64,000 bases of DNA, taken from assembly GCF_024223415.1 (NCBI RefSeq), contig NZ_CP100503.1. One strand, 5' to 3'. The notes under the pieces are model-generated. The model did not search any database. It saw nothing but the letters and a program-made list of their open reading frames with translations, and had not been told where the DNA came from. The DNA comes from Escherichia coli (GTDB lineage Bacteria; Pseudomonadota; Gammaproteobacteria; Enterobacterales; Enterobacteriaceae). The translations under genes were made by a program, and so were the position numbers. Positions 1 through 64,000 of this stretch are shown here, piece by piece (positions within the stretch are counted from its first letter, which is position 1; every line of letters begins with the position of its first letter).

Positions 1-11555: not shown

Positions 11556-14500
11556 CTATATTTTTCCGCCTACGCCTTTAAACTTCTCAATAAACGAGAC
11601 GATTTTCTGGAAAACTGCCTGTTTTTTCGTTTTATATTGCGGATTCAACGGACTAAGTTTTGGTAATGTTTCGTTTAATTCTGTGCCATTTTCGGTGGCG
11701 TATTCGCGTTTTAAAGACGTGCGAATATAGCGTTTTGCTGCTTCTTCATTGAGATTTTCTTCTTTTATCAATGCTTCTGCTTCACGTTGCTGTTCGCGTT
11801 GAGCAAATGTAAAGAATGCCTCAATGATACTGGCTTTGTCTGGTAAATCATCCAGGTTCGTTTGCTGAATAAAATCGACCACCAGGCCCTCTTTCGCCCG
11901 GTTTCCCAGGCTTGAACGAATTAAGCGTTTGACCTCTTCGATCATTTCGCCCTTGCCTTTATTTTGTCTGTTGTGTTCGAAAATCAGTCCAAGGATATAA
12001 TCCAGGTTTATTTCCTGAGACTTCAGCAAATCGACCTCAAAAACTACGTCATCCCAGTCAGTGGTTGATTTCTCTTTTTTCTCAGCTTCTTTCTCACGGC
12101 GCTGCCAGTCGCGAATATCGTTATAGGCAGAACGATAATCCTGAATCTTGCGATCAGCAGGGAGACGAATTGTTTGCAATTCAGCGAACTTTTCATCATC
12201 CACATAATGTTCTGCTTTGAATTTTTCTACCGCAACAGGATCGCTAAGATCGATTTGTTGCAGGGCTTTTAGCGTGGCAAATTCATCATAGTTTTGCAGG
12301 ATGTTCTCGGCACGCAGGTATTCGCCAAACAGTTTAACGAAGTCTTTCTTCTCTTTTTCACTTTCAATACTGGTAGGGTCAGGGAACCGTTGTTCCAGTT
12401 CTGAAACTACTGTCATGAAGCCGCGTTTAGCTTCACCAGTGGCAGCATCAGTAAAGCCTTCCATATACTCTGCATAACTCTTTTCTAAAACCACATTTTT
12501 GGTATTTTTGTCACCAAACAGCGTTATGGCATCAATGGTTGAGCGTTCCAGATCCCGGAACGTGACGATATTACCGAAGGTTTTAGTCGCGTCATAAATG
12601 CGGTTGGTGCGGGAGAATGCTTGCATCAGGCCGTGAAAACGCAAGTTTTTATCGACGAATAGCGTGTTCAATGTTGGAGCGTCGAATCCGGTTAAAAACA
12701 TCCCAACGACAATTAACAGATCGATATCCTGATTTTTAACCCGTTGGGCTAAATCACGATAGTAGTTCTGAAAACCGTTACTGTCGGTACTGAAGTTAGT
12801 TTTAAAATAGCTGTTATATTCACGAATTGCAGCGTCGAGAAACTCTTTAGCACTGCTGTCCATTGCGCTGGTATCAAAAGTTTCATCGGAAATTTCACCA
12901 ATAGCATTTTGTTCTTCATTAGCGGCAAAGGAGAAGATTGTCGCAACACGTAGTGGTTTATAGGTAGCAGATTTATTAGCGGCTTCCTCTTGTAACCGTT
13001 TAAACGTCGCGTAATAGGCTTTCGCGGCATCCACGCTGCTCACTGCCAGCATGGCATTAAAACCTTTGGAGCCAGGGAAAGTACGGTGGGTTTTCTGGCG
13101 GAAGTTATTCAGGATATATTGCGTAATTTCCTGAATACGCATGGGATGAAGGAACGCCTGCTGATTTTCAGCCGCACTCAGTTTTTTCTCGTCAGTTTCT
13201 GTCTCTAAAGACTTAAACTGTGGCCGCACATCGTTGTAGTCCACCTTGAATTTAAGCACTTTTTCATCACGAATCGCATCGGTAATTACATACGAATGCA
13301 ATTCACGACCAAATACGCTGGCGGTTGTTTCTGAGCCTAAGGCGTTTTCCGGGAAAATAGGGGTGCCGGTAAAACCAAACTGATAATAGCGTTTGAATTT
13401 CTTCTTCAGGTTTTTCTGCGCTTCTCCAAACTGGCTGCGGTGGCATTCATCAAATATAAACACCACTTGCTGATTATATACAGGCAGGTCGCTTTCTGCT
13501 TTCATCAGGTTATTGAGTTTCTGAATAGTAGTGACGATAATTTTGTTATCGTCCTTATCCAGATTTCGTTTAAGGCCTGCGGTATTTTCCGAGCCGTTGA
13601 CGCTGTCTGGCGAAAAACGCTGATATTCCTTCATGGTCTGGTAATCGAGGTCTTTCCTGTCGACCACAAAGAAGACTTTATCAATAAAGTCCAGCTCTGT
13701 TGCCAGACGCGCGGCTTTAAAGCTGGTGAGGGTTTTACCAGAACCGGTAGTGTGCCAGATATACCCACCGCTTTCCGGTTTTGACCAGTTCTTCGCTGTA
13801 AAGGAACTCTTAATTTTCCACAGAATGCGCTCGGTGGCGGCAATCTGGTACGGTCGCATCACCAGTAGCGTCTGACTACTGTCAAAAACGCTGTAGTTCA
13901 CCAGAACATTCAGCAGAGTATGTTTCTGGAAAAAGGTAGCGGTAAAGTCTTTGAGGTCTTTAATCAGCGTGTTGTCTGATTTCGCCCAATTCATGGTGAA
14001 GTCAAAACTGTTTTTATCGCGCTTTGTCGTGTTGGCAAAATAACGGGTATCGGTGCCGTTAGAAATGACAAACAGTTGCAGATACTTAAACAGGGAATTT
14101 TCGCTGTTAAAACTCTCTTTACTGTAACGATGTATCTGGTTGAAAGCCTCACGAATCGCCACCCCGCGTTTTTTTAGTTCGATTTGCACCAGCGGTAAAC
14201 CATTAACCAGGATCGTGACGTCATAACGGTTAGCATGAGAACCCGTCTGTTCAAACTGCTGGATAATCTGCACCTTATTGCGCATGAGATTCTTTTTATC
14301 TATCAAATAGATGTTCTCAAGACGCCCGTCATCAAAAATAAAGTCGCAAATATAGTCGATATGGATATTACGGGTCTTATCCAGAATGCCATCACTCGGG
14401 TTGTCCAGATACTGCTCCGTGAAACGCCGCCACTCGCTGTCATTAAATACCACACCATTGAGGCTCTGAAGCTGTTCCCGAACATTGGACAGCATCGCCA

Positions 14501-14672
14501 ACTGTGATTTTACCGAAATAAATTCATAGCCCTGATTCCGCAGGTCCTGAATCAGTTCCCGTTCCAGGTCCGATTCGCTCTGGTAGCTGTCGCCTGTTTG
14601 CTCAGCTTTGATGTACTTATCAAGGACGATAAAGTTATTGGATTCAGCAATGGTGTGTATCTGATGAGTCAT
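11556..14672 (-). CDS. hsdR: Type I restriction endonuclease subunit R (EcoR124-like, type IC)
   Basis: 1038 aa; Walker A TTGSGKT, DECH box, N-terminal nuclease region; matches my recollection of EcoR124 HsdR. Confidence 0.9.
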
Positions 14673-14793
14673 AGCGCATCCTTTGTCCCGCCTGGCAAGG
14701 GCCGGAAGGGCGTTAAGAGTGACTTCCGGCGCGTAAAAAATAGTCTATATACAGACCGGGTGTTAAGGTGGCCCGGTCGGTAGCAATGGTCAA

Positions 14794-16028
<1,235 letters not shown>

Positions 16029-16032
<4 letters not shown>

Positions 16033-17591
16033 TTCTGCACCTCGCAGCCTTCAATTTCAGCCACAATCGCATCAATATCTTTACGCAATTGGTCGATTTT
16101 GCTGACCGTGGTTTTCAGCTCTGCATTCAACTCAGCGATATCGATAATTTCGCGAGTATCTTTCGCTTCCACATAGCTGCTCACCGACAGGTTATAGTCA
16201 TTAGCTACAACGGTCTCAAACGCGACAGATTTTGCCAGATGAGCAACATCTTCCTTGCTGGTGAATACCTGCATAATTTGTTCGATATGGGCATCGGTCA
16301 GGATATTGTTGTTGGTCTCTTTTTTGAACAGTTCGCTGGCATCAATAAACTGAACGTTGGTATCCGTTTTATGTTTGGACAGAACCAGAATGTTTACGGC
16401 AATGGTGGTGCCAAAGAACAGGTTCGGTGCCAGTGAAATCACGGTTTCGACATAGTTATTGTCAACCAGATACTGACGGATTTTCTGCTCCGCGCCGCCA
16501 CGGTAAAAAATGCCCGGGAAGCAGACAATCGCAGCACGACCTTTGGCAGAAAGATAGTTCAGCGCATGTAATACAAACGCAAAGTCAGCTTTGGATTTGG
16601 GGGCCAGAACGCCAGCCGGGGCAAAACGCTCATCGTTAATCAGCGTCGGGTCATCGCTGCCAATCCATTTCACCGAATACGGCGGGTTAGAAACGATGGC
16701 ATCAAACGGTTTTTCATCTCTGAAGTGCGGTTCAGTCAGCGTATTGCCCAGCTTGATATCAAACTTGTCGTAGTTGATGTTGTGCAAAAACATGTTCATA
16801 CGTGCCAGGTTATAGGTCGTATGGTTGATTTCCTGTCCGAAAAAGCCTTCTTCAATGATATGGTTATCAAACTGCTTTTTAGCCTGCAACAACAGCGAAC
16901 CGGAACCTGCTGCCGGGTCGTAGATTTTGTTAACGTGGGTCTGCCCGTGCATAGCCAGTTGTGCAATCAGCTTAGAGACGTGCTGTGGTGTAAAGAACTC
17001 GCCGCCTGACTTACCGGCATTCGCGGCATAGTTAGAAATCAGAAACTCATAGGCATCGCCAAACAGGTCAATCTGATGTTCGTTAAAGTCGCCAAGCTTT
17101 AATCCTTCAACCCCTTTCAGAACCGCAGCCAGGCGGGCATTTTTATCCTTAACGGTGTTACCCAGGCGGTTACTGGTGGTATCGAAATCAGCAAACAAAC
17201 CTTTGATGTCTGCTTCTGAAGGATAACCGTAAGCAGAACTTTCGATAGCAACGAAGATGCTGTTTAAATCTGCATTCAGTCTGTCATTAGTATTTGCTTT
17301 CGCAGCTACGTTGCAGAAAAGCTGACTTGGGTAGATGAAGTAGCCTTTGGTTTTGATGGCATCGTCTTTAATGTCATCAGTAATTACGCTGTCATCCAGT
17401 TTCGCATAACAGATACTGTCATCACCGGCTTCAATATAGCTGGAAAAATTTTCGCTGATAAAACGGTAGAAAAGTGCGCCCAGAACGTATTGCTTAAAAT
17501 CCCATCCATCGACCGAACCCCTGACATCGTTAGCAATTTGCCAGATTTGACGATGAAGCTCTGCGCGTTGTTGAATACTTGTCATTTTCAT
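16029..17591 (-). CDS. hsdM: Type I R-M N6-adenine methyltransferase subunit M
   Basis: 520 aa; NPPY motif ([10 protein letters not shown]) and AdoMet-binding motif. Confidence 0.9.
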
Positions 17592-17767
17592 CCACTTATT
17601 TCAGGCTTATGTAATTGGCGGTGATTCTACAGCAACTTGGATGCTTTAGCAGTTCGGACATTAGGCTACGAATGATCTGCCTAGAGGTTTGTTAAGCCGC
17701 AAAGTGCTGGTGCTTTATGCCTGTGAAGTTTATAATTGTGTACACATAACGAGTACATGAGGTATTT

Positions 17768-17989
17768 ATGCAATCCATTAACTTCCGTACCGCGCGCGGC
17801 AACCTTTCTGAAGTGCTCAACAATGTTGAGGCCGGGGAAGAGGTTGAAATCACCCGCAGAGGCCGTGAGCCAGCAGTAATTGTCAGCAAGGCTACTTTCG
17901 AAGCCTACAAAAAAGCGGCGCTGGATGCTGAATTTGCATCCCTGTTTGACACCCTGGACTCCACCAACAAGGAACTGGTTAACCGATAA
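17768..17989 (+). CDS. phd: Phd antitoxin (prevent host death)
   Basis: 73 aa; matches P1 Phd as I recall it. Confidence 0.9.
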
Positions 17990-18369
17990 TGAGGCATATA
18001 TCACCGGAAGAACTTATTGCGCTTCATGATGCGAATATAAACCGCTACGGCGGCCTGCCGGGAATGTCAGATCCGGGTAGGGCAGAGGCCATTATCGGGA
18101 GAGTTCAGGCCAGAGTTGCCTACGAAGAGATCACCGACCTTTTCGAAGTCTCCGCCACCTACCTGGTGGCTACAGCGAGAGGGCATATATTCAATGATGC
18201 CAATAAGCGTACCGCGCTAAACAGCGCGCTGCTATTTCTACGCCGTAACGGGGTGCAGGTATTTGATTCACCTGAACTGGCAGACCTTACTGTAGGCGCT
18301 GCGACTGGCGAGATATCTGTATCTTCTGTCGCCGACACGTTACGTAGATTGTATGGTTCTGCGGAGTAG
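17989..18369 (+). CDS. doc: Doc toxin (Fic-fold kinase, death on curing)
   Basis: 126 aa; overlaps phd stop (ATGA); HIFNDANKR Fic-like motif. Confidence 0.9.
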
Positions 18370-18553
18370 ATTAATGGCACGCAAATACAACAAATTGTCC
18401 CGTGAAGCGTTAAAGATGCTTCTTGATGGCGTGAGTCGCCGCGAGGTAAAGCAATACCTGGCTGGTAAGCAAATTGGTGCCAGGACCGCTATTGCTGTGT
18501 TATGCCGTCAGGAAATGGTTGTGCTTAAACAGAGAATGCCGGGCAGCAGATAA
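18353..18553 (+). CDS. pdcA: Post-doc protein A-like
   Basis: 66 aa ORF immediately after doc; named by position. Confidence 0.45.
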
Positions 18554-18580
18554 AGCCCAATCAGTGATGAAAGGTGTGAT

Positions 18581-19624
18581 GTGAAAGCCGTAATTACTCC
18601 CTTTGTACAAAAAGAGCTTGGCGTCGCCACATTCAAAGTGGATCAGGAAGTCAGAAAGCTGGTGGAGGCTGGCCGTAAATTTATTATGGAGCCGGTGCCG
18701 CGTGAGTTAATCGAGCACATGGACGACGGCCTCGTTGTTTCCGAGCAAACTATGGCAACAAATGAGGCGTTGCAGCCGTTTTTTAACAGCGATGAACTGT
18801 TTCGCCGTATTGGTGGAATTGACTCGCTGGTGGCGTGGTTGCGCAGGAAAGAGGGGCAATGCCAGGCCGCAGATCGTAGCTGGTGTGACAACCATATTGT
18901 CCACGCTGAACGAGACAATAGCGCGGTGTTGTTGTGCTGGCATCACGATAACCATTACCGGATGCGTGGTTTTAATGAGCTGAAAGAAACGCTGCACAAT
19001 AATCGCGTTAACTGGATACTGGATGTCGCCCGTCAGGAAATGGGGCTTTCAGATGGCCATGATTTAAGTATTCAGGAACTGTGCTGGTGGGCTTTCATGC
19101 GCAACATGATGCACCTGATGCCGGAAGAAGTTTGCCGTATATCAATAAATAAGATGAAAGCCGCAACGCAGGATAGCGGACCTCTGAAAGAGGCGGATAT
19201 TCGCCCGTATGACGATCGCGCTACAGCATATGTTCAGATGATGGAAGAACGCGCCGCGCCGATGCGTGCAAAAGTATGCCCTGTGGATGTTGACTCCGAC
19301 CCTGGCATGGCGCATTTCAAAATACCAAAACTTCAATCGCTAAAATTGCCCGAGTACATGGACTTTGTGGCTTCCCGTCCATGCTGTGGCTGTGGAGCTG
19401 CGGGAGCTGGCGCTCACATTACGCCTTATATCGTTCGTCATAGTCGATTATGCGCGCATGACATTTATGCTATTCCTCTGTGCCAGTCATGCCAGCGTGA
19501 TATTGAGCGTGACCGCGATAATTGGGAGAAGACGCACGGTAGGCTGGCGATGCATCAACGATTGTTCTTTGATTACGCGCTTGGAGTCGGCGCTATCACA
19601 AGTCATTCGTCGAGCGTTAGATAA
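18581..19624 (+). CDS. pdcB: Post-doc protein B-like (Cys-rich)
   Basis: 347 aa ORF between doc and lpa; named by position. Confidence 0.5.
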
Positions 19625-19625
19625 A

Positions 19626-19642
19626 ATTGCTCTAATGTATTG
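19626..19642 (+). promoter_or_regulatory. C1 operator upstream of lpa
   Basis: ATTGCTCTAATGTATTG. Confidence 0.55.
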
Positions 19643-19712
19643 CTATTTCTTTAATCGAGGGTATTATATCCCACGTTGATTAGTTGACATGGGCTAATCA
19701 GTAGGTGACAGG

Positions 19713-20165
19713 ATGTTACTTAACTGGCAGGGACGCCACTTCATGGAAATAAATCACTCACGAATAACATCGTATGAGATTGCGGATTACATGATCCGCA
19801 CTAAATCTCTTCTATCAGCGAAAGAACTCGCAGCAATCCTTGAAAAGGAATACCCGCATCTGGATGTCGATAAGCGCGATGTTTATCTGCGCTTAAAGGC
19901 TATCGCTGTGTCTAAGTATTCGTCTGTTTTGATTGATGACAGTACACGCCCACGTAGATTTCAGATCCACTCTCTGAATCCTGAATTCTTTCGCCGCAGC
20001 CGCGCGCCGCGCCGGTTTGATGAAAAACTCCAGAACGAACTCTATATGACGCAGGACGAAAAGGAACGCCGGGAGCACCAGCCTTGGGTAATGGCGCGTC
20101 AACTTTTCAATAAGGTGGCCCGTCAGCACCGTCATTACGGTAATGCCACATCCGCACGTATGTGA
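19713..20165 (+). CDS. lpa: Late promoter activator
   Basis: 150 aa ORF downstream of a C1 operator and upstream of pacA; size and position as in P1. Confidence 0.6.
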   Translation: MLLNWQGRHFMEINHSRITSYEIADYMIRTKSLLSAKELAAILEKEYPHLDVDKRDVYLRLKAIAVSKYSSVLIDDSTRPRRFQIHSLNPEFFRRSRAPRRFDEKLQNELYMTQDEKERREHQPWVMARQLFNKVARQHRHYGNATSARM

Positions 20166-20250
20166 TTGATTGCTTGCCCGTTCCGGGCCTTTTGACATGT
20201 GACTTTCGTTACCCTCGCGTCAAAAAGAGTTTTTACGAAAGGAAGCATAA

Positions 20251-21444
20251 GTGACCTGGGACGATCACAAGAAGAATTTTGCTCGCCTGGCGCGAGATGG
20301 TGGTTACACCATCGCACAGTATGCCGCCGAGTTTAATCTTAACCCTAATACTGCACGTCGTTATCTCCGTGCCTTCAAAGAAGACACCAGGACAGCGGAC
20401 AGCCGCAAGCCAAATAAGCCAGTCAGGAAGCCACTAAAAAGCATGATCATTGATCACTCTAATGATCAACATGCAGGTGATCACATTGCGGCTGAAATAG
20501 CGGAAAAACAAAGGGTTAATGCCGTTGTCAGTGCCGCAGTCGAGAACGCGAAGCGCCAGAATAAGCGCATAAATGATCGTTCTGATGATCATGACGTGAT
20601 CACCCGCGCCCACCGGACCTTACGTGATCGCCTGGAACGCGACACCCTGGATGATGATGGTGAACGCTTTGAATTCGAAGCTGGCGATTACCTGATAGAT
20701 AACGTTGAAGCGCGGAAGGCCGCTCGCGCTATGTTGCGTCGGTCCGGGGCTGATGTTCTGGAAACCACTCTTCTGGAAAAGTCTCTCTCTCATCTCCTTA
20801 TGCTGGAGAACGCCAGGGATACGTGTATTCGCCTGGTGCAGGAAATGCGCGATCAGCAAAAAGACGATGATGAAGGGACTCCGCCTGAATATCGTATCGC
20901 GAGCATGCTAAACAGCTGTTCCGCGCAGATAAGCAGCCTGATCAACACCATTTACAGCATCCGGAATAACTATCGAAAAGAAAGCCGGGAGGCGGAAAAG
21001 CACGCTTTATCTATGGGGCAAGCTGGCATTGTTAAGCTGGCATACGAACGAAAGCGTGAAAATAACTGGTCAGTGCTGGAAGCAGCTGAATTCATCGAGG
21101 CGCATGGCGGAAAAGTGCCGCCCCTGATGCTGGAGCAAATCAAAGCCGATCTGCGTGCTCCTAAGACCAATACCGATGATGAGGAAAACCAAACAGCATC
21201 TGGCGCTCCATCACTTGAAGATCTGGATAAAATCGCGCGAGAACGGGCCGCCAGCCGCCGCGCTGATGCCGCATTGTGGATTGAGCATCGTAGAGAAGAA
21301 ATTGCCGATATCGTCGATACAGGTGGTTATGGTGATGTCGATGCGGAAGGCATATCAAACGAAGCATGGCTTGAACAGGATCTGGACGAAGACGAGGAGG
21401 AAGACGAAGAAGTTACCCGCAAACTGTACGGGGATGATGATTAA
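20251..21444 (+). CDS. pacA: Pacase (terminase) small subunit PacA
   Basis: 397 aa; GTG start; contains the pac site within its coding sequence. Confidence 0.8.
20444..20602 (+). other. pac: pac packaging site: 4 + 3 TGATC(A/G) hexamers flanking the cleavage region
   Basis: TGATCA at 20444, 20451, 20463, 20478; TGATCG/TGATCA at 20574, 20586, 20597; each carries a GATC Dam site. Confidence 0.8.
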
Positions 21445-22928
21445 TGGCCAGAAGTTGCGTAACGGACCCACGTTGGCGCGAGCTTGTGGCGCTATATCGT
21501 TATGACTGGATTGCGGCCGCTGATGTGTTGTTTGGGAAGACACCAACCTGGCAGCAGGATGAGATCATTGAGTCCACGCAGCAGGACGGCAGTTGGACAA
21601 GTGTGACCTCCGGCCATGGTACTGGTAAGTCGGATATGACGAGTATCATTGCAATACTCTTCATCATGTTTTTCCCCGGCGCTCGCGTTATTCTGGTCGC
21701 TAACAAAAGACAGCAAGTCCTTGATGGTATTTTCAAATACATAAAGAGCAATTGGGCTACTGCTGTTAGCAGATTCCCGTGGTTGTCGAAGTATTTCATT
21801 CTTACAGAAACGTCTTTTTTTGAGGTGACTGGCAAGGGTGTTTGGACAATATTGATAAAGTCCTGTCGCCCCGGGAATGAGGAGGCGTTGGCTGGTGAAC
21901 ACGCCGATCATCTCTTGTATATCATCGACGAAGCGTCGGGTGTGAGTGATAAAGCATTCAGTGTGATAACAGGTGCGCTGACCGGTAAGGATAACCGTAT
22001 TCTGCTTCTTTCCCAGCCTACGCGACCTTCAGGCTATTTCTACGATTCACACCACAGACTAGCTATTCGCCCGGGAAATCCTGATGGATTGTTTACTGCG
22101 ATAATACTGAATAGTGAAGAATCTCCGCTTGTAGATGCAAAATTTATACGAGCAAAACTTGCGGAGTATGGCGGTCGTGATAACCCCATGTACATGATCA
22201 AAGTACGTGGTGAATTTCCCAAATCTCAAGATGGCTTTCTTCTTGGTCGTGATGAGGTTGAGCGGGCGACGCGGCGAAAGGTCAAGATTGCCAAAGGATG
22301 GGGCTGGGTTGCATGTGTTGACGTTGCTGGTGGCACAGGACGAGATAAGTCCGTTATTAATATCATGATGGTGTCCGGCCAGCGAAATAAACGCCGTGTA
22401 ATCAACTATCGTATGCTGGAATACACAGACGTTACAGAAACGCAGTTAGCCGCCAAGATTTTCGCAGAATGTAACCCAGAACGGTTCCCGAACATAACCA
22501 TAGCTATTGATGGCGATGGCTTGGGGAAATCGACGGCTGATCTAATGTACGAACGCTATGGCATTACCGTCCAGCGTATCCGCTGGGGTAAAAAGATGCA
22601 CAGCCGTGAAGATAAGAGCCTGTACTTTGATAAGCGTGCTTATGCCAACGTTCAAGCCGCAGAGGCCGTAAAATCTGGTCGTATGAGACTGGATAAGGGT
22701 AATGAAACTATTGAGGAAGCGTCGAAAATCCCTGTAGGGATTAACTCCGCAGGTCAATGGAAGGTGATGAGTAAGGAGGATATGAAGAAAAAACTCAACC
22801 TGCACTCACCAGACCATTGGGATACATATTGTTTCGCTATGCTGGCTGATTATGTTCCCCAGGATGAAGTGCTTAGCGTCGAAGACGAAGCGCAGGTTGA
22901 TGAAGCTCTTGCATGGCTTAACGAATAA
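21444..22928 (+). CDS. pacB: Pacase (terminase) large subunit PacB
   Basis: 494 aa; start overlaps pacA stop; ATPase/nuclease-type terminase architecture. Confidence 0.85.
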
Positions 22929-22931
22929 ATA

Positions 22932-22948
22932 TTTGCTCTAATAAATTG
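22932..22948 (+). promoter_or_regulatory. C1 operator of immI-like module A
   Basis: TTTGCTCTAATAAATTG, 4 bp after the pacB stop. Confidence 0.55.
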
Positions 22949-22959
22949 TGTTTTTTGAC

Positions 22960-23100
22960 TGCCGATGTTACATTGAACCTGACCTCTTGCGCCTTGAGGC
23001 TTTTTCGGTTTATGCTTATCAGGCACCTCATTAAAACGGGTGCCGGGATTGGCCTCCCGCTTAAGTCTAAGGCGATACAGACGCCGCTCGCGTCTTTTTT
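22960..23100 (+). ncRNA. c4: Putative c4-like antisense RNA leader of module A
   Basis: Non-coding leader between operator and icd; ends at weak hairpin GACGC-N-GCGTC plus T6 (23080-23100); contains GTCTAAGG element repeated at the icd RBS. Confidence 0.3.
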
Positions 23101-23265
23101 GTATCGGCGTACACGCACACCTCTACAATGGTGGGCTGTATGGGGCTACCTTCGGGTAGGCTGGTTACCTTGGACGCCAGTAAGGCCAACTCCGTACAGT
23201 CCACCGCCAGCAAGATTGGTCTCTTCTGCGGTGGTTACATACCAACGTCTAAGGAGGCTGCCAAT

Positions 23266-23487
23266 ATGGCTACTATCCCTACCCCAACTCATCCTGAATT
23301 TATCTGGCGCTTTTACTCCTGCCAAAAACGTCACTATCACTTCGTTATTGCACCAACAGAAGATGAGGCCCGCTCTCAGCTTCCTGACGCCCCATGTATT
23401 TTCTCTGCCCGTTTTTCCACTGATTCACGCAATTCTCTCAGTTACTGGTGCCTCCCTGTTAACGCTTCTGCTCAGGAGGGACTATGA
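23266..23487 (+). CDS. icd: Icd-like small protein
   Basis: 74 aa from ATG at 23266 with AAGGAGG RBS; shares EFIWRFYSCQKRHYHFVIAPTEDEARSQLPDAPCIFSARF with copies B and C; stop overlaps ant start (ATGA). Confidence 0.6.
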   Translation: MATIPTPTHPEFIWRFYSCQKRHYHFVIAPTEDEARSQLPDAPCIFSARFSTDSRNSLSYWCLPVNASAQEGL

Positions 23488-24599
23488 GAACGTCATTAGT
23501 CACCCGTGAAGAGATGATCGAGGCAATTGAACAGCACACTGCCTGTATCAGTACCAGGGATATACCGGGCGTTATTGCCAACTACTTCATGATCACCAAA
23601 CAACTTTACCGGAGAAAGGACAAGAACGCGGTTCACCGCATTCTGCTAACCGATATCCGCGAATACCTGCTCGAACAGGGTCATCTGAATTACGCAACCG
23701 TCGCAGCCGAAACACGCAAGGAGGCACACAGAATGAAAGCAACTAACGTTAAATCAGAAAAAATTCATGCAACTTCAGTTCAGGAATCAGAGCTGGTGGT
23801 TGTTCAGAATCAGTCTGATGAAATTCCCGTTCTGGAATGGCTGGGAGTGCGTGTAGTGACAACCAAGATCCTTGCTAAGGGGTATGGGACCGATGCGGAT
23901 AACATCAAGAAGAACTTTTCCCGTAATGCTGAACGTTTTTGTGAAGGCAAGCATTTCTATAAAGTTATTGGAGATGATTTGAACAATTTGCGGGTGACTT
24001 TAAGTAACTCACAAAATCCCATCTCTCCTAAAGCCCGTTCACTCATCCTCTGGACAGAACGCGGCGCTGCCCGTCACGCTAAAATGCTCGAAACCGATCA
24101 GGCATGGGCATTCTTTGAAAAACTGGAAGACAGCTACTTCCGGCAAAAAGAACAGCAACCGGTTGCAATCCCCCAAACATTACCAGAAGCCCTACGCCTG
24201 GCTGCCGAACTGGCTGAACAAAAGCAGCTTCTGGAACAGAAAGCCCACCAGCTAAATCAGCAGCTGGTGGCCGCCGCTCCTAAGGTCGATTTTGCCGACC
24301 GGGTATCAGTAGCTAAAGGGATCCTGATTGGGAATTTTGCAAAGGTTGTTGGACTTAAGCAAAACGCGCTGTTTGCCTGGTTACGGGAGAACGGCATCCT
24401 GATAGCGTCCGGTGGACGTAAAAATGTGCCGTTCCAGCAGTACATCAACGCGGGGTATTTCACGGTGAAAGAAGTGGTGCTGGATGATGAAGATGGCTAC
24501 CAGATACGGTTGACGCCTCAATTAACGGGTAAAGGCCAGCAGTGGTTGACGCGTAAACTGCTCGATGCTGGCTTGTTAAAACCGGTGGCGGCTGAATAA
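23484..24599 (+). CDS. ant: Antirepressor Ant paralog A (KilA-C C-terminal domain)
   Basis: 371 aa; translationally coupled to icd; C-terminal domain shared with KilA (43795-44595) and other Ant copies. Confidence 0.7.
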   Translation: MRTSLVTREEMIEAIEQHTACISTRDIPGVIANYFMITKQLYRRKDKNAVHRILLTDIREYLLEQGHLNYATVAAETRKEAHRMKATNVKSEKIHATSVQESELVVVQNQSDEIPVLEWLGVRVVTTKILAKGYGTDADNIKKNFSRNAERFCEGKHFYKVIGDDLNNLRVTLSNSQNPISPKARSLILWTERGAARHAKMLETDQAWAFFEKLEDSYFRQKEQQPVAIPQTLPEALRLAAELAEQKQLLEQKAHQLNQQLVAAAPKVDFADRVSVAKGILIGNFAKVVGLKQNALFAWLRENGILIASGGRKNVPFQQYINAGYFTVKEVVLDDEDGYQIRLTPQLTGKGQQWLTRKLLDAGLLKPVAAE

Positions 24600-24606
24600 T
24601 GGAAGA

Positions 24607-24636
24607 ATGCCCGGTTGATGCCGGGCATAATTTATT
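24607..24636 (+). terminator. Hairpin between convergent ant A and c1
   Basis: ATGCCCGG-TTGATG-CCGGGCAT followed by AATTTATT; same hairpin recurs at 35220. Confidence 0.55.
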
Positions 24637-25483
24637 GCGCGCTTTCGGGGTTGTCGTTTACTGGCTGCCCCTTCTTGGTTTTACGGCTGCGCGTAACTGA
24701 TGCGGCTGACTTAACCTTTTTCTCTTCGCGAGTGATGGCAATTTGTTTTTTTACATTTTCAATATCTGCCAGGCGATATATTTTTGCTTGCGGCCAGCGG
24801 TCGCAGATGATCGGTTCTATGGAGTCATAAAGGCTAAATTTTGCTTTTTCGAATTCACCGTTGATGATAATTCCATCACGGAGAGTTTCATCGCAGATAA
24901 ACACGCCACACAGTGGCACATGGTAACTCACTGATTTACCGTTATTGTAGTTAGGACTACTGGAGATGTAGTGAACGCGCAGCATTGTTTCGCTAAAGCC
25001 GTGTACGCGCATACGGAATTTTTCATCCTCCGGGTACTGCTTCATTAGCTCTTTTGTTGCTTCCAGGTTCTCTATGTATTTCGCACTGTGCTCATTGAAC
25101 CCCGCGCTTTTTTGGATGCGAATGTCCTTATCAATCAGATGAATAATGCGGCCAGCGGTCATGTTGACGCTGTTTACAGCTTCTGTCTGATAGGTCGTAA
25201 CCTTACGCACACCGCGAAGGATGTTAGGCACAGGATATAAAATAGTCTTTGGGATATTGAGGTCTGGGTACTGTTCCAGTTCCCGCGCCATTAAAGTCCA
25301 TTTATCAATTTCAGCCTGAATGCTGTCAGTTTCTTTGAACGGTAGAACGACAACCGGGCGTACAGGACGACCGTCGCTGGCTGTATCAACGTGTTGGGCG
25401 CGTGCAACAGCTTTTTTTAGAAAGAGATCCCTGAAGCTGACGAACTCCTGGTACAGTTGTTCGCCGTAGACATAATTTATCAT
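24632..25483 (-). CDS. c1: C1 primary immunity repressor
   Basis: 283 aa; matches P1 C1 as I recall it; operators cluster upstream. Confidence 0.9.
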   Translation of the reverse strand: MINYVYGEQLYQEFVSFRDLFLKKAVARAQHVDTASDGRPVRPVVVLPFKETDSIQAEIDKWTLMARELEQYPDLNIPKTILYPVPNILRGVRKVTTYQTEAVNSVNMTAGRIIHLIDKDIRIQKSAGFNEHSAKYIENLEATKELMKQYPEDEKFRMRVHGFSETMLRVHYISSSPNYNNGKSVSYHVPLCGVFICDETLRDGIIINGEFEKAKFSLYDSIEPIICDRWPQAKIYRLADIENVKKQIAITREEKKVKSAASVTRSRKTKKGQPVNDNPESAQ

Positions 25484-25577
25484 TGATCCTCCTCCAGAAT
25501 TGACATGGTCAATAACGCCCGGCTGAGAAAACCGGTCATTACTGACCTATATTATAGAGGGATCAAACAAAAATAAT

Positions 25578-25594
25578 AGATTTATTAGTGCATT
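25578..25594 (+). promoter_or_regulatory. Weak C1 operator-like site between coi and c1
   Basis: AGATTTATTAGTGCATT, degenerate match to the reverse-complement consensus. Confidence 0.35.
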
Positions 25595-25803
25595 TATTGT
25601 GAGTCTAACTGGTTAGTTGCCATGAGATATTCGATTGTGTCAGTGAGGTCATCCAGGTCGTCTTGGGTGATGCGGTACTCCTGATTGGATATCTTTGAGT
25701 AGTGTTCAGCAATGGCGCGGGCAGCGTCGGTTTCGGCAGGGTCTACAGATAAAGCGTTAGAGCAATATCTAACGTCGTCGATGGTTGGTTGAATGAAAGC
25801 CAT
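25594..25803 (-). CDS. coi: C1 inactivator Coi
   Basis: 69 aa ORF immediately upstream of c1 on the same strand. Confidence 0.8.
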   Translation of the reverse strand: MAFIQPTIDDVRYCSNALSVDPAETDAARAIAEHYSKISNQEYRITQDDLDDLTDTIEYLMATNQLDSQ

Positions 25804-26043
25804 AATTATGCCTCACTGTATTGACAACACAGAGCCTGAAGCTCTGACCTACTGTTTCACCCATAATCCATGCTGGGGGTAATCTAACAACATTGCGCTG
25901 TGTGTAAGATGAGCAATGCATAGCTGTAATGCCGTTGTATAAGGTTTCCCTGTTTGCTCATTTCCTTCTGAGCCGCTCTACAACGCTGAAGACACATTAA
26001 ATAGTGAATCCAAAGTCGTATTACGTAACGGCGGCAAAACTAT

Positions 26044-26059
26044 AATTTATTAGAGCAAT
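26044..26059 (-). promoter_or_regulatory. C1 operator
   Basis: AATTTATTAGAGCAAT. Confidence 0.6.
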
Positions 26060-26125
26060 TGTCAAACAACTATGAAAAACAATCCAGTTTTTGGCTGGTG
26101 GAGTGGGATTTTTCTCTCAAAATTT

Positions 26126-26142
26126 ATTGCTCTAATAGTTCT
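26126..26142 (+). promoter_or_regulatory. C1 operator
   Basis: ATTGCTCTAATAGTTCT. Confidence 0.6.
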
Positions 26143-26185
26143 TGATCTTTATGCGCAGCTGGACGTAAACTGCTCTTCAGACCTA

Positions 26186-26219
26186 ATAACTTCGTATAGC
26201 AAACATTATACGAAGTTAT
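26186..26219 (+). other. lox: lox recombination site (loxP-like, spacer variant)
   Basis: ATAACTTCGTATA-GCAAACAT-TATACGAAGTTAT: perfect 13-bp Cre arms, spacer differs from canonical GCATACAT at one position. Confidence 0.85.
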
Positions 26220-26381
26220 CTTAAGGGTTATTGAACATGATTAATTTACCTGTAAATCCATACAGTTCAATACCTTATCAGGTCAAATAGTGATCACTTG
26301 ATCATTTGATCAAGGTTGCGCTACGTAAAATCTGCGAAATGTTGGCAGTGTTTGTGCTCCAGATTTCGCGTAGCGCATATA

Positions 26382-26425
26382 TCCCAAGATGGGACTAAAA
26401 AGCTTTACCTAATCCCAGAATGGGA
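26382..26425 (+). promoter_or_regulatory. Two palindromic putative HigA operator sites in the higBA promoter
   Basis: TCCCAAGATGGGA (26382-26394) and TCCCAGAATGGGA (26413-26425), 31 bp apart, just upstream of higB. Confidence 0.45.
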
Positions 26426-26456
26426 CTAATATACTTGCCGGGATAAGGAATATGTA

Positions 26457-26759
26457 ATGAAGATTATTTCGGTAAAAACATTGAGGGATTTTTGGTCTGT
26501 GAATCCCGATGCAGAACAACCATTAAAGGCCTGGGTTGACGAAGTCTCCAAGGCCACCTGGAAAAGCCCGGCTGATATCAAAGCGCAGTACCGATCTGCC
26601 AGCATTCTTAAAAACAGGCGGGTTGTCTTCAACATCAAAGGTAATGACTACAGATTAATTGTTGCAATTGCTTATCAGCGAGGATGGATGTTCGTTAAGT
26701 TTATTGGAACACATAAGGAATACGATGCCATCGACGCGGATACAATAGAGCTGGAGTAA
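26457..26759 (+). CDS. higB: HigB-family type II toxin (RelE/ParE superfamily mRNA interferase)
   Basis: 100 aa; C-terminal THKEYD motif and toxin-first gene order. Confidence 0.7.
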   Translation: MKIISVKTLRDFWSVNPDAEQPLKAWVDEVSKATWKSPADIKAQYRSASILKNRRVVFNIKGNDYRLIVAIAYQRGWMFVKFIGTHKEYDAIDADTIELE

Positions 26760-26762
26760 ATC

Positions 26763-27122
26763 ATGAACATTAAACCTATCCGTACAGAACAAGATTATCA
26801 GGCCGCACTACGCGCGGTCGAACCTATGTTCGATAACGAACCGGAAATGAACACCCCGGAAGGTGATTTCTTTGAGATAATGTGCCTGCTTATTGAAGAG
26901 TATGAAAAAAGACATTACCCAATTGAACCGCCTACACCCATTGAAGCGATTAAGTTCCGTATGGAACAGCAAGGGTTGACAGTGAAAGATCTGGAACCGG
27001 CGATTGGTAAGTCGAACCGTGTTTACGAAGTTCTGAATGGAACGCGAAATTTAACGTTACCAATGATTAGGCGTTTGCACGTACAGTTTGGCATTCCTCT
27101 CGAAAGTCTGGTTGGTGTGTGA
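26763..27122 (+). CDS. higA: HigA-family antitoxin (XRE-type HTH)
   Basis: 119 aa; C-terminal HTH (GKSNRVYEVLNGTRNLTLPMIRRL) resembling E. coli HigA. Confidence 0.7.
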   Translation: MNIKPIRTEQDYQAALRAVEPMFDNEPEMNTPEGDFFEIMCLLIEEYEKRHYPIEPPTPIEAIKFRMEQQGLTVKDLEPAIGKSNRVYEVLNGTRNLTLPMIRRLHVQFGIPLESLVGV

Positions 27123-27128
27123 CTTAAA

Positions 27129-28181
27129 ATGTCTAATGTCCTGACCGTACACCAAAATTTGCCTGCATTACCGGTCGATGCAACGAGTGATGAGGTTCGC
27201 AAGAACCTGATGGACATGTTCAGGGATCGCCAGGCGTTTTCTGAGCATACCTGGAAAATGCTTCTGTCCGTTTGCCGGTCGTGGGCGGCATGGTGCAAGT
27301 TGAATAACCGGAAATGGTTTCCCGCAGAACCTGAAGATGTTCGCGATTATCTTCTATATCTTCAGGCGCGCGGTCTGGCAGTAAAAACTATCCAGCAACA
27401 TTTGGGCCAGCTAAACATGCTTCATCGTCGGTCCGGGCTGCCACGACCAAGTGACAGCAATGCTGTTTCACTGGTTATGCGGCGGATCCGAAAAGAAAAC
27501 GTTGATGCCGGTGAACGTGCAAAACAGGCTCTAGCGTTCGAACGCACTGATTTCGACCAGGTTCGTTCACTCATGGAAAATAGCGATCGCTGCCAGGATA
27601 TACGTAATCTGGCATTTCTGGGGATTGCTTATAACACCCTGTTACGTATAGCCGAAATTGCCAGGATCAGGGTTAAAGATATCTCACGTACTGACGGTGG
27701 GAGAATGTTAATCCATATTGGCAGAACGAAAACGCTGGTTAGCACCGCAGGTGTAGAGAAGGCACTTAGCCTGGGGGTAACTAAACTGGTTGAGCGATGG
27801 ATTTCTGTCTCTGGTGTAGCTGATGATCCGAATAACTACCTGTTTTGCCGCGTCAGAAAAAATGGTGTTGCCGCGCCATCACCCACCAGCCAGCTATCAA
27901 CTCGCGCCCTGGAAGGGATTTTTGAAGCAACTCACCGATTGATTTACGGGGCTAAGGATGACTCTGGCCAGAGGTACCTGGCCTGGTCTGGACACAGTGC
28001 CCGTGTCGGAGCCGCGCGAGATATGGCCCGCGCCGGAGTTTCAATACCGGAGATCATGCAAGCTGGTGGCTGGACCAACGTAAATATTGTCATGAACTAT
28101 ATCCGTAACCTGGATAGTGAAACAGGGGCAATGGTGCGCCTGCTGGAAGTTGACATCCTCCCCCACCTTCGCACTTCGTGA
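27129..28181 (+). CDS. cre: Cre tyrosine recombinase with altered C-terminus
   Basis: 350 aa; matches P1 Cre as I recall it up to ...MVRLLE, then VDILPHLRTS encoded by IS end instead of DGD. Confidence 0.9.
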   Translation: MSNVLTVHQNLPALPVDATSDEVRKNLMDMFRDRQAFSEHTWKMLLSVCRSWAAWCKLNNRKWFPAEPEDVRDYLLYLQARGLAVKTIQQHLGQLNMLHRRSGLPRPSDSNAVSLVMRRIRKENVDAGERAKQALAFERTDFDQVRSLMENSDRCQDIRNLAFLGIAYNTLLRIAEIARIRVKDISRTDGGRMLIHIGRTKTLVSTAGVEKALSLGVTKLVERWISVSGVADDPNNYLFCRVRKNGVAAPSPTSQLSTRALEGIFEATHRLIYGAKDDSGQRYLAWSGHSARVGAARDMARAGVSIPEIMQAGGWTNVNIVMNYIRNLDSETGAMVRLLEVDILPHLRTS

Positions 28182-28200
28182 CTCAGGAGGGGGATTCCCA

Positions 28201-29433
28201 TTAGTGGGTGACGGCTGATTGCTCAGCGTCTGGTTCCTGCTTCAACGGGCGGTCTGACTGCACCGTCCCTCCACAGGCAAGTACGGCGTGCCCCGCCGCT
28301 AAAATGTTGCGAGCGCCGTTTACATCGGCGTTCGCTGTATATCCACAAGCCCGACACACGAATTTACTTTGTGTCAGGCGGTTTTCTTTCGCTGTATGAC
28401 CACAGCACGCGCAACGCTGGCTTGTGTACGCTGGCGGAACAGCAAGCACCTGACCACCACGCCAGAGCTGCTTGTACTCAAGCTGGCGGCGCATTTCATA
28501 CCAGCCCTGATCCAGTATCGAACGGTTTAAACCTGATTTTGCCCGGACATTGCGCCCCGGCTGGCTGACCGTACCCGCTGCTGACTTTGACATGTTGCTG
28601 ACCTTCAAATCCTCAATGACTATCATTGCGTGGTTTTTGCTGACGGTCGTTGTGACTTTGTGAAGGTAGTCCCTGCGGATATTTGCAATACGGGAATGCA
28701 GTTGCTGTATTTTGCGTTTCTGCTTCTGCCAGTTGTTGCTGAATTTGACCCTGCGGCTTAACTGTCGCTGAAGTCTCGCCAGCTTCTTCTGGTTTTTCTG
28801 AAAACTGTTTACAGGTTCAAAGACTGTGCCATCTGACAGCGTGGCGAGTTTAGCCACGCCAGCATCCAGACCGACTATCGTTGTGCTTGTGTGATTTGGT
28901 TCTGCCGTTTCAATTTCAACCTGAAACGAGATATACCACTGTCCCGCTAACTGACTGATTGTCGCATTTTTGATTTTACCGTTCACACGTTGAGATTGCC
29001 GGAATTTTACCCACCCAAGACCTGACGGTAGCTTCACTCTGCGATTTTCAAGGCAGCAATATTTCTCAAAGTTCACAAAACGGATTGAGTCTCTGCCCTC
29101 ATTTTTTCGTTTCCATACCGGAGCCTTAGCTGCGAGCTTTTTATCAAAACAACGTTTCCATGCGGTATGCAGGTCTTTCAGCTTTTGTTGCAGATTGTCG
29201 GTATAAGCATCCTGTAAGAAGATATATTCCGGCATTTTTTTCCACACTGTAATCATCCGGTTCAACTCGAAAGCCGAAGGTAACTTTTCGCCTGAGCCAA
29301 GTACGCGCTTTGTCTCCGCAAGACCTAAATTCCAGACAAAACGGGCGCAACCACATAACTGCCGCAAACGCTGCGACTGTTCATGCGTTGGTTCCAGTCT
29401 GAATTTGTAGGCTTTCAGGATTAGCATCATCAT
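28201..29433 (-). CDS. tnpB: TnpB (OrfB-family RNA-guided nuclease-like protein)
   Basis: 410 aa; C-terminal RuvC-like and zinc-finger region ([13 protein letters not shown]...[18 protein letters not shown]). Confidence 0.85.
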
Positions 29434-29485
29434 TCAGTGTGTAGTAGATTTTCTTGCAATATTACTGTTTTTACGGCCAACCTCA

Positions 29486-29890
29486 ATGCAAAAATACAAA
29501 ATCAATCGTTCAAGACATGCTGCCTTCCTTTTGCATGTTCATCTTGTCTTTGTAACAAAATACCGTCGAAAGATACTGGGAGAGTTACACTGTGCAGCAT
29601 TCCATCAGTATGCAGCAGAAGTCTGCCGTGACTTTGGGGCAGAACTTAAAGAAAGTAACGGAGATGTCGATCATGTCCACATGCTGATCGAATACCCACC
29701 AACAGTGCAGCTTTCGGTACTGGTTAACTCACTGAAAGCAGTGACATCCCGCCGTCTGCGAAACGAATTTCTTGATTTGCGGGGGGCATACGGAAAAGCC
29801 GTGCTCTGGTCGAGGTCATACTTTGCTGGCTCCTGCGGAGGTGCGCCGCTGGAAGTTGTGAAGCAATATATTCAACATCAGCGAGGCTGA
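29486..29890 (+). CDS. tnpA: IS200-type Y1 (HUH) transposase TnpA
   Basis: 134 aa; HVHLVF, HuH motif DHVHMLI, catalytic Tyr region WSRSYFAGS. Confidence 0.85.
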   Translation: MQKYKINRSRHAAFLLHVHLVFVTKYRRKILGELHCAAFHQYAAEVCRDFGAELKESNGDVDHVHMLIEYPPTVQLSVLVNSLKAVTSRRLRNEFLDLRGAYGKAVLWSRSYFAGSCGGAPLEVVKQYIQHQRG

Positions 29891-29995
29891 GCACCCTTCG
29901 GGCTTTTCAAGCCCGTCCAAATTCCCCTGCCGCCTTATGTCGGCGGGAGTACCCTTTGGAAGTTAAGATGGCGATTAGCCATTAACGCGTAAATG

Positions 29996-30012
29996 ATTGC
30001 TCTAATTCTTTG
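29996..30012 (+). promoter_or_regulatory. C1 operator
   Basis: ATTGCTCTAATTCTTTG. Confidence 0.55.
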
Positions 30013-30028
30013 ATATTTATGGTGACAT

Positions 30029-30340
30029 ATGAGAAAGGATTTCAACATCGACGGAAAATATGTAGTGCTGTCTGTAAGCACTAATATTCAGTCGCCAGCC
30101 GTCATTGTCACTGTAAAGCTGAGCGATAGAATACCTGATATTGACTCAATATCCGTTGCGTTCCCTGTCAAAAGTATTCGTAGTGCTGAACATTTCGTGA
30201 TGAATGCCACCGAGGAAGAAGCACGGCGCGGTTTTGCTAAAGTGATGTCTGAGTTTGGCGAACTCTTGGGTAAGGTTAACAATGTCCTTTCAATCAGTTC
30301 AGCAAGGTCCAAAGCGTTAACAGCTTCCATGATGAAATAA
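30029..30340 (+). CDS. Hypothetical protein
   Basis: 103 aa ORF immediately downstream of a C1 operator. Confidence 0.4.
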   Translation: MRKDFNIDGKYVVLSVSTNIQSPAVIVTVKLSDRIPDIDSISVAFPVKSIRSAEHFVMNATEEEARRGFAKVMSEFGELLGKVNNVLSISSARSKALTASMMK

Positions 30341-30471
30341 AAAAAGCCTGGCAAGGAGCCAGGCTGCACAAAAGAGCGGGTTTGTATTCCGCATCCAATC
30401 AATCAAGAAGGAGTATAGCACACAGGTACTGAAGTGAAAAAATGTGATTCGCGATTAACAAAATATCTACC

Positions 30472-30488
30472 ATTGCTCTAATTGATTG
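30472..30488 (+). promoter_or_regulatory. C1 operator with no downstream ORF
   Basis: ATTGCTCTAATTGATTG. Confidence 0.5.
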
Positions 30489-30554
30489 ATATAATTAAGC
30501 CGCAGTTTTTGTCAACTACGAAGACATTGCCATTATAGACTCCGTGACATCATT

Positions 30555-30578
30555 GGCGGCCGAAAGGCCGCCTTTTTT
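30555..30578 (+). terminator. Rho-independent terminator
   Basis: GGCGGCC-GAAA-GGCCGCC followed by TTTTTT. Confidence 0.65.
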
Positions 30579-30580
30579 AA

Positions 30581-31645
30581 TCATTCAGCCGCCACAGGTT
30601 TTAACAAGCCAGCATCGAGCAGTTTACGCGTCAACCACTGCTGGCCTTTCCCCGTTAATTGGGGCGTCAGCCGTATCTGGTAGCCCTCTTCATCATCCAG
30701 CACCACTTCTTTCACTGTGAAATATCCGGCGTTTATGTACTGCTGGAACGGTACATTTTTACGTCCACCGGACGCTATCAGGATGCCGTTCTCCCGTAAC
30801 CAGGCAAACAGCGCGTTTTGCTTAAGTCCAACAACCTTTGCAAAATTCCCAATCAGGATTCCATTAGCCACTGATACCCGGTCGGCAAAATCGACTTTAG
30901 GAGCGGCGGCCACCAGCTGCTGATTTAGCTGGTGGGCTTTCTGTTCCAGAAGTTGCTTTTGTTCAGCCAACTCGGCAGCCAGGCGGAGGGCTTCGGGGAG
31001 TGTCTGGGGGATCGCTGGAGAAGCAGCGCTAACCTGCTGCAACTCCTCCAGCTTGTCGATCAACGAACGGCGGACCGCTTTTGACTCGCGCGCGGCAACT
31101 CGCAGGGCTTGTTTGTAGGTCATGGTTATGACCTCAAAAGAGCGCCCAGCCCTTGTGCCATGGGATTTTACGAAAGTTTCGTAAAATTCCCCATCAAGTT
31201 CATCCTTAATTCTATTGAGAAAATCGTTATTGCGGATCTCATTTTCCCCACATAGCTTGCGCGCCTCATTGACCATCTTTAACAGTGTCTGGCTGTCGAT
31301 TGTGTCGCCCGTACTGGGGATAACATCCATGGCTGGTAGTGGTGTGGATTCTATCAAAGGCTTTGTAACGACAACATCTGGTTTGCTTGCTTTCATTCTG
31401 TGTGCCTCCTTGCGTGCTTCGGCGGTTACGGTTGCATAATCAAGACGACCCTGTTCGAGCAGGTATTCACGGATATCAGTTAGCAGAATGCGGTGAACCG
31501 CGTTCTTGTCCTTTCTCCGGTAAAGTTGTTTGGTGATCATGAAGTAGTTGGCTATAACACCAGGAATGTCCCTGGCGCTGATACAGATTGTGTGCTGTTC
31601 AATAGCCTCGATCATTTCTTCACGGGTAACTAATGACGTTCTCAT
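30581..31645 (-). CDS. ant: Antirepressor Ant paralog B (KilA-C C-terminal domain)
   Basis: 354 aa; N- and C-terminal regions near-identical to Ant A/C, central region resembles Ant D. Confidence 0.7.
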   Translation of the reverse strand: MRTSLVTREEMIEAIEQHTICISARDIPGVIANYFMITKQLYRRKDKNAVHRILLTDIREYLLEQGRLDYATVTAEARKEAHRMKASKPDVVVTKPLIESTPLPAMDVIPSTGDTIDSQTLLKMVNEARKLCGENEIRNNDFLNRIKDELDGEFYETFVKSHGTRAGRSFEVITMTYKQALRVAARESKAVRRSLIDKLEELQQVSAASPAIPQTLPEALRLAAELAEQKQLLEQKAHQLNQQLVAAAPKVDFADRVSVANGILIGNFAKVVGLKQNALFAWLRENGILIASGGRKNVPFQQYINAGYFTVKEVVLDDEEGYQIRLTPQLTGKGQQWLTRKLLDAGLLKPVAAE

Positions 31646-31863
31646 AGCCCCTCCTGAGCAGAAGCGTTAACAGGGAGGCACCAGTAACTGAGAGAGTTGC
31701 GCGAGTCAGTAGAAAAGCGTGCAGAGAAAATGCAGGGAGCGTCAGGAAGCTGAGAACGGGCCTCATCTTCTGTTGGTGCAATGACGAAGTGATAGTGACG
31801 TTTTTGACAAGAATAGAAGCGCCAGATAAATTCCGGGCGTGCGCAAGGATTGGCATTAACCAT
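31642..31863 (-). CDS. icd: Icd-like small protein
   Basis: 73 aa; identical to Icd copy C; overlaps ant B start. Confidence 0.6.
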   Translation of the reverse strand: MVNANPCARPEFIWRFYSCQKRHYHFVIAPTEDEARSQLPDAPCIFSARFSTDSRNSLSYWCLPVNASAQEGL

Positions 31864-32023
31864 AGTTACGGCCTCACAAGTTGAATTAACAACCTGCTAC
31901 CCGCTGTCAAACAGGTGGCAGGACGTGACAGGGTTGACAGACTGGCACTTGTGAAACCAGCAGGCCGAAGCCTCCCCATCACGCCCCACCATAATTCGGG
32001 CGTAACGCGGTTTTACGGACACA

Positions 32024-32170
32024 AAAATACCGCAATAACGGAGTGATGCGGTTGTCCGCACAAGTATTCAGGCTGTCAAACCCGGTCGCAGAATTTGCTA
32101 CGACGCAGGAACTATAAGCCTGAACGACGGGAAGATCAATAGTCTGGCGTCCAATAGTAGTTTATTTGTT
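32024..32170 (-). ncRNA. c4: Putative c4-like antisense RNA of module B
   Basis: Colinear (no indels) with the module C leader; GGTTTGACAGCC element at 32071-32082 (rc). Confidence 0.3.
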
Positions 32171-32181
32171 CCAATAAATCA

Positions 32182-32197
32182 AATTTATTAGAGCAAT
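32182..32197 (-). promoter_or_regulatory. C1 operator of immI-like module B
   Basis: AATTTATTAGAGCAAT on plus strand. Confidence 0.6.
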
Positions 32198-32428
32198 ACA
32201 ATCTGGTTGAATGTTTCCTCTCCGAGGTTGCAATGTGCACACTTATTGTTTTATTTGTATGCACTAATAAATATATTATTTTTAATAATAAATAATTGAC
32301 AACTGACAAGTGACTTCAGTCAGAATCATCACACGCCCGGTACGGATGGATCCCTTTTCAAATATTCCATGGACGGCACAGTCTGAGTACCGGGCGCTAC
32401 CTTCAGTTGTATTGCTAAGCCGCCGCTG

Positions 32429-33097
32429 GTGGCTTTTCTTTTTTGTAGGGGCGCTATGGATAAGAAAATATGCGTTGTTTCAATGTGCGTCGGCAAACCG
32501 GCGTCAATGACTGCTGCATGGATCAACAATGAGCTGATCATGGCTGAGCGGACCAGCTACCCTGAACGCCGCCGCGATATGGAACTCCAGCTGCTGCGCG
32601 AATTGCGAGAAAAAGAGGAAAAGGGTTTTATCGTGCTGGTGGAAGAGGAAAACAGCTTTATTACCGGTCGAGTTGGCCAGCGTGTAAGGTTGCGTGATCC
32701 CTTCATGAACGGCAGACCGGTACTGATTGAAGCAATGCAGATTTACAAGGAATTGGAACGCCAGAAAGCGATCAAGTTACCGCGCAAGGAATCCGGCAAA
32801 TACATCCTTCACCAAAGCATCTTCGATTCCGAACACGATAAAAAAGGCGATGAATTTTTCAACATCAACTGGAGCGAAATAACGACAGAGCACGTTCTGA
32901 CGTTGTTATGCTGCTTCGCAACGGAATATAACAACGTTGCAAGCGCCGACTACATCAGGGCAATGGCTGGAGAAGTTGAGGCACGCCAGGAACCATCGTT
33001 ACTAAGCCCTCTGATTAACATAATTCGCGGCACACAGAGACTTGCGGAAAAAAGCGTTCCACACGGAATCTTAACTGGGAAGGGAAACTATTTTTAA
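32429..33097 (+). CDS. Hypothetical protein
   Basis: 222 aa from GTG; ATG at 32456 (MDKKIC) may be the true start. Confidence 0.4.
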   Translation: MAFLFCRGAMDKKICVVSMCVGKPASMTAAWINNELIMAERTSYPERRRDMELQLLRELREKEEKGFIVLVEEENSFITGRVGQRVRLRDPFMNGRPVLIEAMQIYKELERQKAIKLPRKESGKYILHQSIFDSEHDKKGDEFFNINWSEITTEHVLTLLCCFATEYNNVASADYIRAMAGEVEARQEPSLLSPLINIIRGTQRLAEKSVPHGILTGKGNYF

Positions 33098-33130
33098 CAT
33101 CCCCAAATCCTTTTGGGGAACAACTCATTC

Positions 33131-33448
33131 TTACAATAGCTGCCCCATACATTGTCTCCAGGCACTCCCCTCATTACCGTTATCAAGAAACGTAGAGGTT
33201 GCATAAGGAATGCCTCTGATTTGTGTTGATGTGAATGGACCATCAGACGTCGAAGTTGTGCGCAGTTTTGATGTAAACTCGTAATTTCCACTGATGCCTT
33301 TCTCTGCCAGAGCTTTTGATTTTGTGATAACTAAATCTGCACATTTCTCTGCGGCTACATATTGCGGGTCTTTTTCAGCTTTTCCGGCACATGCAGTTAT
33401 CGTTAAAACGATAGCTGCGGCTAACAAATTACCTAGTTTCATCTGCAT
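33131..33448 (-). CDS. Putative lipoprotein
   Basis: Signal peptide with lipobox LTITAC; likely start MKLGNLL at 33442. Confidence 0.5.
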   Translation of the reverse strand: MQMKLGNLLAAAIVLTITACAGKAEKDPQYVAAEKCADLVITKSKALAEKGISGNYEFTSKLRTTSTSDGPFTSTQIRGIPYATSTFLDNGNEGSAWRQCMGQLL

Positions 33449-33547
33449 ACCTTATTAAGTGCATTAAAAACAGTAGGTTGCCAAGGTTTTAAACAAATTT
33501 CAATCCTCCATGACGCTCAATATGAGCAAAAATAACACACAAACATC

Positions 33548-33564
33548 ATTGCTCTAATAAATTT
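33548..33564 (+). promoter_or_regulatory. C1 operator of immI-like module C
   Basis: ATTGCTCTAATAAATTT, perfect consensus. Confidence 0.65.
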
Positions 33565-33574
33565 GATTTTTTAG

Positions 33575-33721
33575 GGCAAATAAACTACCATTGCGCACTG
33601 CCCTATTGATCTCCTTACCGTTCAGGCTTATATTCATGCCGTCGTAGCAAATTCTGCGACCGGGTTTAGCAGCCTGAATACTTACGCGGACAACCGCAGA
33701 TATCCGATATTGCGGTATTTT
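33575..33721 (+). ncRNA. c4: Putative c4-like antisense RNA of module C
   Basis: Leader with GGTTTAGCAGCC (33663-33674) and hairpin ACCGCAGA-N-TGCGGT plus ATTTTC (33693-33721); complementary element CTGCTAACC at 33805-33813. Confidence 0.3.
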
Positions 33722-33881
33722 CATGTCCGTATAACCGCGTTACGCCCGAATTATGGTGGGGCGTGATGGGGAGGCTTCGGCCTGCTGGTTTCGTAAGTGC
33801 CAGTCTGCTAACCCCGTCACGTCCTGCCACCTGTTTAGCAGCGGGTCGCAGGTTGTTTTATCAACTTACGAGGCCGTAACT

Positions 33882-34103
33882 ATGGTTAATGCCAATCCTT
33901 GCGCACGCCCTGAATTTATCTGGCGCTTTTACTCCTGCCAAAAACGTCACTATCACTTCGTTATTGCACCAACAGAAGATGAGGCCCGCTCTCAGCTTCC
34001 TGACGCCCCATGTATTTTCTCTGCCCGCTTTTCCACTGATTCGCGCAACTCTCTCAGTTACTGGTGCCTCCCTGTTAACGCTTCTGCTCAGGAGGGACTA
34101 TGA
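33882..34103 (+). CDS. icd: Icd-like small protein
   Basis: 73 aa from ATG at 33882; stop overlaps ant C start. Confidence 0.6.
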   Translation: MVNANPCARPEFIWRFYSCQKRHYHFVIAPTEDEARSQLPDAPCIFSARFSTDSRNSLSYWCLPVNASAQEGL

Positions 34104-35212
34104 GAACATCGTTAGTTACCCGTGAAGAGATGATCGAGGCAATTGAACAGCACACTGCCTGTATCAGTACCAGGGATATACCGGGCGTTATTGCCAACTA
34201 CTTCATGATCACCAAACAACTTTACCGGAGAAAGGACAAAAACGCGGTTCACCGCATTCTGCTAACCGATATCCGTGAATACCTGCTCGAACAGGGTCAT
34301 CTGAATTACGCAACCGTCGCAGCCGAAGCACGCAAGGAGGCACACAGAATGAAAGCAACTAACGTTAAATCAGAAAAAATTTATGCACCTTCAGTTCAGG
34401 AATCGGAACTGGTGGTTGTTCAGAATCAGCCGGATGAAATTCCCGTTCTGGAATGGCAGGGAGTACGTGTCGTGACAACCGAAACTCTTGCTAGAGGGTA
34501 TGGGACCGAAACTAATAACATCAAAGTTAACTATACGCGTAATGCTGATCGCTTTGAGGAAGGTAAACATTACTTTCTACTAACTGGTTCAAAATTAAAA
34601 GAATTGAAGGACAAGGTTACTCAAAGTAACTTAGTCGCACCGCGAGCAAAGCACCTCACTCTCTGGACGGAACGCGGCGCAGCCCGCCACGCTAAAATGC
34701 TCGAAACCGATCAGGCATGGGCATTCTTTGAAAAACTGGAAGACAGCTACTTCCGACAAAAAGAACAGCAACCGATCGCAATCCCCCAGACGCTTCCTGA
34801 AGCTCTGCGCCTGGCTGCCGAACTGGCTGAACAAAAGCAACTTCTGGAACAGAAAGCCCACCAGCTAAATCAGCAGCTGGTGGCCGCAGCCCCTAAAGTC
34901 GAGTTTGCCGACCGGGTATCAGTGGCCAAGGGGATCCTGATTGGGAATTTTGCAAAGGTTGTTGGACTTAAGCAAAACGCGCTGTTTGCCTGGTTACGGG
35001 AGAACGGCATCCTGATAGCGTCCGGTGGACGTAAAAATGTGCCGTTCCAGCAATACATCAACGCCGGGTATTTCACGGTGAAAGAAGTGGTGCTGGATGA
35101 TGAAGATGGCTACCAGATACGGTTGACGCCCCAGCTAACTGGGAAAGGCCAGCAGTGGTTGACGCGTAAACTGCTCGATGCTGGCTTGTTAAAACCGGTG
35201 GCGGCTGAATAA
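34100..35212 (+). CDS. ant: Antirepressor Ant paralog C (KilA-C C-terminal domain)
   Basis: 370 aa; closest to Ant A throughout. Confidence 0.7.
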   Translation: MRTSLVTREEMIEAIEQHTACISTRDIPGVIANYFMITKQLYRRKDKNAVHRILLTDIREYLLEQGHLNYATVAAEARKEAHRMKATNVKSEKIYAPSVQESELVVVQNQPDEIPVLEWQGVRVVTTETLARGYGTETNNIKVNYTRNADRFEEGKHYFLLTGSKLKELKDKVTQSNLVAPRAKHLTLWTERGAARHAKMLETDQAWAFFEKLEDSYFRQKEQQPIAIPQTLPEALRLAAELAEQKQLLEQKAHQLNQQLVAAAPKVEFADRVSVAKGILIGNFAKVVGLKQNALFAWLRENGILIASGGRKNVPFQQYINAGYFTVKEVVLDDEDGYQIRLTPQLTGKGQQWLTRKLLDAGLLKPVAAE

Positions 35213-35219
35213 TGGAAGA

Positions 35220-35245
35220 ATGCCCGGTTGATGCCGGGCAAAAGG
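35220..35245 (+). terminator. Hairpin after ant C (same as at 24607)
   Basis: ATGCCCGG-TTGATG-CCGGGCA. Confidence 0.5.
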
Positions 35246-35254
35246 GCGGAAAGT

Positions 35255-35503
35255 TTAATCAGCATTCAGGAGCAATGCGTTATCTATGATGATCTGCTCC
35301 CATTCTTCGAATGCCCGGTCGCGGACGCCCTGGGGAACACTGTTAGTTTTGAAATCGACGACCATACGCCATTTCCCGTCCGGACGGTACATGCGCAGAG
35401 CTTTACTTCCCCCTTCCCTGCGCACCTCAACGTTATGCTTGTCAGCAAACTCTTGTAATGCTCGTAGCGTCCCATGCTTTACTGTGTAGTATCGCTTTTT
35501 CAA
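35255..35503 (-). CDS. Hypothetical protein
   Basis: 82 aa; last gene of the minus-strand operon headed by the giant helicase gene. Confidence 0.4.
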   Translation of the reverse strand: MKKRYYTVKHGTLRALQEFADKHNVEVRREGGSKALRMYRPDGKWRMVVDFKTNSVPQGVRDRAFEEWEQIIIDNALLLNAD

Positions 35504-35940
35504 GTTTTCTCTCCAGCCTGTGCCAAGGCTTCAACTTCCAAATCGTAAGACTCAAACTCATAGTCCTGGTCGTCAACTTCTTCAGGCACTGGCAGTAAGT
35601 GCCAGGCTGAGTATATCTGACCATTATCAAAACGCTCCTGGCTGTAGAGCGTCGCGGCTATGAGTGTTAGCGCCGGGCGGTCATAACGGTAAATTTTGCG
35701 AACGTCACGGTCAACGAGACGACCGAAATTACCATAACCGCGCTCCAGTAATAATTTTTTAATTTCCGGCCAGTATGGACCATAGCTGCGGTACAGGCGG
35801 TGATTTTTCAGTAATCGCCCGCGTAGCCCTGACAGGAAGAAATCAACGTATTCGTCTTCTGTCTTTCCTAACAACGCTGTACGGAGTACCGCCTCAAGAT
35901 ATGTTTTATTCGGTTTTATTGTATCAGATAGTGTGGCCAT
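35500..35940 (-). CDS. Hypothetical protein
   Basis: 146 aa; overlaps downstream ORF by 4 bp. Confidence 0.4.
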   Translation of the reverse strand: MATLSDTIKPNKTYLEAVLRTALLGKTEDEYVDFFLSGLRGRLLKNHRLYRSYGPYWPEIKKLLLERGYGNFGRLVDRDVRKIYRYDRPALTLIAATLYSQERFDNGQIYSAWHLLPVPEEVDDQDYEFESYDLEVEALAQAGEKT

Positions 35941-35973
35941 ATTATGCGACGCCCGGCGAACCGGGCGCTCCTG

Positions 35974-38900
35974 TTATGCGTATTGTTGGATGACGGCCAG
36001 AACGTCCGCCACGTTGTGTTTTGTCTCGATAATCCACCAGTTACCCGGGAAATCGCTGTTCTTCGCCTTCGCTGGCAGCCAGCGAGCGCCGAATTTCGCC
36101 TTGATTGCGTCTTTCGCACGGAAAAGAACCCCTTTCATGCCTGAGGCTTCCTGAAGCCCAAATACCTCGCCAGCGGCGAATTTTGGTGCGTACATCATCT
36201 TCAGGTCGGCGGTGGATACGCGATAATTCAGGCCAAGAGACTGAGCTATGCTGGTGGCATCACCCTGTATTGATGATAACTCTTCTTGTTTCTCGTTTCT
36301 GGCGGCAATCTCTTCCTCCGTGATGTTGCCAAGGGCCAGGTTTATCCGATCAGCGTCGGCCTGTTTCTCTTCATCGGTGCGCCCGGCAAGAACCGTGTTA
36401 ATTCTCTGCAATATCTCCACATGATTCTTGCGCATGCTGAGCAATTCCGGCGTAACCTCGTTAAGATCCACCAGCCCAAGGATGGCAAGGTCGGAAAACA
36501 TTGATACCAGGTTGTAGGTCATGCGATAGCTGAGTTGACCATAGGCTGATGGCAACTTCACCGCATCCATTTGATAGGCATCCATAAATTTAGAGCCGTC
36601 GTTTACGACATCCGCTATTGCAGGTGTGATTTTCCCTGTGGTGGCGGCCTCCCTGATTGCTGTTACCCACGATTGAGTCAGCGCGGCGACTGCATGATTC
36701 AGATTGGCTTTCCGTTCTGCTGCGATGCGCGCGCTTGCTGCGTCCATTGCCTGCTTGATCTCGGCTTTATTGCTGTAAATGCCAATGGTGCCAAACTGTG
36801 CTGTGGTGATCTCATAATCTGACGCCCGGAACTCATTGGTACCGAAAATGGCATTGGTGACTTCAAGTTCAGAATCCCCGTTACGAGTAGCCCCCTGGCT
36901 TGTTTTTTCCGGCATTCTGGCGATCGCATCCGCTATTTTCTCCTGAATTGCTTCAGGGGATAGCGTATCTCCGTATGACGCGATTACATCGCCATAATTG
37001 GAGCCAAACAATTCAACCAGGAATGTTTCTGCCGAACGGATCTGGCGGTTATTCCCTTCCGACATCATACCAAGCACCCATTTTGCAATTGACGACTTCA
37101 GCGCGCCGTCACGGCGATCCGGGTAAACCGCATGCTTCAGTGGGTCCGTATAGGTACCAACAAAATCAATGCTATAGCCTGACTCTGTAGTCTGAACGCC
37201 GTATGAGTCAGTGATTTTGATCATGCCGCGCTGCTGGAAACGGTAGAAATCGTCACAGGAAATGATGTCGTTAATCCCGGCGATGGAGACGCCACCACTG
37301 ATTTTCTGCATAACAGCATCTTCATCGGGAGTTACATCCACCTGTTTATCCAGCGTCTTCACATCCCAGTTACCCGATTTGGTGCCTTTGAAGGTAAAGA
37401 TGATCTCCACGTCTGCGCGCTGGCTGTCGAAGTCCAGCGACTTAATGCGAACGATATCACCGGCACAATCGTAGTATTGGCCTACACGCCATGAGCGATC
37501 GCCGATAACAAGGAACTCACTCGCATGGTTAACCAGGTCAGGATCAACATCCAGAATGCCTTTATTTATTGCATCCTCCACCAGCGGGCGCAGGCGTTTG
37601 ATATCCGTCGCGGCCTTCTGAGTACGGTTCAATAATTTCTCATAGCGGGAGATGGCTTGAGAGATATTAGCCTTGCGCTGAATGGCGTTTTTCAACGACG
37701 CGCGATACTGTGCTAACAACATACGGTCTGTGTGATGGACGCTCCCCCAGCGGGCCTTCCAGTCTGCGTTATCAGCTGCTTTGGCCATTACCGCCTGTTT
37801 GAATTTAGCTACCTCGGCGGTGGTCTTTTCAAGTTCCGCTTTGCTTCGCTCTAATTCAGCGGTAAGTACCTCCACATCCTCGCCAGCTGCGTGCTGCGCC
37901 TTGATGTAGTTCTGAAGGTCGATAGTAGCCTGTTCTTTCTGGCGAGCGCGTTGCGCGGCTTTCGCCTTATCCATTTGAACCTGCATCATTGCCAGACGTT
38001 CGCCATCATCCTTAGCGGTATACATCTGCATTTCGATCATATCGTTGGCGTCGGCGTTCTCCATTTCAGACTTATCTGAGCGGAGGATATCGGAGATCCA
38101 GCCTGCTTTACGCTTCAGCGTCTTCAGTCGGTATTCATCGAAAGAACCCTTGCCGCAGTAGTAGTGAACGCGAACGCTTGCACGGTTGGAACCAACTCGG
38201 GCACCGCGACCGTTACGCTGTGCGATACTGGCTGGTGTCCATGGCAACGTCAGATGATGGATGTCAGTCGTTCCTCGATGCAGGTTGATACCCACCTCTG
38301 CCTTTTTGTTGCAGATGATGATCGGAGTCCGGCCCTCCTGGAAGTCGGCAGCAATCTTTTCCAGCCCACCCAGCGACATTTCATTTTGCTGCGCGATATA
38401 GGCGTCATACAGAGCCATTTGCTCGTTGTATTTCGCTATCTGTGCATCTGTTGGTTCATCCGGTAGCTCTTTCGGCGGTTTAACCGCTTTCAGTTTCTTA
38501 CCGGTTTTACCTGCCTCGGCAACCGTCTGAGCATTCAGGATCCCCACCTTTGAAGGTTCAAGGTTAAGAGCATTGCAGATAATGCGCTTGAGCTTCTGGT
38601 GTTGCGTTTTTTCATCGGTGAAGATGATTTGCTTACCTTCCGGGAAAAACTCCTTCAGCGTGGCGATCAGCTTCGCGTATTTCGGCGTAACGGGGTGAGT
38701 TACGGTCTGTTCGTCAATGCCAAACCTGGCCAGGCGCTTATTCACTTCCTGCTCGAACGCTTCCGGAACCTGCAACTGAATAAACTCGCCCTTATCTATC
38801 AGGGAGTATTGCGATTGCTGCGTGATCGAATCATCACTGTCGTCGTCTTCGCTGGTGGCTTGTTTAGGCAAACTGTCCGCCAGCTGCTGCACCGCATCGG

Positions 38901-40863
38901 CGTACTCCGGCAGGAAACGATAGGTGATCCTGCGATAGTACAGGTCCATGTCAGTACATACGCGGTCCATATCCCTGATTATTGAGAAGATCGGACGGGC
39001 TTTCTCGTGCTCAATCACGCCGTCTTCATTGACCGAGGTCGTTACGCCATTGTTGGCTTTGGCTGCCGCTTCCGCCTGCTGACGCAATTCTTCATACGCC
39101 GCCAGTTGTTCTTCCGTAAGTGGTGCATCCTGCTGGTGTTCGTCCAGTTCCGGGATCTCCACGGTATCCTTAACGTCTTCCGCCGTTTTAAGCGTTGTCC
39201 AGCGATGGAATATGCCGCGCAGCGCATCAAGGTTTTCAAAGCCCACCAGCGCCATTTTTTCTTCAACTTCACCGCTAATTTTCTGTACCGTTTCCAGCCT
39301 GGTCTTGCCGAAGAATTTAACGAAGTCATCAGGACCGTAGATCCCCATCTTCTGCCAGTATTCCTTCGGCAGCACATGAGAAAGCATGTTGTATGCATCG
39401 ATCGGGGTGTTAACGACTGGCGTTGCAGTCAGGAGAACCGGTCCGCGCCCACCATTCTTTTTCATCAGGTACGCGTTTTTAATTGCCATATCCCGCGCCG
39501 ATTGCGCCACCGCGCTGGTGGGCAGATAGGCCAGTTGTGACGCTTCGCGACCATTTTTATAGCTATTGCGGTAGTTGTGACCTTCGTCAGCGATCACACT
39601 ATCGAAGCCCATATCCTCAAAGTACGGATACTTCTCTGCTTTTTCGGTGCCGGTATCTGAATACTCCGACAATACCCGGCGACGCGCGGCCTCTTTGCGG
39701 TGGGAGTCGGAGTCCATTGCGCTGGCTACGCGCCCGGCGGCAACGAAGTCATAAAGCATATCCTGTGCATGCTCATCTACGGTGTCATCACGTAGCGGAA
39801 TGCGGGCGTATTGTTCTTTGGTAAACACGACTGCACGGTAATTTGAGTGCGGGATCGCGTTCATCCGCGCCGTGATAGTGGCTTCATCTGCCAGCTTAAG
39901 AGCATCGCGCATAACTGGAGTGCCATCAGTACCAAGAACAGGTTTACCGTTCTCATTGAGCACCGGCACCTGGCGAATCTGATCGCCATCCATCAGCACA
40001 TCAAGACCGACGAACAGGTAGTTACTGAATGCCTCTTCACTCAGGAACTCTTTTGCTTCGTAATACCAGTTTTCCAGCACTGATTTAGGCACTACATACG
40101 CAGTACGGGTGGAACGACCGTTCTCATAGTTGAACGCCTCAAGCGCCAGCGCGGTCGTGGTTTTACCCAGCCCGGTACCGAAGCCCAGGATGCCGCGCCC
40201 ATCTTCGGACAGTCGGCGCACCTCGCTATTCTGGTAATCAAATGGCTGTCGCTTACCGCTTAATCCCTTCAACCCAAGCGGATCGCCAGAGTGTTCATAC
40301 GGGATATTGCTATTGAACACATCGTTGTATTTGGCAACCAGCTCATCGTAGCGATCGTGCGTCTTGATCCACTTATTGAACTGGTCCTCAAGCAGTGCCA
40401 TCTGCTCGCGGTAGCCGTTCGCCGTCGCGCTATCTTTGCCACCGATACGCGCACCATTGAGATACTTTTCCAGCTGTGCCGGGAACCCGGTCGCGTTTTC
40501 ACCTGATTTACGGTCCCACTCGTAGCGGATCTCGCCTGTTTCTTTATCCTTGCGCTGGACGACACCGTATCGGTGCCCGACGAACAGACCATCACCACCG
40601 TGATAGGTGTCAGAAACCATTTCGTCGCCTTCCAGCTGCACTGACTGCACATAGCGAAGATCCGGATAGCCGTTTTCCTGCAAAAATTCCAGAATGACGG
40701 AACGGTCGAACCAACGGCTATTGAGCTTAAAGCGGATATTCTCTGCTGGCGTCTTGATGCGCTTCTCTTCGATCGCTGCCAGCTGATTAAGGACGTTGTT
40801 CTTTACCCAGTGCGCCGTAAAGCCCCGTCCTTCAGGTCGGGGATATAAGGCGCGGTTTTCCAC
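35974..40863 (-). CDS. Large SF2 helicase-domain protein, 5'-truncated by IS insertion (DarB-like anti-restriction candidate)
   Basis: 1629 codons; Walker A GFGTGLGKTT, DEGH box, TATP, QRNGRGARVGS; first 19 codons (40807-40863) are IS left-end sequence, host-derived part starts at 40806. Confidence 0.5.
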   Translation of the reverse strand: MENRALYPRPEGRGFTAHWVKNNVLNQLAAIEEKRIKTPAENIRFKLNSRWFDRSVILEFLQENGYPDLRYVQSVQLEGDEMVSDTYHGGDGLFVGHRYGVVQRKDKETGEIRYEWDRKSGENATGFPAQLEKYLNGARIGGKDSATANGYREQMALLEDQFNKWIKTHDRYDELVAKYNDVFNSNIPYEHSGDPLGLKGLSGKRQPFDYQNSEVRRLSEDGRGILGFGTGLGKTTTALALEAFNYENGRSTRTAYVVPKSVLENWYYEAKEFLSEEAFSNYLFVGLDVLMDGDQIRQVPVLNENGKPVLGTDGTPVMRDALKLADEATITARMNAIPHSNYRAVVFTKEQYARIPLRDDTVDEHAQDMLYDFVAAGRVASAMDSDSHRKEAARRRVLSEYSDTGTEKAEKYPYFEDMGFDSVIADEGHNYRNSYKNGREASQLAYLPTSAVAQSARDMAIKNAYLMKKNGGRGPVLLTATPVVNTPIDAYNMLSHVLPKEYWQKMGIYGPDDFVKFFGKTRLETVQKISGEVEEKMALVGFENLDALRGIFHRWTTLKTAEDVKDTVEIPELDEHQQDAPLTEEQLAAYEELRQQAEAAAKANNGVTTSVNEDGVIEHEKARPIFSIIRDMDRVCTDMDLYYRRITYRFLPEYADAVQQLADSLPKQATSEDDDSDDSITQQSQYSLIDKGEFIQLQVPEAFEQEVNKRLARFGIDEQTVTHPVTPKYAKLIATLKEFFPEGKQIIFTDEKTQHQKLKRIICNALNLEPSKVGILNAQTVAEAGKTGKKLKAVKPPKELPDEPTDAQIAKYNEQMALYDAYIAQQNEMSLGGLEKIAADFQEGRTPIIICNKKAEVGINLHRGTTDIHHLTLPWTPASIAQRNGRGARVGSNRASVRVHYYCGKGSFDEYRLKTLKRKAGWISDILRSDKSEMENADANDMIEMQMYTAKDDGERLAMMQVQMDKAKAAQRARQKEQATIDLQNYIKAQHAAGEDVEVLTAELERSKAELEKTTAEVAKFKQAVMAKAADNADWKARWGSVHHTDRMLLAQYRASLKNAIQRKANISQAISRYEKLLNRTQKAATDIKRLRPLVEDAINKGILDVDPDLVNHASEFLVIGDRSWRVGQYYDCAGDIVRIKSLDFDSQRADVEIIFTFKGTKSGNWDVKTLDKQVDVTPDEDAVMQKISGGVSIAGINDIISCDDFYRFQQRGMIKITDSYGVQTTESGYSIDFVGTYTDPLKHAVYPDRRDGALKSSIAKWVLGMMSEGNNRQIRSAETFLVELFGSNYGDVIASYGDTLSPEAIQEKIADAIARMPEKTSQGATRNGDSELEVTNAIFGTNEFRASDYEITTAQFGTIGIYSNKAEIKQAMDAASARIAAERKANLNHAVAALTQSWVTAIREAATTGKITPAIADVVNDGSKFMDAYQMDAVKLPSAYGQLSYRMTYNLVSMFSDLAILGLVDLNEVTPELLSMRKNHVEILQRINTVLAGRTDEEKQADADRINLALGNITEEEIAARNEKQEELSSIQGDATSIAQSLGLNYRVSTADLKMMYAPKFAAGEVFGLQEASGMKGVLFRAKDAIKAKFGARWLPAKAKNSDFPGNWWIIETKHNVADVLAVIQQYA

Positions 40864-41280
40864 CTAACCAGGTGTTTGCTGTTGTTCAATGTATTGGCGG
40901 ATGATGGATATTGGTGCGCCACCGCAGCTACTGGCAAAATAGCTGGGACTCCATAAAACGCCTTTGTAGTAATATCGGGCTGCAATATCTGGTCGATCTC
41001 GTCGCAATAATCTACTCGATACGCCCTTGAGACTGTTCACCAGGCTGGATATCGCCAATTTGGGGGGATAGTTAATTAGCAGGTGAACGTGATCTCGTTC
41101 TCCATCCATTTCAACCAGTTCAGCTTCAAAATCAGCACATACACTTGAAAAGTAAGTGCGTAGTTTTTCTATTGCGTCATGGTCAAAAATCTGACGTCGG
41201 TATTTTGCGACAAAGACCAGGTGAACGTGCATCAGGAAGACGCAGTGTCTTCCACGTCGGATATCAGTTTCTTTTTTTAT
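40864..41280 (-). pseudogene. tnpA: IS200-type transposase tnpA with start codon changed to ATA
   Basis: Copy 3 has ATG at the equivalent position (63558-63560); copy 2 has ATA at 41278-41280; ORF track only finds a TTG-initiated 178-aa extension. Confidence 0.5.
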
Positions 41281-42511
41281 GGACCAAAGTATAATTTGGC
41301 TTATGAAACGACTACAAGCTTTCAAATTCCAGTTAAGACCAAATGGACAGCAGGAGCGTGAAATGAGGCGCTTCGCGGGCGCATGTCGTTTCGTTTTCAA
41401 TCGTGCTCTGGCGCTTCAGAATGAGAATCATGAGGCCGGGAACAAATATATTTCTTATGCAAAGATGACTTCCTGGCTGGTTGAATGGAAAAATGCTACT
41501 GAAACGCAATGGCTTAAAGATTCTCCCTCACAGCCATTGCAGCAGTCACTGAAAGACCTTGAGCGAGCCTACAAAAATTTCTTTCAGAAGCGTGCCTCTT
41601 TTCCCCGCTTCAAAAAGCGGGGACAGAATGATGCATTCCGCTATCCGCAGGGCGTTAAGCTCGACCAAGGGAACGGTCGTATTTTTCTGCCAAAACTTGG
41701 CTGGATGCACTACCGGAACAGCCGTCAGGTCTCGGGGATTGTGAAAAACGTCACTGTCAGCCAGTCCTGCGGTAAGTGGTACATCAGTATTCAGACAGAA
41801 AGTGAAGTATCAACTCCGGTTCACCCTTCAGCATCAATAGTCGGTCTGGATGCAGGCGTGGCTAAACTCGCCACGCTGTCAGATGGCACAGTCTTTGAGC
41901 CTGTAAACAGTTTTCAGAAAAACCAGAAGACGCTGGCGAGACTTCAGCGACAGTTAAGCCGCAAGGTCAAATTCAGCAACAACTGGCAGAAGCAGAAATG
42001 CAAAATACAGCGACTGCATTCCCGTATCGCAAATATCCGCAGGGACTACCTTCACAAAGTCACAACGACCGTCAGCAAAAACCACGCCATGATAGTCATT
42101 GAGGATTTGAAGGTCAGTAACATGTCAAAGTCAGCAGCGGGTACGGTCAGCCAGCCGGGGCGCAATGTCCGGGCAAAATCAGGTTTAAACCGTTCGATAC
42201 TGGATCAGGGCTGGTATGAAATGCGCCGTCAGCTTGAGTACAAGCAGCTCTGGCGAGGCGGTCAGGTGCTTGCGGTTCCGCCAGCGTACACAAGCCAGCG
42301 TTGCGCGTGCTGTGGTCATACAGCGAAAGAAAACCGCCTGTCACAAAGTCAATTCAGATGCCAGGTATGTGGATATACAGCGAACGCCGATGTAAACGGC
42401 GCTCGTAACATTTTAGCGGCGGGGCACGCCGTTCTTGCCTGTGGAGGGATGGTGCAGTCAGGCCGCCCGTTGAAGCAGGAACCCACCGAAATGATTCAGG
42501 CGACAGCCTGA
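41279..42511 (+). CDS. tnpB: TnpB
   Basis: 410 aa; C-terminal 230 aa nearly identical to tnpB at 28201-29433, N-terminal half divergent. Confidence 0.85.
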
Positions 42512-42592
42512 ACGTAGCAGGAATCCACGTCCTTCAGGGCGTGGAGGATGTCAATGGAGCCTCCCCTTCTCTGCCGACGTTCAGGGGGGTTT

Positions 42593-43630
42593 ATGAAAAC
42601 ACCTCTCGTCACCCGTAATGACATAGCCGAAGCGATCGCCCTGCATACTGCCTGTATGCCGACACGGGAGATCCCCGGCGCAATTGCCAACTATTTCATG
42701 ATAACCAGACGTTTTTATACCCGAACAGATAAGGCTGTGATCAACAAGCTACTGATAGCCGAGATCAGGGATTATTTGATTGAACAAGGACGTCTACGTT
42801 ACGCAACAGTGGCAGCAGAAATGAGAAAGGAGGCACATAGAATGACCGGTAATAATTTAAATGTTGAAAAACCAGCACCTGTTGCTTCAGCTACGCCAGC
42901 ACCAGCCGTGAATATCATCCCCAACACCGGAGACACAATCGACAGCCTGACACTGTTAAAGATGGTCAATGAAGCGCGTAAGTTATGTGGGGAACCAGAG
43001 GTTCGGAACAACAAATTCATCGAAAAAATACTCGATGAGCTTGATGGTGAGCACTACACAAAAAGTGTAGTGGAAAAAATGAACAAAACATCAATGCTTG
43101 TCATAACCATGACTTTCAAACAAGCCCTGCGAGTCGCCGCGCGCGAGTCAAAAGCGGTCCGCCGTTCGCTGATCGACAAACTGGAAGAATTACAGCAGGC
43201 AAACTCACCTACCCCATCGATCCCCCAGACATTACCAGAAGCCCTACGCCTGGCTGCCGAGTTGGCAGAACAGAAAATGCAGCTGGAACAACAGCTGGTG
43301 GCCGCAGCCCCTAAAGTCGATTTTGCCGACCGGGTATCAGTGGCCAATGGAATCCTGATCGGGAACTTTGCAAAGGTCGTTGGACTTAAGCAAAACGCCC
43401 TTTTCTCATGGTTGCGCCAGAACGGCATTCTCATGGCTTTTGGTGCGCGCAAAAACGTACCGCGCCAACAGTACATCAACGCCGGGTATTTCACGGTGAA
43501 AGAAGTGGTGCTGGATGATGAAAATGGCTACCAGATACGGCTGACGCCCCAATTAACGGGTAAAGGCCAGCAGTGGTTAACTCGCAAGCTACTTGATGCT
43601 GGTTTGTTAAAACCAGTAGCAATAGGTTAA
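42593..43630 (+). CDS. ant: Antirepressor Ant paralog D at the native position upstream of kilA
   Basis: 345 aa from MKTPLVTRND; preceded by 38 bp remnant of icd 3' end (…LPFSADVQGGL*) then the IS right end. Confidence 0.7.
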   Translation: MKTPLVTRNDIAEAIALHTACMPTREIPGAIANYFMITRRFYTRTDKAVINKLLIAEIRDYLIEQGRLRYATVAAEMRKEAHRMTGNNLNVEKPAPVASATPAPAVNIIPNTGDTIDSLTLLKMVNEARKLCGEPEVRNNKFIEKILDELDGEHYTKSVVEKMNKTSMLVITMTFKQALRVAARESKAVRRSLIDKLEELQQANSPTPSIPQTLPEALRLAAELAEQKMQLEQQLVAAAPKVDFADRVSVANGILIGNFAKVVGLKQNALFSWLRQNGILMAFGARKNVPRQQYINAGYFTVKEVVLDDENGYQIRLTPQLTGKGQQWLTRKLLDAGLLKPVAIG

Positions 43631-43643
43631 CAAAAGAAAAAAA

Positions 43644-43667
43644 CCTGCCAGCAAACTGGCAGGTTTC
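43644..43667 (+). terminator. Rho-independent terminator after ant D
   Basis: CCTGCCAG-CAAA-CTGGCAGG followed by TTTC. Confidence 0.6.
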
Positions 43668-43708
43668 TGAGCAGATCGTCCAACCCGATCTGGATCGAGC
43701 CAGAAAAA

Positions 43709-43725
43709 TTTGCTCTAATAAATTT
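43709..43725 (+). promoter_or_regulatory. C1 operator upstream of kilA-repL
   Basis: TTTGCTCTAATAAATTT. Confidence 0.65.
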
Positions 43726-43794
43726 CGTTTTCTAAGTGCAAAGAATCACCATTTCGAGCTGGTGATTGAAGGTTGATGCAAATTTGGAGAAAAA

Positions 43795-44595
43795 ATGCAA
43801 CAAACATTCAATGCGGATATGAATATATCAAACCTTCATCAAAATGTCGATCCTTCAACCACTCTGCCTGTTATTTGTGGTGTTGAAATTACGACCGACC
43901 GCGCTGGCCGTTACAACCTTAATGCTCTACACAGAGCGAGCGGACTCGGTGCCCATAAAGCGCCAGCTCAATGGCTAAGAACGCTGTCAGCCAAACAGCT
44001 CATCGAAGAGCTGGAAAAAGAAACTATGCAGAATTGCATAGTTTCGTTCGAAGGCCGTGGCGGCGGCACTTTTGCCCATGAATTGCTCGCTGTGGAGTAC
44101 GCAGGCTGGATTTCTCCCGCGTTTCGGCTGAAGGTAAACCAGACATTTATCGACTATCGAACCGGAAGATTACAACCTGCTATTCCGCAGAGTCTCCCTG
44201 AAGCTCTCCGTTTGGCTGCCGACCTGGCAGAGCAAAAGCAACGGCTGGAGCAAAAAATGCTTATGGATGCACCTAAAGTCGAATTCGCTGAACGCGTTGC
44301 TACCGCCAGCGGGGTTCTAATCGGCAACTATGCCAAAGTGCTCGGCCTGGGCCAAAACTATCTCTTCACCTGGTTGCGTGATAACGGAATTCTGATCGCA
44401 ACCGGTGAACGCAGGAACGTCCCCAAACAAGAATACATATCTCGTGGGTATTTCACCCTTAAAGAAACCGTGATCGATACAAGCAATGGAAGCAGGATTT
44501 CTTTCACGACTCGTATAACCGGCAAAGGTCAGCAGTGGCTGATGAAGCGATTGCTTGATGCTGGTGTGCTGGTACCTGTCGCGGCAACGCGCTAA
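43795..44595 (+). CDS. kilA: KilA (KilA-N domain plus KilA-C domain)
   Basis: 266 aa, size and position as in P1; C-terminal domain homologous to Ant C-termini. Confidence 0.75.
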   Translation: MQQTFNADMNISNLHQNVDPSTTLPVICGVEITTDRAGRYNLNALHRASGLGAHKAPAQWLRTLSAKQLIEELEKETMQNCIVSFEGRGGGTFAHELLAVEYAGWISPAFRLKVNQTFIDYRTGRLQPAIPQSLPEALRLAADLAEQKQRLEQKMLMDAPKVEFAERVATASGVLIGNYAKVLGLGQNYLFTWLRDNGILIATGERRNVPKQEYISRGYFTLKETVIDTSNGSRISFTTRITGKGQQWLMKRLLDAGVLVPVAATR

Positions 44596-44624
44596 CAGAC
44601 GTAGTAAGAACCACCAGCATTGTA

Positions 44625-45470
44625 ATGCTGGCTAAAGTCACTTTCCTGAGCTGTATAACGATGAGCGATTTTACTTTTTCTGGCTATGAATTGGCCTGCT
44701 TTGTAACACACTCCGGTCTATCCCGTAGCGCCGGGCATATCCTGTCGCAATGTGCAAATCTCGCGGCAACAACCAGTGAATACTTCATTCACAAGCCTCA
44801 CCGCCTGATCGCGGCAGAAACTGGTTATAGCCAATCAACCGTCGTTCGTGCATTCCGTGAAGCTGTAAACAAAGGAATTCTGTCTGTAGAGATTGTTATC
44901 GGCGATCACCGTGAACGTCGCGCTAACCTGTACCGGTTTACACCATCCTTTTTGGCCTTCGCACAACAAGCCAAAAATGCGCTGATTGAAAGCAAATTAA
45001 AGATCTCTTCAGCGGCAACCAAGGTTAAAGCTGTTCTCGCTAAGACATTGGCTTTATTTAATTTTTTATCCACACCCCCATGTCAAAATGATACCCCCTC
45101 CCCCTGTCAGGATGACGTGGCAATAAAGAATAAGAAGTCAGAAATTAAAAAAACAAAAAGATCAGTTTCCGGCGGTGCCGGAACGACCAGCCTCAAAAAA
45201 CTGACTTCATGGATCGCCGAGGCAAAAGCAAAGGCTGACAATCTGCGGTTATCCAAAAAACGCGCTCAAAAACATGAGTTCAAGCAGAAAGTAGAGGCGG
45301 CAGCGCGGAAATATGCTTACCTGAAGGACAAGCGTTCTCCTGATATTGGCGGGATATCAAACTTCGATAATCTGCCGCATTGCATGACAGTAAACGAAGC
45401 TCTTAATGCGGTATTAGCCAAAAATAAAGATAACGAACAATGGGGTATACCGGCAGGATTCAGAGGGTGA
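44625..45470 (+). CDS. repL: Lytic replication initiator RepL
   Basis: 281 aa ORF directly after kilA; size and position as P1 RepL. Confidence 0.7.
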   Translation: MLAKVTFLSCITMSDFTFSGYELACFVTHSGLSRSAGHILSQCANLAATTSEYFIHKPHRLIAAETGYSQSTVVRAFREAVNKGILSVEIVIGDHRERRANLYRFTPSFLAFAQQAKNALIESKLKISSAATKVKAVLAKTLALFNFLSTPPCQNDTPSPCQDDVAIKNKKSEIKKTKRSVSGGAGTTSLKKLTSWIAEAKAKADNLRLSKKRAQKHEFKQKVEAAARKYAYLKDKRSPDIGGISNFDNLPHCMTVNEALNAVLAKNKDNEQWGIPAGFRG

Positions 45471-45473
45471 TAG

Positions 45474-45490
45474 ATTGCTCTAATCTGGAG
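45474..45490 (+). promoter_or_regulatory. C1 operator at the repL stop
   Basis: ATTGCTCTAATCTGGAG. Confidence 0.5.
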
Positions 45491-45520
45491 TCACCTGGCG
45501 TTTTCAGTTTGAGGTCGGAG

Positions 45521-45766
45521 ATGCAATCTGATTTTTTACAGTTAGCGATCGCTTTTGCAGGATATGTTTGTATTGGCTTCTGTGTATACATGATCAGCCG
45601 AAGAATGCTTGTCGATATCGACCGCAAAGAACGAACAGAGGAGATCTTAGTATGGATTTTCTTTGGCGCGGTCTGGCCATTAGGGATCATGTTTGCTGCA
45701 ACATTTCTTCTGATGTGGATATTCACCCTTCCTGGTGATTTCTATAGAAAAAAAGCCAGACATTGA
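45521..45766 (+). CDS. Small membrane protein (two predicted TM helices)
   Basis: 81 aa from ATG at 45521 with GAGGTCGGAG RBS; the ORF track starts it upstream at 45440. Confidence 0.4.
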   Translation: MQSDFLQLAIAFAGYVCIGFCVYMISRRMLVDIDRKERTEEILVWIFFGAVWPLGIMFAATFLLMWIFTLPGDFYRKKARH

Positions 45767-45948
45767 TACAATCGTTACGGGTGCTTGAGGCTATCTGCTT
45801 CAGGCATTACCCGAAAAGCAGATAGAAGAAAGCCCCAGATAACATTACGCGTCCTGCAAGACGCTTAACATTAATCTGAGGCCATCTCTATGCTTAGCAT
45901 ACGTAGATTAACCCTCTCCCCTTTTAAGGAGCAAGGAATTTTTTACTG

Positions 45949-46581
45949 CTATGCCGCATTTCCAATTATGGATTCAGCGACCAGAACAACCCCATGCTTA
46001 CTTCGATCTGGGTGTTCACTCCATATCTCGGATTCAGGAATACTTACCCCGTCATAGCAAACACGTTCGCCGTCAAACGGGTAATACTGAGCGGCATCGG
46101 TGTCAAGGATAAACACTTTTAGCTCGGAAGAGCGACGGGCGATGTGTTGCCAAAGAGCTTTTCCACCTTCGTATTGCTCATTATCACTGAGCAAAACAAC
46201 ACCAGCTTTTGAGGCTACGGTTTCGTAAACAAAAGTAGCTAAACCGACATCCCGGACGGTTCCATCAACCACGATACCTTCAATCTGGGCAACATCGCTA
46301 TCCTCCCAGAACTTCCTTACCAGTACGCCTTCAAGCTGCGGGCGACGTTGAAGTTCAAGAGTAGCGACAACCTTATGGCGCATATCACCATCGATAATAG
46401 AAGGCGCAGCCTCTATTACAGCTGCAAATGGGGTTTTGGAATCCCATATAACCTGGTAAAGCACACCCTGGATGGTAACTCCGTCCAGGATCGAAAATCG
46501 ACGAGCGACAGTACCCGGGGAGTACGACATTGGAATCACAGCCATTTTAGAGTCCCCCTTTAACAGTACAGGCACAAACAT
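45949..46581 (-). CDS. Hypothetical protein
   Basis: 210 aa ORF. Confidence 0.4.
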   Translation of the reverse strand: MFVPVLLKGDSKMAVIPMSYSPGTVARRFSILDGVTIQGVLYQVIWDSKTPFAAVIEAAPSIIDGDMRHKVVATLELQRRPQLEGVLVRKFWEDSDVAQIEGIVVDGTVRDVGLATFVYETVASKAGVVLLSDNEQYEGGKALWQHIARRSSELKVFILDTDAAQYYPFDGERVCYDGVSIPESEIWSEHPDRSKHGVVLVAESIIGNAA

Positions 46582-46673
46582 CTACCTCAATAATTGTAGT
46601 TTATTAGAACATTAATAATCTAACATAAAACTCCAGACAATGTTATCGATGCATGTTTATATAAAATAGTTAT

Positions 46674-46697
46674 AAAAAAAGCTCCCGAAGGAGCTTT
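46674..46697 (-). terminator. Rho-independent terminator
   Basis: On minus strand hairpin AGCTCC-TTCG-GGAGCT followed by T7. Confidence 0.6.
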
Positions 46698-46716
46698 AAA
46701 ATACAAGGGATGACTC

Positions 46717-47226
46717 TTAATCCCACTCAATCCAGTTGTAGACGATACGAAGTGACGGGCGCACAGCGGCAGTCACATCTTCGGTACTAAAGTCGATTGC
46801 ATCACTGTAGATTTTGCAGTCCAACATTTCAATTGTTGTAGCAGCTTTTGTCACAGCGTTAACCCCGGAAGATTTGGATTCAGGGGTCGCAGCCATCGTG
46901 ATATCAACATAGTCCTTCGCCGCAATGCGATCCTTGATGAACTGAAGAATATCGCCTTCGATAGTCTCCACGCACTGGACCTGGATTTCCCCAGAGTTTC
47001 GAATTGGTCCGTGCTGGTTGAACTTCACACCATTCGGACCATAGTCCTCCACATCCTCGCGGGTCATTTCAGGAATTTGCGACGTGCGAACCAGTACGCT
47101 GATATCTTCATGGCCTGCAAAAGTGAGCTGGAATTCAGAAGATACCAGTCGTTCGCCTTTGGCCGCGTTGGCAGTATAGCGGCCCTTAATAAATTTACGG
47201 TTTCCCTTAGTGTTATTGTGCCCCAT
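46717..47226 (-). CDS. Hypothetical phage structural protein (tail tube-sized)
   Basis: 169 aa; last gene of operon starting near parS. Confidence 0.35.
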   Translation of the reverse strand: MGHNNTKGNRKFIKGRYTANAAKGERLVSSEFQLTFAGHEDISVLVRTSQIPEMTREDVEDYGPNGVKFNQHGPIRNSGEIQVQCVETIEGDILQFIKDRIAAKDYVDITMAATPESKSSGVNAVTKAATTIEMLDCKIYSDAIDFSTEDVTAAVRPSLRIVYNWIEWD

Positions 47227-47237
47227 ATAAAATCCTT

Positions 47238-47819
47238 TTACTGGAACGCCCGAACAATATCGGAGCTGTTATATATCGAAGAACCGGTCAACTGGAGGTT
47301 GACGGTGTTTTTCAGGAAATGCCCATTGCTGTCCCTGGGCGCATCGAGATCGAAACTTATGTCCTGGATAGCGACATCAATGATGTTGATCCGGCGACCA
47401 ATGTTTAGCGTCACACGCTCCGGGATTCGACCACCAATACTGGCATCTTTGAGTTCCGGGCTAATCATCGCTGACAATGCGGCGATAGCTCCTGAAACCT
47501 CCGTGAATGGGTCAAACAAAGCGATGAAAGTTACTGGCAGCGTGAAAGTCGGCGGTGTTCCCCCTTCCCAAACCATTAAGCTGTTCCAACGAGCAACAGA
47601 CGTTGTTTCAGTACCAACCTGCGCAAAACCACTGAAGGCACCAGCAACAGAACCCATGGACATACCAGTAAAAGGTGCTTCCCAATTCTGGGCCATGTTC
47701 ATTGCCGCCCCCTGGCTGATATATCCGGTAACCTGGTACTGAGAGTTCGTTAAAGTAACTTTCAGAAATGGCGATACACCGTCAGCCTGGCTGTAAACCC
47801 CATAAGGTATAGGTGCCAT
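47238..47819 (-). CDS. Hypothetical phage structural protein
   Basis: 193 aa. Confidence 0.35.
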   Translation of the reverse strand: MAPIPYGVYSQADGVSPFLKVTLTNSQYQVTGYISQGAAMNMAQNWEAPFTGMSMGSVAGAFSGFAQVGTETTSVARWNSLMVWEGGTPPTFTLPVTFIALFDPFTEVSGAIAALSAMISPELKDASIGGRIPERVTLNIGRRINIIDVAIQDISFDLDAPRDSNGHFLKNTVNLQLTGSSIYNSSDIVRAFQ

Positions 47820-47854
47820 TCAAGTTAAAGGCCGGAGTTCTCCGGCCTCCTCCT

Positions 47855-48670
47855 TTAGCCGAGGCGCTTACGGCGCAGTTTCATTGACTTTTTGCGGGCC
47901 AGTTTTGCCGCGCCGGTCTGGGCTTTACGACGCGCTTTTTTCAGCGCCGATTTTTGAGCCGCAGTCAGACGTTTTTTACGCAGGCGTTTACGGATGAGTT
48001 TGATCTCACCGTTACGAACAACCTTCTTAAATGCTTCAGTCAGCATTTCATCAGAAGTGCCAGCAACAACAAACGCCGCTTCCAGTTCGTCACGGTCGTC
48101 GCTATCTAAACCAGCGATAGAGGCACCAACATCAGCAGCTGCGTCGTCGTCTTCATCGTCAGCCAGTGCTTCGATCAGGTCATCATCTACACCGCATGCT
48201 GCGAGGAAGTCAGCAACATTTGCCCATGCTTCGTTATAGGCATCGTCCTGTTCTTCTGTAACTTCGGAGTCGTCGTCATCAGAGATACCAGCGATAGCCT
48301 GAACGAAACCATCAAGGGAGTCGAAAGTCAGATCACCGCTATCAGCCCAGGCGAAAACGGCGTCGGCCGCATCACTCAACGCATTCTGCATAGCACTTCG
48401 ATTTGCAGCTTCCAGAATCATCTGGTGCGCCTGTTCGACGGTCCATTCTTTACCGTCTTTCCCTTCCAGGATTTGCTCAGGAGCCGGGGCAGATGGAACG
48501 TTATCGTTAGTCTGTGCCGCCGGTTCCGGATTATTATTAATAACCGGATCTGTTGGCGGTTCGGCGCTTGCTCGGGCAGACTCCATCAGCTGCACAGGAT
48601 CAGAGTTCAAAGCGAAACGGGACAGTCCATTCCCCAAAAATGCCCCGGATTGAAAAAAGTTTTTGCTCAT
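47855..48670 (-). CDS. Hypothetical protein with acidic centre and basic K/R-rich C-terminus
   Basis: 271 aa. Confidence 0.35.
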   Translation of the reverse strand: MSKNFFQSGAFLGNGLSRFALNSDPVQLMESARASAEPPTDPVINNNPEPAAQTNDNVPSAPAPEQILEGKDGKEWTVEQAHQMILEAANRSAMQNALSDAADAVFAWADSGDLTFDSLDGFVQAIAGISDDDDSEVTEEQDDAYNEAWANVADFLAACGVDDDLIEALADDEDDDAAADVGASIAGLDSDDRDELEAAFVVAGTSDEMLTEAFKKVVRNGEIKLIRKRLRKKRLTAAQKSALKKARRKAQTGAAKLARKKSMKLRRKRLG

Positions 48671-48679
48671 TGTATTCCC

Positions 48680-50269
48680 TTACTTAATAAGCAGCGGTAC
48701 GCCCTGGATACGACGGGCTACGCCAGTCGGGCAGCAGGCCCAGACTACTTCCCATTTATCGAATTCCGCCTGCGTAACTTTCAGCACATACGGTTCTGTA
48801 CCGTCAGCATCGGGATCACGAGGAGCCACCAGAGCGCCGGAGGCGACAAAGCGATCTAAAAGTTTGGTCATCCCTTTAGTCAGGCCAGCCGCAGTAATAC
48901 CGTCCGGGCTATGCTTCATCTGTCGGGCTAACTGGACAAAGAAACGGCTGATTGCATTCATCAGGGATGGGACGTGCTGGAAGTGCAGATAGTTATCCTG
49001 CGTGCAGCAAGTTAAAGCATCGTCGATGATCATCTGGCCAGAGGTGCCAACAGATACTTTATTGAGACGGCCCTTGACCATTGCTTCTTCGTCCGGGGTA
49101 TCTTCCGGATACAGCGGTTGAATTGACGCACGAGCAATGACGGCACGTTCTTCACCAGCCGGTGAGTAATGCCAACCGCCGACATCAGAGTTTTTCTTGA
49201 CGCCATGAGCTTTCGCCGCATACGCCACGCCAGACAGACCAAAGACCACACGGGATTGGGTCCATTTGTCTTTGCAGGAGAACGGATAGTGATAGAAAGA
49301 ACAGCTTACATAATCGGTACCAAGTAAACCGGTATCTTCAACAGCAGACAGCGCTTCCGTATACGTCAATGTCGGTTTGACATCAAAGAAGCCATCAATC
49401 AGGCGATCAGAACAGATATTACCTAACGCGGTGATAGCCGCATTGTCATAGCAGCCCAGGCCAAGAACAGCGGTGTACATGTACGGCGCATTGTTCAGCA
49501 CTTTCACCGCACGCAGGTACGCAGCGGTTGAGATTTTCGACTGATCACCGTTGGTACCACCAGTGAACGCCAACGATTTTTTGTTTGTTACTTTCGCTGT
49601 AGAAATCAGATCTTCATTAACAACCGCGCGCAGATATTTAGAACGGGCTTCCAGAGCCGTAGGCAGATAACACAAGCGGCCCATATCATCTTTCGCTTCT
49701 TCCGCCAAAGACACAGTGTGTGTCTCCAGGGTCGTTACCACGCCGAGCGAAGTCGTCTGGGTCAGTTTCAGGAGGAAGCGTTCATTACCTGCGCTGTCCG
49801 CTGTTGCCATTTCGATGGTTAACTCACGGGTAGGTGAAATACACGGATCACCATCATCAACGTAGATAGCAAAGGCTTCGCCGCTATCAAGTTCAATTTC
49901 AGAACCGTATGGCAACGCACTGTAAGCCGGTTCGCCTGATTCATCGAACATAATAACCGGGAACTTCGCATCATCCGGAACAGCACGGACAACATAACCA
50001 GACGTTTGCTGAATAGCTTCGTATACATGGCGAATTGGTTCGAACTGTGAGCCGGAAGACGGCTTCAGCGGTTCGCCGAGAACATCTTCGTAATTGGACT
50101 CAGTAACCGCAAGAACAGTAAACGGCTTGCCACGCGCAAATACGCCAATACCAGCCCACAAGCTGCTATTTAATGCAACACCGGTAGATAACATCGCATC
50201 GGTATTGATCGGGCTAACCGCGACGCCGGATGCATTACCTAATGACTGTTGAATTGAATATTGAGACAT
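48680..50269 (-). CDS. Putative tail sheath protein
   Basis: 529 aa; size and position (between major structural gene and smaller tail genes); assignment tentative. Confidence 0.4.
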   Translation of the reverse strand: MSQYSIQQSLGNASGVAVSPINTDAMLSTGVALNSSLWAGIGVFARGKPFTVLAVTESNYEDVLGEPLKPSSGSQFEPIRHVYEAIQQTSGYVVRAVPDDAKFPVIMFDESGEPAYSALPYGSEIELDSGEAFAIYVDDGDPCISPTRELTIEMATADSAGNERFLLKLTQTTSLGVVTTLETHTVSLAEEAKDDMGRLCYLPTALEARSKYLRAVVNEDLISTAKVTNKKSLAFTGGTNGDQSKISTAAYLRAVKVLNNAPYMYTAVLGLGCYDNAAITALGNICSDRLIDGFFDVKPTLTYTEALSAVEDTGLLGTDYVSCSFYHYPFSCKDKWTQSRVVFGLSGVAYAAKAHGVKKNSDVGGWHYSPAGEERAVIARASIQPLYPEDTPDEEAMVKGRLNKVSVGTSGQMIIDDALTCCTQDNYLHFQHVPSLMNAISRFFVQLARQMKHSPDGITAAGLTKGMTKLLDRFVASGALVAPRDPDADGTEPYVLKVTQAEFDKWEVVWACCPTGVARRIQGVPLLIK

Positions 50270-50329
50270 AACTTTCCCTGTTATGCGCCCCGCACGGGGG
50301 CGCTATGTTAAACGGAGAACTTCCCCTGA

Positions 50330-52057
50330 TTACTCAGAGTCACCGGCATCAATCGTGTCGCCGCTTATGAAGTTAAGCCCGCCTTTTTTGGCCATTGTCA
50401 GCGTTACACGAGTGAAGTAATCAGCGCCGTTGCGTGGGTGCATATCGTTGATAGCCGAACCCCACAGCGTGGTACGGTTGACCAGCGCCGGAGTGGTCGG
50501 ATGCTGGAACGGGATGGCCGGGACAGCATCACCAGTCACGAAGCCTGCTTTACCCGGATTTTCATCACGGACGTAGCACAGCACATCCATCGAGCTGAAC
50601 TGAATGTTCTCTGTCGTTAAGTTCTTACAAATACCAGCAGGTACTTCGTACACTTTCACGTTACCGAACAGGGTACCGATGTAGTGAACATACGGAGTCT
50701 GGATATAGTCTTCGGCTGGCTGGAAGAAATCCTTCGGCAACTGTTTGAAGAAAGATGCTGCATCAGCACCAGCAAACATCCCCATCGCACCAGAAGATTT
50801 AACGCGCTCAATAATGTCGCGATATACAGTCTGGAATTTGCCACGAATGATGGTTGCCCATACATCAAAGGACTGGTTAACCGGCAGAGCGATGTCAAAG
50901 GTGTCGTTCGCAAGAGTACGCCAGATCATGATGCGAAGACGCAGCATATCCTGTTCATGAGACAGGTATTCCTTCAGGGTGCGGAACTGTAGGGAACCCA
51001 GGTCCAGACCAAATTCACGCTGTGCTTCATACGCCGCCTGTACCGTGTGCTCAGCCGCGATAACGAACTGGCTTGGGAACAGGGTGTATTTCTTCATTTC
51101 GTGGTTGATCAGCGGGATCAGCTCAGGAGCGGCTTCAATATTGATTTCCGTCTCAATTGCGATCTCAGTGCCTTTATCCGGCGCTTTGGAGAACGACAGG
51201 GCAATCTGACCAATGTTGTAGTTCAGAGAGCAGGTAACAGTGATTTGCTCACCAGCAGCATTAGTAAACGAGTGAAGTAGGCTGCCGGAACCGTTATCAA
51301 CAACAGACTTAATACGGTTAACGTAGATATTAGTGCGACCTTTTCGGATTGGTACATTCTGGCCTTCGAAGTCTTCCATCTTGAAGGTTGCGGTTTTGCT
51401 GGTGCCATCGGAGCTTGCCACCAGCACATAGCGGCGGCGTAACTGGCTGTACACACCGACGGATTGCATGTCCAGAACATCACCAGCAGCATAAGAACCA
51501 AAAGAGGAACCTGCCACGTTAAAGACTTCATAGATGTCGGACTGGTCACGCGTAACCGGAATGAAGGTACACGCATCAGCGGTAGCTGCCCCCAACTGAA
51601 CAGGCAGGATCATCGCGAGGAATAAAGGCAGACGCATAACACCGTCAGAAACGCTCATCATCTCTGCTGCGACGGATTCCAGCATCGCTTTATTAGTGGC
51701 ATCCATGCTATTGCGGGTAGACTCAATCAGGCAGTTTTCCAGCGTCTGGTGGCAGGAGGCCAGAATTTCCGGACGCGGCATAGATTTATGTGCTGCGGCG
51801 TAGTCAGCCAGTGCACTTGCCCACGCTGTAGCGATTTGAGCGGTGGCATTATCAGAGATACCCGCAAAAACCGGGTCTTTACGTGCAGCTTCAAGGATAG
51901 ATGCGGCACGCGCGGCATCATCTTTAATGAATTGGTTATCAGTACCGAACTGCGCAGTGCTTGCCCAGCCAAGCACAGCTTTAGAGCGTTTTGCGATATC
52001 TGCAATACGATTCTGGTATTCGCGTAAGTTACTCAATTTACTCTTCCTTAAACACAA
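50330..52057 (-). CDS. Putative major head/structural protein (gene adjacent to parS, P1 gene 23 position)
   Basis: 575 aa ORF starting next to parS; assignment by position only. Confidence 0.4.
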   Translation of the reverse strand: MCLRKSKLSNLREYQNRIADIAKRSKAVLGWASTAQFGTDNQFIKDDAARAASILEAARKDPVFAGISDNATAQIATAWASALADYAAAHKSMPRPEILASCHQTLENCLIESTRNSMDATNKAMLESVAAEMMSVSDGVMRLPLFLAMILPVQLGAATADACTFIPVTRDQSDIYEVFNVAGSSFGSYAAGDVLDMQSVGVYSQLRRRYVLVASSDGTSKTATFKMEDFEGQNVPIRKGRTNIYVNRIKSVVDNGSGSLLHSFTNAAGEQITVTCSLNYNIGQIALSFSKAPDKGTEIAIETEINIEAAPELIPLINHEMKKYTLFPSQFVIAAEHTVQAAYEAQREFGLDLGSLQFRTLKEYLSHEQDMLRLRIMIWRTLANDTFDIALPVNQSFDVWATIIRGKFQTVYRDIIERVKSSGAMGMFAGADAASFFKQLPKDFFQPAEDYIQTPYVHYIGTLFGNVKVYEVPAGICKNLTTENIQFSSMDVLCYVRDENPGKAGFVTGDAVPAIPFQHPTTPALVNRTTLWGSAINDMHPRNGADYFTRVTLTMAKKGGLNFISGDTIDAGDSE

Positions 52058-52169
52058 GGCACTTGTGTGAATCCCTTTTCGGAAGAGATTTTATTGAAAG
52101 TCACTTGTTGACTTTCTCGTGACAAGCAATTTTTTTATTTTTTTCGGGAGTAGGGGAGGAAGGTAAAAT

Positions 52170-52261
52170 CCAAGGTGAAATCGTGGCGATTTCACCTTGA
52201 AATTTTAGATGGATTTACTTTAAAAACAGTAGGTTAATAGTGAAATTTGAATGGCGAAAGT
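52170..52261 (-). other. parS: parS partition site
   Basis: GTGAAAT-CGTGGCGA-ATTTCAC (box A heptamers and box B hexamer TCGCCA) at 52174-52196, A/T-rich IHF-like centre, second GTGAAAT...TGGCGA at 52240-52258; immediately downstream of parB stop. Confidence 0.75.
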
Positions 52262-53263
52262 TTAAGGCTTCGGCTTTTTATCGAGGCTCTTTCTAAGGAT
52301 ATGCCCAATCATCCTGTCGAGTTCTTCCTGTAGCTCTTTTGAAAGTCGATTAAACTCATAAGAAAATGCACGGCCTTTCACGCGCTTCCTTGCAAAGCGA
52401 TCCTTGTCCTCAAATTTCCATAATTCAGTAACTACGGACTTATCTTTAGAACCTTTATCCGTGAGTAGTGAGGCTTCCTTTGTTATCAAGCGCAGGATTT
52501 TATTTTTAACTTCATCTTCGGCCATTTCTTCAATGGATAAGATGTCGTTTATTTCCGGGGATATGTTTTGAATAAGCTGATCAAACTCTAAATTCTTGTT
52601 CCCCATTTCGTCGCCAACAGCACAAAGCGTTTTGTAGTCCGAAAAGGTTAATTCCGACTGCACAGGGAAAAGGGCGACTAATTCTTCCGGAGCACTCGCT
52701 GCCTGGAGAGCACGCGTGACCTTCGCCTGAGACAGCCCTTCTTTGGCTGCAATATCCTTCTGACTCATCCCATCATTTTTCATTCGCATCAAACGCAGAC
52801 CTATTTCTCGAATGCTGTGCTGCAATGCTGTCTGAACGTCTTTCGCTAAATTTTGCGCTTCCTGAACGCTGATCTCCTGGTCCGTGACTAAAACCCGCAA
52901 CCCTACGTTCTCTAAGATGGCAGAAGCTCGACGCCGGGAACCATCCAAAATTTCAATTTTCCCTGTAGCCTGTCTAACACCTATTGCAGGGTAAAATTGC
53001 TGATGCTTAATAGTGCTTCGGATACTTTTTAATGATTTTGGCGTAAGAGATGCCTGGTCACGCCCGTTGTTATGCTGATCAACAAAGGTATCGCTTTCTA
53101 CCTGGTTCGGAGGTATTACCTCTTCAATAAATGTGGCCTGGCGACCAGTTGATAACTTGAATACCTGCTCGACTCGATCGCCAGAGGCTGAAGAACTATC
53201 AAATCCGCTTAATATTGAAGGATTAAGGGTTCGCCCAATTGTTGGTCTGTTTTTCTTTGACAT
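52262..53263 (-). CDS. parB: Partition protein ParB
   Basis: 333 aa; size and position as P1 ParB. Confidence 0.9.
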   Translation of the reverse strand: MSKKNRPTIGRTLNPSILSGFDSSSASGDRVEQVFKLSTGRQATFIEEVIPPNQVESDTFVDQHNNGRDQASLTPKSLKSIRSTIKHQQFYPAIGVRQATGKIEILDGSRRRASAILENVGLRVLVTDQEISVQEAQNLAKDVQTALQHSIREIGLRLMRMKNDGMSQKDIAAKEGLSQAKVTRALQAASAPEELVALFPVQSELTFSDYKTLCAVGDEMGNKNLEFDQLIQNISPEINDILSIEEMAEDEVKNKILRLITKEASLLTDKGSKDKSVVTELWKFEDKDRFARKRVKGRAFSYEFNRLSKELQEELDRMIGHILRKSLDKKPKP

Positions 53264-53279
53264 GGGGGTTTCTTACTCC

Positions 53280-54476
53280 TCAGTTAGATCTGATAAATTC
53301 AATACGGTCAAAAACTGCTTTAGCAAAATCTTCCGCAGCAATTCGCGCGTTCTTCAATGCATCAGCACTACCAACATACGTTGCCGGGTTAGCTGAAATA
53401 ACAGTGTCAAAAGACTCGCCGCAGCGTTCAAAACCGTCAAGGCGAGGGAGGACGACATCAAGCATATCCCCACCGAACACTTCTTTAGCCAGGCTATGGC
53501 AATACTTATGGTCTGCCTTGTTACTCAACTTGGACATAAAACCAATGTTAGTCGCAAGCTGGCACTCGCAGCCTTCATCCGAAATGAGTTTCACCAACTC
53601 AGGAAGGCGAGCAACATATTTAAGCGATGAGTGGAAATCAACCGTTGCAGGCGGCAGAGGTGTAAACAGTATATTGGCCGAGGCCAAAGCATTTTTCAGG
53701 AAGGCGTCAAGGTGAGGACCACTATCAACGAGGATAAAGTCATAATCGCTCTTCAGCTTATCAATCACATTTTCTTTCAGGACTGCATGGATGTTCTGAC
53801 CCGGTAGATGCTCATTGCACAGCTCTCTCCAATCGGATGCAATAAAGGCATCGTCAATCGACGCAGGCATAACGTCAACCCCAGGTACAACAGAAGGAAC
53901 AATAAACTCCTCTAACAGCTCTTCACGGCTTACATTCTGCAACATAGCCTGTGCAGATGTTGCGTTTACGATACCAATAGAGTGTTTATGGCTTAAAAAC
54001 ATCGTTGCTGAAGATTGCGGATCAAGGTCAATAACCAGAATCCTTAAATCTTCCATCAGAAGATGAGGGTGAGCACGCATTGCATGCGCCAGAGAAACCG
54101 TCGATACAGTTTTTGACACACCGCCTTTAAGATTGGAGATGAAAATCACATACGCTTCGCTGTAGCGATCCCGGTATTTTGGCACTCCGCGATGTTCATA
54201 TATGTCAATGATGTTCTGAATTGACATCGCATATTTCATTGAAGAGCCAGCAGGGCGTTTATCGAAAACATAACCCTTTTCTTCCATTTCACTTACGGCA
54301 TAGTCAACGTTCGCTCGAGTCAGTAGAGGCAATTTTGCCAGTGCCGCTTTCGCATAGACTTGGTAAAACTCGTTCGCGTGTAGCTCATCCTTTTGCAACT
54401 GTACTTGTTCAGTCAGAACATTGAGCATTCTGTTTGCTCTTTGAGCAACCTTGTGAAGCTGGCTGGAATCACTCAT
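53280..54476 (-). CDS. parA: Partition ATPase ParA (type Ia, with N-terminal HTH)
   Basis: 398 aa; deviant Walker A KGGVSKT. Confidence 0.9.
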   Translation of the reverse strand: MSDSSQLHKVAQRANRMLNVLTEQVQLQKDELHANEFYQVYAKAALAKLPLLTRANVDYAVSEMEEKGYVFDKRPAGSSMKYAMSIQNIIDIYEHRGVPKYRDRYSEAYVIFISNLKGGVSKTVSTVSLAHAMRAHPHLLMEDLRILVIDLDPQSSATMFLSHKHSIGIVNATSAQAMLQNVSREELLEEFIVPSVVPGVDVMPASIDDAFIASDWRELCNEHLPGQNIHAVLKENVIDKLKSDYDFILVDSGPHLDAFLKNALASANILFTPLPPATVDFHSSLKYVARLPELVKLISDEGCECQLATNIGFMSKLSNKADHKYCHSLAKEVFGGDMLDVVLPRLDGFERCGESFDTVISANPATYVGSADALKNARIAAEDFAKAVFDRIEFIRSN

Positions 54477-54644
54477 CGAAAGTCATCCTTTATGCTGTAT
54501 TTTTGAATTTACTTAAAAATGCTGCATAAAATAATAATGTATGCACAGATGCTTGTACATAGCATTCTCTGCATGTTTGGTTCATTTTGCACGATTGAGA
54601 GTTACAAGGAGGACACAAAAAAGCCCCGTTCAGGGGCATCAGTG

Positions 54645-55454
54645 TTATTTGCTAAGAGCAGCGAATAATCGTTCGAAATCGATAGTATCTATAGCACGCG
54701 TAAGCGCCGGAAGTTCAGTCTCAAAGTACCCGTGTCGATCGTAAAAGAAGGGACCGAAGAGCGAGGCATGTTGGATTCTACTTCGCCCCAGCCCGGACAC
54801 ACAGTTAAGCCCATTACCGGCTAAAAGGCTAAAAAACTTCTCTGGATTATCGTGGTAAAGCTGGGAATCAATGGTGGCGGTTAACTCTTCCATAGGGAAG
54901 CACACCCGCCCTGTCTCCCAGGGATATTTAGTCCGAAGCATAAACACTGCTTTCAGCAATTCACATTGAGCGCGGATCGCGTCCGGTTCATAGCCAGATA
55001 TGGAGACATAAGCCACGTCCCTCATTCCTGCGTCATCTTTGAAAGTCACGATAGAAGTAACATCCAACTCTTTTTCGAAAGAGCGAGCAGCATCTACTGG
55101 ACGCTGAAGTAAATCATTCGACTTAATGCGCTCGAGAATCCCTCCCCACATATCATTTAGATATTCGATATGAGCCAAAACCTTATCAAGACACTCTCGT
55201 GTAAACCATTCAGTATGCCCGCCACCGGCGCTTTTCTCCCACGGCGCATTCCAGGGGAAAAAGGTTGCGTGTAAAGCCCGCTCAAGATTAACTATTGCCA
55301 AACGCGTACCACGATAGACCCGTGAAAGCGCAAAATCGGGACTCACTTGTAGCCCTTTAAACCGTGCCAATGGACCACATGAAATGCCGATTTTAAAAGT
55401 ATCTCCATTCTCCGGCACCAGAACGTAGAGGTAGTGTTGTTTCTCTTCTTGCAT
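54645..55454 (-). CDS. T5orf172 / GIY-YIG-like domain protein
   Basis: 269 aa; YLYVL...FKIGIS...GGHTEWF pattern at N-terminus; sits between incA iterons and parA. Confidence 0.5.
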   Translation of the reverse strand: MQEEKQHYLYVLVPENGDTFKIGISCGPLARFKGLQVSPDFALSRVYRGTRLAIVNLERALHATFFPWNAPWEKSAGGGHTEWFTRECLDKVLAHIEYLNDMWGGILERIKSNDLLQRPVDAARSFEKELDVTSIVTFKDDAGMRDVAYVSISGYEPDAIRAQCELLKAVFMLRTKYPWETGRVCFPMEELTATIDSQLYHDNPEKFFSLLAGNGLNCVSGLGRSRIQHASLFGPFFYDRHGYFETELPALTRAIDTIDFERLFAALSK

Positions 55455-55488
55455 ATCAATACCACTGCTTGATGAGAACCGCGCAAAT

Positions 55489-55745
55489 GTTGACTATGCG
55501 CGAAAGTTAATGTGAATAGTTGACTATGCGCGATGTGACTACAGTAAAAAGTTGACTGTAGTCGATTTAACTCCACCAAAGATCGACTATGTAAGATATT
55601 GTCGGGAGAAACGTTGACTATACGCGATGAAATGACCCTAAAAGCCATCTCAATAGCGACTTGCAGAATATTGACGCCAGCAAAAATCCACCAGCGTCAA
55701 CGAATGTCGCCTATAGTCAACTTCTCGCTATCGCATATAGTCAAT
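55489..55745 (-). repeat. incA: incA-like iteron array downstream of repA
   Basis: About 8 copies of GTTGACTATGCGCGA-like 15-mers in both orientations (55489, 55519, 55551, 55581, 55613, 55706, 55731). Confidence 0.7.
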
Positions 55746-55746
55746 A

Positions 55747-56631
55747 TTATGGATTACGCTTATGGATCTGGAAGCCGATTTTCCTGCCGTTTTTTATCTC
55801 TGAAAATTTAAGATATTCAATAGCTTCCAAATCTTTCATGGCTTTTCTGATAACGCTATTTTGCACGCTAACGGATGATTTGAGATTAAGCCTTGCTCTA
55901 AGGCGCTCAATGCTGACAGGTGCCGGGTTGGCGGGTAGAGCCTCAAAGAATGTATACAGTACCTTGGCCGTCTCTTTGCGCCCGAGCTTATCCAGCATCT
56001 TCAGCTTCAGGATTCGCTTATAGTCAACATAGTAAAGTTCAGATAGCTGTTTCTGCGGCTGGATCTCGATAACATCAAGCTCGGTATTCAGGCTGCTATA
56101 TGCCAACAAGTTGACGTTAATGTTATTGAGATGACCTTTTGCCGCCGGGAAGCGGAATTTGACAACTGTCTGCTGAATGCGTGTCAGAGAGTCATCAATA
56201 CTTTTACGGAACGCCTTTGAAAGGCGCTTACGTGGATAGCCGCATCGATCGGCAAACTCGGAGAATGGCAGGGTGATTATGCCGTCATCATCAGGTGCGT
56301 AGTCAAACAACGCGGAGGTTATGCCCACCCACACCTTAAAATCAGTATCCATATCCAGGCGTGGACCATGAATTTCAATTCCCTCATAGCCTTCCTGCTC
56401 AACAATTTTGAGGCTTGATAGTTCTTCGGTTGCGTTCGTTGTGTTTGTAGTAACTGACGATCCGCGACGTAGTGCCACATTGGTAGATTTTAAGGTTGGC
56501 ACAAACACACCTAAGCGCAACAAAGCGATGGGTTGTATAGTGCTATTGTTATTGGGTTTCAGGCTGTGGATTTCTCCTGTATTTCCTGCAACTTCTTCAA
56601 CGCTAAGGAAGCCTTTATTTTCTTCCGGCAT
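55747..56631 (-). CDS. repA: Plasmid replication initiator RepA
   Basis: Flanked by iteron arrays; start set at MPEENKG (294 aa), ORF track extends to a TTG at 56688. Confidence 0.75.
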   Translation of the reverse strand: MPEENKGFLSVEEVAGNTGEIHSLKPNNNSTIQPIALLRLGVFVPTLKSTNVALRRGSSVTTNTTNATEELSSLKIVEQEGYEGIEIHGPRLDMDTDFKVWVGITSALFDYAPDDDGIITLPFSEFADRCGYPRKRLSKAFRKSIDDSLTRIQQTVVKFRFPAAKGHLNNINVNLLAYSSLNTELDVIEIQPQKQLSELYYVDYKRILKLKMLDKLGRKETAKVLYTFFEALPANPAPVSIERLRARLNLKSSVSVQNSVIRKAMKDLEAIEYLKFSEIKNGRKIGFQIHKRNP

Positions 56632-56693
56632 CGTGGTTTCTCCATATGTGGCGCGGCCTGGCGTCATCTGGATTGCAGTTATCAACAACTGTG

Positions 56694-56811
56694 AATAGTC
56701 AGGCTCTAAAATCGCGTACAGTCAATGTTTCTGTCGCGTATAGTCAACAATAAATCGCGTGCAGTCAACAATAAATCGTGCACAGTCAACATAAAATCGC
56801 GTATAGTCAAT
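56694..56811 (-). repeat. oriR: oriR iteron array upstream of repA
   Basis: Five direct repeats of TCGCGTATAGTCAAC-like units at about 21-bp spacing. Confidence 0.7.
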
Positions 56812-56964
56812 GTTAATCCCATTTCAGGCCAGAAATGGCGCGGCTTACAGCGATCCGGGATCTTCTTTGGATCTTCCTGGGTTCTCTTTAGGATCTGTTT
56901 ATTGGATCTATGCTGTGGATAAGTTGAATAAACCGGCCAACATAGCCGGTTGGAAGGAAGGGTA

Positions 56965-57357
56965 TTATTCTACGCTTTCGATAAGAAGACCATGTTCATA
57001 ACATTTAAGCTCATCGCCTTCGTACAGGAATTGGTATCCAATACCACCATTTTCATGGACATTAGGGAATAACTCATAACTCACTGAAGAGCAAATCACA
57101 CCAATGCAACGATCAACGCCTTCTCGTTCTTCAGTGCTGAAAAAATCCTCTTCGGTAAGAACATGAGTACATTGCTCATCAGCATAGGTCGGAAATACAT
57201 GCTCGATGCAATCCGGGTGTTTTAAACCAAGCTGATCGGCAAGCTCGAAAGCATGACGGTATTGTTCAGATCCTGGCTTGCCAACAGTGATGTGCTCAAT
57301 TTTGTAGATTGAAGTCGCTTTGTTGATAGTTTGCTTTACTGTTACTTTATCAGACAT
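56965..57357 (-). CDS. Hypothetical protein (upfA position)
   Basis: 130 aa ORF upstream of oriR. Confidence 0.4.
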   Translation of the reverse strand: MSDKVTVKQTINKATSIYKIEHITVGKPGSEQYRHAFELADQLGLKHPDCIEHVFPTYADEQCTHVLTEEDFFSTEEREGVDRCIGVICSSVSYELFPNVHENGGIGYQFLYEGDELKCYEHGLLIESVE

Positions 57358-57368
57358 AAAAATCCCTT

Positions 57369-57701
57369 TTAGTTACCGCTGATAGCGCGGTTGTAATCAT
57401 TAACGTTGCGATTCTTCCTGTTAATCCCCTTCAGCATCGTTTCTGTATCAAGGATATAGGCTGGCAGATCATCAAAATATTCACTGCTAAATTCTGGCAT
57501 CCTGCACATAAATGCACTTTTGGGGGCAGGGTGGTTAACCTTTGTCGGCGTCGGCGTTAAATTCGCTGATCGACTCCCGGAGCAACCGCTGAGTGTCAGC
57601 AGGAATACGCTGGCGAACATTACCCGCCGCAACCAGTTGTTTCTGAACTTCAGCTTTTCGTTCCATTTGCCTGTCAGCATACTTGGCTTGTTCTGATTCA
57701 T
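57369..57701 (-). CDS. Putative membrane lipoprotein (mlp position)
   Basis: Lipobox LTLSGC; true start probably internal, so the gene is shorter than the ORF. Confidence 0.45.
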   Translation of the reverse strand: MNQNKPSMLTGKWNEKLKFRNNWLRRVMFASVFLLTLSGCSGSRSANLTPTPTKVNHPAPKSAFMCRMPEFSSEYFDDLPAYILDTETMLKGINRKNRNVNDYNRAISGN

Positions 57702-57957
57702 TTTTCACTTCCTGGCTGTGAAAATGTTGCTCTGCTTTGTTCATCGTCTCAATGGCCTGGTTAAGATCCATTATTGACTTATCACGTTCCTTAACAGCCT
57801 GATCAAGACTGCCAATTTTCTCCATGGCTTGCTTTAGCTGATGACGTTCCCATGCAAACCCAGCACCAACAAGTGCGCAAATCAGAACAAGAACACCAGT
57901 AGCAGCAAGTTTCTCCTTCAAAGACAAAGCTGTTTTTAACGTAGAAAAGAATGACAT
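57535..57957 (-). CDS. Membrane-anchored coiled-coil protein (ppfA position)
   Basis: Start at MSFFST with AGGAGG RBS; N-terminal TM segment. Confidence 0.4.
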   Translation of the reverse strand: MSFFSTLKTALSLKEKLAATGVLVLICALVGAGFAWERHQLKQAMEKIGSLDQAVKERDKSIMDLNQAIETMNKAEQHFHSQEVKNESEQAKYADRQMERKAEVQKQLVAAGNVRQRIPADTQRLLRESISEFNADADKG

Positions 57958-57996
57958 GTCTTCCTCCTGAAGAAAAATTATCAATGAAGTCCTTTG

Positions 57997-58842
57997 TTAC
58001 TGTGCCGCTTTGTTTAATTCATCAAGAACAGAATCAGGAACCAAAGCGGCAACTGCGCTGGCTGTGCTGGCCTTATTTGCTGATGCTTCCGCAAGCGCGG
58101 TACCGATAGCATGGTTATAAGCAGTTATGGCTACGTTGGCGCTTTCATTCGCTCGTTCATACTGCTGTTGTAACGCAGTTGTGGGCGCTGTTGTCTGGTT
58201 GAAAACAACCCCAAACTGTTCAGTTGCTACTTTCAGAGATTCAATTTGCTCTTCTGTTAGTGCTGGTGGGGGAATGGCAGTGCCGCCGCCTGAACCAGAG
58301 CCTGACGAGCTTCCTGAACCAGTGTTAAGGGTCTGGTTAATCTCCCCCATAGCAGCGACTAAACTTGATGTATTAAGCGCGTTAACAGCGTCCTCAAGCG
58401 ATTTAGTAATATTCACATCACCAATGGCAATAGAGATCAGCAGTTCTGAAACTTCTCGCTCATTAGCACGGCAGTAAACATCCCAACCAATATCGAGTTG
58501 AAGCAGCATTGACAGATCTGCATAACCAGCCAACAGGTCCGCGTGCTTAGTTGCCAGTTCTCCAATGTTCGTTAAGCCGGTTGTGGTTGTTCTGATCGTT
58601 GAAACATAGCTGGTAATAGTGTCGGGATAGACAATTGTATCCAGAATTAATCCGGTCAATTCTTCTGCAAGCTGTTTTGCCGTGTTAGCACTGTTTCGTG
58701 CCGATGTTATGGCACCAGGTGTTTTCATCCCACCGGCAGCGGCCAATTTTTTATATGCGGATAACTGGTAGTCTTTTTCCAGCATGATATCTCCTAACTT
58801 ACCTGAACCAGGCCGTCTCCTGACGCTACGGTAGAGCCGCAT
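57997..58842 (-). CDS. Hypothetical protein with Gly/Ser-rich linker
   Basis: 281 aa ORF; start may be internal (MLEKDY at 58785). Confidence 0.35.
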   Translation of the reverse strand: MRLYRSVRRRPGSGKLGDIMLEKDYQLSAYKKLAAAGGMKTPGAITSARNSANTAKQLAEELTGLILDTIVYPDTITSYVSTIRTTTTGLTNIGELATKHADLLAGYADLSMLLQLDIGWDVYCRANEREVSELLISIAIGDVNITKSLEDAVNALNTSSLVAAMGEINQTLNTGSGSSSGSGSGGGTAIPPPALTEEQIESLKVATEQFGVVFNQTTAPTTALQQQYERANESANVAITAYNHAIGTALAEASANKASTASAVAALVPDSVLDELNKAAQ

Positions 58843-59078
58843 GAAACAGGGTCACCAACGCATACGACCCCTTTACCATTGACGGTAAACCATGCCCTGG
58901 TTGATATAGCTTGCCCACCGTGCGTACTGTTTCCATCGGTATGCTGTGCATATTGCTTACCATCAACTAACACTTCGACTCCGTTGACTTTAAGTAGTGG
59001 TTCACTCTCTACAGGAGGCCTGGATGGGAATCCTCCGTGCCCCGAACAAATGCTGTCTTTTGTTGCAATACTTGCCAC
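58794..59078 (-). CDS. Small Cys/Gly-rich protein, possible PAAR-like spike tip
   Basis: 94 aa; VNGxxVxVxGD...CG pattern; weak assignment. Confidence 0.3.
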   Translation of the reverse strand: MASIATKDSICSGHGGFPSRPPVESEPLLKVNGVEVLVDGKQYAQHTDGNSTHGGQAISTRAWFTVNGKGVVCVGDPVSCGSTVASGDGLVQVS

Positions 59079-59158
59079 GTCATCACCAATTATTTGCTCT
59101 GGTTTTTGTTATTTTAACTTAGGTTACTTGTGGTCTAAATGGCGTTAACTATTGCATA

Positions 59159-59175
59159 ATTGCTCTAATAAATAT
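59159..59175 (+). promoter_or_regulatory. C1 operator upstream of uhr-hrdC-dmt
   Basis: ATTGCTCTAATAAATAT. Confidence 0.65.
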
Positions 59176-59531
59176 TGTTTTTTATGTCGTGTTTTCGGTA
59201 CCATTCAGCCATCGCCCTTCAATGGGCATTTGTTTGGAGTCGTCAGATGCAGATGGAGCTAATAAGCCGCAAGGAGTTCGATAGCCGTGTAACCAGCGGT
59301 GAACTCGACAACTTGCAGGCTATCAAGGTGAAAGAAGGCTTTTGCCTCATTGGGAATCAGAGCGGAACAAATCGCGTTTTTATGCTTCGCCGTACGGATT
59401 TGAAGCCATTTGTCTGGAAGAACGAAATTGGTCCCAGCTCATACGCTCAAACGAGGGGGTGCCACAACCTGGCCTTTTTCTACAAAGACGAGCTTTCTGT
59501 GGTTGATATTCAAGGGTTACAACATGTTTAA
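59175..59531 (+). CDS. uhr: Hypothetical protein upstream of hrdC
   Basis: ORF overlapping hrdC start by 8 bp; start may be internal. Confidence 0.4.
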
Positions 59532-60429
59532 GCACTGGAAAAACATTACTATTTATAAACTTTCTCGTGAGGCGGATCTGACCGACTTAGAAGATAAAAA
59601 GAAAATGATCCTTTTCACGCCATGCGGTAGTCAGGATATGGCCAAGTTCGGTTTTGTATCTCCATTTGGTGATAATTCCGAAGTTATCGCTATGCATGGA
59701 AATGGTTTTATCCTTGTTGAAGCAAAGCGCGAAACAAAAATTCTTCCCCCGCCGGTTATCCAGCGAGCTATTCAAGAAAAAATTGAAAAACTTGAGCAAG
59801 AACAAGCGCGTAAACTGAAGAAAACAGAGAAGGACTCCCTGAAAGACGAAGTTCTGCATTCTCTTCTGCCACGGGCTTTTTCAAAGTTTTCTGTTATCCA
59901 GGCGATCTACGACGGTTCAACTAAACGTATCTATATCAATGCCAGCACGCGGCAGGCAGAGGATATGCTCGCGCTTATGCGTAAGTCTCTGGGTTCTCTT
60001 CCTGTTGTTCCCCTGAGTGTTGAAAATCCCATTGAATTAACGCTGACCGACTGGGTACGTGATGGTAGTGCTCCACAGGGATTTCAAATGGGGGATGCGG
60101 CAGAACTTAAGGCAGTGCTTGAGGATGGCGGTATTGCCCGAGTGAAAAAGCAGGATTTGGGAAGCGATGAAATTTCCACACACCTGGAAGCTGGCAAGCT
60201 CGTCACTAAGTTGGCACTCGACTGGCAGAACCGCATTAAATTTACACTGGACCATAACTTCAGCCTTACCAGCGTCAAATTTGCGGATGAATTGCTTGAG
60301 CAGAACTCTGATATTGATAGTGAAGATGTAGCGCAGCGACTGGACGCAGATTTCTTCCTGTTGACCAGTGAAATTTCGTGCCTGGTTGATGCTCTGGTAA
60401 ATGCCCTTGGTGGAGAGGCTAAGCAGTGA
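59524..60429 (+). CDS. hrdC: RdgC-homologous recombination-associated protein
   Basis: Start at MFKHWKNIT; strong similarity to E. coli RdgC as I recall it ([11 protein letters not shown]..., [13 protein letters not shown]). Confidence 0.8.
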
Positions 60430-63128
60430 AAGAGCTGTGCTATGGATCTGTTTGCAGTGGAATTGAAGCCGCGAGTATTGCCTGGGAACCGTTGGGTATG
60501 CGTCCGGCGTGGTTTGCTGAAATCGAGCCTTTTCCATCAGCCGTTCTTGCGCACCGCTGGCCCCATGTCGCCAACCTTGGCGACATGACAAAACTTGCCA
60601 AAAAAGTCCTGGCTGGGGAAATCGAATCCCCTGATGTGCTGGTGGGAGGGACACCATGTTTTACCGCGGGCCATATGGTTCTTTGTAAAAATGGTTATAA
60701 ACCAATAGAAGATGTTTGCCCTGGCGATTACGTAGTCAGTCATCTCGGGCGGTTACAACAAGTAAAAAAAGTTGGTTCAAAAATAGCTAATACGGGGTTA
60801 CTTAATGCCGTTGGGCAGCCTTTAGGTATAAGAACAACCAACGACCATCCCTTCCTGGCGGTTCGGTGGAAAGCCCAAAACACCCGGAAAAATGGCACAT
60901 ATTTTAAGAGAGAGTTGTTGTCTGAACCGGAATGGCGAGCAGCATGTGATATGCCGGGATATCAATGGTGTGCTCTAACTAATTTCAATATTGCATCTCC
61001 AGATATTTGTTCTCGGTTCTTGTCTGAAGAACAGGCTATGTATCTTGCGGGCGCTTATGTTGGCGATGGATATATTAGGAGATGGAGAGGTAAATCTAAG
61101 AAGGCGGTTGTTTTTGGCATAAATTGCCAGAAATTGAGAAAGTTTCATTGCCGCATATCAGAAAACATATTTTCCGTGGCAAGCGAAATCCGAGGGAGCA
61201 TCAAAGTAACCTTGAATGATACGTGTTATGCCAATTGGCTTAATGAACATTTTGGCGAGTTAAGCCATGCTAAGCGTATCCCTGCATGGGTGATGTCGCA
61301 TCCATTGCGTCATGTGTTTTTACAAGGCTATCTTGATACTGATGGGACACCAAGTGGTAAAGCGGGATTTAGAATTAATAGTGTTAGTCCTGCGCTTGCT
61401 TGGGGCGTTGCGGAGTTGTCACAGACTTGTGGTTATGTTTCTTCGGTCAGCTTTATTGAAGTTGAGCCCAAAAAAGTGATTGAGGATCGCGTGGTAAATC
61501 AACGGAATTATTATCAGGTAACAATCTGCCCGCAGAAATTGTCACGTAAATCAAGATTGGCTCATGGAATGCTTTTACGAACAGTCAAAGAGTTTAAATC
61601 GGTAGGCCTAGATACTGTATACAACATAGAAGTCGAAGGTGATCATTCCTATATCCTCAATGGTGCGGTGGTCCATAACTGTCAGGCATTCAGTATCGCT
61701 GGATTACGTGGCGGGCTTGATGATGAGCGTGGCGCGCTAACTTTAAAGTATGTGGAGCTTGCAAATGCAATTGACGACAAACGGGCTGAGTCATTTCTCA
61801 AACCAGCCGTTATCGTCTGGGAAAATGTCCCAGGAGTCTTGTCATCGGCAGATAACGCCTTCGGATGTTTCCTTGCCGGATTGGCTGGAGAAGATGTGCC
61901 ATTTGAACCAGGTGATCGACCTGAATCAGGAAAAAGCAACGCGTTCTGGCGGTGGGATGGCAAAACCGGTTGCCATGTTCCAAAGTGGCCGCAGTGTGGT
62001 TGTATTTATGGACCGCAGCGAAAGGTGGCCTGGAGAATCCTTGATGCCCAATACTTCGGAGTGGCACAACGACGCCGACGCGTGTTTGTTGTCGCAAGTG
62101 CTCGAACAGACCTCGATCCCGCAACGGTACTTTTTGAGTTCGAAGGCGTGCGCCGGAATATTGCGCCGAGCCGAAAAAAGAAGGAAATCGCTTCCGCCAT
62201 TACTGCAAATGGCGCTGCAATCAGTGGCGAAAGCCTAAATCCATGCCTACACGCTGGCATGTCCCCCGGTATGAAATCGACGAAAGCCGTAAACGCTTTC
62301 AGGATGGCAGCATTTGGGGAATATATTGACGATGAAACCGCATCGACAGTAAAGGCAAGAGATTTTAAAGATGCCACTGACCTTGCCGTTTTTAGCAGCA
62401 CAGGAGCAGGTTTTTGGTCAGAAGGGCATGGTACATTGCGGGCACGTGAGCAAGAAAGCCATGAGCATCTTGTTACATTGGCTTTTCCTGAGCGTATGAG
62501 CGGTACACAACATGCTGCAACTAAGAATACTTCACCATCTCTAATGGCTAAAAATCCAACAGCTGTTTGCTATGAAGTAAGAAACGCAGAAGTAGCTGTC
62601 CGCCGTCTTACCCCTGTCGAATGTGAAAGGCTGCAAGGTTTTCCTGATGGGCATACGTTGATCCCGACGGAAAAGCGTAAAAAAGTTAATTCAGATGAAC
62701 TGGCATATCTTCGCAATCACTATCCAGATTTAAGCGAAGAAGAGGCCGCGATGCTTGCAGCTGACGGACCGCGTTACAAAGCGATCGGCAATAGTATGGC
62801 AATACCAGTAATGCGCTGGATTGGCGATCGGATTACTAAGGCCGTATGTCGGCAGAAAGAAGGAAGTGAAACAAAAGAGCGAAAAGTTAAACCAGCGGCA
62901 GAATTCGAACGGTCCATATTCAAATGGGCTGGTGGAAAATTTGGTGTTCTGGAACAAATCTTTCGCTATTTGCCAGAAGGGAAGCGCCTGATTGAACCTT
63001 TTGTCGGTGGCGGAGCTGTCTTCACGAATGCCGGATACCAGGAAAATCTGCTAAATGATGTGAATGCTGACCTGATTAACTTTTACCCAGTGCGCCGTAA
63101 AGCCCCGTCCTTCAGGTCGGGGATATAA
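60426..63128 (+). CDS. dmt: Bifunctional DNA methyltransferase Dmt (C5-cytosine MTase domain with intein, Dam-like domain), 3'-interrupted by IS
   Basis: Motif [14 protein letters not shown] split by intein; ENV, QRRRVF motifs; Dam-like FKWAGGKF...[10 protein letters not shown]...DLINFY; last 14 codons are IS-derived from 63087. Confidence 0.8.
60657..61679 (+). other. Intein (341 aa) with LAGLIDADG homing endonuclease domain
   Basis: Begins Cys (CFTAGH...), block [17 protein letters not shown] motifs [12 protein letters not shown] and [11 protein letters not shown], ends ...[21 protein letters not shown] followed by +1 Cys. Confidence 0.85.
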
Positions 63129-63143
63129 GGCGCGGTTTTCCAC

Positions 63144-63560
63144 CTAACCAGGTGTTTGCTGTTGTTCAATGTATTGGCGGATGATGGATATTGGTGCGCC
63201 ACCGCAGCTACTGGCAAAATAGCTGGGACTCCATAAAACGCCTTTGTAGTAATATCGGGCTGCAATATCTGGTCGATCTCGTCGCAATAATCTACTCGAT
63301 ACGCCCTTGAGACTGTTCACCAGGCTGGATATCGCCAATTTGGGGGGATAGTTAATTAGCAGGTGAACGTGATCTCGTTCTCCATCCATTTCAACCAGTT
63401 CAGCTTCAAAATCAGCACATACACTTGAAAAGTAAGTGCGTAGTTTTTCTATTGCGTCATGGTCAAAAATCTGACGTCGGTATTTTGCGACAAAGACCAG
63501 GTGAACGTGCATCAGGAAGACGCAGTGTCTTCCACGTCGGATATCAGTTTCTTTTTTCAT
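63144..63560 (-). CDS. tnpA: IS200-type Y1 transposase TnpA (intact ATG start)
   Basis: 139 aa from ATG at 63558-63560 (MKKETDIRRGRHCVFLMHVHLVF...); HuH motif DHVHLLI. Confidence 0.8.
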   Translation of the reverse strand: MKKETDIRRGRHCVFLMHVHLVFVAKYRRQIFDHDAIEKLRTYFSSVCADFEAELVEMDGERDHVHLLINYPPKLAISSLVNSLKGVSSRLLRRDRPDIAARYYYKGVLWSPSYFASSCGGAPISIIRQYIEQQQTPG

Positions 63561-64000
63561 GGACCAAAGTATAATTTGGCTTATGAAACGACTACAAGCT
63601 TTCAAATTCCAGTTAAGACCAAATGGACAGCAGGAGCGTGAAATGAGGCGCTTCGCGGGCGCATGTCGTTTCGTTTTCAATCGTGCTCTGGCGCTTCAGA
63701 ATGAGAATCATGAGGCCGGGAACAAATATATTTCTTATGCAAAGATGACTTCCTGGCTGGTTGAATGGAAAAATGCTACTGAAACGCAATGGCTTAAAGA
63801 TTCTCCCTCACAGCCATTGCAGCAGTCACTGAAAGACCTTGAGCGAGCCTACAAAAATTTCTTTCAGAAGCGTGCCTCTTTTCCCCGCTTCAAAAAGCGG
63901 GGACAGAATGATGCATTCCGCTATCCGCAGGGCGTTAAGCTCGACCAAGGGAACGGTCGTATTTTTCTGCCAAAACTTGGCTGGATGCACTACCGGAACA
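63559..64000 (+). CDS. tnpB: TnpB (5' part, continues beyond window)
   Basis: Same sequence as tnpB at 41279; divergent from tnpA with overlapping CATG starts. Confidence 0.8.
   Translation, partial: MDQSIIWLMKRLQAFKFQLRPNGQQEREMRRFAGACRFVFNRALALQNENHEAGNKYISYAKMTSWLVEWKNATETQWLKDSPSQPLQQSLKDLERAYKNFFQKRASFPRFKKRGQNDAFRYPQGVKLDQGNGRIFLPKLGWMHYRN

Follow-up and report, generated by a model that had tools for sequence, protein, structure and literature searches.

At positions 54579-56929 of the window (the whole 64-kb stretch of E. coli DNA analysed here), a repA gene lies between two arrays of short repeats, next to a P1-type partition module and within a P1-like phage backbone. Because repA is on the minus strand, "upstream" of the gene means higher coordinates throughout. 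The features are as follows.

52175-54559, minus strand: P1-type partition module flanking the cassette (parS, 52175-52257; parB, 52262-53263; parA, 53280-54476; operator/promoter, 54474-54559)
54579-56929, minus strand: p0111-type replicon cassette of 2.35 kb, replacing the P1 R replicon in a P1 backbone
54645-55454, minus strand: 269-aa ORF with an N-terminal T5orf172/GIY-YIG-like domain, a passenger of the cassette (Pfam T5orf172, 7.5e-6; phrog_681 'endonuclease', 1.1e-9)
55489-55503, 55519-55533, 55551-55565 and 55613-55627, minus strand: clear copies in the distal block of an incA-like array, inverted relative to the origin iterons
55582-55596, minus strand: degenerate, in-phase copy in the distal block
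55687-55701, plus strand: weak half-site in the proximal block of the incA-like array (block span, 55687-55745)
55707-55721 and 55731-55745, plus strand: clear copies in the proximal block, in the orientation of the origin iterons
55747-56631, minus strand: repA, ATG start, 294 aa, a predicted iteron-binding initiator (in pO111_2 this ORF carries the RefSeq annotation of plasmid replication initiator)
56014-56028, plus strand: intragenic iteron TCGCTTATAGTCAAC in repA (14/15 match; codons V-D-Y-K-R)
56679-56687, plus strand: DnaA-box-like sequence TTATCAACA, one mismatch, between iteron 1 and repA
56712-56726, 56734-56748, 56755-56769, 56776-56790 and 56797-56811, plus strand: five direct origin iterons (incC-like)
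56852-56908: five GATC (Dam) sites in short repeats (at 56852, 56859, 56870, 56892 and 56905), the presumed origin opening region
56914-56922, minus strand: perfect DnaA box TTATCCACA at the outer end of the origin

The iteron repeats are real and far above chance. When the 15-mer core TCGCGTATAGTCAAC was sought with up to three mismatches, 12 of its 13 matches in the 64-kb window fell within 55489-56811, whereas dinucleotide shuffles of the whole 64 kb average 1.35 matches and reach at most 6; the sole match elsewhere (34526-34540) is within chance expectation. The initial annotation had described repA as flanked by iteron arrays, with five direct 15-mers upstream, and both descriptions are accurate: positions 55489 and 56811 are exactly the first and last iteron bases, and the upstream copies fill 56712-56811 at spacings of 22, 21, 21 and 21 bp. 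It had also counted about eight downstream copies in mixed orientation; the mixed orientation stands, whereas the number is reached only with degenerate copies, the array consisting of six clear iterons plus one or two degenerate ones in two opposed blocks. With its degenerate copy included, the distal block (55489-55627) has spacings of 30, 32, 31 and 31 bp, a phase of about 31 bp, and the last iteron of the proximal block ends 2 bp from the repA stop codon. The intragenic copy has a chance expectation of 7.6e-5 per gene. On the repA-sense strand the consensus unit is gTTGACTaTacGCGA (the window iteron in its 19-mer form is gTTGACTaTacGCGAtttt), in which the conserved blocks TTGACT and GCGA lie about one helical turn apart, a spacing that would suit binding by a two-winged-helix monomer.

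Around the iterons, the five GATC sites at 56852-56908 form the densest 80-bp GATC cluster of the window, and repA is preceded by a Shine-Dalgarno sequence, GGAGAA, at 56643-56638. The DnaA-box-like TTATCAACA is weak evidence, sites with one mismatch to a DnaA box being frequent in the window. A promoter/terminator consensus scan gave three promoter-like sites versus 3.2 in shuffles, so that the repA promoter is not assignable in this way; the sole minus-strand candidate (56816-56788) overlaps the distal rather than the proximal origin iterons. An Rfam scan of 54400-57100 at E up to 1 returned no RNA family. Between the two blocks of the control array lies an inverted repeat, TTGACGC-N16-GCGTCAA (55671-55700), whose arms resemble the iteron's GTCAAC half. 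Transcribed, it would fold, about 45 nt past the repA stop, into a hairpin of 14 bp (region z = -2.6); we rejected it as a terminator proper for want of a U-tract, but it may serve as a weak terminator or as a RepA site of the dimer type. In addition, a GC-rich 13-mer, GTGGCGCGGCCTG, is found at 56648-56660, between iteron 1 and the ribosome-binding site of repA. The identical 13-mer occurs in P1, but on the opposite side of the iteron array (OP279344.1, 5008-5020). Since a degenerate copy, ATGGCGCGGCTTA, occupies the P1-equivalent position in the window (56835-56847), direct copies of this GC-rich motif flank the five iterons on both sides.

RepA is a two-winged-helix (WH1 + WH2) initiator of the RepFIB/P1 RepA family, as far as the domain matches and the predicted fold allow. 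It matches PHROG 775 and Pfam Rep3_C (27.3 bits; cut-off 21.1), and its Rep3_N score of 22.0 bits lies 0.4 under the cut-off of 22.4. The AlphaFold (AF2) model, built from 38 homologues, has a pLDDT of 74.7, with low confidence for about 70 N-terminal residues. Foldseek matched the model to the Rep_3 winged-helix initiators (Vibrio RctB domains 2-3, F RepE, R6K pi and the WH1 domain of pPS10 RepA) with probabilities of 0.8-1.0 and E values down to 3e-7. The predicted WH1 superposes well (TM about 0.5), whereas whole-chain TM-scores to RepE are low (0.2-0.35), and the solved Rep_3 structures are only 10-16% identical to RepA in structural alignments. A sequence search of RepA against PDB chains gave no meaningful match, and NCBIfam and PADLOC scans of RepA and the 269-aa ORF gave none at all.

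The initial annotation had likened the arrangement to the oriR/incA layout of P1, and the likeness holds feature by feature when P1 is put through the identical repeat analysis, with NC_005856 as the annotated record and OP279344 as a further isolate. The P1 replicon occupies the same position within the same phage backbone. Its origin iterons (10-14) are spaced 22/21/21/21 bp, exactly as the five in the window. P1 incA comprises six distal iterons (1-6), about 31 bp apart and inverted, and three proximal ones (7-9) in origin orientation, whereas the downstream array of the window has 4+1 distal and 2+1 proximal copies (six strong plus one or two weak, versus nine). In P1, incA iteron 9 abuts the repA stop, as does the last proximal copy here. 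The Dam sites annotated in P1 oriR, likewise five, align with the GATC sites of the window (about 77% identity), and the annotated DnaA site of P1 aligns with the perfect DnaA box. The differences are equally clear: P1 has two tandem DnaA boxes whereas the window has one good box and a degenerate second one, with a 7-bp gap; P1 repA has no intragenic iteron; and P1 has no T5orf172 gene between incA and parA. The strand of repA, the count of six clear downstream copies (versus P1's nine) and the single intragenic copy all amend the initial annotation.

Very probably, the region is a p0111-type replicon by which a P1-like phage-plasmid replicates as a plasmid prophage. All steps of the mechanism that we propose are transferred from P1, where they are established knowledge (summarised in the NC_005856 annotation). 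By this analogy, the five origin iterons would be bound by RepA monomers, which together with host DnaA would open the GATC-rich DNA next to them, and initiation would be coupled to Dam methylation and hence to the cell cycle. RepA bound to the origin iterons would probably repress its own promoter, and the downstream array would titrate RepA and pair with the origin ("handcuffing"), keeping the copy number near one per chromosome. The P1 parallel likewise suggests dependence on RepA, DnaA, Dam methylation and DnaK/DnaJ/GrpE, with copy control by handcuffing.

It is unlikely, in our judgement, that the repeats at 55489-55745 serve mainly as an operator/promoter through which RepA controls the 269-aa T5orf172 gene, or that they are left over from a second origin. 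The array does end 35 bp upstream of the ORF start (55454), the ORF is co-directional with repA, and the iterons contain -10-like (TATAGT) and -35-like (TTGACT) hexamers. However, the two-block orientation and the phasing of about 31 bp copy those of P1 incA, for which a control role is experimentally established; a relative with an 85% identical RepA (L009, see below) retains the downstream array without a homologue of the ORF; and in pO111_2 the ORF is broken in two yet the array is nearly unchanged (one difference in 306 bases). Copy-control and operator roles for the array are not mutually exclusive.

The replicon as a whole is already known, common and ordinary. It is 99.5% identical at the nucleotide level, over 1,601 bp, to that of pO111_2 from E. 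coli O111:H- 11128 (NC_013370/AP010962), and AP010962 is the p0111 rep reference (PMC11165635). The same replicon is carried by the p0111 phage-plasmids SJ46, RCS47, JL22, phi456 and vB_EcoM-Ro157c2YLVW; the window region is 97.7-99.1% identical to the phage records of SJ46, RCS47, JL22, phi456 and others, and its RepA is 100% identical to that of SJ46 and JL22 and 99.7% identical to that of RCS47 and pO111_2. From this group the window shows essentially no difference: the replicon sits at the same site between parA and upfA and is accompanied by the same 269-aa ORF. At least 80% of the replicon is present in 398 PLSDB plasmids (about 400) and in 412 of 5,426 complete E. coli genomes. The window carries a minority sequence variant, since only 77 of 580 PLSDB matches are at least 99% identical to it and most are about 98% identical. 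Among five p0111 representatives the control array, spacers included, is almost invariant, and the leader between iteron 1 and repA varies.

Two further observations concern the records themselves. The PLSDB/MOB-suite label for the p0111 replicon is "IncHI1B", whereas the literature (PlasmidFinder) name is p0111, a naming trap that arises because RepA belongs to a broad RepFIB-like family. Plasmid AP027771.1 (189.8 kb), typed with two "IncHI1B" replicons, has at 3646-3972 a p0111 origin with four iterons, one 21-bp unit being missing; this plasmid may be a cointegrate of two P1-like elements.

This conservation bears on whether the module is active. That it is an inactive remnant, in an element maintained by another replicon, is very improbable: nothing direct speaks for it beyond the fact that the window holds only part of the element, whereas RepA is intact and 99-100% conserved across hundreds of plasmids of about 90-100 kb, variants hardly differ in their iterons or anywhere in the incA-like region, the p0111 replicon is the only one typed for pO111_2, and the literature treats p0111 as the replicon type of these phage-plasmids (PMC9603915, PMC11165635).

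The P1 and p0111 replicons thus have the same origin geometry and backbone but different RepA proteins and iterons. The iteron sequences are unrelated (gTTGACTaTacGCGA in the window versus GATGTGTGCTGGAGGGAAA in P1): the P1 19-mer, allowing up to three mismatches, has no match in the window, and the window's iteron core has none in 20 kb of P1. The window RepA is 41% identical to P1 RepA over its full length by BLASTP (E 2e-71), or 39.9% in a global alignment; the identity reported between the RepA proteins of SJ46 and P1 is 42% (PMC5241659). These comparisons of iterons and RepA with P1 and P7, on which the initial annotation had made the incompatibility group turn, settle the specificity at the level of sequence as p0111, not the IncY type of P1/P7. 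The idea that the replicon is P1/P7 (IncY) itself, or a variant with the same RepA-iteron specificity, shares with the facts the P1 layout, spacing and flanking genes but is already refuted by sequence comparison and keeps next to no probability, given the reciprocal absence of iterons, a RepA only 40-41% identical to those of P1 and P7 (which are 100% identical to each other), and the greater closeness of p0111 RepA to IncFIB/SSU5-type RepA (44-49%) than to P1 RepA.

The relatives of RepA outside the p0111 group place it in a wider family. The nearest are an 85% identical variant, a 53% identical Providencia/Proteus protein and proteins of the IncFIB/SSU5 type, all closer than P1 RepA. The 85% variant (L009) comes from different, phage-like plasmids of E. 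coli and E. marmotae, about 90-94 kb in size and without P1 flanks; its iterons are of the same family, with five in the origin, one within the gene and others in a downstream array. In a metagenomic variant at 90% identity (L011) the arrangement is P1-like throughout, again with the same iteron family. In the Providencia replicon the iterons are related but differ in their central bases (GTTGATGCTAGTCGATTTT versus GTTGACTATACGCGATTTT in the window); arrays lie on both sides of rep, together with DnaA boxes, and the downstream array has 14 copies at 43-bp spacing. The RepFIB-type replicons (IncF/IncFIB(K) and SSU5-like phage-plasmids, whose protein is annotated as "RepB family plasmid replication initiator protein") encode a RepA 44-49% identical to that of the window and differ from it in array sizes and genomic context. 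The iteron layout is a trait of the whole family. As for the intragenic iteron, it is kept in both the 85% (L009, 4104-4118) and the 90% (L011, 1137-1151) relatives, and in the 53% relative from Providencia a perfect 19-nt iteron likewise lies within the gene, though at another codon position (L007, 2903-2921); the intragenic iteron may be an extra RepA-binding or control site.

The partition genes tell a different story from the replication genes. ParA and ParB of the window are both 99.7% identical to those of P1, versus 57% (ParA) and 40% (39.9%, ParB) to those of P7, and parS matches P1 at 78 of 83 positions, with none of the five differences in an annotated ParB box. By sequence, the element is p0111 in its rep module and P1 in its par module. 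Since RepA and the iterons differ from those of P1, no replication-based incompatibility with P1/P7 (IncY) would be expected; since parA, parB and parS are of the P1 type, partition-based (incB) incompatibility with P1 itself still would be. We infer that the element is replication-compatible with IncY replicons of the P1/P7 type and partition-incompatible with elements carrying P1 par. That two replicase families occupy one position has been taken to suggest replication compatibility (PMC7969092); the statements on IncY/p0111 compatibility in PMC7969092 and PMC11165635 do not discuss partition incompatibility.

Par type is not always what a record's name or description would lead one to expect. 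A passage in PMC5241659, citing the RCS47 paper, describes RCS47 ParA/ParB as P7-type and distant from P1, whereas we find RCS47 ParA to be 100% identical to the window ParA (99.7% to P1, 57% to P7), the opposite of that statement as regards ParA. In OP279344.1 ("phage P1 del res del mod"; region 1398-3565), a P7-type ParB (99.4% identical to P7, 39.9% to reference P1) accompanies a P1/IncY replicon, which implies that par and rep types assort independently in this phage group.

The borders of the cassette can be placed closely by comparison with P1. By blastn against NC_005856, positions 50001-54578 are 99.2% identical and 56828-60000 are 95.5% identical overall; the P1-like flanks take in parAB/gp23 to the left and the stretch from upfA to hrdC to the right, and the backbone around the cassette is otherwise 95-99% identical. 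On the left, the near-identity to P1 ends at 54578, 19 bp past the par promoter's -35; on the right, the cassette stops at the upfA terminator hairpin. A right border at 56828, between the iterons and the GATC sites, was considered and rejected: along 56828-56969 the sliding identity to P1 is about 77%, and it rises to at least 90% (94-100% for the most part) between 56970 and about 58170, so that the GATC/DnaA half of the origin is a diverged homologue (about 77%) inside the cassette, which ends at about 56929. From 56930 onward the window is identical to P1 isolate OP279344. Within these borders lie the 269-aa ORF, repA, the control array and an origin that is complete and homologous to that of P1 though diverged from it. 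Farther out, the Ser/Gly-rich part of an ORF homologous to upfB (58170-58320) falls to 72-86% identity to P1 in an otherwise nearly 100% identical flank.

No domain is assigned to the C-terminal 170 aa of the 269-aa ORF. PLSDB has the ORF in 400 records, in all of them at least 90% identical; it is intact in the window, split in two in pO111_2 and absent from the 85% RepA relatives. A chimeric query joining the ORF to P1 incA/repA found the ORF next to an IncY replicon in 0 of 774 plasmid records, leaving independent mobility of the T5orf172 ORF unsupported; in 13 plasmid records the same query matched at two separate places. Plasmid pSvP1 (MN510446) reportedly has two ORFs inserted between repA and parA.

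The replacement of one replicon by the other is itself on record. In JL22, repA'(p0111) and one unknown gene stand in place of repA(IncY) (PMC9603915), and replicon type switches often among such elements, with 17 changes in one tree (PMC11165635). A role for the 269-aa ORF in cassette exchange is speculative. The T5orf172/GIY-YIG-like gene is a constant companion of the p0111 cassette and is never seen with the IncY replicon. It could be imagined to encode a homing-type nuclease that cuts the IncY allele, after which the whole replicon would be replaced by gene conversion through the conserved parA/upfA flanks; we give this proposal, or the milder one that the repA iteron is an additional control site, little chance of being right. 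If true, homing would account for the reported frequent replicon switching among P1-like phage-plasmids.

Very little of this would surprise a plasmid biologist; indeed, we think that nothing would. The IncY/p0111 swap is already published, and the map of the iterons, the precise limits of the cassette and the pairing of rep and par types add a little to it but are no discoveries. Our literature searches found no description of p0111 together with iterons and no experiment on the p0111 origin, and the p0111 iteron anatomy seems not to have been described before. The analysis places the element of the window as a p0111-type, P1-like phage-plasmid, a group under surveillance for ESBL, mcr and toxin genes, and its rep and par types together predict rules for its coexistence with other elements. 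As a natural swap of specificity, the IncY/p0111 pair could serve experiments on iteron recognition and handcuffing.

Follow-up and report, generated by a model that had tools for sequence, protein, structure and literature searches.

The DNA considered here is a window of 64,000 nucleotides from Escherichia coli (contig NZ_CP100503.1 of assembly GCF_024223415.1). A locus near its right end raises two questions: whether a small protein reminiscent of PAAR cones belongs to a virion, and why its gene lies close to replication genes. The original prediction, made from the sequence alone, named the product as a possible PAAR-like spike-tip protein encoded far from the baseplate genes.

The upfC gene and its product

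The open reading frame lies on the minus strand (58794-59078) and encodes a protein of 94 amino acids, MASIATKDSICSGHGGFPSRPPVESEPLLKVNGVEVLVDGKQYAQHTDGNSTHGGQAISTRAWFTVNGKGVVCVGDPVSCGSTVASGDGLVQVS. Its GTG start codon at 59078, preceded by GGTGA, is the first start codon after the in-frame stop, and the frame ends with a TAG codon at 58796-58794. The product contains 14 glycines (14.9%), 14 valines, 3 cysteines (3.2%) and 3 histidines. Its earlier description as Cys/Gly-rich is thus right for glycine and wrong for cysteine (3 of 94 residues), and the protein is better called Gly/Val-rich, its few Cys and His residues being key ones. The motifs that had suggested a PAAR protein, KVNGVEVLVDGK and TVNGKGVVCVGDPVSCG, are both present. 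Two plus-strand frames that overlie the gene, at 58879-59148 (89 aa) and 58997-59122 (41 aa), are regarded as shadow ORFs, upfC being well supported.

By megablast, positions 56500-60500 are 96-99% identical to the DNA of P1-like phages (P1, P7, RCS47, vB_EcoM-Ro157c2YLVW, and SJ46), and the P1 reference carries upfC (P1_gp066) under this match. There the gene bears the RefSeq label “PAAR motif,” with the remark that its product is 31% identical to T4 ORF 5.4. The protein matches chain A (“UpfC”) of PDB 9vyi, a cryo-EM structure of the P1 baseplate, at 92 of 94 positions (E 2.5e-60), and the two substitutions, V71 for I and S86 for A, are both conservative. Near-identity of sequence together with a conserved P1 gene order makes the gene an orthologue of P1 upfC; it is the upfC of a P1-like phage-plasmid, and as such is already known and already characterized.

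Much had been learned about this protein beforehand. Gonzales et al. (2022) matched UpfC to gp5.4 by HHpred, found that deletion of upfC left plaquing unaffected, and missed the protein in LC-MS/MS of P1 virions, which they explained by its presence in one copy per virion (PMC9024508). A CRISPRi screen scored both upfC and upfB as non-essential (PMC10695390), and no phenotype has been reported for the upfC deletion (PMC9024508, PMC10695390); on standard laboratory hosts, plaques form without the gene. In two cryo-EM studies UpfC sits at the tip of the needle (bioRxiv 2025.07.21.665459; PLoS Pathog 2026, PMC12810830). In one of them a UpfC monomer was built on trimeric gp5 at 3.2-3.7 Å, and UpfB was recognized as a novel “tripod” of three trimers anchored at the spike tip (PMC12810830); in the other, spike and tip are AlphaFold models put in the map without refinement (bioRxiv 2025.07.21.665459). 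The pair gp5.4/UpfC is the only pair of tail proteins from T4 and P1 that BLAST can detect (T4 gp5.4 preprint).

PAAR fold and metal site

As a single query, UpfC matches PHROG 281 (“PAAR motif”) with E 2.2e-30. Against the Pfam model PAAR_motif the sequence alone reaches E 7.4e-6 and 26.5 bits, which is 0.5 bit short of the gathering score of 27, and most of its homologues carry a precomputed PF05488 match. Searched singly against the chains of the PDB, UpfC finds T4 gp5.4 (E 6.5e-8) and the Vibrio type VI secretion system (T6SS) PAAR protein VCA0105 (E 2.9e-4). A family profile of 24 homologues, drawn from 73 matches, sharpens these relationships to 9.4e-17 for gp5.4, 5.3e-13 for VCA0105 and 6.2e-9 for c1882, and extends to Tre23, an Rhs effector, through its PAAR domain (E 2.9e-3). 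By sequence profile, UpfC therefore belongs to the PAAR-repeat superfamily (PF05488). Absence of a profile match to PAAR domains was to have counted against the original prediction; such matches are present.

The predicted structure points the same way. An AlphaFold2 model computed from the alignment of 24 homologues consists entirely of β strands (pLDDT 96.7, pTM 0.86), and in Foldseek it superimposes on 9vyi (TM 0.97), 9f4b_BA (0.93), 4ku0_D (0.92), 4jiv_D (0.88), and 4jiw_D (0.87). Significant scores were obtained for PAAR cones only, the next matches outside the family falling below TM 0.4. The model thus predicts a compact, conical, all-β fold with pseudo-threefold symmetry, and the cone takes up the whole 94 residues, leaving neither an N- or C-terminal extension nor an effector domain.

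Four residues, H14, H46, H53, and C80, are invariant in all 24 homologues, down to 39% identity, and align with the three histidines and one cysteine of gp5.4 and VCA0105. In T4 gp5.4 these ligands coordinate Fe tetrahedrally, and binding to the spike is lost in the H14A mutant (PMC12407873). From its sequence, UpfC is accordingly predicted to bind a metal near the apex, held tetrahedrally by three His and one Cys. Its resemblance to PAAR proteins is far above chance, and the suggestion of a PAAR-like spike-tip protein is borne out by the PHROG and profile matches, by a predicted fold like that of solved PAAR cones, and by the modeling of a 98%-identical protein as the tip of the gp5 spike (PDB 9vyi, PMC12810830).

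Genomic setting of upfC

The genes at 714-2355 are the spike and the hub, that is, the direct partners of UpfC. Gene 5 (714-1346, minus strand) is recognized by its match to phrog_430 (E 1.7e-51), by its size and by neighbors like those of P1 gene 5. It encodes the trimeric central spike, with an OB fold and a β-helix, no lysozyme domain, and UpfC on its blunt end (PMC12810830, PMC9024508). The label of phrog_430 is “baseplate hub subunit and tail lysozyme,” and the match of the product to Phage_base_V is weak. Gene 6 (1339-2355, minus strand; phrog_1390, E 1.7e-159, and P1 annotation) encodes the trimeric baseplate hub that carries the gp5 spike (PMC12810830), and genes 24, 7, 25, and 26 follow the two in the window. 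No HxH apex motif was found near the C-terminus of gp5, where it was looked for. This motif marks spikes with a built-in apex, which need no tip protein (PMC12407873), and a gp5 that lacks it fits the use of a separate one.

The distance between upfC and these genes might suggest displacement. In window coordinates it does amount to about 56 kb, but this gap is set by where the window begins on the P1-like map and is misleading: only 8.6 kb separates upfC (64779-65063) from gene 5 (73704-74336) on the map of reference P1, and the neighboring upfB itself encodes a baseplate component (PMC12810830). The description of the locus as replication-proximal is correct, with repA at 55747-56688. Downstream of upfC, on the same strand, come upfB, ppfA/mlp, upfA, and then repA with its iterons; on the other side lie the operator Odmt and the divergent uhr-hrdC(RdgC)-dmt operon.

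The product of upfB (57997-58785, minus strand; phrog_1559, E 5e-136) is the “tripod” protein (PMC12810830). Its annotated start (ATG 58842, giving 281 aa and a 49-nt overlap with upfC) is probably 19 codons too early, because the phrog_1559 alignment begins at residue 20 of the long frame, the homologues in loci L006, L009, and L010 (258-264 aa) start at the equivalent of Met20, and a strong AGGAG stands 5 nt before ATG 58785, from which the protein would have 262 aa. As read from the sequence, this Shine-Dalgarno motif overlaps the TAG stop of upfC (58786-58796, minus strand), an overlap that suggests that the two genes are probably translationally coupled. Beyond upfB, ppfA (57535-57984, minus strand; phrog_89, E 3e-25) encodes an Rz-like inner-membrane spanin and mlp (57369-57701, minus strand; phrog_30284, E 9e-78) an Rz1-like lipoprotein, the outer-membrane spanin; both assignments agree with the P1 annotation. 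Since the two genes overlap and score as an Rz/Rz1-type spanin pair, the block beside the replicon reads as virion tip plus lysis, not as replication. The puzzle of a structural gene stranded among replication genes therefore does not hold: upfC-upfB-ppfA/mlp form a virion and lysis block by the replicon, the structural genes of P1 are scattered, and the spike tip has UpfB as a physical partner.

The intergenic region between upfC and uhr aligns with that of P1 at 97%. It contains the C1 repressor operator Odmt (Op68; 59159-59175, plus strand), which is intact and identical to the annotated P1 operator. The RefSeq feature table of P1 annotates no late promoter upstream of upfC, and by eye the region agrees with the single annotated -22 box (LP26/LPpmgL) at 5 of 9 positions in either orientation. 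A sigma-70 scan around upfC gave six matches in the whole region, two of them weak, on the minus strand and intergenic; shuffled sequences gave 5.1 ± 2.4, so that there is no excess.

The upfC-upfB pair recurs beyond the close relatives of P1. Within the UpfC clade, three more lineages with 56-61% identity lie on P1-like contigs of 80-90 kb or on fragments. In all three a UpfB homologue (phrog_1559; 26% identical by BLASTP in L006) adjoins the PAAR gene or sits one gene off, and the pair is flanked by lysis and plasmid-maintenance genes. The order is PAAR, UpfB, Rz-like spanin in L006/L007 and L010, and PAAR, holin-like gene, UpfB in L009. A 226-aa gene upstream of the L006 PAAR gene was considered as a relocated gp5 spike and rejected, as it shows no similarity to it (E 6.1) and matches no PHROG. 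More distant homologues (41-43% identity), by contrast, follow a spike/baseplate-assembly gene in a P2-like module, with the order Phage_base_V, PAAR, gp25/J/I in L004 and a similar one in L008. Linkage to upfB in P1-like lineages, set against linkage to the spike gene in distant ones, suggests that in the P1 lineage the tip gene was uncoupled from the spike gene and tied to upfB. The conservation of the upfC-upfB pair and its adjacent lysis genes in diverged P1-like elements is a new, if minor, observation.

Elsewhere the window departs from reference P1 in several places. In the repA/oriR region (55747-56828) it has another allele than reference P1: with P1 and P7 the alignment starts only at 56828, whereas with RCS47, Ro157c2YLVW, and some records labeled “P1” it runs throughout, one of those records calling the protein “RepFIB replication protein A.” The pattern resembles an exchange of replicons among members of the P1-like group. 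The DNA methyltransferase gene dmt (60426-63128, plus strand) carries a 341-aa intein at 60657-61679 with Hint_2 and LAGLIDADG_3 domains; it runs from Cys1 to His-Asn, is followed by a +1 Cys, and is inserted exactly in motif IV (GGTP|CQAFS) of the C5-cytosine methylase half. The intein-bearing allele is also found in RCS47 and Ro157c2YLVW and is absent from reference P1. At 11556-17591 (minus strand), a stretch that P1 lacks, there are three large ORFs (1038, 412, and 520 aa). In the closest phage, vB_EcoM-673R5, HsdR2 and a restriction endonuclease subunit S are annotated at some point within its match to positions 40-25000, and we suspect a putative inserted type I restriction-modification system.

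Two direct copies of an IS200/IS605 element (tnpA and tnpB) lie at 40802-42556 and 63082-64000 and are identical at 918 of the 919 nt visible in the second. The first abuts ant and leaves only the C-terminal 1629 aa of darB; the second breaks off dmt at codon 886 and continues past the end of the window. At the first copy the window lacks about 35 kb of the P1 map (~15.3-50 kb), including genes for the portal, protease, dar operon, tail fibers, tape measure, and tube initiator; prt, pro, sit, tub, sim, c4, and icd fall in this block. When the darB-IS-ant junction was searched in phages, plasmids, and complete E. coli genomes, no record spanned it, and the IS was found on its own.

Role in the virion and comparison with known systems

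The reading that accounts for the locus as a whole is that UpfC is the single-domain PAAR-repeat tip of the gp5 spike in a P1-like phage-plasmid, to which we give a probability of about 0.95. The present analysis shows the reading frame, the identity of its product as UpfC, the PAAR fold, and the conservation of the ligands; the position on the spike comes from the published cryo-EM of the 98%-identical protein. One copy of UpfC would fold into a small β cone with internal pseudo-threefold symmetry, its apex held by the predicted tetrahedral site of H14, H46, H53, and C80. With its flat base the cone would bind the blunt C-terminal end of the trimeric β-helical gp5 spike (714-1346), itself seated on the gp6 hub (1339-2355), and UpfB would form trimeric “tripod” densities attached around the tip. 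In this way UpfC would sharpen the end of the tail tube and, on contraction of the sheath, be the first part to enter the host outer membrane, a piercing role that is suggested by analogy with T4 gp5.4.

The names under which homologues are filed suggest other functions. Many 94-aa homologues in NCBI (including P0007, P0009-P0011, P0014, P0028, P0037, P0040, and P0049), and the SJ46 gene, are called alanine racemase, as if they were fragments of that enzyme; we give this no credence, for no racemase family in Pfam or NCBIfam matches UpfC, and a 94-aa all-β cone cannot be a PLP-dependent TIM-barrel enzyme. That UpfC is a bacterial T6SS PAAR protein carried as a moron, sharpening a host VgrG or recruiting effectors, is very improbable. 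PHROG 281 does stand in the category “moron, auxiliary metabolic gene and host takeover,” homologues go by the name “Zn-binding protein involved in type VI secretion” at JGI, and the NCBIfam model T6SS_PAAR_dom matches with E 4.8e-9. Yet the score against this model (NF033420) is 36.2 bits, far under the equivalog cut-off of 124, which fits a phage protein rather than one of a secretion system; no T6SS genes lie nearby, the neighbors being phage and plasmid genes; the protein lacks an extension or effector domain; T4 gp5.4 is closer to it than any T6SS PAAR protein; and UpfC has been modeled in the baseplate of the P1 virion. For a protein of the virion's spike tip, both “alanine racemase” and “moron” look like annotation mistakes that have spread from record to record.

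A different question is whether the gene is at work in this particular element. It might be intact and idle, carried along by a P1-like plasmid that is rearranged or defective and unable to make virions. The first IS copy (40802-42556), which truncates darB and abuts ant where P1 ~15.3 to 50 kb is missing from the window, speaks for this, as do the nearly identical second copy (918/919), which truncates dmt at 63082, and a darB-IS-ant junction that no record in the three collections shares. We nevertheless consider an idle gene unlikely, given that the upfC frame is unbroken and departs from P1 by no more than two conservative substitutions, that the genes of its partners gp5, gp6, and UpfB are also intact, and that the missing block could lie past the right end of the window, where the second IS copy runs off. 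Whether the element is defective or merely rearranged bears on the use of UpfC here and not on its identity as the spike tip.

For the spike-tip protein itself there is a tentative extension, which we regard as possible though somewhat doubtful: upfC and upfB may form a co-inherited cassette of spike tip and tripod, in the P1 lineage uncoupled from the spike gene and linked to lysis genes by the replicon, and perhaps conditionally essential in the manner of gp5.4, serving envelope penetration on some hosts only, for instance strains with truncated LPS or strains from outside the laboratory. T4 assembles without gp5.4, but its fitness and its ability to infect deep-rough LPS mutants require the protein (T4 gp5.4 preprint). 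Such a condition, if true, would explain why a gene so conserved, with 61% identity against the 26% to which UpfB has fallen, appears dispensable in the laboratory.

Beyond annotation the finding matters little, since the identity, fold, and virion position of UpfC are published and present in the PDB. It does correct a widespread misnaming of the family as “alanine racemase” and “moron,” and it turns an apparent misplacement of upfC into a conserved linkage to upfB, whose product is a partner that attaches at the tip of the spike. Conditional essentiality of upfC/upfB, if true, would bear on the host range of P1, a phage in wide use for transduction and a carrier of resistance genes.

Compared with P1 itself, the locus has the same flanks, with upfB, ppfA/mlp, upfA, and repA on one side and Odmt, uhr, hrdC, and dmt on the other, and the element differs in its repA/oriR allele, its intein-bearing dmt and its IS200/IS605 insertions. 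The nearest counterpart outside the P1 group is T4 gp5.4 (4ku0_D, 5iv5_ZA), likewise a single-domain cone of ~95 aa that sits as a monomer on a trimeric gp5 β-helix and has a site of three His and one Cys (TM 0.92, 27-31% identity, profile E 9.4e-17); both proteins are dispensable for plaques on standard hosts. However, gene 5.4 lies among the baseplate genes of T4 (its PDB name is “segC-Gp6 intergenic region”), whereas P1 upfC lies 8.6 kb from gene 5 and adjoins upfB. P1 gp5 lacks a lysozyme domain, and the UpfB tripod of P1 has no T4 counterpart (PMC12810830). A conditional requirement on deep-rough LPS hosts has been shown for gp5.4 alone.

The T6SS proteins VCA0105 (4jiv_D) and c1882 (4jiw_D) share with UpfC the fold (TM 0.87-0.88), the metal ligands, and attachment to a VgrG/gp5-like β-helix at its blunt end, but are only 14-22% identical, and UpfC is a component of a virion rather than of a secretion system. 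The literal motifs of VCA0105, GIPAARLGD and GKPAARVGD, correspond to GVEVLVDGK and GKGVVCVGD in UpfC; Pro-Ala-Ala-Arg is degenerate in gp5.4 too. Finally, the spike-adjacent PAAR genes of P2/Mu-like modules (e.g., L004) encode proteins of the same length (94 aa) with 41-43% identity and identical invariant residues. In contrast to upfC, they stand directly after a Phage_base_V spike/baseplate-assembly gene and before gp25/J/I, and have no UpfB partner.

Follow-up and report, generated by a model that had tools for sequence, protein, structure and literature searches.

Probable interruption of an intein-bearing, P1-like dmt gene in its Dam module by an IS608-like insertion in an IS-reduced phage-plasmid

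The dmt reading frame, its C5 module and its intein

The window analysed here, a stretch of 64,000 nucleotides, carries close to its right end a dmt gene of the P1 type, the match spanning from the start of the open reading frame (ORF) to base 63086. The regulatory region and the parts of the gene upstream of this point are as follows.

59159..59204, + strand: C1 operator Odmt and promoter Pdmt of the uhr-hrdC-dmt operon, intact (46/46 identical to P1 65145-65190; P1 annotation)
60426..63128, + strand: dmt ORF, 900 aa
60426..60656, + strand: N-extein, C5-cytosine methylase motif I to "...VLVGGTP" of motif IV (alignment with P1 and RCS47 Dmt; Pfam PF00145)
60657..61679, + strand: 341-aa LAGLIDADG intein, Cys1...TNDH...two LAGLIDADG motifs...VVHN (in-frame presence/absence relative to P1 Dmt; Pfam; TIGR01443)
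61680..62906, + strand: C-extein, the rest of the C5-methylase module (CQAFS, ENV, QRRRR and GNS motifs) and a linker (alignment with P1 and RCS47 Dmt; Pfam; NCBIfam)

The C5 module of dmt is encoded in full: motifs I, IV (PCQ), VI (ENV), VIII (QRR) and X (GNS) of the C5-cytosine methylases all lie in one polypeptide, upstream of the insertion sequence (IS). The TIGR00675 profile scores 99.9 bits on the ORF, slightly below its cut-off of 100.65, because of the intein and a long variable region. It is motif IV that is split by the intein, the insertion site being the catalytic Cys of this motif, with the +1 Cys after the intein as the catalytic Cys of PCQ. With 1,023 nt of intein, the dmt interval is more than a Dcm-Dam fusion that an IS has cut.

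This intein carries a class 1 signature, CFTAGHMV...TTNDHPF...AVVHN/C (Cys1, the TxxH of block B, the terminal HN and the +1 Cys). Hint_2 (29.2 bits) and LAGLIDADG_3 (33.1 bits) both exceed their Pfam cut-offs, and the NCBIfam profile TIGR01443 (intein_Cterm) scores 29.1 bits against a cut-off of 15.6. In a sequence search against the PDB there was a weak match to the DnaX mini-intein and nothing else. When aa 78-418 are removed, the resulting joint, GGTP/CQAFSIAG, is identical to that of natural intein-less dmt alleles. On the strength of these motifs splicing is predicted, and the C5 activity would be kept once the intein is spliced out.

Of 496 plasmids, 125 (about 25% of P1-like plasmids) have the intein-bearing allele, and this presence/absence polymorphism is consistent with mobility; both LAGLIDADG motifs carry acidic residues. 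No relevant description of a Dmt intein emerged from literature searches, which is no proof that it is undescribed, and the intein-bearing records that we examined name the product simply DNA methyltransferase or Dam family and have no intein feature. An intein at the catalytic cysteine of Dmt, common in P1-like plasmids, merits mention in studies of P1 methylation. For annotation, the 900-aa ORF is best described as an intein-split C5 methylase followed by a dead Dam stub and an IS-encoded tail.

The insertion in the Dam module

The 3' part of the ORF and the element that follows it comprise these features.

62907..63086, + strand: N-terminal stub of the Dam (D12) module, ending at Y887 (Pfam PF02086 positions 1-59/253; RCS47 and P1 continue KTLQRE...DPPY)
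63083..63086, + strand: TTAC, target and left cleavage tetranucleotide (IS608 rule, PMC3201880)
63087..63128, + strand: IS-encoded 13-codon tail and stop of the shortened Dmt (stop 63126-63128), doubling as IS left end, with the guide AAAG at 63099-63102
63103..63122, + strand: left-end subterminal imperfect hairpin, CCCCGTCC-TTCA-GGTCGGGG (DNA fold -13.7 kcal/mol, z = -3.1)
63144..63560, - strand: tnpA, Y1/HUH transposase of 138 aa, intact (Pfam Y1_Tnp 142.8 bits; NCBIfam transpos_IS200 146.9 bits)
63583..64000, + strand: 5' part of tnpB, of the RNA-guided nuclease family, cut by the window end (Pfam HTH_OrfB_IS605)

The initial annotation had dmt cut within its Dam-like domain by an IS after TTAC, with the Dam-like region ending at 63086 where the IS left end starts. 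Both points are borne out. The megablast alignment of dmt with the phages RCS47 and Ro157c2YLVW runs in one piece and stops exactly at 63086, while that with P1 falls into two pieces, either side of the intein. The junction lies at 63086/63087: the IS begins at 63087, immediately 3' of TTAC and between codons Y887 and K888, so that P1 reads ...AACTTTTAC/AAGACTCTG and the window ...AACTTTTAC/CCAGTGCGCC.

What is left of the Dam module is short. At aa 834-888 the Pfam profile of the D12 N6-adenine methylases is matched at positions 1-59 of 253 only, and the NCBIfam profile "dam" covers positions 3-63 of its 267. The stub lacks the DNA-recognition region as well as DPPY; the ORF thus does not encode a complete Dam/D12 domain with its catalytic motif IV (DPPY), and the DPPY-bearing part of the RCS47 and P1 proteins has no counterpart anywhere within the 64-kb window. 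Since DPPY is absent and only 59 of 253 D12 positions are left, the Dam activity of the dmt product is probably lost.

The sequence from 63087 onwards shares 99.8% identity with an IS200/IS605 element carried by plasmid pMTY1887_IncI, and 99.9% with a second, full-length copy in the window (40807-42554). The scores of tnpA compare with cut-offs of 23 bits for Pfam Y1_Tnp and 55 for NCBIfam transpos_IS200, and the full tnpB of the second copy, at 41303-42511, scores 390.9 bits with guided_TnpB (cut-off 100). The element has subterminal hairpins rather than terminal inverted repeats, at 63103-63122 on the left (z = -3.1) and at 42525-42544 and 10-29 on the right (z = -2.4). Insertion 3' of a specific tetranucleotide (TTAC) and a right end in TCAA constitute the IS608 rule (PMC3201880), which is obeyed at four of the four junctions in the window and in the pMTY1887 copy.

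We therefore regard the locus as an intein-bearing, P1-like dmt whose Dam module was cut by an IS608-like insertion in an IS-reduced phage-plasmid, a reading to which we give a probability of about 0.88. Under it, the window would represent most of a P1-like (Punavirus) phage-plasmid, reduced by IS activity. The C5 module could work only once the intein at its catalytic cysteine had spliced out. The IS608-like element would have entered between codons 887 and 888, on the top strand and 3' of TTAC, at the site that the left-end guide tetranucleotide AAAG is expected to choose. Within the Dam module, the Dmt product would then end past the AdoMet-binding motifs, which would leave the phage-plasmid without an active GATC methylase of its own. 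Such an insertion into dmt is nothing unusual and belongs to a known class of events. Unlike the junction, the identity of the IS and the loss of the domain, all of which are read directly, the transposition mechanism at this site is something we infer.

The junction has no precedent in the collections we searched. With megablast against phages, plasmids and complete E. coli genomes, no record covers the dmt-IS junction at 80% or more, and the exact junction patterns are absent from viral_contigs, genome_contigs and metagenome_contigs. Neither the truncated Dmt, begun with V or with M, nor the Dbn fragment had an entry when the exact protein was looked up. This uniqueness, together with the fact that the IS occurs in the window at least three times, as copies or as fragments, a classic source of mis-assembly, could be taken to mean that the junction is an assembly artefact, mis-joined via the repeated IS. 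We consider this very improbable: the join is base-exact at TTAC and the left end, as transposition chemistry requires, the same holds for the three other junctions, and even if recombination within the IS had produced a mis-join, the left junction of dmt::IS would remain genuine.

Other IS junctions and the fate of the 3' part of dmt

The window contains two further IS sequences and the packaging site.

1..39, + strand: IS right end (hairpin 10-29, ...GTCAA), adjoining dbn (P1 73029/73030, directly after TTAC in P1)
20444..20602, + strand: P1-type pac site, 4+3 TGATCR hexamers, inside pacA
40807..42554, + strand: second, complete IS copy, 1,748 bp (left end at the darB TTAC, P1 15301; right end at the icd TTAC, P1 48649/48650)

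All four IS/flank junctions in the window fall at a TTAC of the P1 reference, and this coincidence is not a chance pattern. The two flanks of the second copy come from different P1 loci, and this copy bridges a gap of 33 kb relative to P1, from TTAC to TTAC. The right end that opens the window has the same orientation as the dmt copy, and on the P1 map its junction with dbn lies 4,980 bp downstream of the dmt site. Megablast against plasmids found no record with the right end-dbn or the darB-IS-icd junction. Between them, the dmt copy and the IS end at the window start account for 953 of the 1,748 bp of the element.

The initial annotation expected the dmt frame to resume beyond the IS. This appears doubtful, because the IS right end is fused to dbn and the second copy spans the 33-kb gap. 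In one version, the dmt copy is the very copy whose right end opens the window, and the 3' part of dmt has been deleted; we give this about even odds. The circle would then measure about 64.8 kb and would have lost P1 68050-73029, that is, 3' dmt, the ban operators, tRNAs, plp, upl, tciABC, ban and 5' dbn. If so, the right flank of the dmt copy should be dbn (TGTCCGCGATGATACC, TGTCCGCGATG, TGTCCGCGATGATACCTGG), with a loss of 4,980 bp.

The other version, which we hold at slightly under an even chance, is a simple insertion. Here a clean 1,748-bp IS would be followed off-window by the 627 nt of dmt that are left, DPPY included, and the right flank of the dmt copy should be the rest of dmt (AAGACTCTGCAACGCGAG, AAGACTCTGCAACGCGAGGC); the ban operators, tRNAs, ban and 5' dbn would be retained, and a separate IS copy would sit in dbn. 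IS200/IS605 elements normally leave their flanks unrearranged (PMC3201880), the dbn junction is a bona fide TTAC site at which an independent insertion is plausible, and the number of events needed is similar to that of the deletion. Against this, the second copy already joins two TTAC sites that are 33 kb apart in P1, both window ends hold the IS in the same orientation (together those 953 of 1,748 bp), and nothing from P1 68050-73029 lies within the window, where the tRNA, ban, tci and plp genes are all lacking. Given the negative junction searches and the end of the window at 64000, simple insertion and insertion plus deletion are not separable. The window boundaries themselves were considered as a test of a 64.8-kb circle against a larger replicon and set aside, the chance that both ends fall in an IS being about 1-3% at any size.

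It is also conceivable, if unlikely, that segments were moved and not lost. IS-by-IS recombination would have excised circles that re-integrated at another IS copy, and the 33-kb morphogenesis block, the dmt-dbn block or both would sit outside the window, the whole genome being about 100 kb and still able to form phage. That total is a normal size for P1-like plasmids, judging by record lengths, and the direct orientation of all IS copies makes excision and re-integration possible. However, relocation takes more events than deletion, the excised circles would have neither oriR nor oriL (P1 map), and no related record has such an order.

The initial annotation described a pac site with seven GATC hexamers, and seven TGATCR are indeed found (TGATCA at 20444, 20451, 20463 and 20478, TGATCG at 20574, TGATCA at 20586 and 20597), in a pacA region 97.7% identical to that of P1 and encoding a PacA 99.5% identical to P1 PacA. 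The proposal that packaging would have to rely on host Dam is correct in principle, as P1 pac cleavage requires GATC methylation and P1 dmt, according to the literature, is dispensable in Dam+ hosts and needed in dam- hosts. It is probably moot here, however, because the window is without portal, tail, baseplate and lysis genes; pro, tail-fibre, sit and tube genes are likewise lacking within it. The element looks like a phage-plasmid that an IS200/IS605 element is shaping into a plain plasmid.

A more speculative reading, to which we attach a low probability, is that the IS copies provide accidental RNA-guided exclusion of wild-type P1-like phages. The guide segment of a TnpB guide RNA comes from the DNA immediately 3' of the IS right end, and TTAC is the expected target-adjacent motif for this TnpB. 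The flanks 3' of the right ends are the P1 sequences that directly follow TTAC in intact P1 relatives: the dbn flank equals P1 exactly over the 31 bases compared, and the icd flank has one mismatch in the first 16 (position 5, G versus A) and two over 31. At the IS right ends, no Rfam match to a TnpB guide RNA was found at the gathering threshold. If the reading is true, plasmid nucleases would be aimed at the uninterrupted dbn, icd and possibly dmt sites of incoming P1-like phages. One-ended strand transfer by TnpA might also account for the TTAC-to-TTAC gaps, in place of homologous recombination between IS copies.

Relation to known systems

The element in dmt resembles IS608 of Helicobacter pylori in its divergent tnpA (Y1/HUH) and tnpB, in its subterminal imperfect hairpins without terminal inverted repeats, and in the left cleavage and target site TTAC, the right cleavage site TCAA placed 10 nt after the foot of the right-end hairpin and the left guide AAAG. 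It differs in that TTAC is separated from the foot of the left-end hairpin by 16 nt, compared with the 19 nt quoted for IS608 (PMC3201880), and because of this spacing we class it, from its sequence, as IS608-like and not as IS608 itself. Widespread chromosomal copies in E. coli are about 90% identical to it, and plasmid copies 96-99.8%. The IS609-like elements of E. coli are also among its nearest known counterparts. IS609 insertions have been reported in P1-like plasmids (PMC6906374), but IS609 of pJIE250-3 is about 1.3 kb long with the left site TTAT (PMC6906374), whereas the present element has 1,748 bp and uses TTAC.

Up to Y887, the exteins are 98% identical to P1 Dmt, a bifunctional C5-cytosine and Dam-type N6-adenine methyltransferase of 754 aa, and the uhr-hrdC-dmt operon, C1 operator and promoter are the same as in P1. 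Unlike P1 Dmt, the protein described here contains a 341-aa intein, and the IS cuts it short ahead of the Dam-module half that bears DPPY. A P1 strain with a defective dmt has been recorded before (AF234173, "dmt, incomplete"). The intein is shared, at the same site and with 98-99% identity, by RCS47, vB_EcoM-Ro157c2YLVW and about 125 PLSDB plasmids, but in contrast to this dmt the intein alleles of the RCS47 type are full length (1,095 aa in RCS47).

The dmt reading frame and its intein

The dmt interval (60426-63128) is a single 900-aa ORF on the plus strand, with the RdgC-family gene hrdC upstream, and the promoter and C1 operator that the dmt operon has in P1 are preserved intact (46/46 identity, window 59159-59204). 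Megablast placed the region in Punavirus, the P1-like phages. Two of these, RCS47 and vB_EcoM-Ro157c2YLVW, align in one piece ending at window 63086, and the P1 alignment is split in two (57501-60640 and 61680-63086); GenBank also holds a P1 strain in which dmt is incomplete. A Pfam search recovered five domains.

Pfam domains within the dmt ORF (plus strand)
C5-cytosine methylase domain
Hint domain
LAGLIDADG domain
Intein splicing domain, 18.6 bits, under its 35.8-bit cut-off
aa 834-888, D12 N6-adenine methylase domain, only profile positions 1-59 of 253

Residues 78-418 (window 60657-61679, 341 aa) are missing from P1 Dmt, and their deletion from the window protein gives back GGTP/CQAFSIAG, C5-methylase motif IV, with the insertion point (slash) at the catalytic Cys (PCQ) of the C5-methylase module. 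Judged from its sequence, and with family scores in support, the inserted segment is an intein of canonical class 1 type that includes a homing endonuclease. Its first residue is Cys (CFTAGHMV), its block B reads TNDH, two LAGLIDADG motifs of 10 residues each are present, and it terminates in VVHN, with the catalytic Cys as +1 residue. Its G+C content is 42.7%, versus 49.7% for the exteins. The same intein is present in RCS47 and Ro157c2YLVW and, in PLSDB, in 125 of 496 plasmids matching the dmt region (~25%), the remainder matching the flanks only; relatives at 47-52% identity lie inside other C5 methylases, including one of Mannheimia haemolytica. When intein-plus and intein-minus alleles are compared, synonymous differences concentrate within ~16 nt on each side of the insertion point. 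Such differences, at 60641-60656 and 61680-61730, would fit either divergence of the homing site or co-conversion tracts. Our literature search found no paper describing the Dmt intein, and the intein-bearing dmt records viewed are annotated only as methyltransferases, with no intein feature.

The P1 reference dmt reads VLVWGTPCQ in motif IV (codon 74), and VLVGGTPCQ is found in both natural intein-less alleles checked, in intein-bearing alleles and in the window. Lying next to the catalytic Cys, this G-to-W change may be relevant to the C5 activity of P1 Dmt being annotated only as "perhaps".

Truncation of the Dam module by an IS

At the insertion site P1 reads GACCTGATTAACTTTTAC/AAGACTCTGCAACGC, coding ...DLINFY/KTLQRE, and the window reads ...AACTTTTAC/CCAGTGCGCCGTAAAGCCCCG. 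From 63087 to its end, the window has 99.8% identity to the IS200/IS605 element of IncI2 plasmid pMTY1887, and matches a complete copy of 1,748 bp at 40807-42554 in all but one of 914 bases. The initial annotation had dmt cut in the Dam-like domain by an IS after TTAC, which this comparison bears out to the base. Both ends of the element have subterminal imperfect hairpins.

Genes of the IS copy in dmt
63144-63560, minus strand, TnpA, Y1/HUH transposase (Y1_Tnp 142.8 bits; transpos_IS200 146.9 bits)
From 63583, TnpB (guided_TnpB 390.9 bits, scored on the complete copy)

The truncated frame runs through 13 further IS-encoded codons to a stop at 63126-63128. Its product retains two motifs of the Dam module (16 and 11 residues) and lacks everything from K888 on, DPPY included, from which we infer that Dam activity is lost. 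The C5 module lies wholly upstream of the IS, and could still be produced if the intein splices.

Layout against P1 and packaging

The layout was obtained by a blastn map against P1 (NC_005856), read with the P1 annotation. On this map the window looks like a P1-like replicon cut down by activity of the IS.

Window segments and P1 counterparts
40-11480, dbn', genes 5, 6, 24 and onward (P1 73030-84482)
11556-17591, minus strand, type I R-M cassette (no P1 counterpart)
17692-22928, phd through pacAB (P1 87970-93206)
~24633-33098, c1, lox, cre, c8, mat and immunity fragments (P1 93232-94799, then pieces of 1-3469)
35248-40806, lxc, ulx, darB 3' part (P1 9743-15301)
40807-42554, IS copy 2 (no P1 counterpart)
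42555-45484, icd', ant, kilA, repL (P1 48650-51585)
46675-54575, bplB, pmgG, genes 21-23, parBA (P1 53412-61312)
56828-63086, oriR through the dmt site, interrupted by the intein (P1 62807-68049)

The R-M cassette is EcoR124-like (hsdR 1038 aa, hsdS 412 aa, hsdM 520 aa) and stands in place of the P1 pmgT-humD segment. The immunity-I region is present more than once, with some of the copies inverted: besides several icd/ant-like fragments, C4 antisense-RNA genes with a1b1 target sites occur three times (23124-23211, 33749-33834 and, on the minus strand, 31911-31996). There is an isrK match at 23023-23100, and an Rfam sok antitoxin match (hok/sok-type module) at 45779-45953, in a segment that replaces rlfA/rlfB and adjoins repL. 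No tRNA genes lie in the window.

All four IS junctions in the window fall at a P1 TTAC.

IS junctions (slash, junction position)
dmt, P1 68049, TTAC/AAGACT, IS left end (window end)
darB, P1 15301, TTAC/TGGACC, left end of IS copy 2
icd, P1 48649, TTAC/TGGAAC, right end of IS copy 2
dbn, P1 73029, TTAC/TGTCCG, IS right end (window 1-39)

IS copy 2 is complete and bridges the darB and icd sites, between which P1 has 33 kb of sequence, including the portal, lysis, tail-fibre, baseplate, tube and sim genes that the window lacks. By tblastn, the window holds no portal, pro, lyz, ssb, darA, lydA, cin, S, R, 16, bplA, sit, pmgB, tub, pmgC, simC, res, ban, tciA or plp. Recombination between two directly oriented IS copies could have produced the darB-icd join, as could a one-ended reaction of TnpA. 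The tnpA start of IS copy 2 is ATA, not ATG (base 41278), the sole mismatch to the dmt copy in 914 bp. Between cre and c8 there is an isolated 647-bp fragment of a related tnpB (28232-28878, minus strand, 95.7% identity to the pMTY1887 copy).

Since P1 sequences next to the IS right ends match TTAC-adjacent sites of intact P1, TnpB copies guided by them could target incoming wild-type relatives, a prospect we consider improbable.

The pac site is present as annotated, with 4+3 hexamers. Because P1 packaging requires methylated pac (PMC10695390, PMC12707154), dmt is dispensable in Dam+ hosts, as found by CRISPRi in P1vir (PMC10695390), and required in dam- hosts (reviewed in PMC12707154). The proposal that packaging would rely on host Dam if Dmt is inactive is thus sound in principle, but virion genes are missing with the 33-kb gap. 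Unless that segment lies off-window, the element would be unable to build virions, and the question of Dam-dependent packaging would not arise.

The 3' part of dmt and comparison with known elements

At the window end, the IS with its left end in dmt is cut off after 914 bp, and the window starts with the last 39 bp of the same IS (right-end hairpin at 10-29), in the same orientation and fused to dbn at a point 4,980 bp beyond the dmt site on the P1 map. Base 1 is G, and A in the other IS copies. Neither 3' dmt nor 5' dbn was found in the window by tblastn. The simplest arrangement for a closed molecule is a ~64.8-kb circle in which one IS copy accounts for both window ends and P1 68050-73029 is deleted; the remainder of the Dam domain would then not lie beyond the IS, contrary to the initial annotation, which had the frame resume there. 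Alternatively, two separate IS copies flank a 5-kb segment. That both window ends fall inside an IS is an equally improbable coincidence under either arrangement, and the number of events needed is similar, so we put the deletion circle at about even odds with the two-copy arrangement. No sibling with the window's IS junctions was found among the phage, plasmid, E. coli genome and contig collections searched.

The dmt::IS allele is a new insertion of a well-known kind, in which an IS200/IS605 element has entered a gene of a phage-plasmid. Insertions of the related element IS609 have been reported in P1-like plasmids (PMC6906374). IS608 inserts 3' of TTAC, and its guide and cleavage features have been described (PMC3201880); the ends of the present element match them, with AAAG directly before the left-end hairpin and TCAA, the final IS bases, 10 nt after the right-end hairpin.

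What the first reader, a model, noticed from the sequence alone, without database searches (positions are those of the whole stretch)
60657..61679. Full-length LAGLIDADG intein immediately before the catalytic cysteine of the dmt C5-methyltransferase domain
Motif IV of the C5-MTase ([12 protein letters not shown]) is split by a 341-aa insert. The insert has all intein hallmarks: N-terminal Cys, block B TTNDHPF, two LAGLIDADG motifs, and C-terminal ...VVHN, with the catalytic Cys of the PCQ motif as the +1 residue. Activity of the cytosine methyltransferase would therefore depend on protein splicing. I do not recall an intein reported at this site.
Basis: partly seen in the sequence, partly recalled or inferred. 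Interest (0 to 1): 0.7.

Follow-up and report, generated by a model that had tools for sequence, protein, structure and literature searches.

The report
Unannotated intein in P1-family Dmt methyltransferase
The P1-type phage-plasmid gene dmt here carries a complete self-splicing protein element (an intein with a homing endonuclease) inserted just before the catalytic cysteine of its cytosine-methyltransferase domain. It is a real, textbook-type element, common but unannotated in public sequences, so it is a tidy find rather than a new kind of biology.

Summary
Window 60657-61679 is a 1023-nt, 341-codon in-frame insert in dmt, absent from reference P1 Dmt, lying between GGTP and CQAFSIAG (motif IV).

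It carries every sequence hallmark of a class 1 intein: Cys1, block B T61/H64, block F Asp329, His340-Asn341 and Cys+1. It also has two LAGLIDADG motifs with Asp137, Asp229 and Lys206. An AlphaFold model (pLDDT 91.9) matches PI-SceI and other full-length inteins. Removing the insert in silico restores an unbroken C5-methyltransferase match. The +1 Cys aligns with the PCQ cysteine of M.HhaI.

It is not rare. About 26-27% of P1-like plasmids and viral contigs carry it, as do phage RCS47 and one laboratory P1 isolate, always named only "Dam family methyltransferase". At least 93 of the 150 best protein clusters related to it are C5-methyltransferases with an intein at the same site.

Population data suggest mobility by gene conversion and purifying selection on the splicing domain. 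Splicing and endonuclease activity are inferred, not shown.

The native proline at -1 usually blocks splicing in other inteins, which is the one unusual point.

In this window dmt is also truncated by an IS200/IS605 element in its Dam domain.

The parts
60426..60656 (+). N-extein: first 77 codons of dmt (C5-methyltransferase motif I SVCSGIE at 60447-60467; ends ...GGTP, Pro codon CCA at -1)
   Evidence: ORF list; alignment to P1, RCS47 and OP279344 Dmt; Pfam DNA_methylase residues 8-78; -1 codon comparison
60657..61679 (+). Intein, 341 aa (Cys1 ... His340-Asn341), class 1 type with an embedded LAGLIDADG homing endonuclease
   Evidence: Translation; gap in P1 Dmt; Pfam and NCBIfam hits; AF2 model pLDDT 91.9; Foldseek top hits PI-SceI, TliVMA, PI-PfuI, PhoVMA, PI-PkoII
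60657..61001 (+). N-terminal splicing (Hint) region, aa 1-115: block A Cys1 (60657-60659); block B TTNDHPF (60834-60854, T61 and H64)
   Evidence: Hint_2 match to ORF residues 77-126; C1, T61 and H64 invariant in the 11-sequence alignment A2; syn/nonsyn variants 10/5
61002..61526 (+). LAGLIDADG endonuclease domain, about aa 116-290: motif 1 [11 protein letters not shown] (61041-61073, Asp137); Lys206 (in 61269-61283); motif 2 [11 protein letters not shown] (61317-61349, Asp229)
   Evidence: LAGLIDADG_3 hits; D137, K206 and D229 conserved in A2; helices 124-137 and 218-229 in the model; I-SceI and I-OnuI-type fold hits
61527..61679 (+). C-terminal splicing region, aa 291-341: block [15 protein letters not shown] (61617-61658, Asp329); block G NGAVVHN (61659-61679)
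   Evidence: TIGR01443 intein_Cterm 30.8 bits against cut-off 15.6; match to the C-terminus of the Spl DnaX mini-intein; no variants among 32 copies
61680..61682 (+). +1 Cys (TGT): splicing nucleophile and, after splicing, the motif IV (PCQ) catalytic cysteine of the C5-methyltransferase
   Evidence: In-silico spliced protein aligns [12 protein letters not shown] to M.HhaI GFPCQAFSISG; dcm model becomes contiguous across the junction
61680..63086 (+). C-extein: rest of the C5-methyltransferase (ENV 61818-61838, QRRRR 62064-62087, GNS 62781-62810) and the first ~55 residues of the Dam domain (FKWAGGK 62919-62939)
   Evidence: Pfam DNA_methylase and MethyltransfD12 hits; motif positions; homology to other dmt genes stops at 63086
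63087..64000 (.). IS200/IS605-family element interrupting dmt after TTAC (63083-63086): tnpA 63144-63680 (-), and tnpB from 63643 (+) running off the window. Not part of the intein, but it truncates the host gene; the ORF ends at 63128 after 13 foreign codons
   Evidence: NCBIfam transpos_IS200 145.8 bits and TnpB 95.8 bits; sequence; BLAST breakpoints

Best explanation
The insert is a canonical class 1 intein carrying a LAGLIDADG homing endonuclease, sitting in the catalytic loop (motif IV, Pro|Cys-Gln) of the C5-cytosine methyltransferase domain of a P1-family Dmt protein. The following mechanism is inferred from established intein chemistry, not shown here. The precursor is translated as one chain. 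Cys1 makes a thioester at the Pro(-1)-Cys1 bond. The +1 Cys attacks it to form the branched intermediate. Asn341, helped by His340, cyclises to release the intein. An S-to-N shift then restores [12 protein letters not shown], and the same +1 Cys becomes the methyltransferase's catalytic nucleophile. The unspliced precursor should therefore lack C5-methyltransferase activity. The C-terminal Dam domain, where it is intact, would not depend on splicing. At the DNA level the endonuclease is expected to cut the empty allele (...GGNACNCCT|TGTCAGGCATTCAG...). Repair from an occupied allele would then copy in the intein together with a short flank tract. That would account for its patchy presence, in about a quarter of P1-like elements.
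For: Shown by tools:
- Exact in-frame insert relative to P1 Dmt.
- Pfam Hint_2, LAGLIDADG_3 and Intein_splicing hits, and NCBIfam intein_Cterm above its cut-off.
- Invariant C1, T61, H64, N341 and C+1, with D329 conserved in at least 90%, plus endonuclease residues D137 and D229 (at least 90%) and invariant K206, across relatives down to 24% identity.
- High-confidence model (pLDDT 91.9, pTM 0.89) whose best PDB matches are all full-length LAGLIDADG inteins.
- In-silico splicing raises the dcm model from 99.9 bits (below the 100.65 cut-off, in 3 pieces) to 119.9 bits, with an unbroken match across the junction. It also aligns the +1 Cys with the PCQ cysteine of M.HhaI.
- Among 146 related cluster representatives, position 1 is Cys in 146, the last residue is Asn in 145, and +1 is Cys or Ser in 144. 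Proline is at -1 in 89 of them.
- All 32 complete P1-family copies are open. Syn/nonsyn variants are 10/5 in the N-splicing region, 0/0 in the C-splicing region and 7/15 in the endonuclease domain (Fisher p=0.05). This is the pattern expected if splicing is needed.

Evidence for mobility:
- 132 of about 496 PLSDB dmt records are occupied, and 29 occupied against 77 empty junctions were found in IMG/VR.
- The intein occurs on dmt genes of at least two lengths, 3042 and 3288 nt, which alignment A1 shows differ in the region after motif VIII.
- Intein synonymous diversity is 0.018 against 0.12 in the N-extein.
- GC is 42-43% in the intein against 50-54% in the flanks.
- A 16-nt proximal tract, GGTGGGAGGGACACCA, accompanies the intein on two distal backgrounds, one of which also exists as an empty allele.
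Against: - No experiment: neither splicing nor DNA cleavage has been shown.
- Proline at -1 has generally blocked or impaired splicing in tested inteins (PMC6486613).
- The essential Dam function of Dmt lies in a separate C-terminal domain. Selection for splicing therefore rests only on the C5 activity, whose role in P1 is itself poorly defined; the P1 annotation says 'perhaps at C5 cytosine'.
- The endonuclease domain shows relaxed constraint (nonsyn/syn per site about 0.6), so it may be decaying.
- The patchy distribution could come from ordinary recombination between mosaic P1-like plasmids rather than from homing.
- The polymorphism counts are small.
Confidence: 0.85

Rival explanations
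1. It is an intein by descent that no longer splices, or splices poorly, in this context. It would then persist as a tolerated insertion that inactivates only the C5-methyltransferase domain, while the Dam domain keeps the gene useful.
For: Proline at -1 is unfavourable in tested inteins (PMC6486613). The Dam domain is separate and C-terminal, and it is the function documented as necessary for P1 (PMC12707154). The C5 activity of P1 Dmt is annotated only as 'perhaps'.
Against: All splicing residues are intact in 32 of 32 copies. The C-splicing region has no variants and the N-splicing region shows mostly synonymous change. The same -1 Pro context is conserved in at least 80 divergent cluster representatives that have ENV downstream. 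Several relatives appear too short to carry a second domain, so a dead insert there would be lost or would decay.
Confidence: 0.1
2. Splicing works but the endonuclease is inactive. The intein would then be a vertically inherited passenger, spread among P1-like elements only by general homologous recombination.
For: The endonuclease domain has 15 nonsynonymous against 7 synonymous variants. P1-like plasmids are mosaic, with several dmt length classes. At least one distant relative has Asp to Asn in LAGLIDADG motif 2 (P0009).
Against: Asp137, Asp229 and Lys206 are unchanged, and there are no stops or frameshifts in 32 copies. Intein diversity is about six-fold lower than that of the adjacent N-extein. 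A short proximal tract travels with the intein onto different backgrounds. No empty allele carries the intein-linked CCA codon, in 0 of 85 examined.
Confidence: 0.35
3. It is not an intein. It could instead be a bacterial intein-like (BIL) or Hint autoprocessing domain, an in-frame free-standing homing endonuclease, or a conserved non-intein Dmt domain.
For: One weak PDB sequence hit to a bacterial intein-like domain (2lwy, E=0.63).
Against: The insert is absent from about three quarters of otherwise near-identical dmt genes. The Hint halves flank the endonuclease. The terminal His-Asn plus Cys+1 and block B TxxH are all present. The best fold matches are true inteins at E=1e-18 to 1e-9.
Confidence: 0.02

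Closest known systems
PI-SceI (Saccharomyces VMA1 intein) and the archaeal VMA/PI-PfuI/PI-PkoII inteins
   Same: Same two-part architecture, with a Hint splicing domain split by a two-motif LAGLIDADG endonuclease, and the same Cys1 / TxxH / His-Asn / Cys+1 chemistry. They are the best structural matches (E=2e-18 to 1.6e-9, TM about 0.55-0.63).
   Different: Only 10-17% sequence identity. The host protein differs (ATPase or polymerase rather than a DNA methyltransferase). This intein is shorter (341 aa against about 360-540). The -1 residue is Pro here.
Same-site inteins in other C5-cytosine methyltransferases (e.g. Mannheimia haemolytica P0011, Pseudonocardia P0021, Parvibaculum P0022, and many metagenomic clusters)
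   Same: Homologous inteins (24-52% identity) inserted at the identical position, between the Pro (or SP-Glu/Asp/Ser) and the catalytic Cys of motif IV.
   Different: Different exteins and hosts. Several appear to be shorter, single-domain methyltransferases rather than the C5 + Dam fusion of P1. None was named as an intein in the source names shown, only 'Hint domain-containing protein' or 'DOD-type homing endonuclease'.
Actinobacteriophage and mycobacteriophage DNA-methylase inteins (Kelley et al. 2016, PMC5050341; Gosselin et al. 2023, PMC9957025; bioRxiv 10.1101/2025.01.02.630785)
   Same: Inteins with LAGLIDADG endonucleases in phage DNA methyltransferases, patchily distributed and with evidence of transfer between alleles. 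The preprint lists C-5 methylases among the invaded proteins.
   Different: The described cases are mostly N6/N4 methylases. None concerns P1-like phages of enterobacteria, and the passages I retrieved by term search do not describe the motif IV Pro|Cys site.
Ssp DnaX mini-intein (proline-tolerant engineered intein, PMC6486613)
   Same: One of the few inteins reported to splice with Pro at -1. A DnaX mini-intein from a different organism (Spl DnaX, 7cfv) is the closest PDB sequence match to the C-terminal blocks here (E=0.0014).
   Different: In that study the proline was introduced artificially. Here Pro(-1) is the native, conserved context. DnaX has no endonuclease in the mini form.

Membership tests
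Class 1 intein | In-frame insertion in a conserved host protein that also exists without it | tested here: met
   341-aa gap in P1 Dmt against the window, RCS47 and OP279344. 361 uninterrupted against about 130 interrupted dmt genes in PLSDB, broken exactly at nt 231/232.
Class 1 intein | N-terminal nucleophile (Cys/Ser, block A) and block B TxxH | tested here: met
   Cys1, Thr61 and His64 are invariant in alignment A2. Positions given.
Class 1 intein | C-terminal His-Asn (block G), block F Asp, and a +1 Cys/Ser/Thr | tested here: met
   Asp329, His340, Asn341 and Cys+1 present. TIGR01443 scores 30.8 bits against a cut-off of 15.6.
Class 1 intein | Hint fold | tested here: met
   AF2 model pLDDT 91.9. 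Foldseek hits to PI-SceI, TliVMA, PI-PfuI and mini-inteins. Pfam Hint_2 at 4.8e-6.
Class 1 intein | Autocatalytic excision with ligation of the exteins | not testable with these tools
   Supported only indirectly, by conservation of the splicing residues and the low nonsynonymous change in the splicing regions. The -1 Pro is a caveat (PMC6486613).
LAGLIDADG homing endonuclease (two-motif, intein-borne) | Two LAGLIDADG helices, each ending in a catalytic acidic residue | tested here: met
   [11 protein letters not shown] (Asp137) and [11 protein letters not shown] (Asp229). Model helices at 124-137 and 218-229. Pfam LAGLIDADG_3 at 6e-4.
LAGLIDADG homing endonuclease (two-motif, intein-borne) | Cleavage of the empty allele and copying of the element into it (homing) | tested here: inconclusive
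   The population pattern is compatible with homing: patchy presence, low intein diversity, a shared proximal flank tract, and the CCA/CCT linkage.
C5-cytosine DNA methyltransferase (host protein) | Motifs I, IV (PC), VI (ENV), VIII (QxRxR) and X (GNS) in order | tested here: met
   All five found in the in-silico spliced protein. The dcm TIGR00675 model scores 119.9 bits against a cut-off of 100.65 after removing the insert, compared with 99.9 before. Aligns to M.HhaI and M.HaeIII.
Bacterial intein-like (BIL) domain | Hint domain without an endonuclease, usually lacking a +1 nucleophile, in variable non-conserved proteins | tested here: not met
   An endonuclease is present, Cys+1 is present, and the host site is highly conserved.

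The most novel reading that the evidence does not exclude
This family may be a naturally proline-tolerant class of inteins, evolved to splice with Pro at -1 and to hand its +1 cysteine over as the enzyme's catalytic nucleophile. In P1-type phages splicing might then act as a post-translational gate, for example redox- or time-dependent through the Cys1/Cys+1 pair. Such a gate would delay or condition cytosine methylation relative to the Dam activity of the same polypeptide.
Probability: 0.12. Interest if true: 0.6.

Novelty: new member of a known kind. Interest (0 to 1): 0.35.

Why it matters
Four practical points follow.

- **Annotation.** A widespread allele of a well-known P1 gene is labelled only "Dam family methyltransferase". 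It occurs in about a quarter of P1-like phage-plasmids, including RCS47 and a laboratory P1 derivative. Its protein length (1013 or 1095 aa against 672 or 754 aa) is explained by an intein that no source name mentions.
- **Biochemistry.** The family offers many natural inteins whose native -1 residue is proline. That context defeats most inteins used in protein engineering, so a member that splices efficiently would be a useful tool.
- **Mechanism.** The +1 nucleophile is also the methyltransferase's catalytic cysteine. This gives a clean case for studying how active-site insertion constrains both the intein and the enzyme.
- **Tractability.** P1 is genetically tractable, so homing and splicing could be tested directly.

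None of this changes current understanding of inteins. It is a well-supported but ordinary example.

Tried and rejected
- **Literature.** Ten full-text searches combined "intein" with P1, P1-like, RCS47, cytosine methyltransferase, C5-methyltransferase, cytosine-5 and DNA methylase (one of them failed on a too-short term). None found a description of this intein. Hits for "C5-methyltransferase" came from papers that did not look relevant by title and abstract; I did not open them. Papers on a Bacillus phage and on Thermus phages mentioned inteins only in unrelated contexts. A DOI look-up for an extein-specificity paper was not held.
- **NCBIfam N-terminal model.** No NCBIfam N-terminal intein model appeared among the hits at E up to 1. 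The N-terminal Hint region is supported instead by Pfam Hint_2 and by the fold.
- **PDB by sequence.** This gave only weak hits (best E=0.0014), so a structure prediction was needed.
- **Two apparent exceptions to the CCA/CCT rule.** Two IMG/VR loci (L101, L102) seemed to carry the intein on a CCT background. They turned out to be a Pasteurellaceae-type gene whose intein is broken after 17 residues, not P1-family alleles. I therefore dropped them as evidence of a fresh homing event.
- **Source record.** I looked for a record containing the dmt::IS junction. No record in PLSDB or in the RefSeq complete E. coli genomes covers at least 80% of a query spanning the junction.
- **Rejected readings.** BIL domain, free-standing endonuclease and conserved Dmt domain were considered and rejected (see rival explanations).
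Full report
**1. Observation**

The window carries a 900-codon ORF at 60426-63128 (+). Its product matches Pfam DNA_methylase (C-5) in three separate pieces and MethyltransfD12 (Dam) at the C-terminus. Megablast places it in dmt of P1-type phages at 96-99% identity.

I aligned it with reference P1 Dmt (AF234172, 754 aa), RCS47 Dmt (1095 aa) and the Dmt of a laboratory P1 isolate (OP279344, 1013 aa). Residues 78-418 of the window protein are a clean 341-residue insertion that P1 lacks and the other two share. It lies between ...VLVGGTP and CQAFSIAG.

**2. What the insert is**

Family models:
- Pfam gives Hint_2 (4.8e-6) at the start, LAGLIDADG_3 (6e-4, plus a second weak hit) in the middle, and Intein_splicing across the whole.
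- NCBIfam intein_Cterm scores 30.8 bits against a curated cut-off of 15.6. Weaker hits are all to the intein portions of intein-containing RNR, GyrA, RFC, RtcB and DnaB models.
- PHROGs matches the intein part of a phage anaerobic RNR family at 1e-13.

Alignment with ten relatives at 24-52% identity shows these conserved positions:
- Splicing: Cys1, Thr61 and His64 (block B), Asn341 and Cys+1 invariant, with Asp329 (block F) in at least 90%. The window sequence also has His340.
- Endonuclease: Gly132 and Gly138 (motif 1), Lys206 and Gly230 (motif 2) invariant, with Asp137 and Asp229 in at least 90%.

An AlphaFold2 model built from that alignment is confident (mean pLDDT 91.9, pTM 0.89). Its best PDB matches are exclusively full-length LAGLIDADG inteins: PI-SceI at 2e-18, then TliVMA, PI-PfuI, PhoVMA and PI-PkoII. 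Free-standing LAGLIDADG enzymes and mini-inteins match the respective halves.

**3. The host site**

I deleted the insert in silico. The result has motifs I (SVCSGIE), IV (GGTPC), VI (ENV), VIII (QRRRR) and X (GNS) in order. The NCBIfam dcm score rises from 99.9 bits (just under the 100.65 cut-off, three stretches) to 119.9 bits, with one stretch running through the junction.

The spliced sequence aligns [12 protein letters not shown] to GFPCQAFSISG of M.HhaI. From established knowledge of M.HhaI, the cysteine of that PCQ motif (Cys81) is the nucleophile that attacks cytosine C6. So the intein's +1 residue is the enzyme's catalytic cysteine.

A 341-residue domain between Pro and that Cys must disable the catalytic loop until it is removed. 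This last step is inference.

**4. Distribution**

- In PLSDB, the intein DNA occurs at 95% identity or more in 132 plasmid records: Escherichia (117 records, including E. coli, E. albertii and E. fergusonii), Salmonella (14) and Shigella (1). Of these, 128 are non-mobilizable. Wherever a feature is annotated under the match, it is "Dam family site-specific DNA-(adenine-N6)-methyltransferase".
- The uninterrupted 5' end of P1 dmt finds 496 records. 361 are continuous, and the rest of the sampled hits break exactly at nt 231/232.
- In IMG/VR, an empty-junction pattern finds 77 contigs and an occupied-junction pattern finds 29.
- Occupancy is therefore about 26-27% in both collections.
- The exact RCS47 and OP279344 proteins are in public collections under methyltransferase names only. 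The 1013-aa form is seen on 315 contigs.

**5. Relatives elsewhere**

A word-indexed search found same-site inteins in C5-methyltransferases from a record named Mannheimia haemolytica (47%), a Pseudonocardia MAG (29%), Parvibaculum (29%) and metagenomes.

A profile search of 1.84 billion cluster representatives returned 4,730 hits at E of 1e-30 or better, which includes inteins in general. Among the best 150:
- 80 have xP|C followed by ENV downstream.
- 13 have SP(E/D/S)|C followed by ENV. Together these make at least 93 C5-methyltransferase clusters invaded at motif IV.
- Three further clusters carry a related intein at motif VI (WENV|C...HN|CGAFSS).

Across the 146 representatives with full-length matches:
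- Position 1 is Cys in all of them.
- The last residue is Asn in 145.
- The penultimate residue is His in 129.
- The +1 residue is Cys or Ser in 144.
- The -1 residue is Pro in 89.

**6. Evidence bearing on function**

*(a) Integrity.* All 32 complete P1-family copies examined are open reading frames. They comprise the window, 8 GenBank or PLSDB loci and 23 IMG/VR loci, and give 19 nucleotide haplotypes.

*(b) Selection.* Variants split by region as follows:

| Region | Synonymous | Nonsynonymous |
|---|---|---|
| N-splicing | 10 | 5 |
| C-splicing | 0 | 0 |
| Endonuclease | 7 | 15 |

The per-site nonsyn/syn ratio is about 0.15 for the N-splicing region and about 0.6 for the endonuclease domain. 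Fisher's test on the N-splicing and endonuclease rows gives p=0.05. This fits continuous selection for splicing and weaker, episodic selection on the endonuclease. The counts are small.

*(c) Age and origin.* Pairwise synonymous diversity is 0.018 in the intein against 0.12 in the adjacent N-extein. GC falls to 42-43% inside the intein from 50-54% outside. Both suggest a younger, imported element.

*(d) Flanks.*
- Every P1-family occupied allele examined has CCA as the -1 proline codon: 27 IMG/VR loci plus 10 others.
- Every empty allele has CCT: 77 IMG/VR loci plus 8 others.
- The last 16-25 nt upstream of the intein come in two versions that occur only with the intein.
- One version, GGTGGGAGGGACACCA, sits on two different distal backgrounds. 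One of those backgrounds also exists as an empty allele with the ordinary proximal sequence.
- The intein is found on dmt genes of two lengths, 3042 and 3288 nt. Alignment A1 shows these differ in the region after motif VIII. I take that region to be the target-recognition region by analogy with other C5-methyltransferases.

These are the marks expected of gene conversion with short co-conversion tracts. Ordinary recombination between mosaic P1-like plasmids could produce much of the same picture.

**7.

The -1 residue is proline. Tested natural and engineered inteins generally fail or splice poorly with Pro at -1. Engineered Ssp DnaX inteins are a reported exception (PMC6486613).

Pro(-1) is the conserved native context in dozens of divergent members that keep all their splicing residues. 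I therefore judge that this family does splice, but that remains to be shown. If it does, it is a natural source of proline-tolerant inteins.

**8. State of the gene in this window**

Homology to other dmt genes stops at nt 63086. From 63087 there is an IS200/IS605-family element:
- tnpA at 63144-63680 on the minus strand (transpos_IS200, 145.8 bits).
- A divergent tnpB starting at 63643 and running off the window.
- The insertion follows TTAC at 63083-63086. TTAC is a known IS200/IS605-type target; this rests on my own knowledge of IS608.

The ORF therefore ends after Dmt codon 887 plus 13 foreign codons, so the Dam domain is truncated. The C5 domain and the intein are intact. No record in PLSDB or in the RefSeq complete E. 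coli genomes covers at least 80% of a query spanning this junction.

**9. Comparison with what is known, and novelty**

By every sequence and structure criterion this is a member of the class 1 inteins with a LAGLIDADG endonuclease. The catalytic tests cannot be run here.

Inteins in phage DNA methylases are published:
- N6/N4 types in mycobacteriophages (PMC5050341).
- An actinophage methylase family (PMC9957025).
- C-5 methylases, listed in a 2025 preprint.

I found no paper describing the P1-family Dmt intein or the motif IV Pro|Cys site. The search covers only open-access text and cannot see InBase or REBASE.

It is therefore a new, unannotated member of a known kind, in a well-studied phage family. 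Interest is modest. The main hooks are the native Pro(-1), the dual-use cysteine, and the experimental tractability of P1.

Noticed in passing
window 63087-64000 (target TTAC at 63083-63086): An IS200/IS605-family element (tnpA 63144-63680 minus strand; divergent tnpB from 63643, running off the window) interrupts dmt in its Dam domain at codon 887. No record in PLSDB or in the RefSeq complete E. coli genomes covers at least 80% of a query spanning this junction.
   Followed up: partly
L003 (OP279344.1, 'P1 del res del mod'), locus 3001-6042: A laboratory P1 derivative carries the intein and a shorter, different region after motif VIII (Dmt 1013 aa). The reference P1 c1-100 mod749::IS5 has neither. 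So 'P1' stocks differ at dmt. The exact 1013-aa protein is seen on 315 public contigs.
   Followed up: partly
L011-L017 and L004-L009 (PLSDB dmt loci): dmt comes in several length classes: 2019, 2265 and 2589 nt without the intein, and 3042 and 3288 nt with it. This points to swapping of the variable (presumed target-recognition) region. The 2589-nt form (L014, CP026938) has an extra ~108 codons that I did not examine.
   Followed up: no
P0037, P0085, P0110 (proteins): A related intein occupies a second site in C5-methyltransferases, right after motif VI (WENV|CF...HN|CGAFSS). C5-methyltransferases are therefore invaded at two or more catalytic motifs.
   Followed up: no
L010 (E. fergusonii CP099329) 2501-3001; L101 and L102 (IMG/VR): Degraded copies exist. 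In L010 the intein matches only for its first 501 nt, and tail-fibre genes are annotated further downstream. L101 and L102 carry a Pasteurellaceae-type C5-methyltransferase whose intein reading frame breaks after 17 residues.
   Followed up: partly
window 60654-60656 and the corresponding position in 120+ loci: The -1 proline codon is CCA in every P1-family intein-bearing allele examined and CCT in every empty allele. No empty allele with CCA was seen, so there is no sign of precise intein loss.
   Followed up: yes
L002 (AF234172) locus ~3220: Reference P1 Dmt reads VWGTPCQ where the other alleles in alignment A1 and the junction comparison read VGGTPCQ. The change is a single base (TGG for GGG), just before motif IV. 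It might affect the C5 activity of the reference strain.
   Followed up: no
window 56725-56800: An ORF translation with the repeating peptide IVNNKSRAVNNKSCTVNIKSRIVN suggests short tandem DNA repeats next to a gene at 55747-56688 on the minus strand. These may be replicon iterons of the P1-like plasmid.
   Followed up: no
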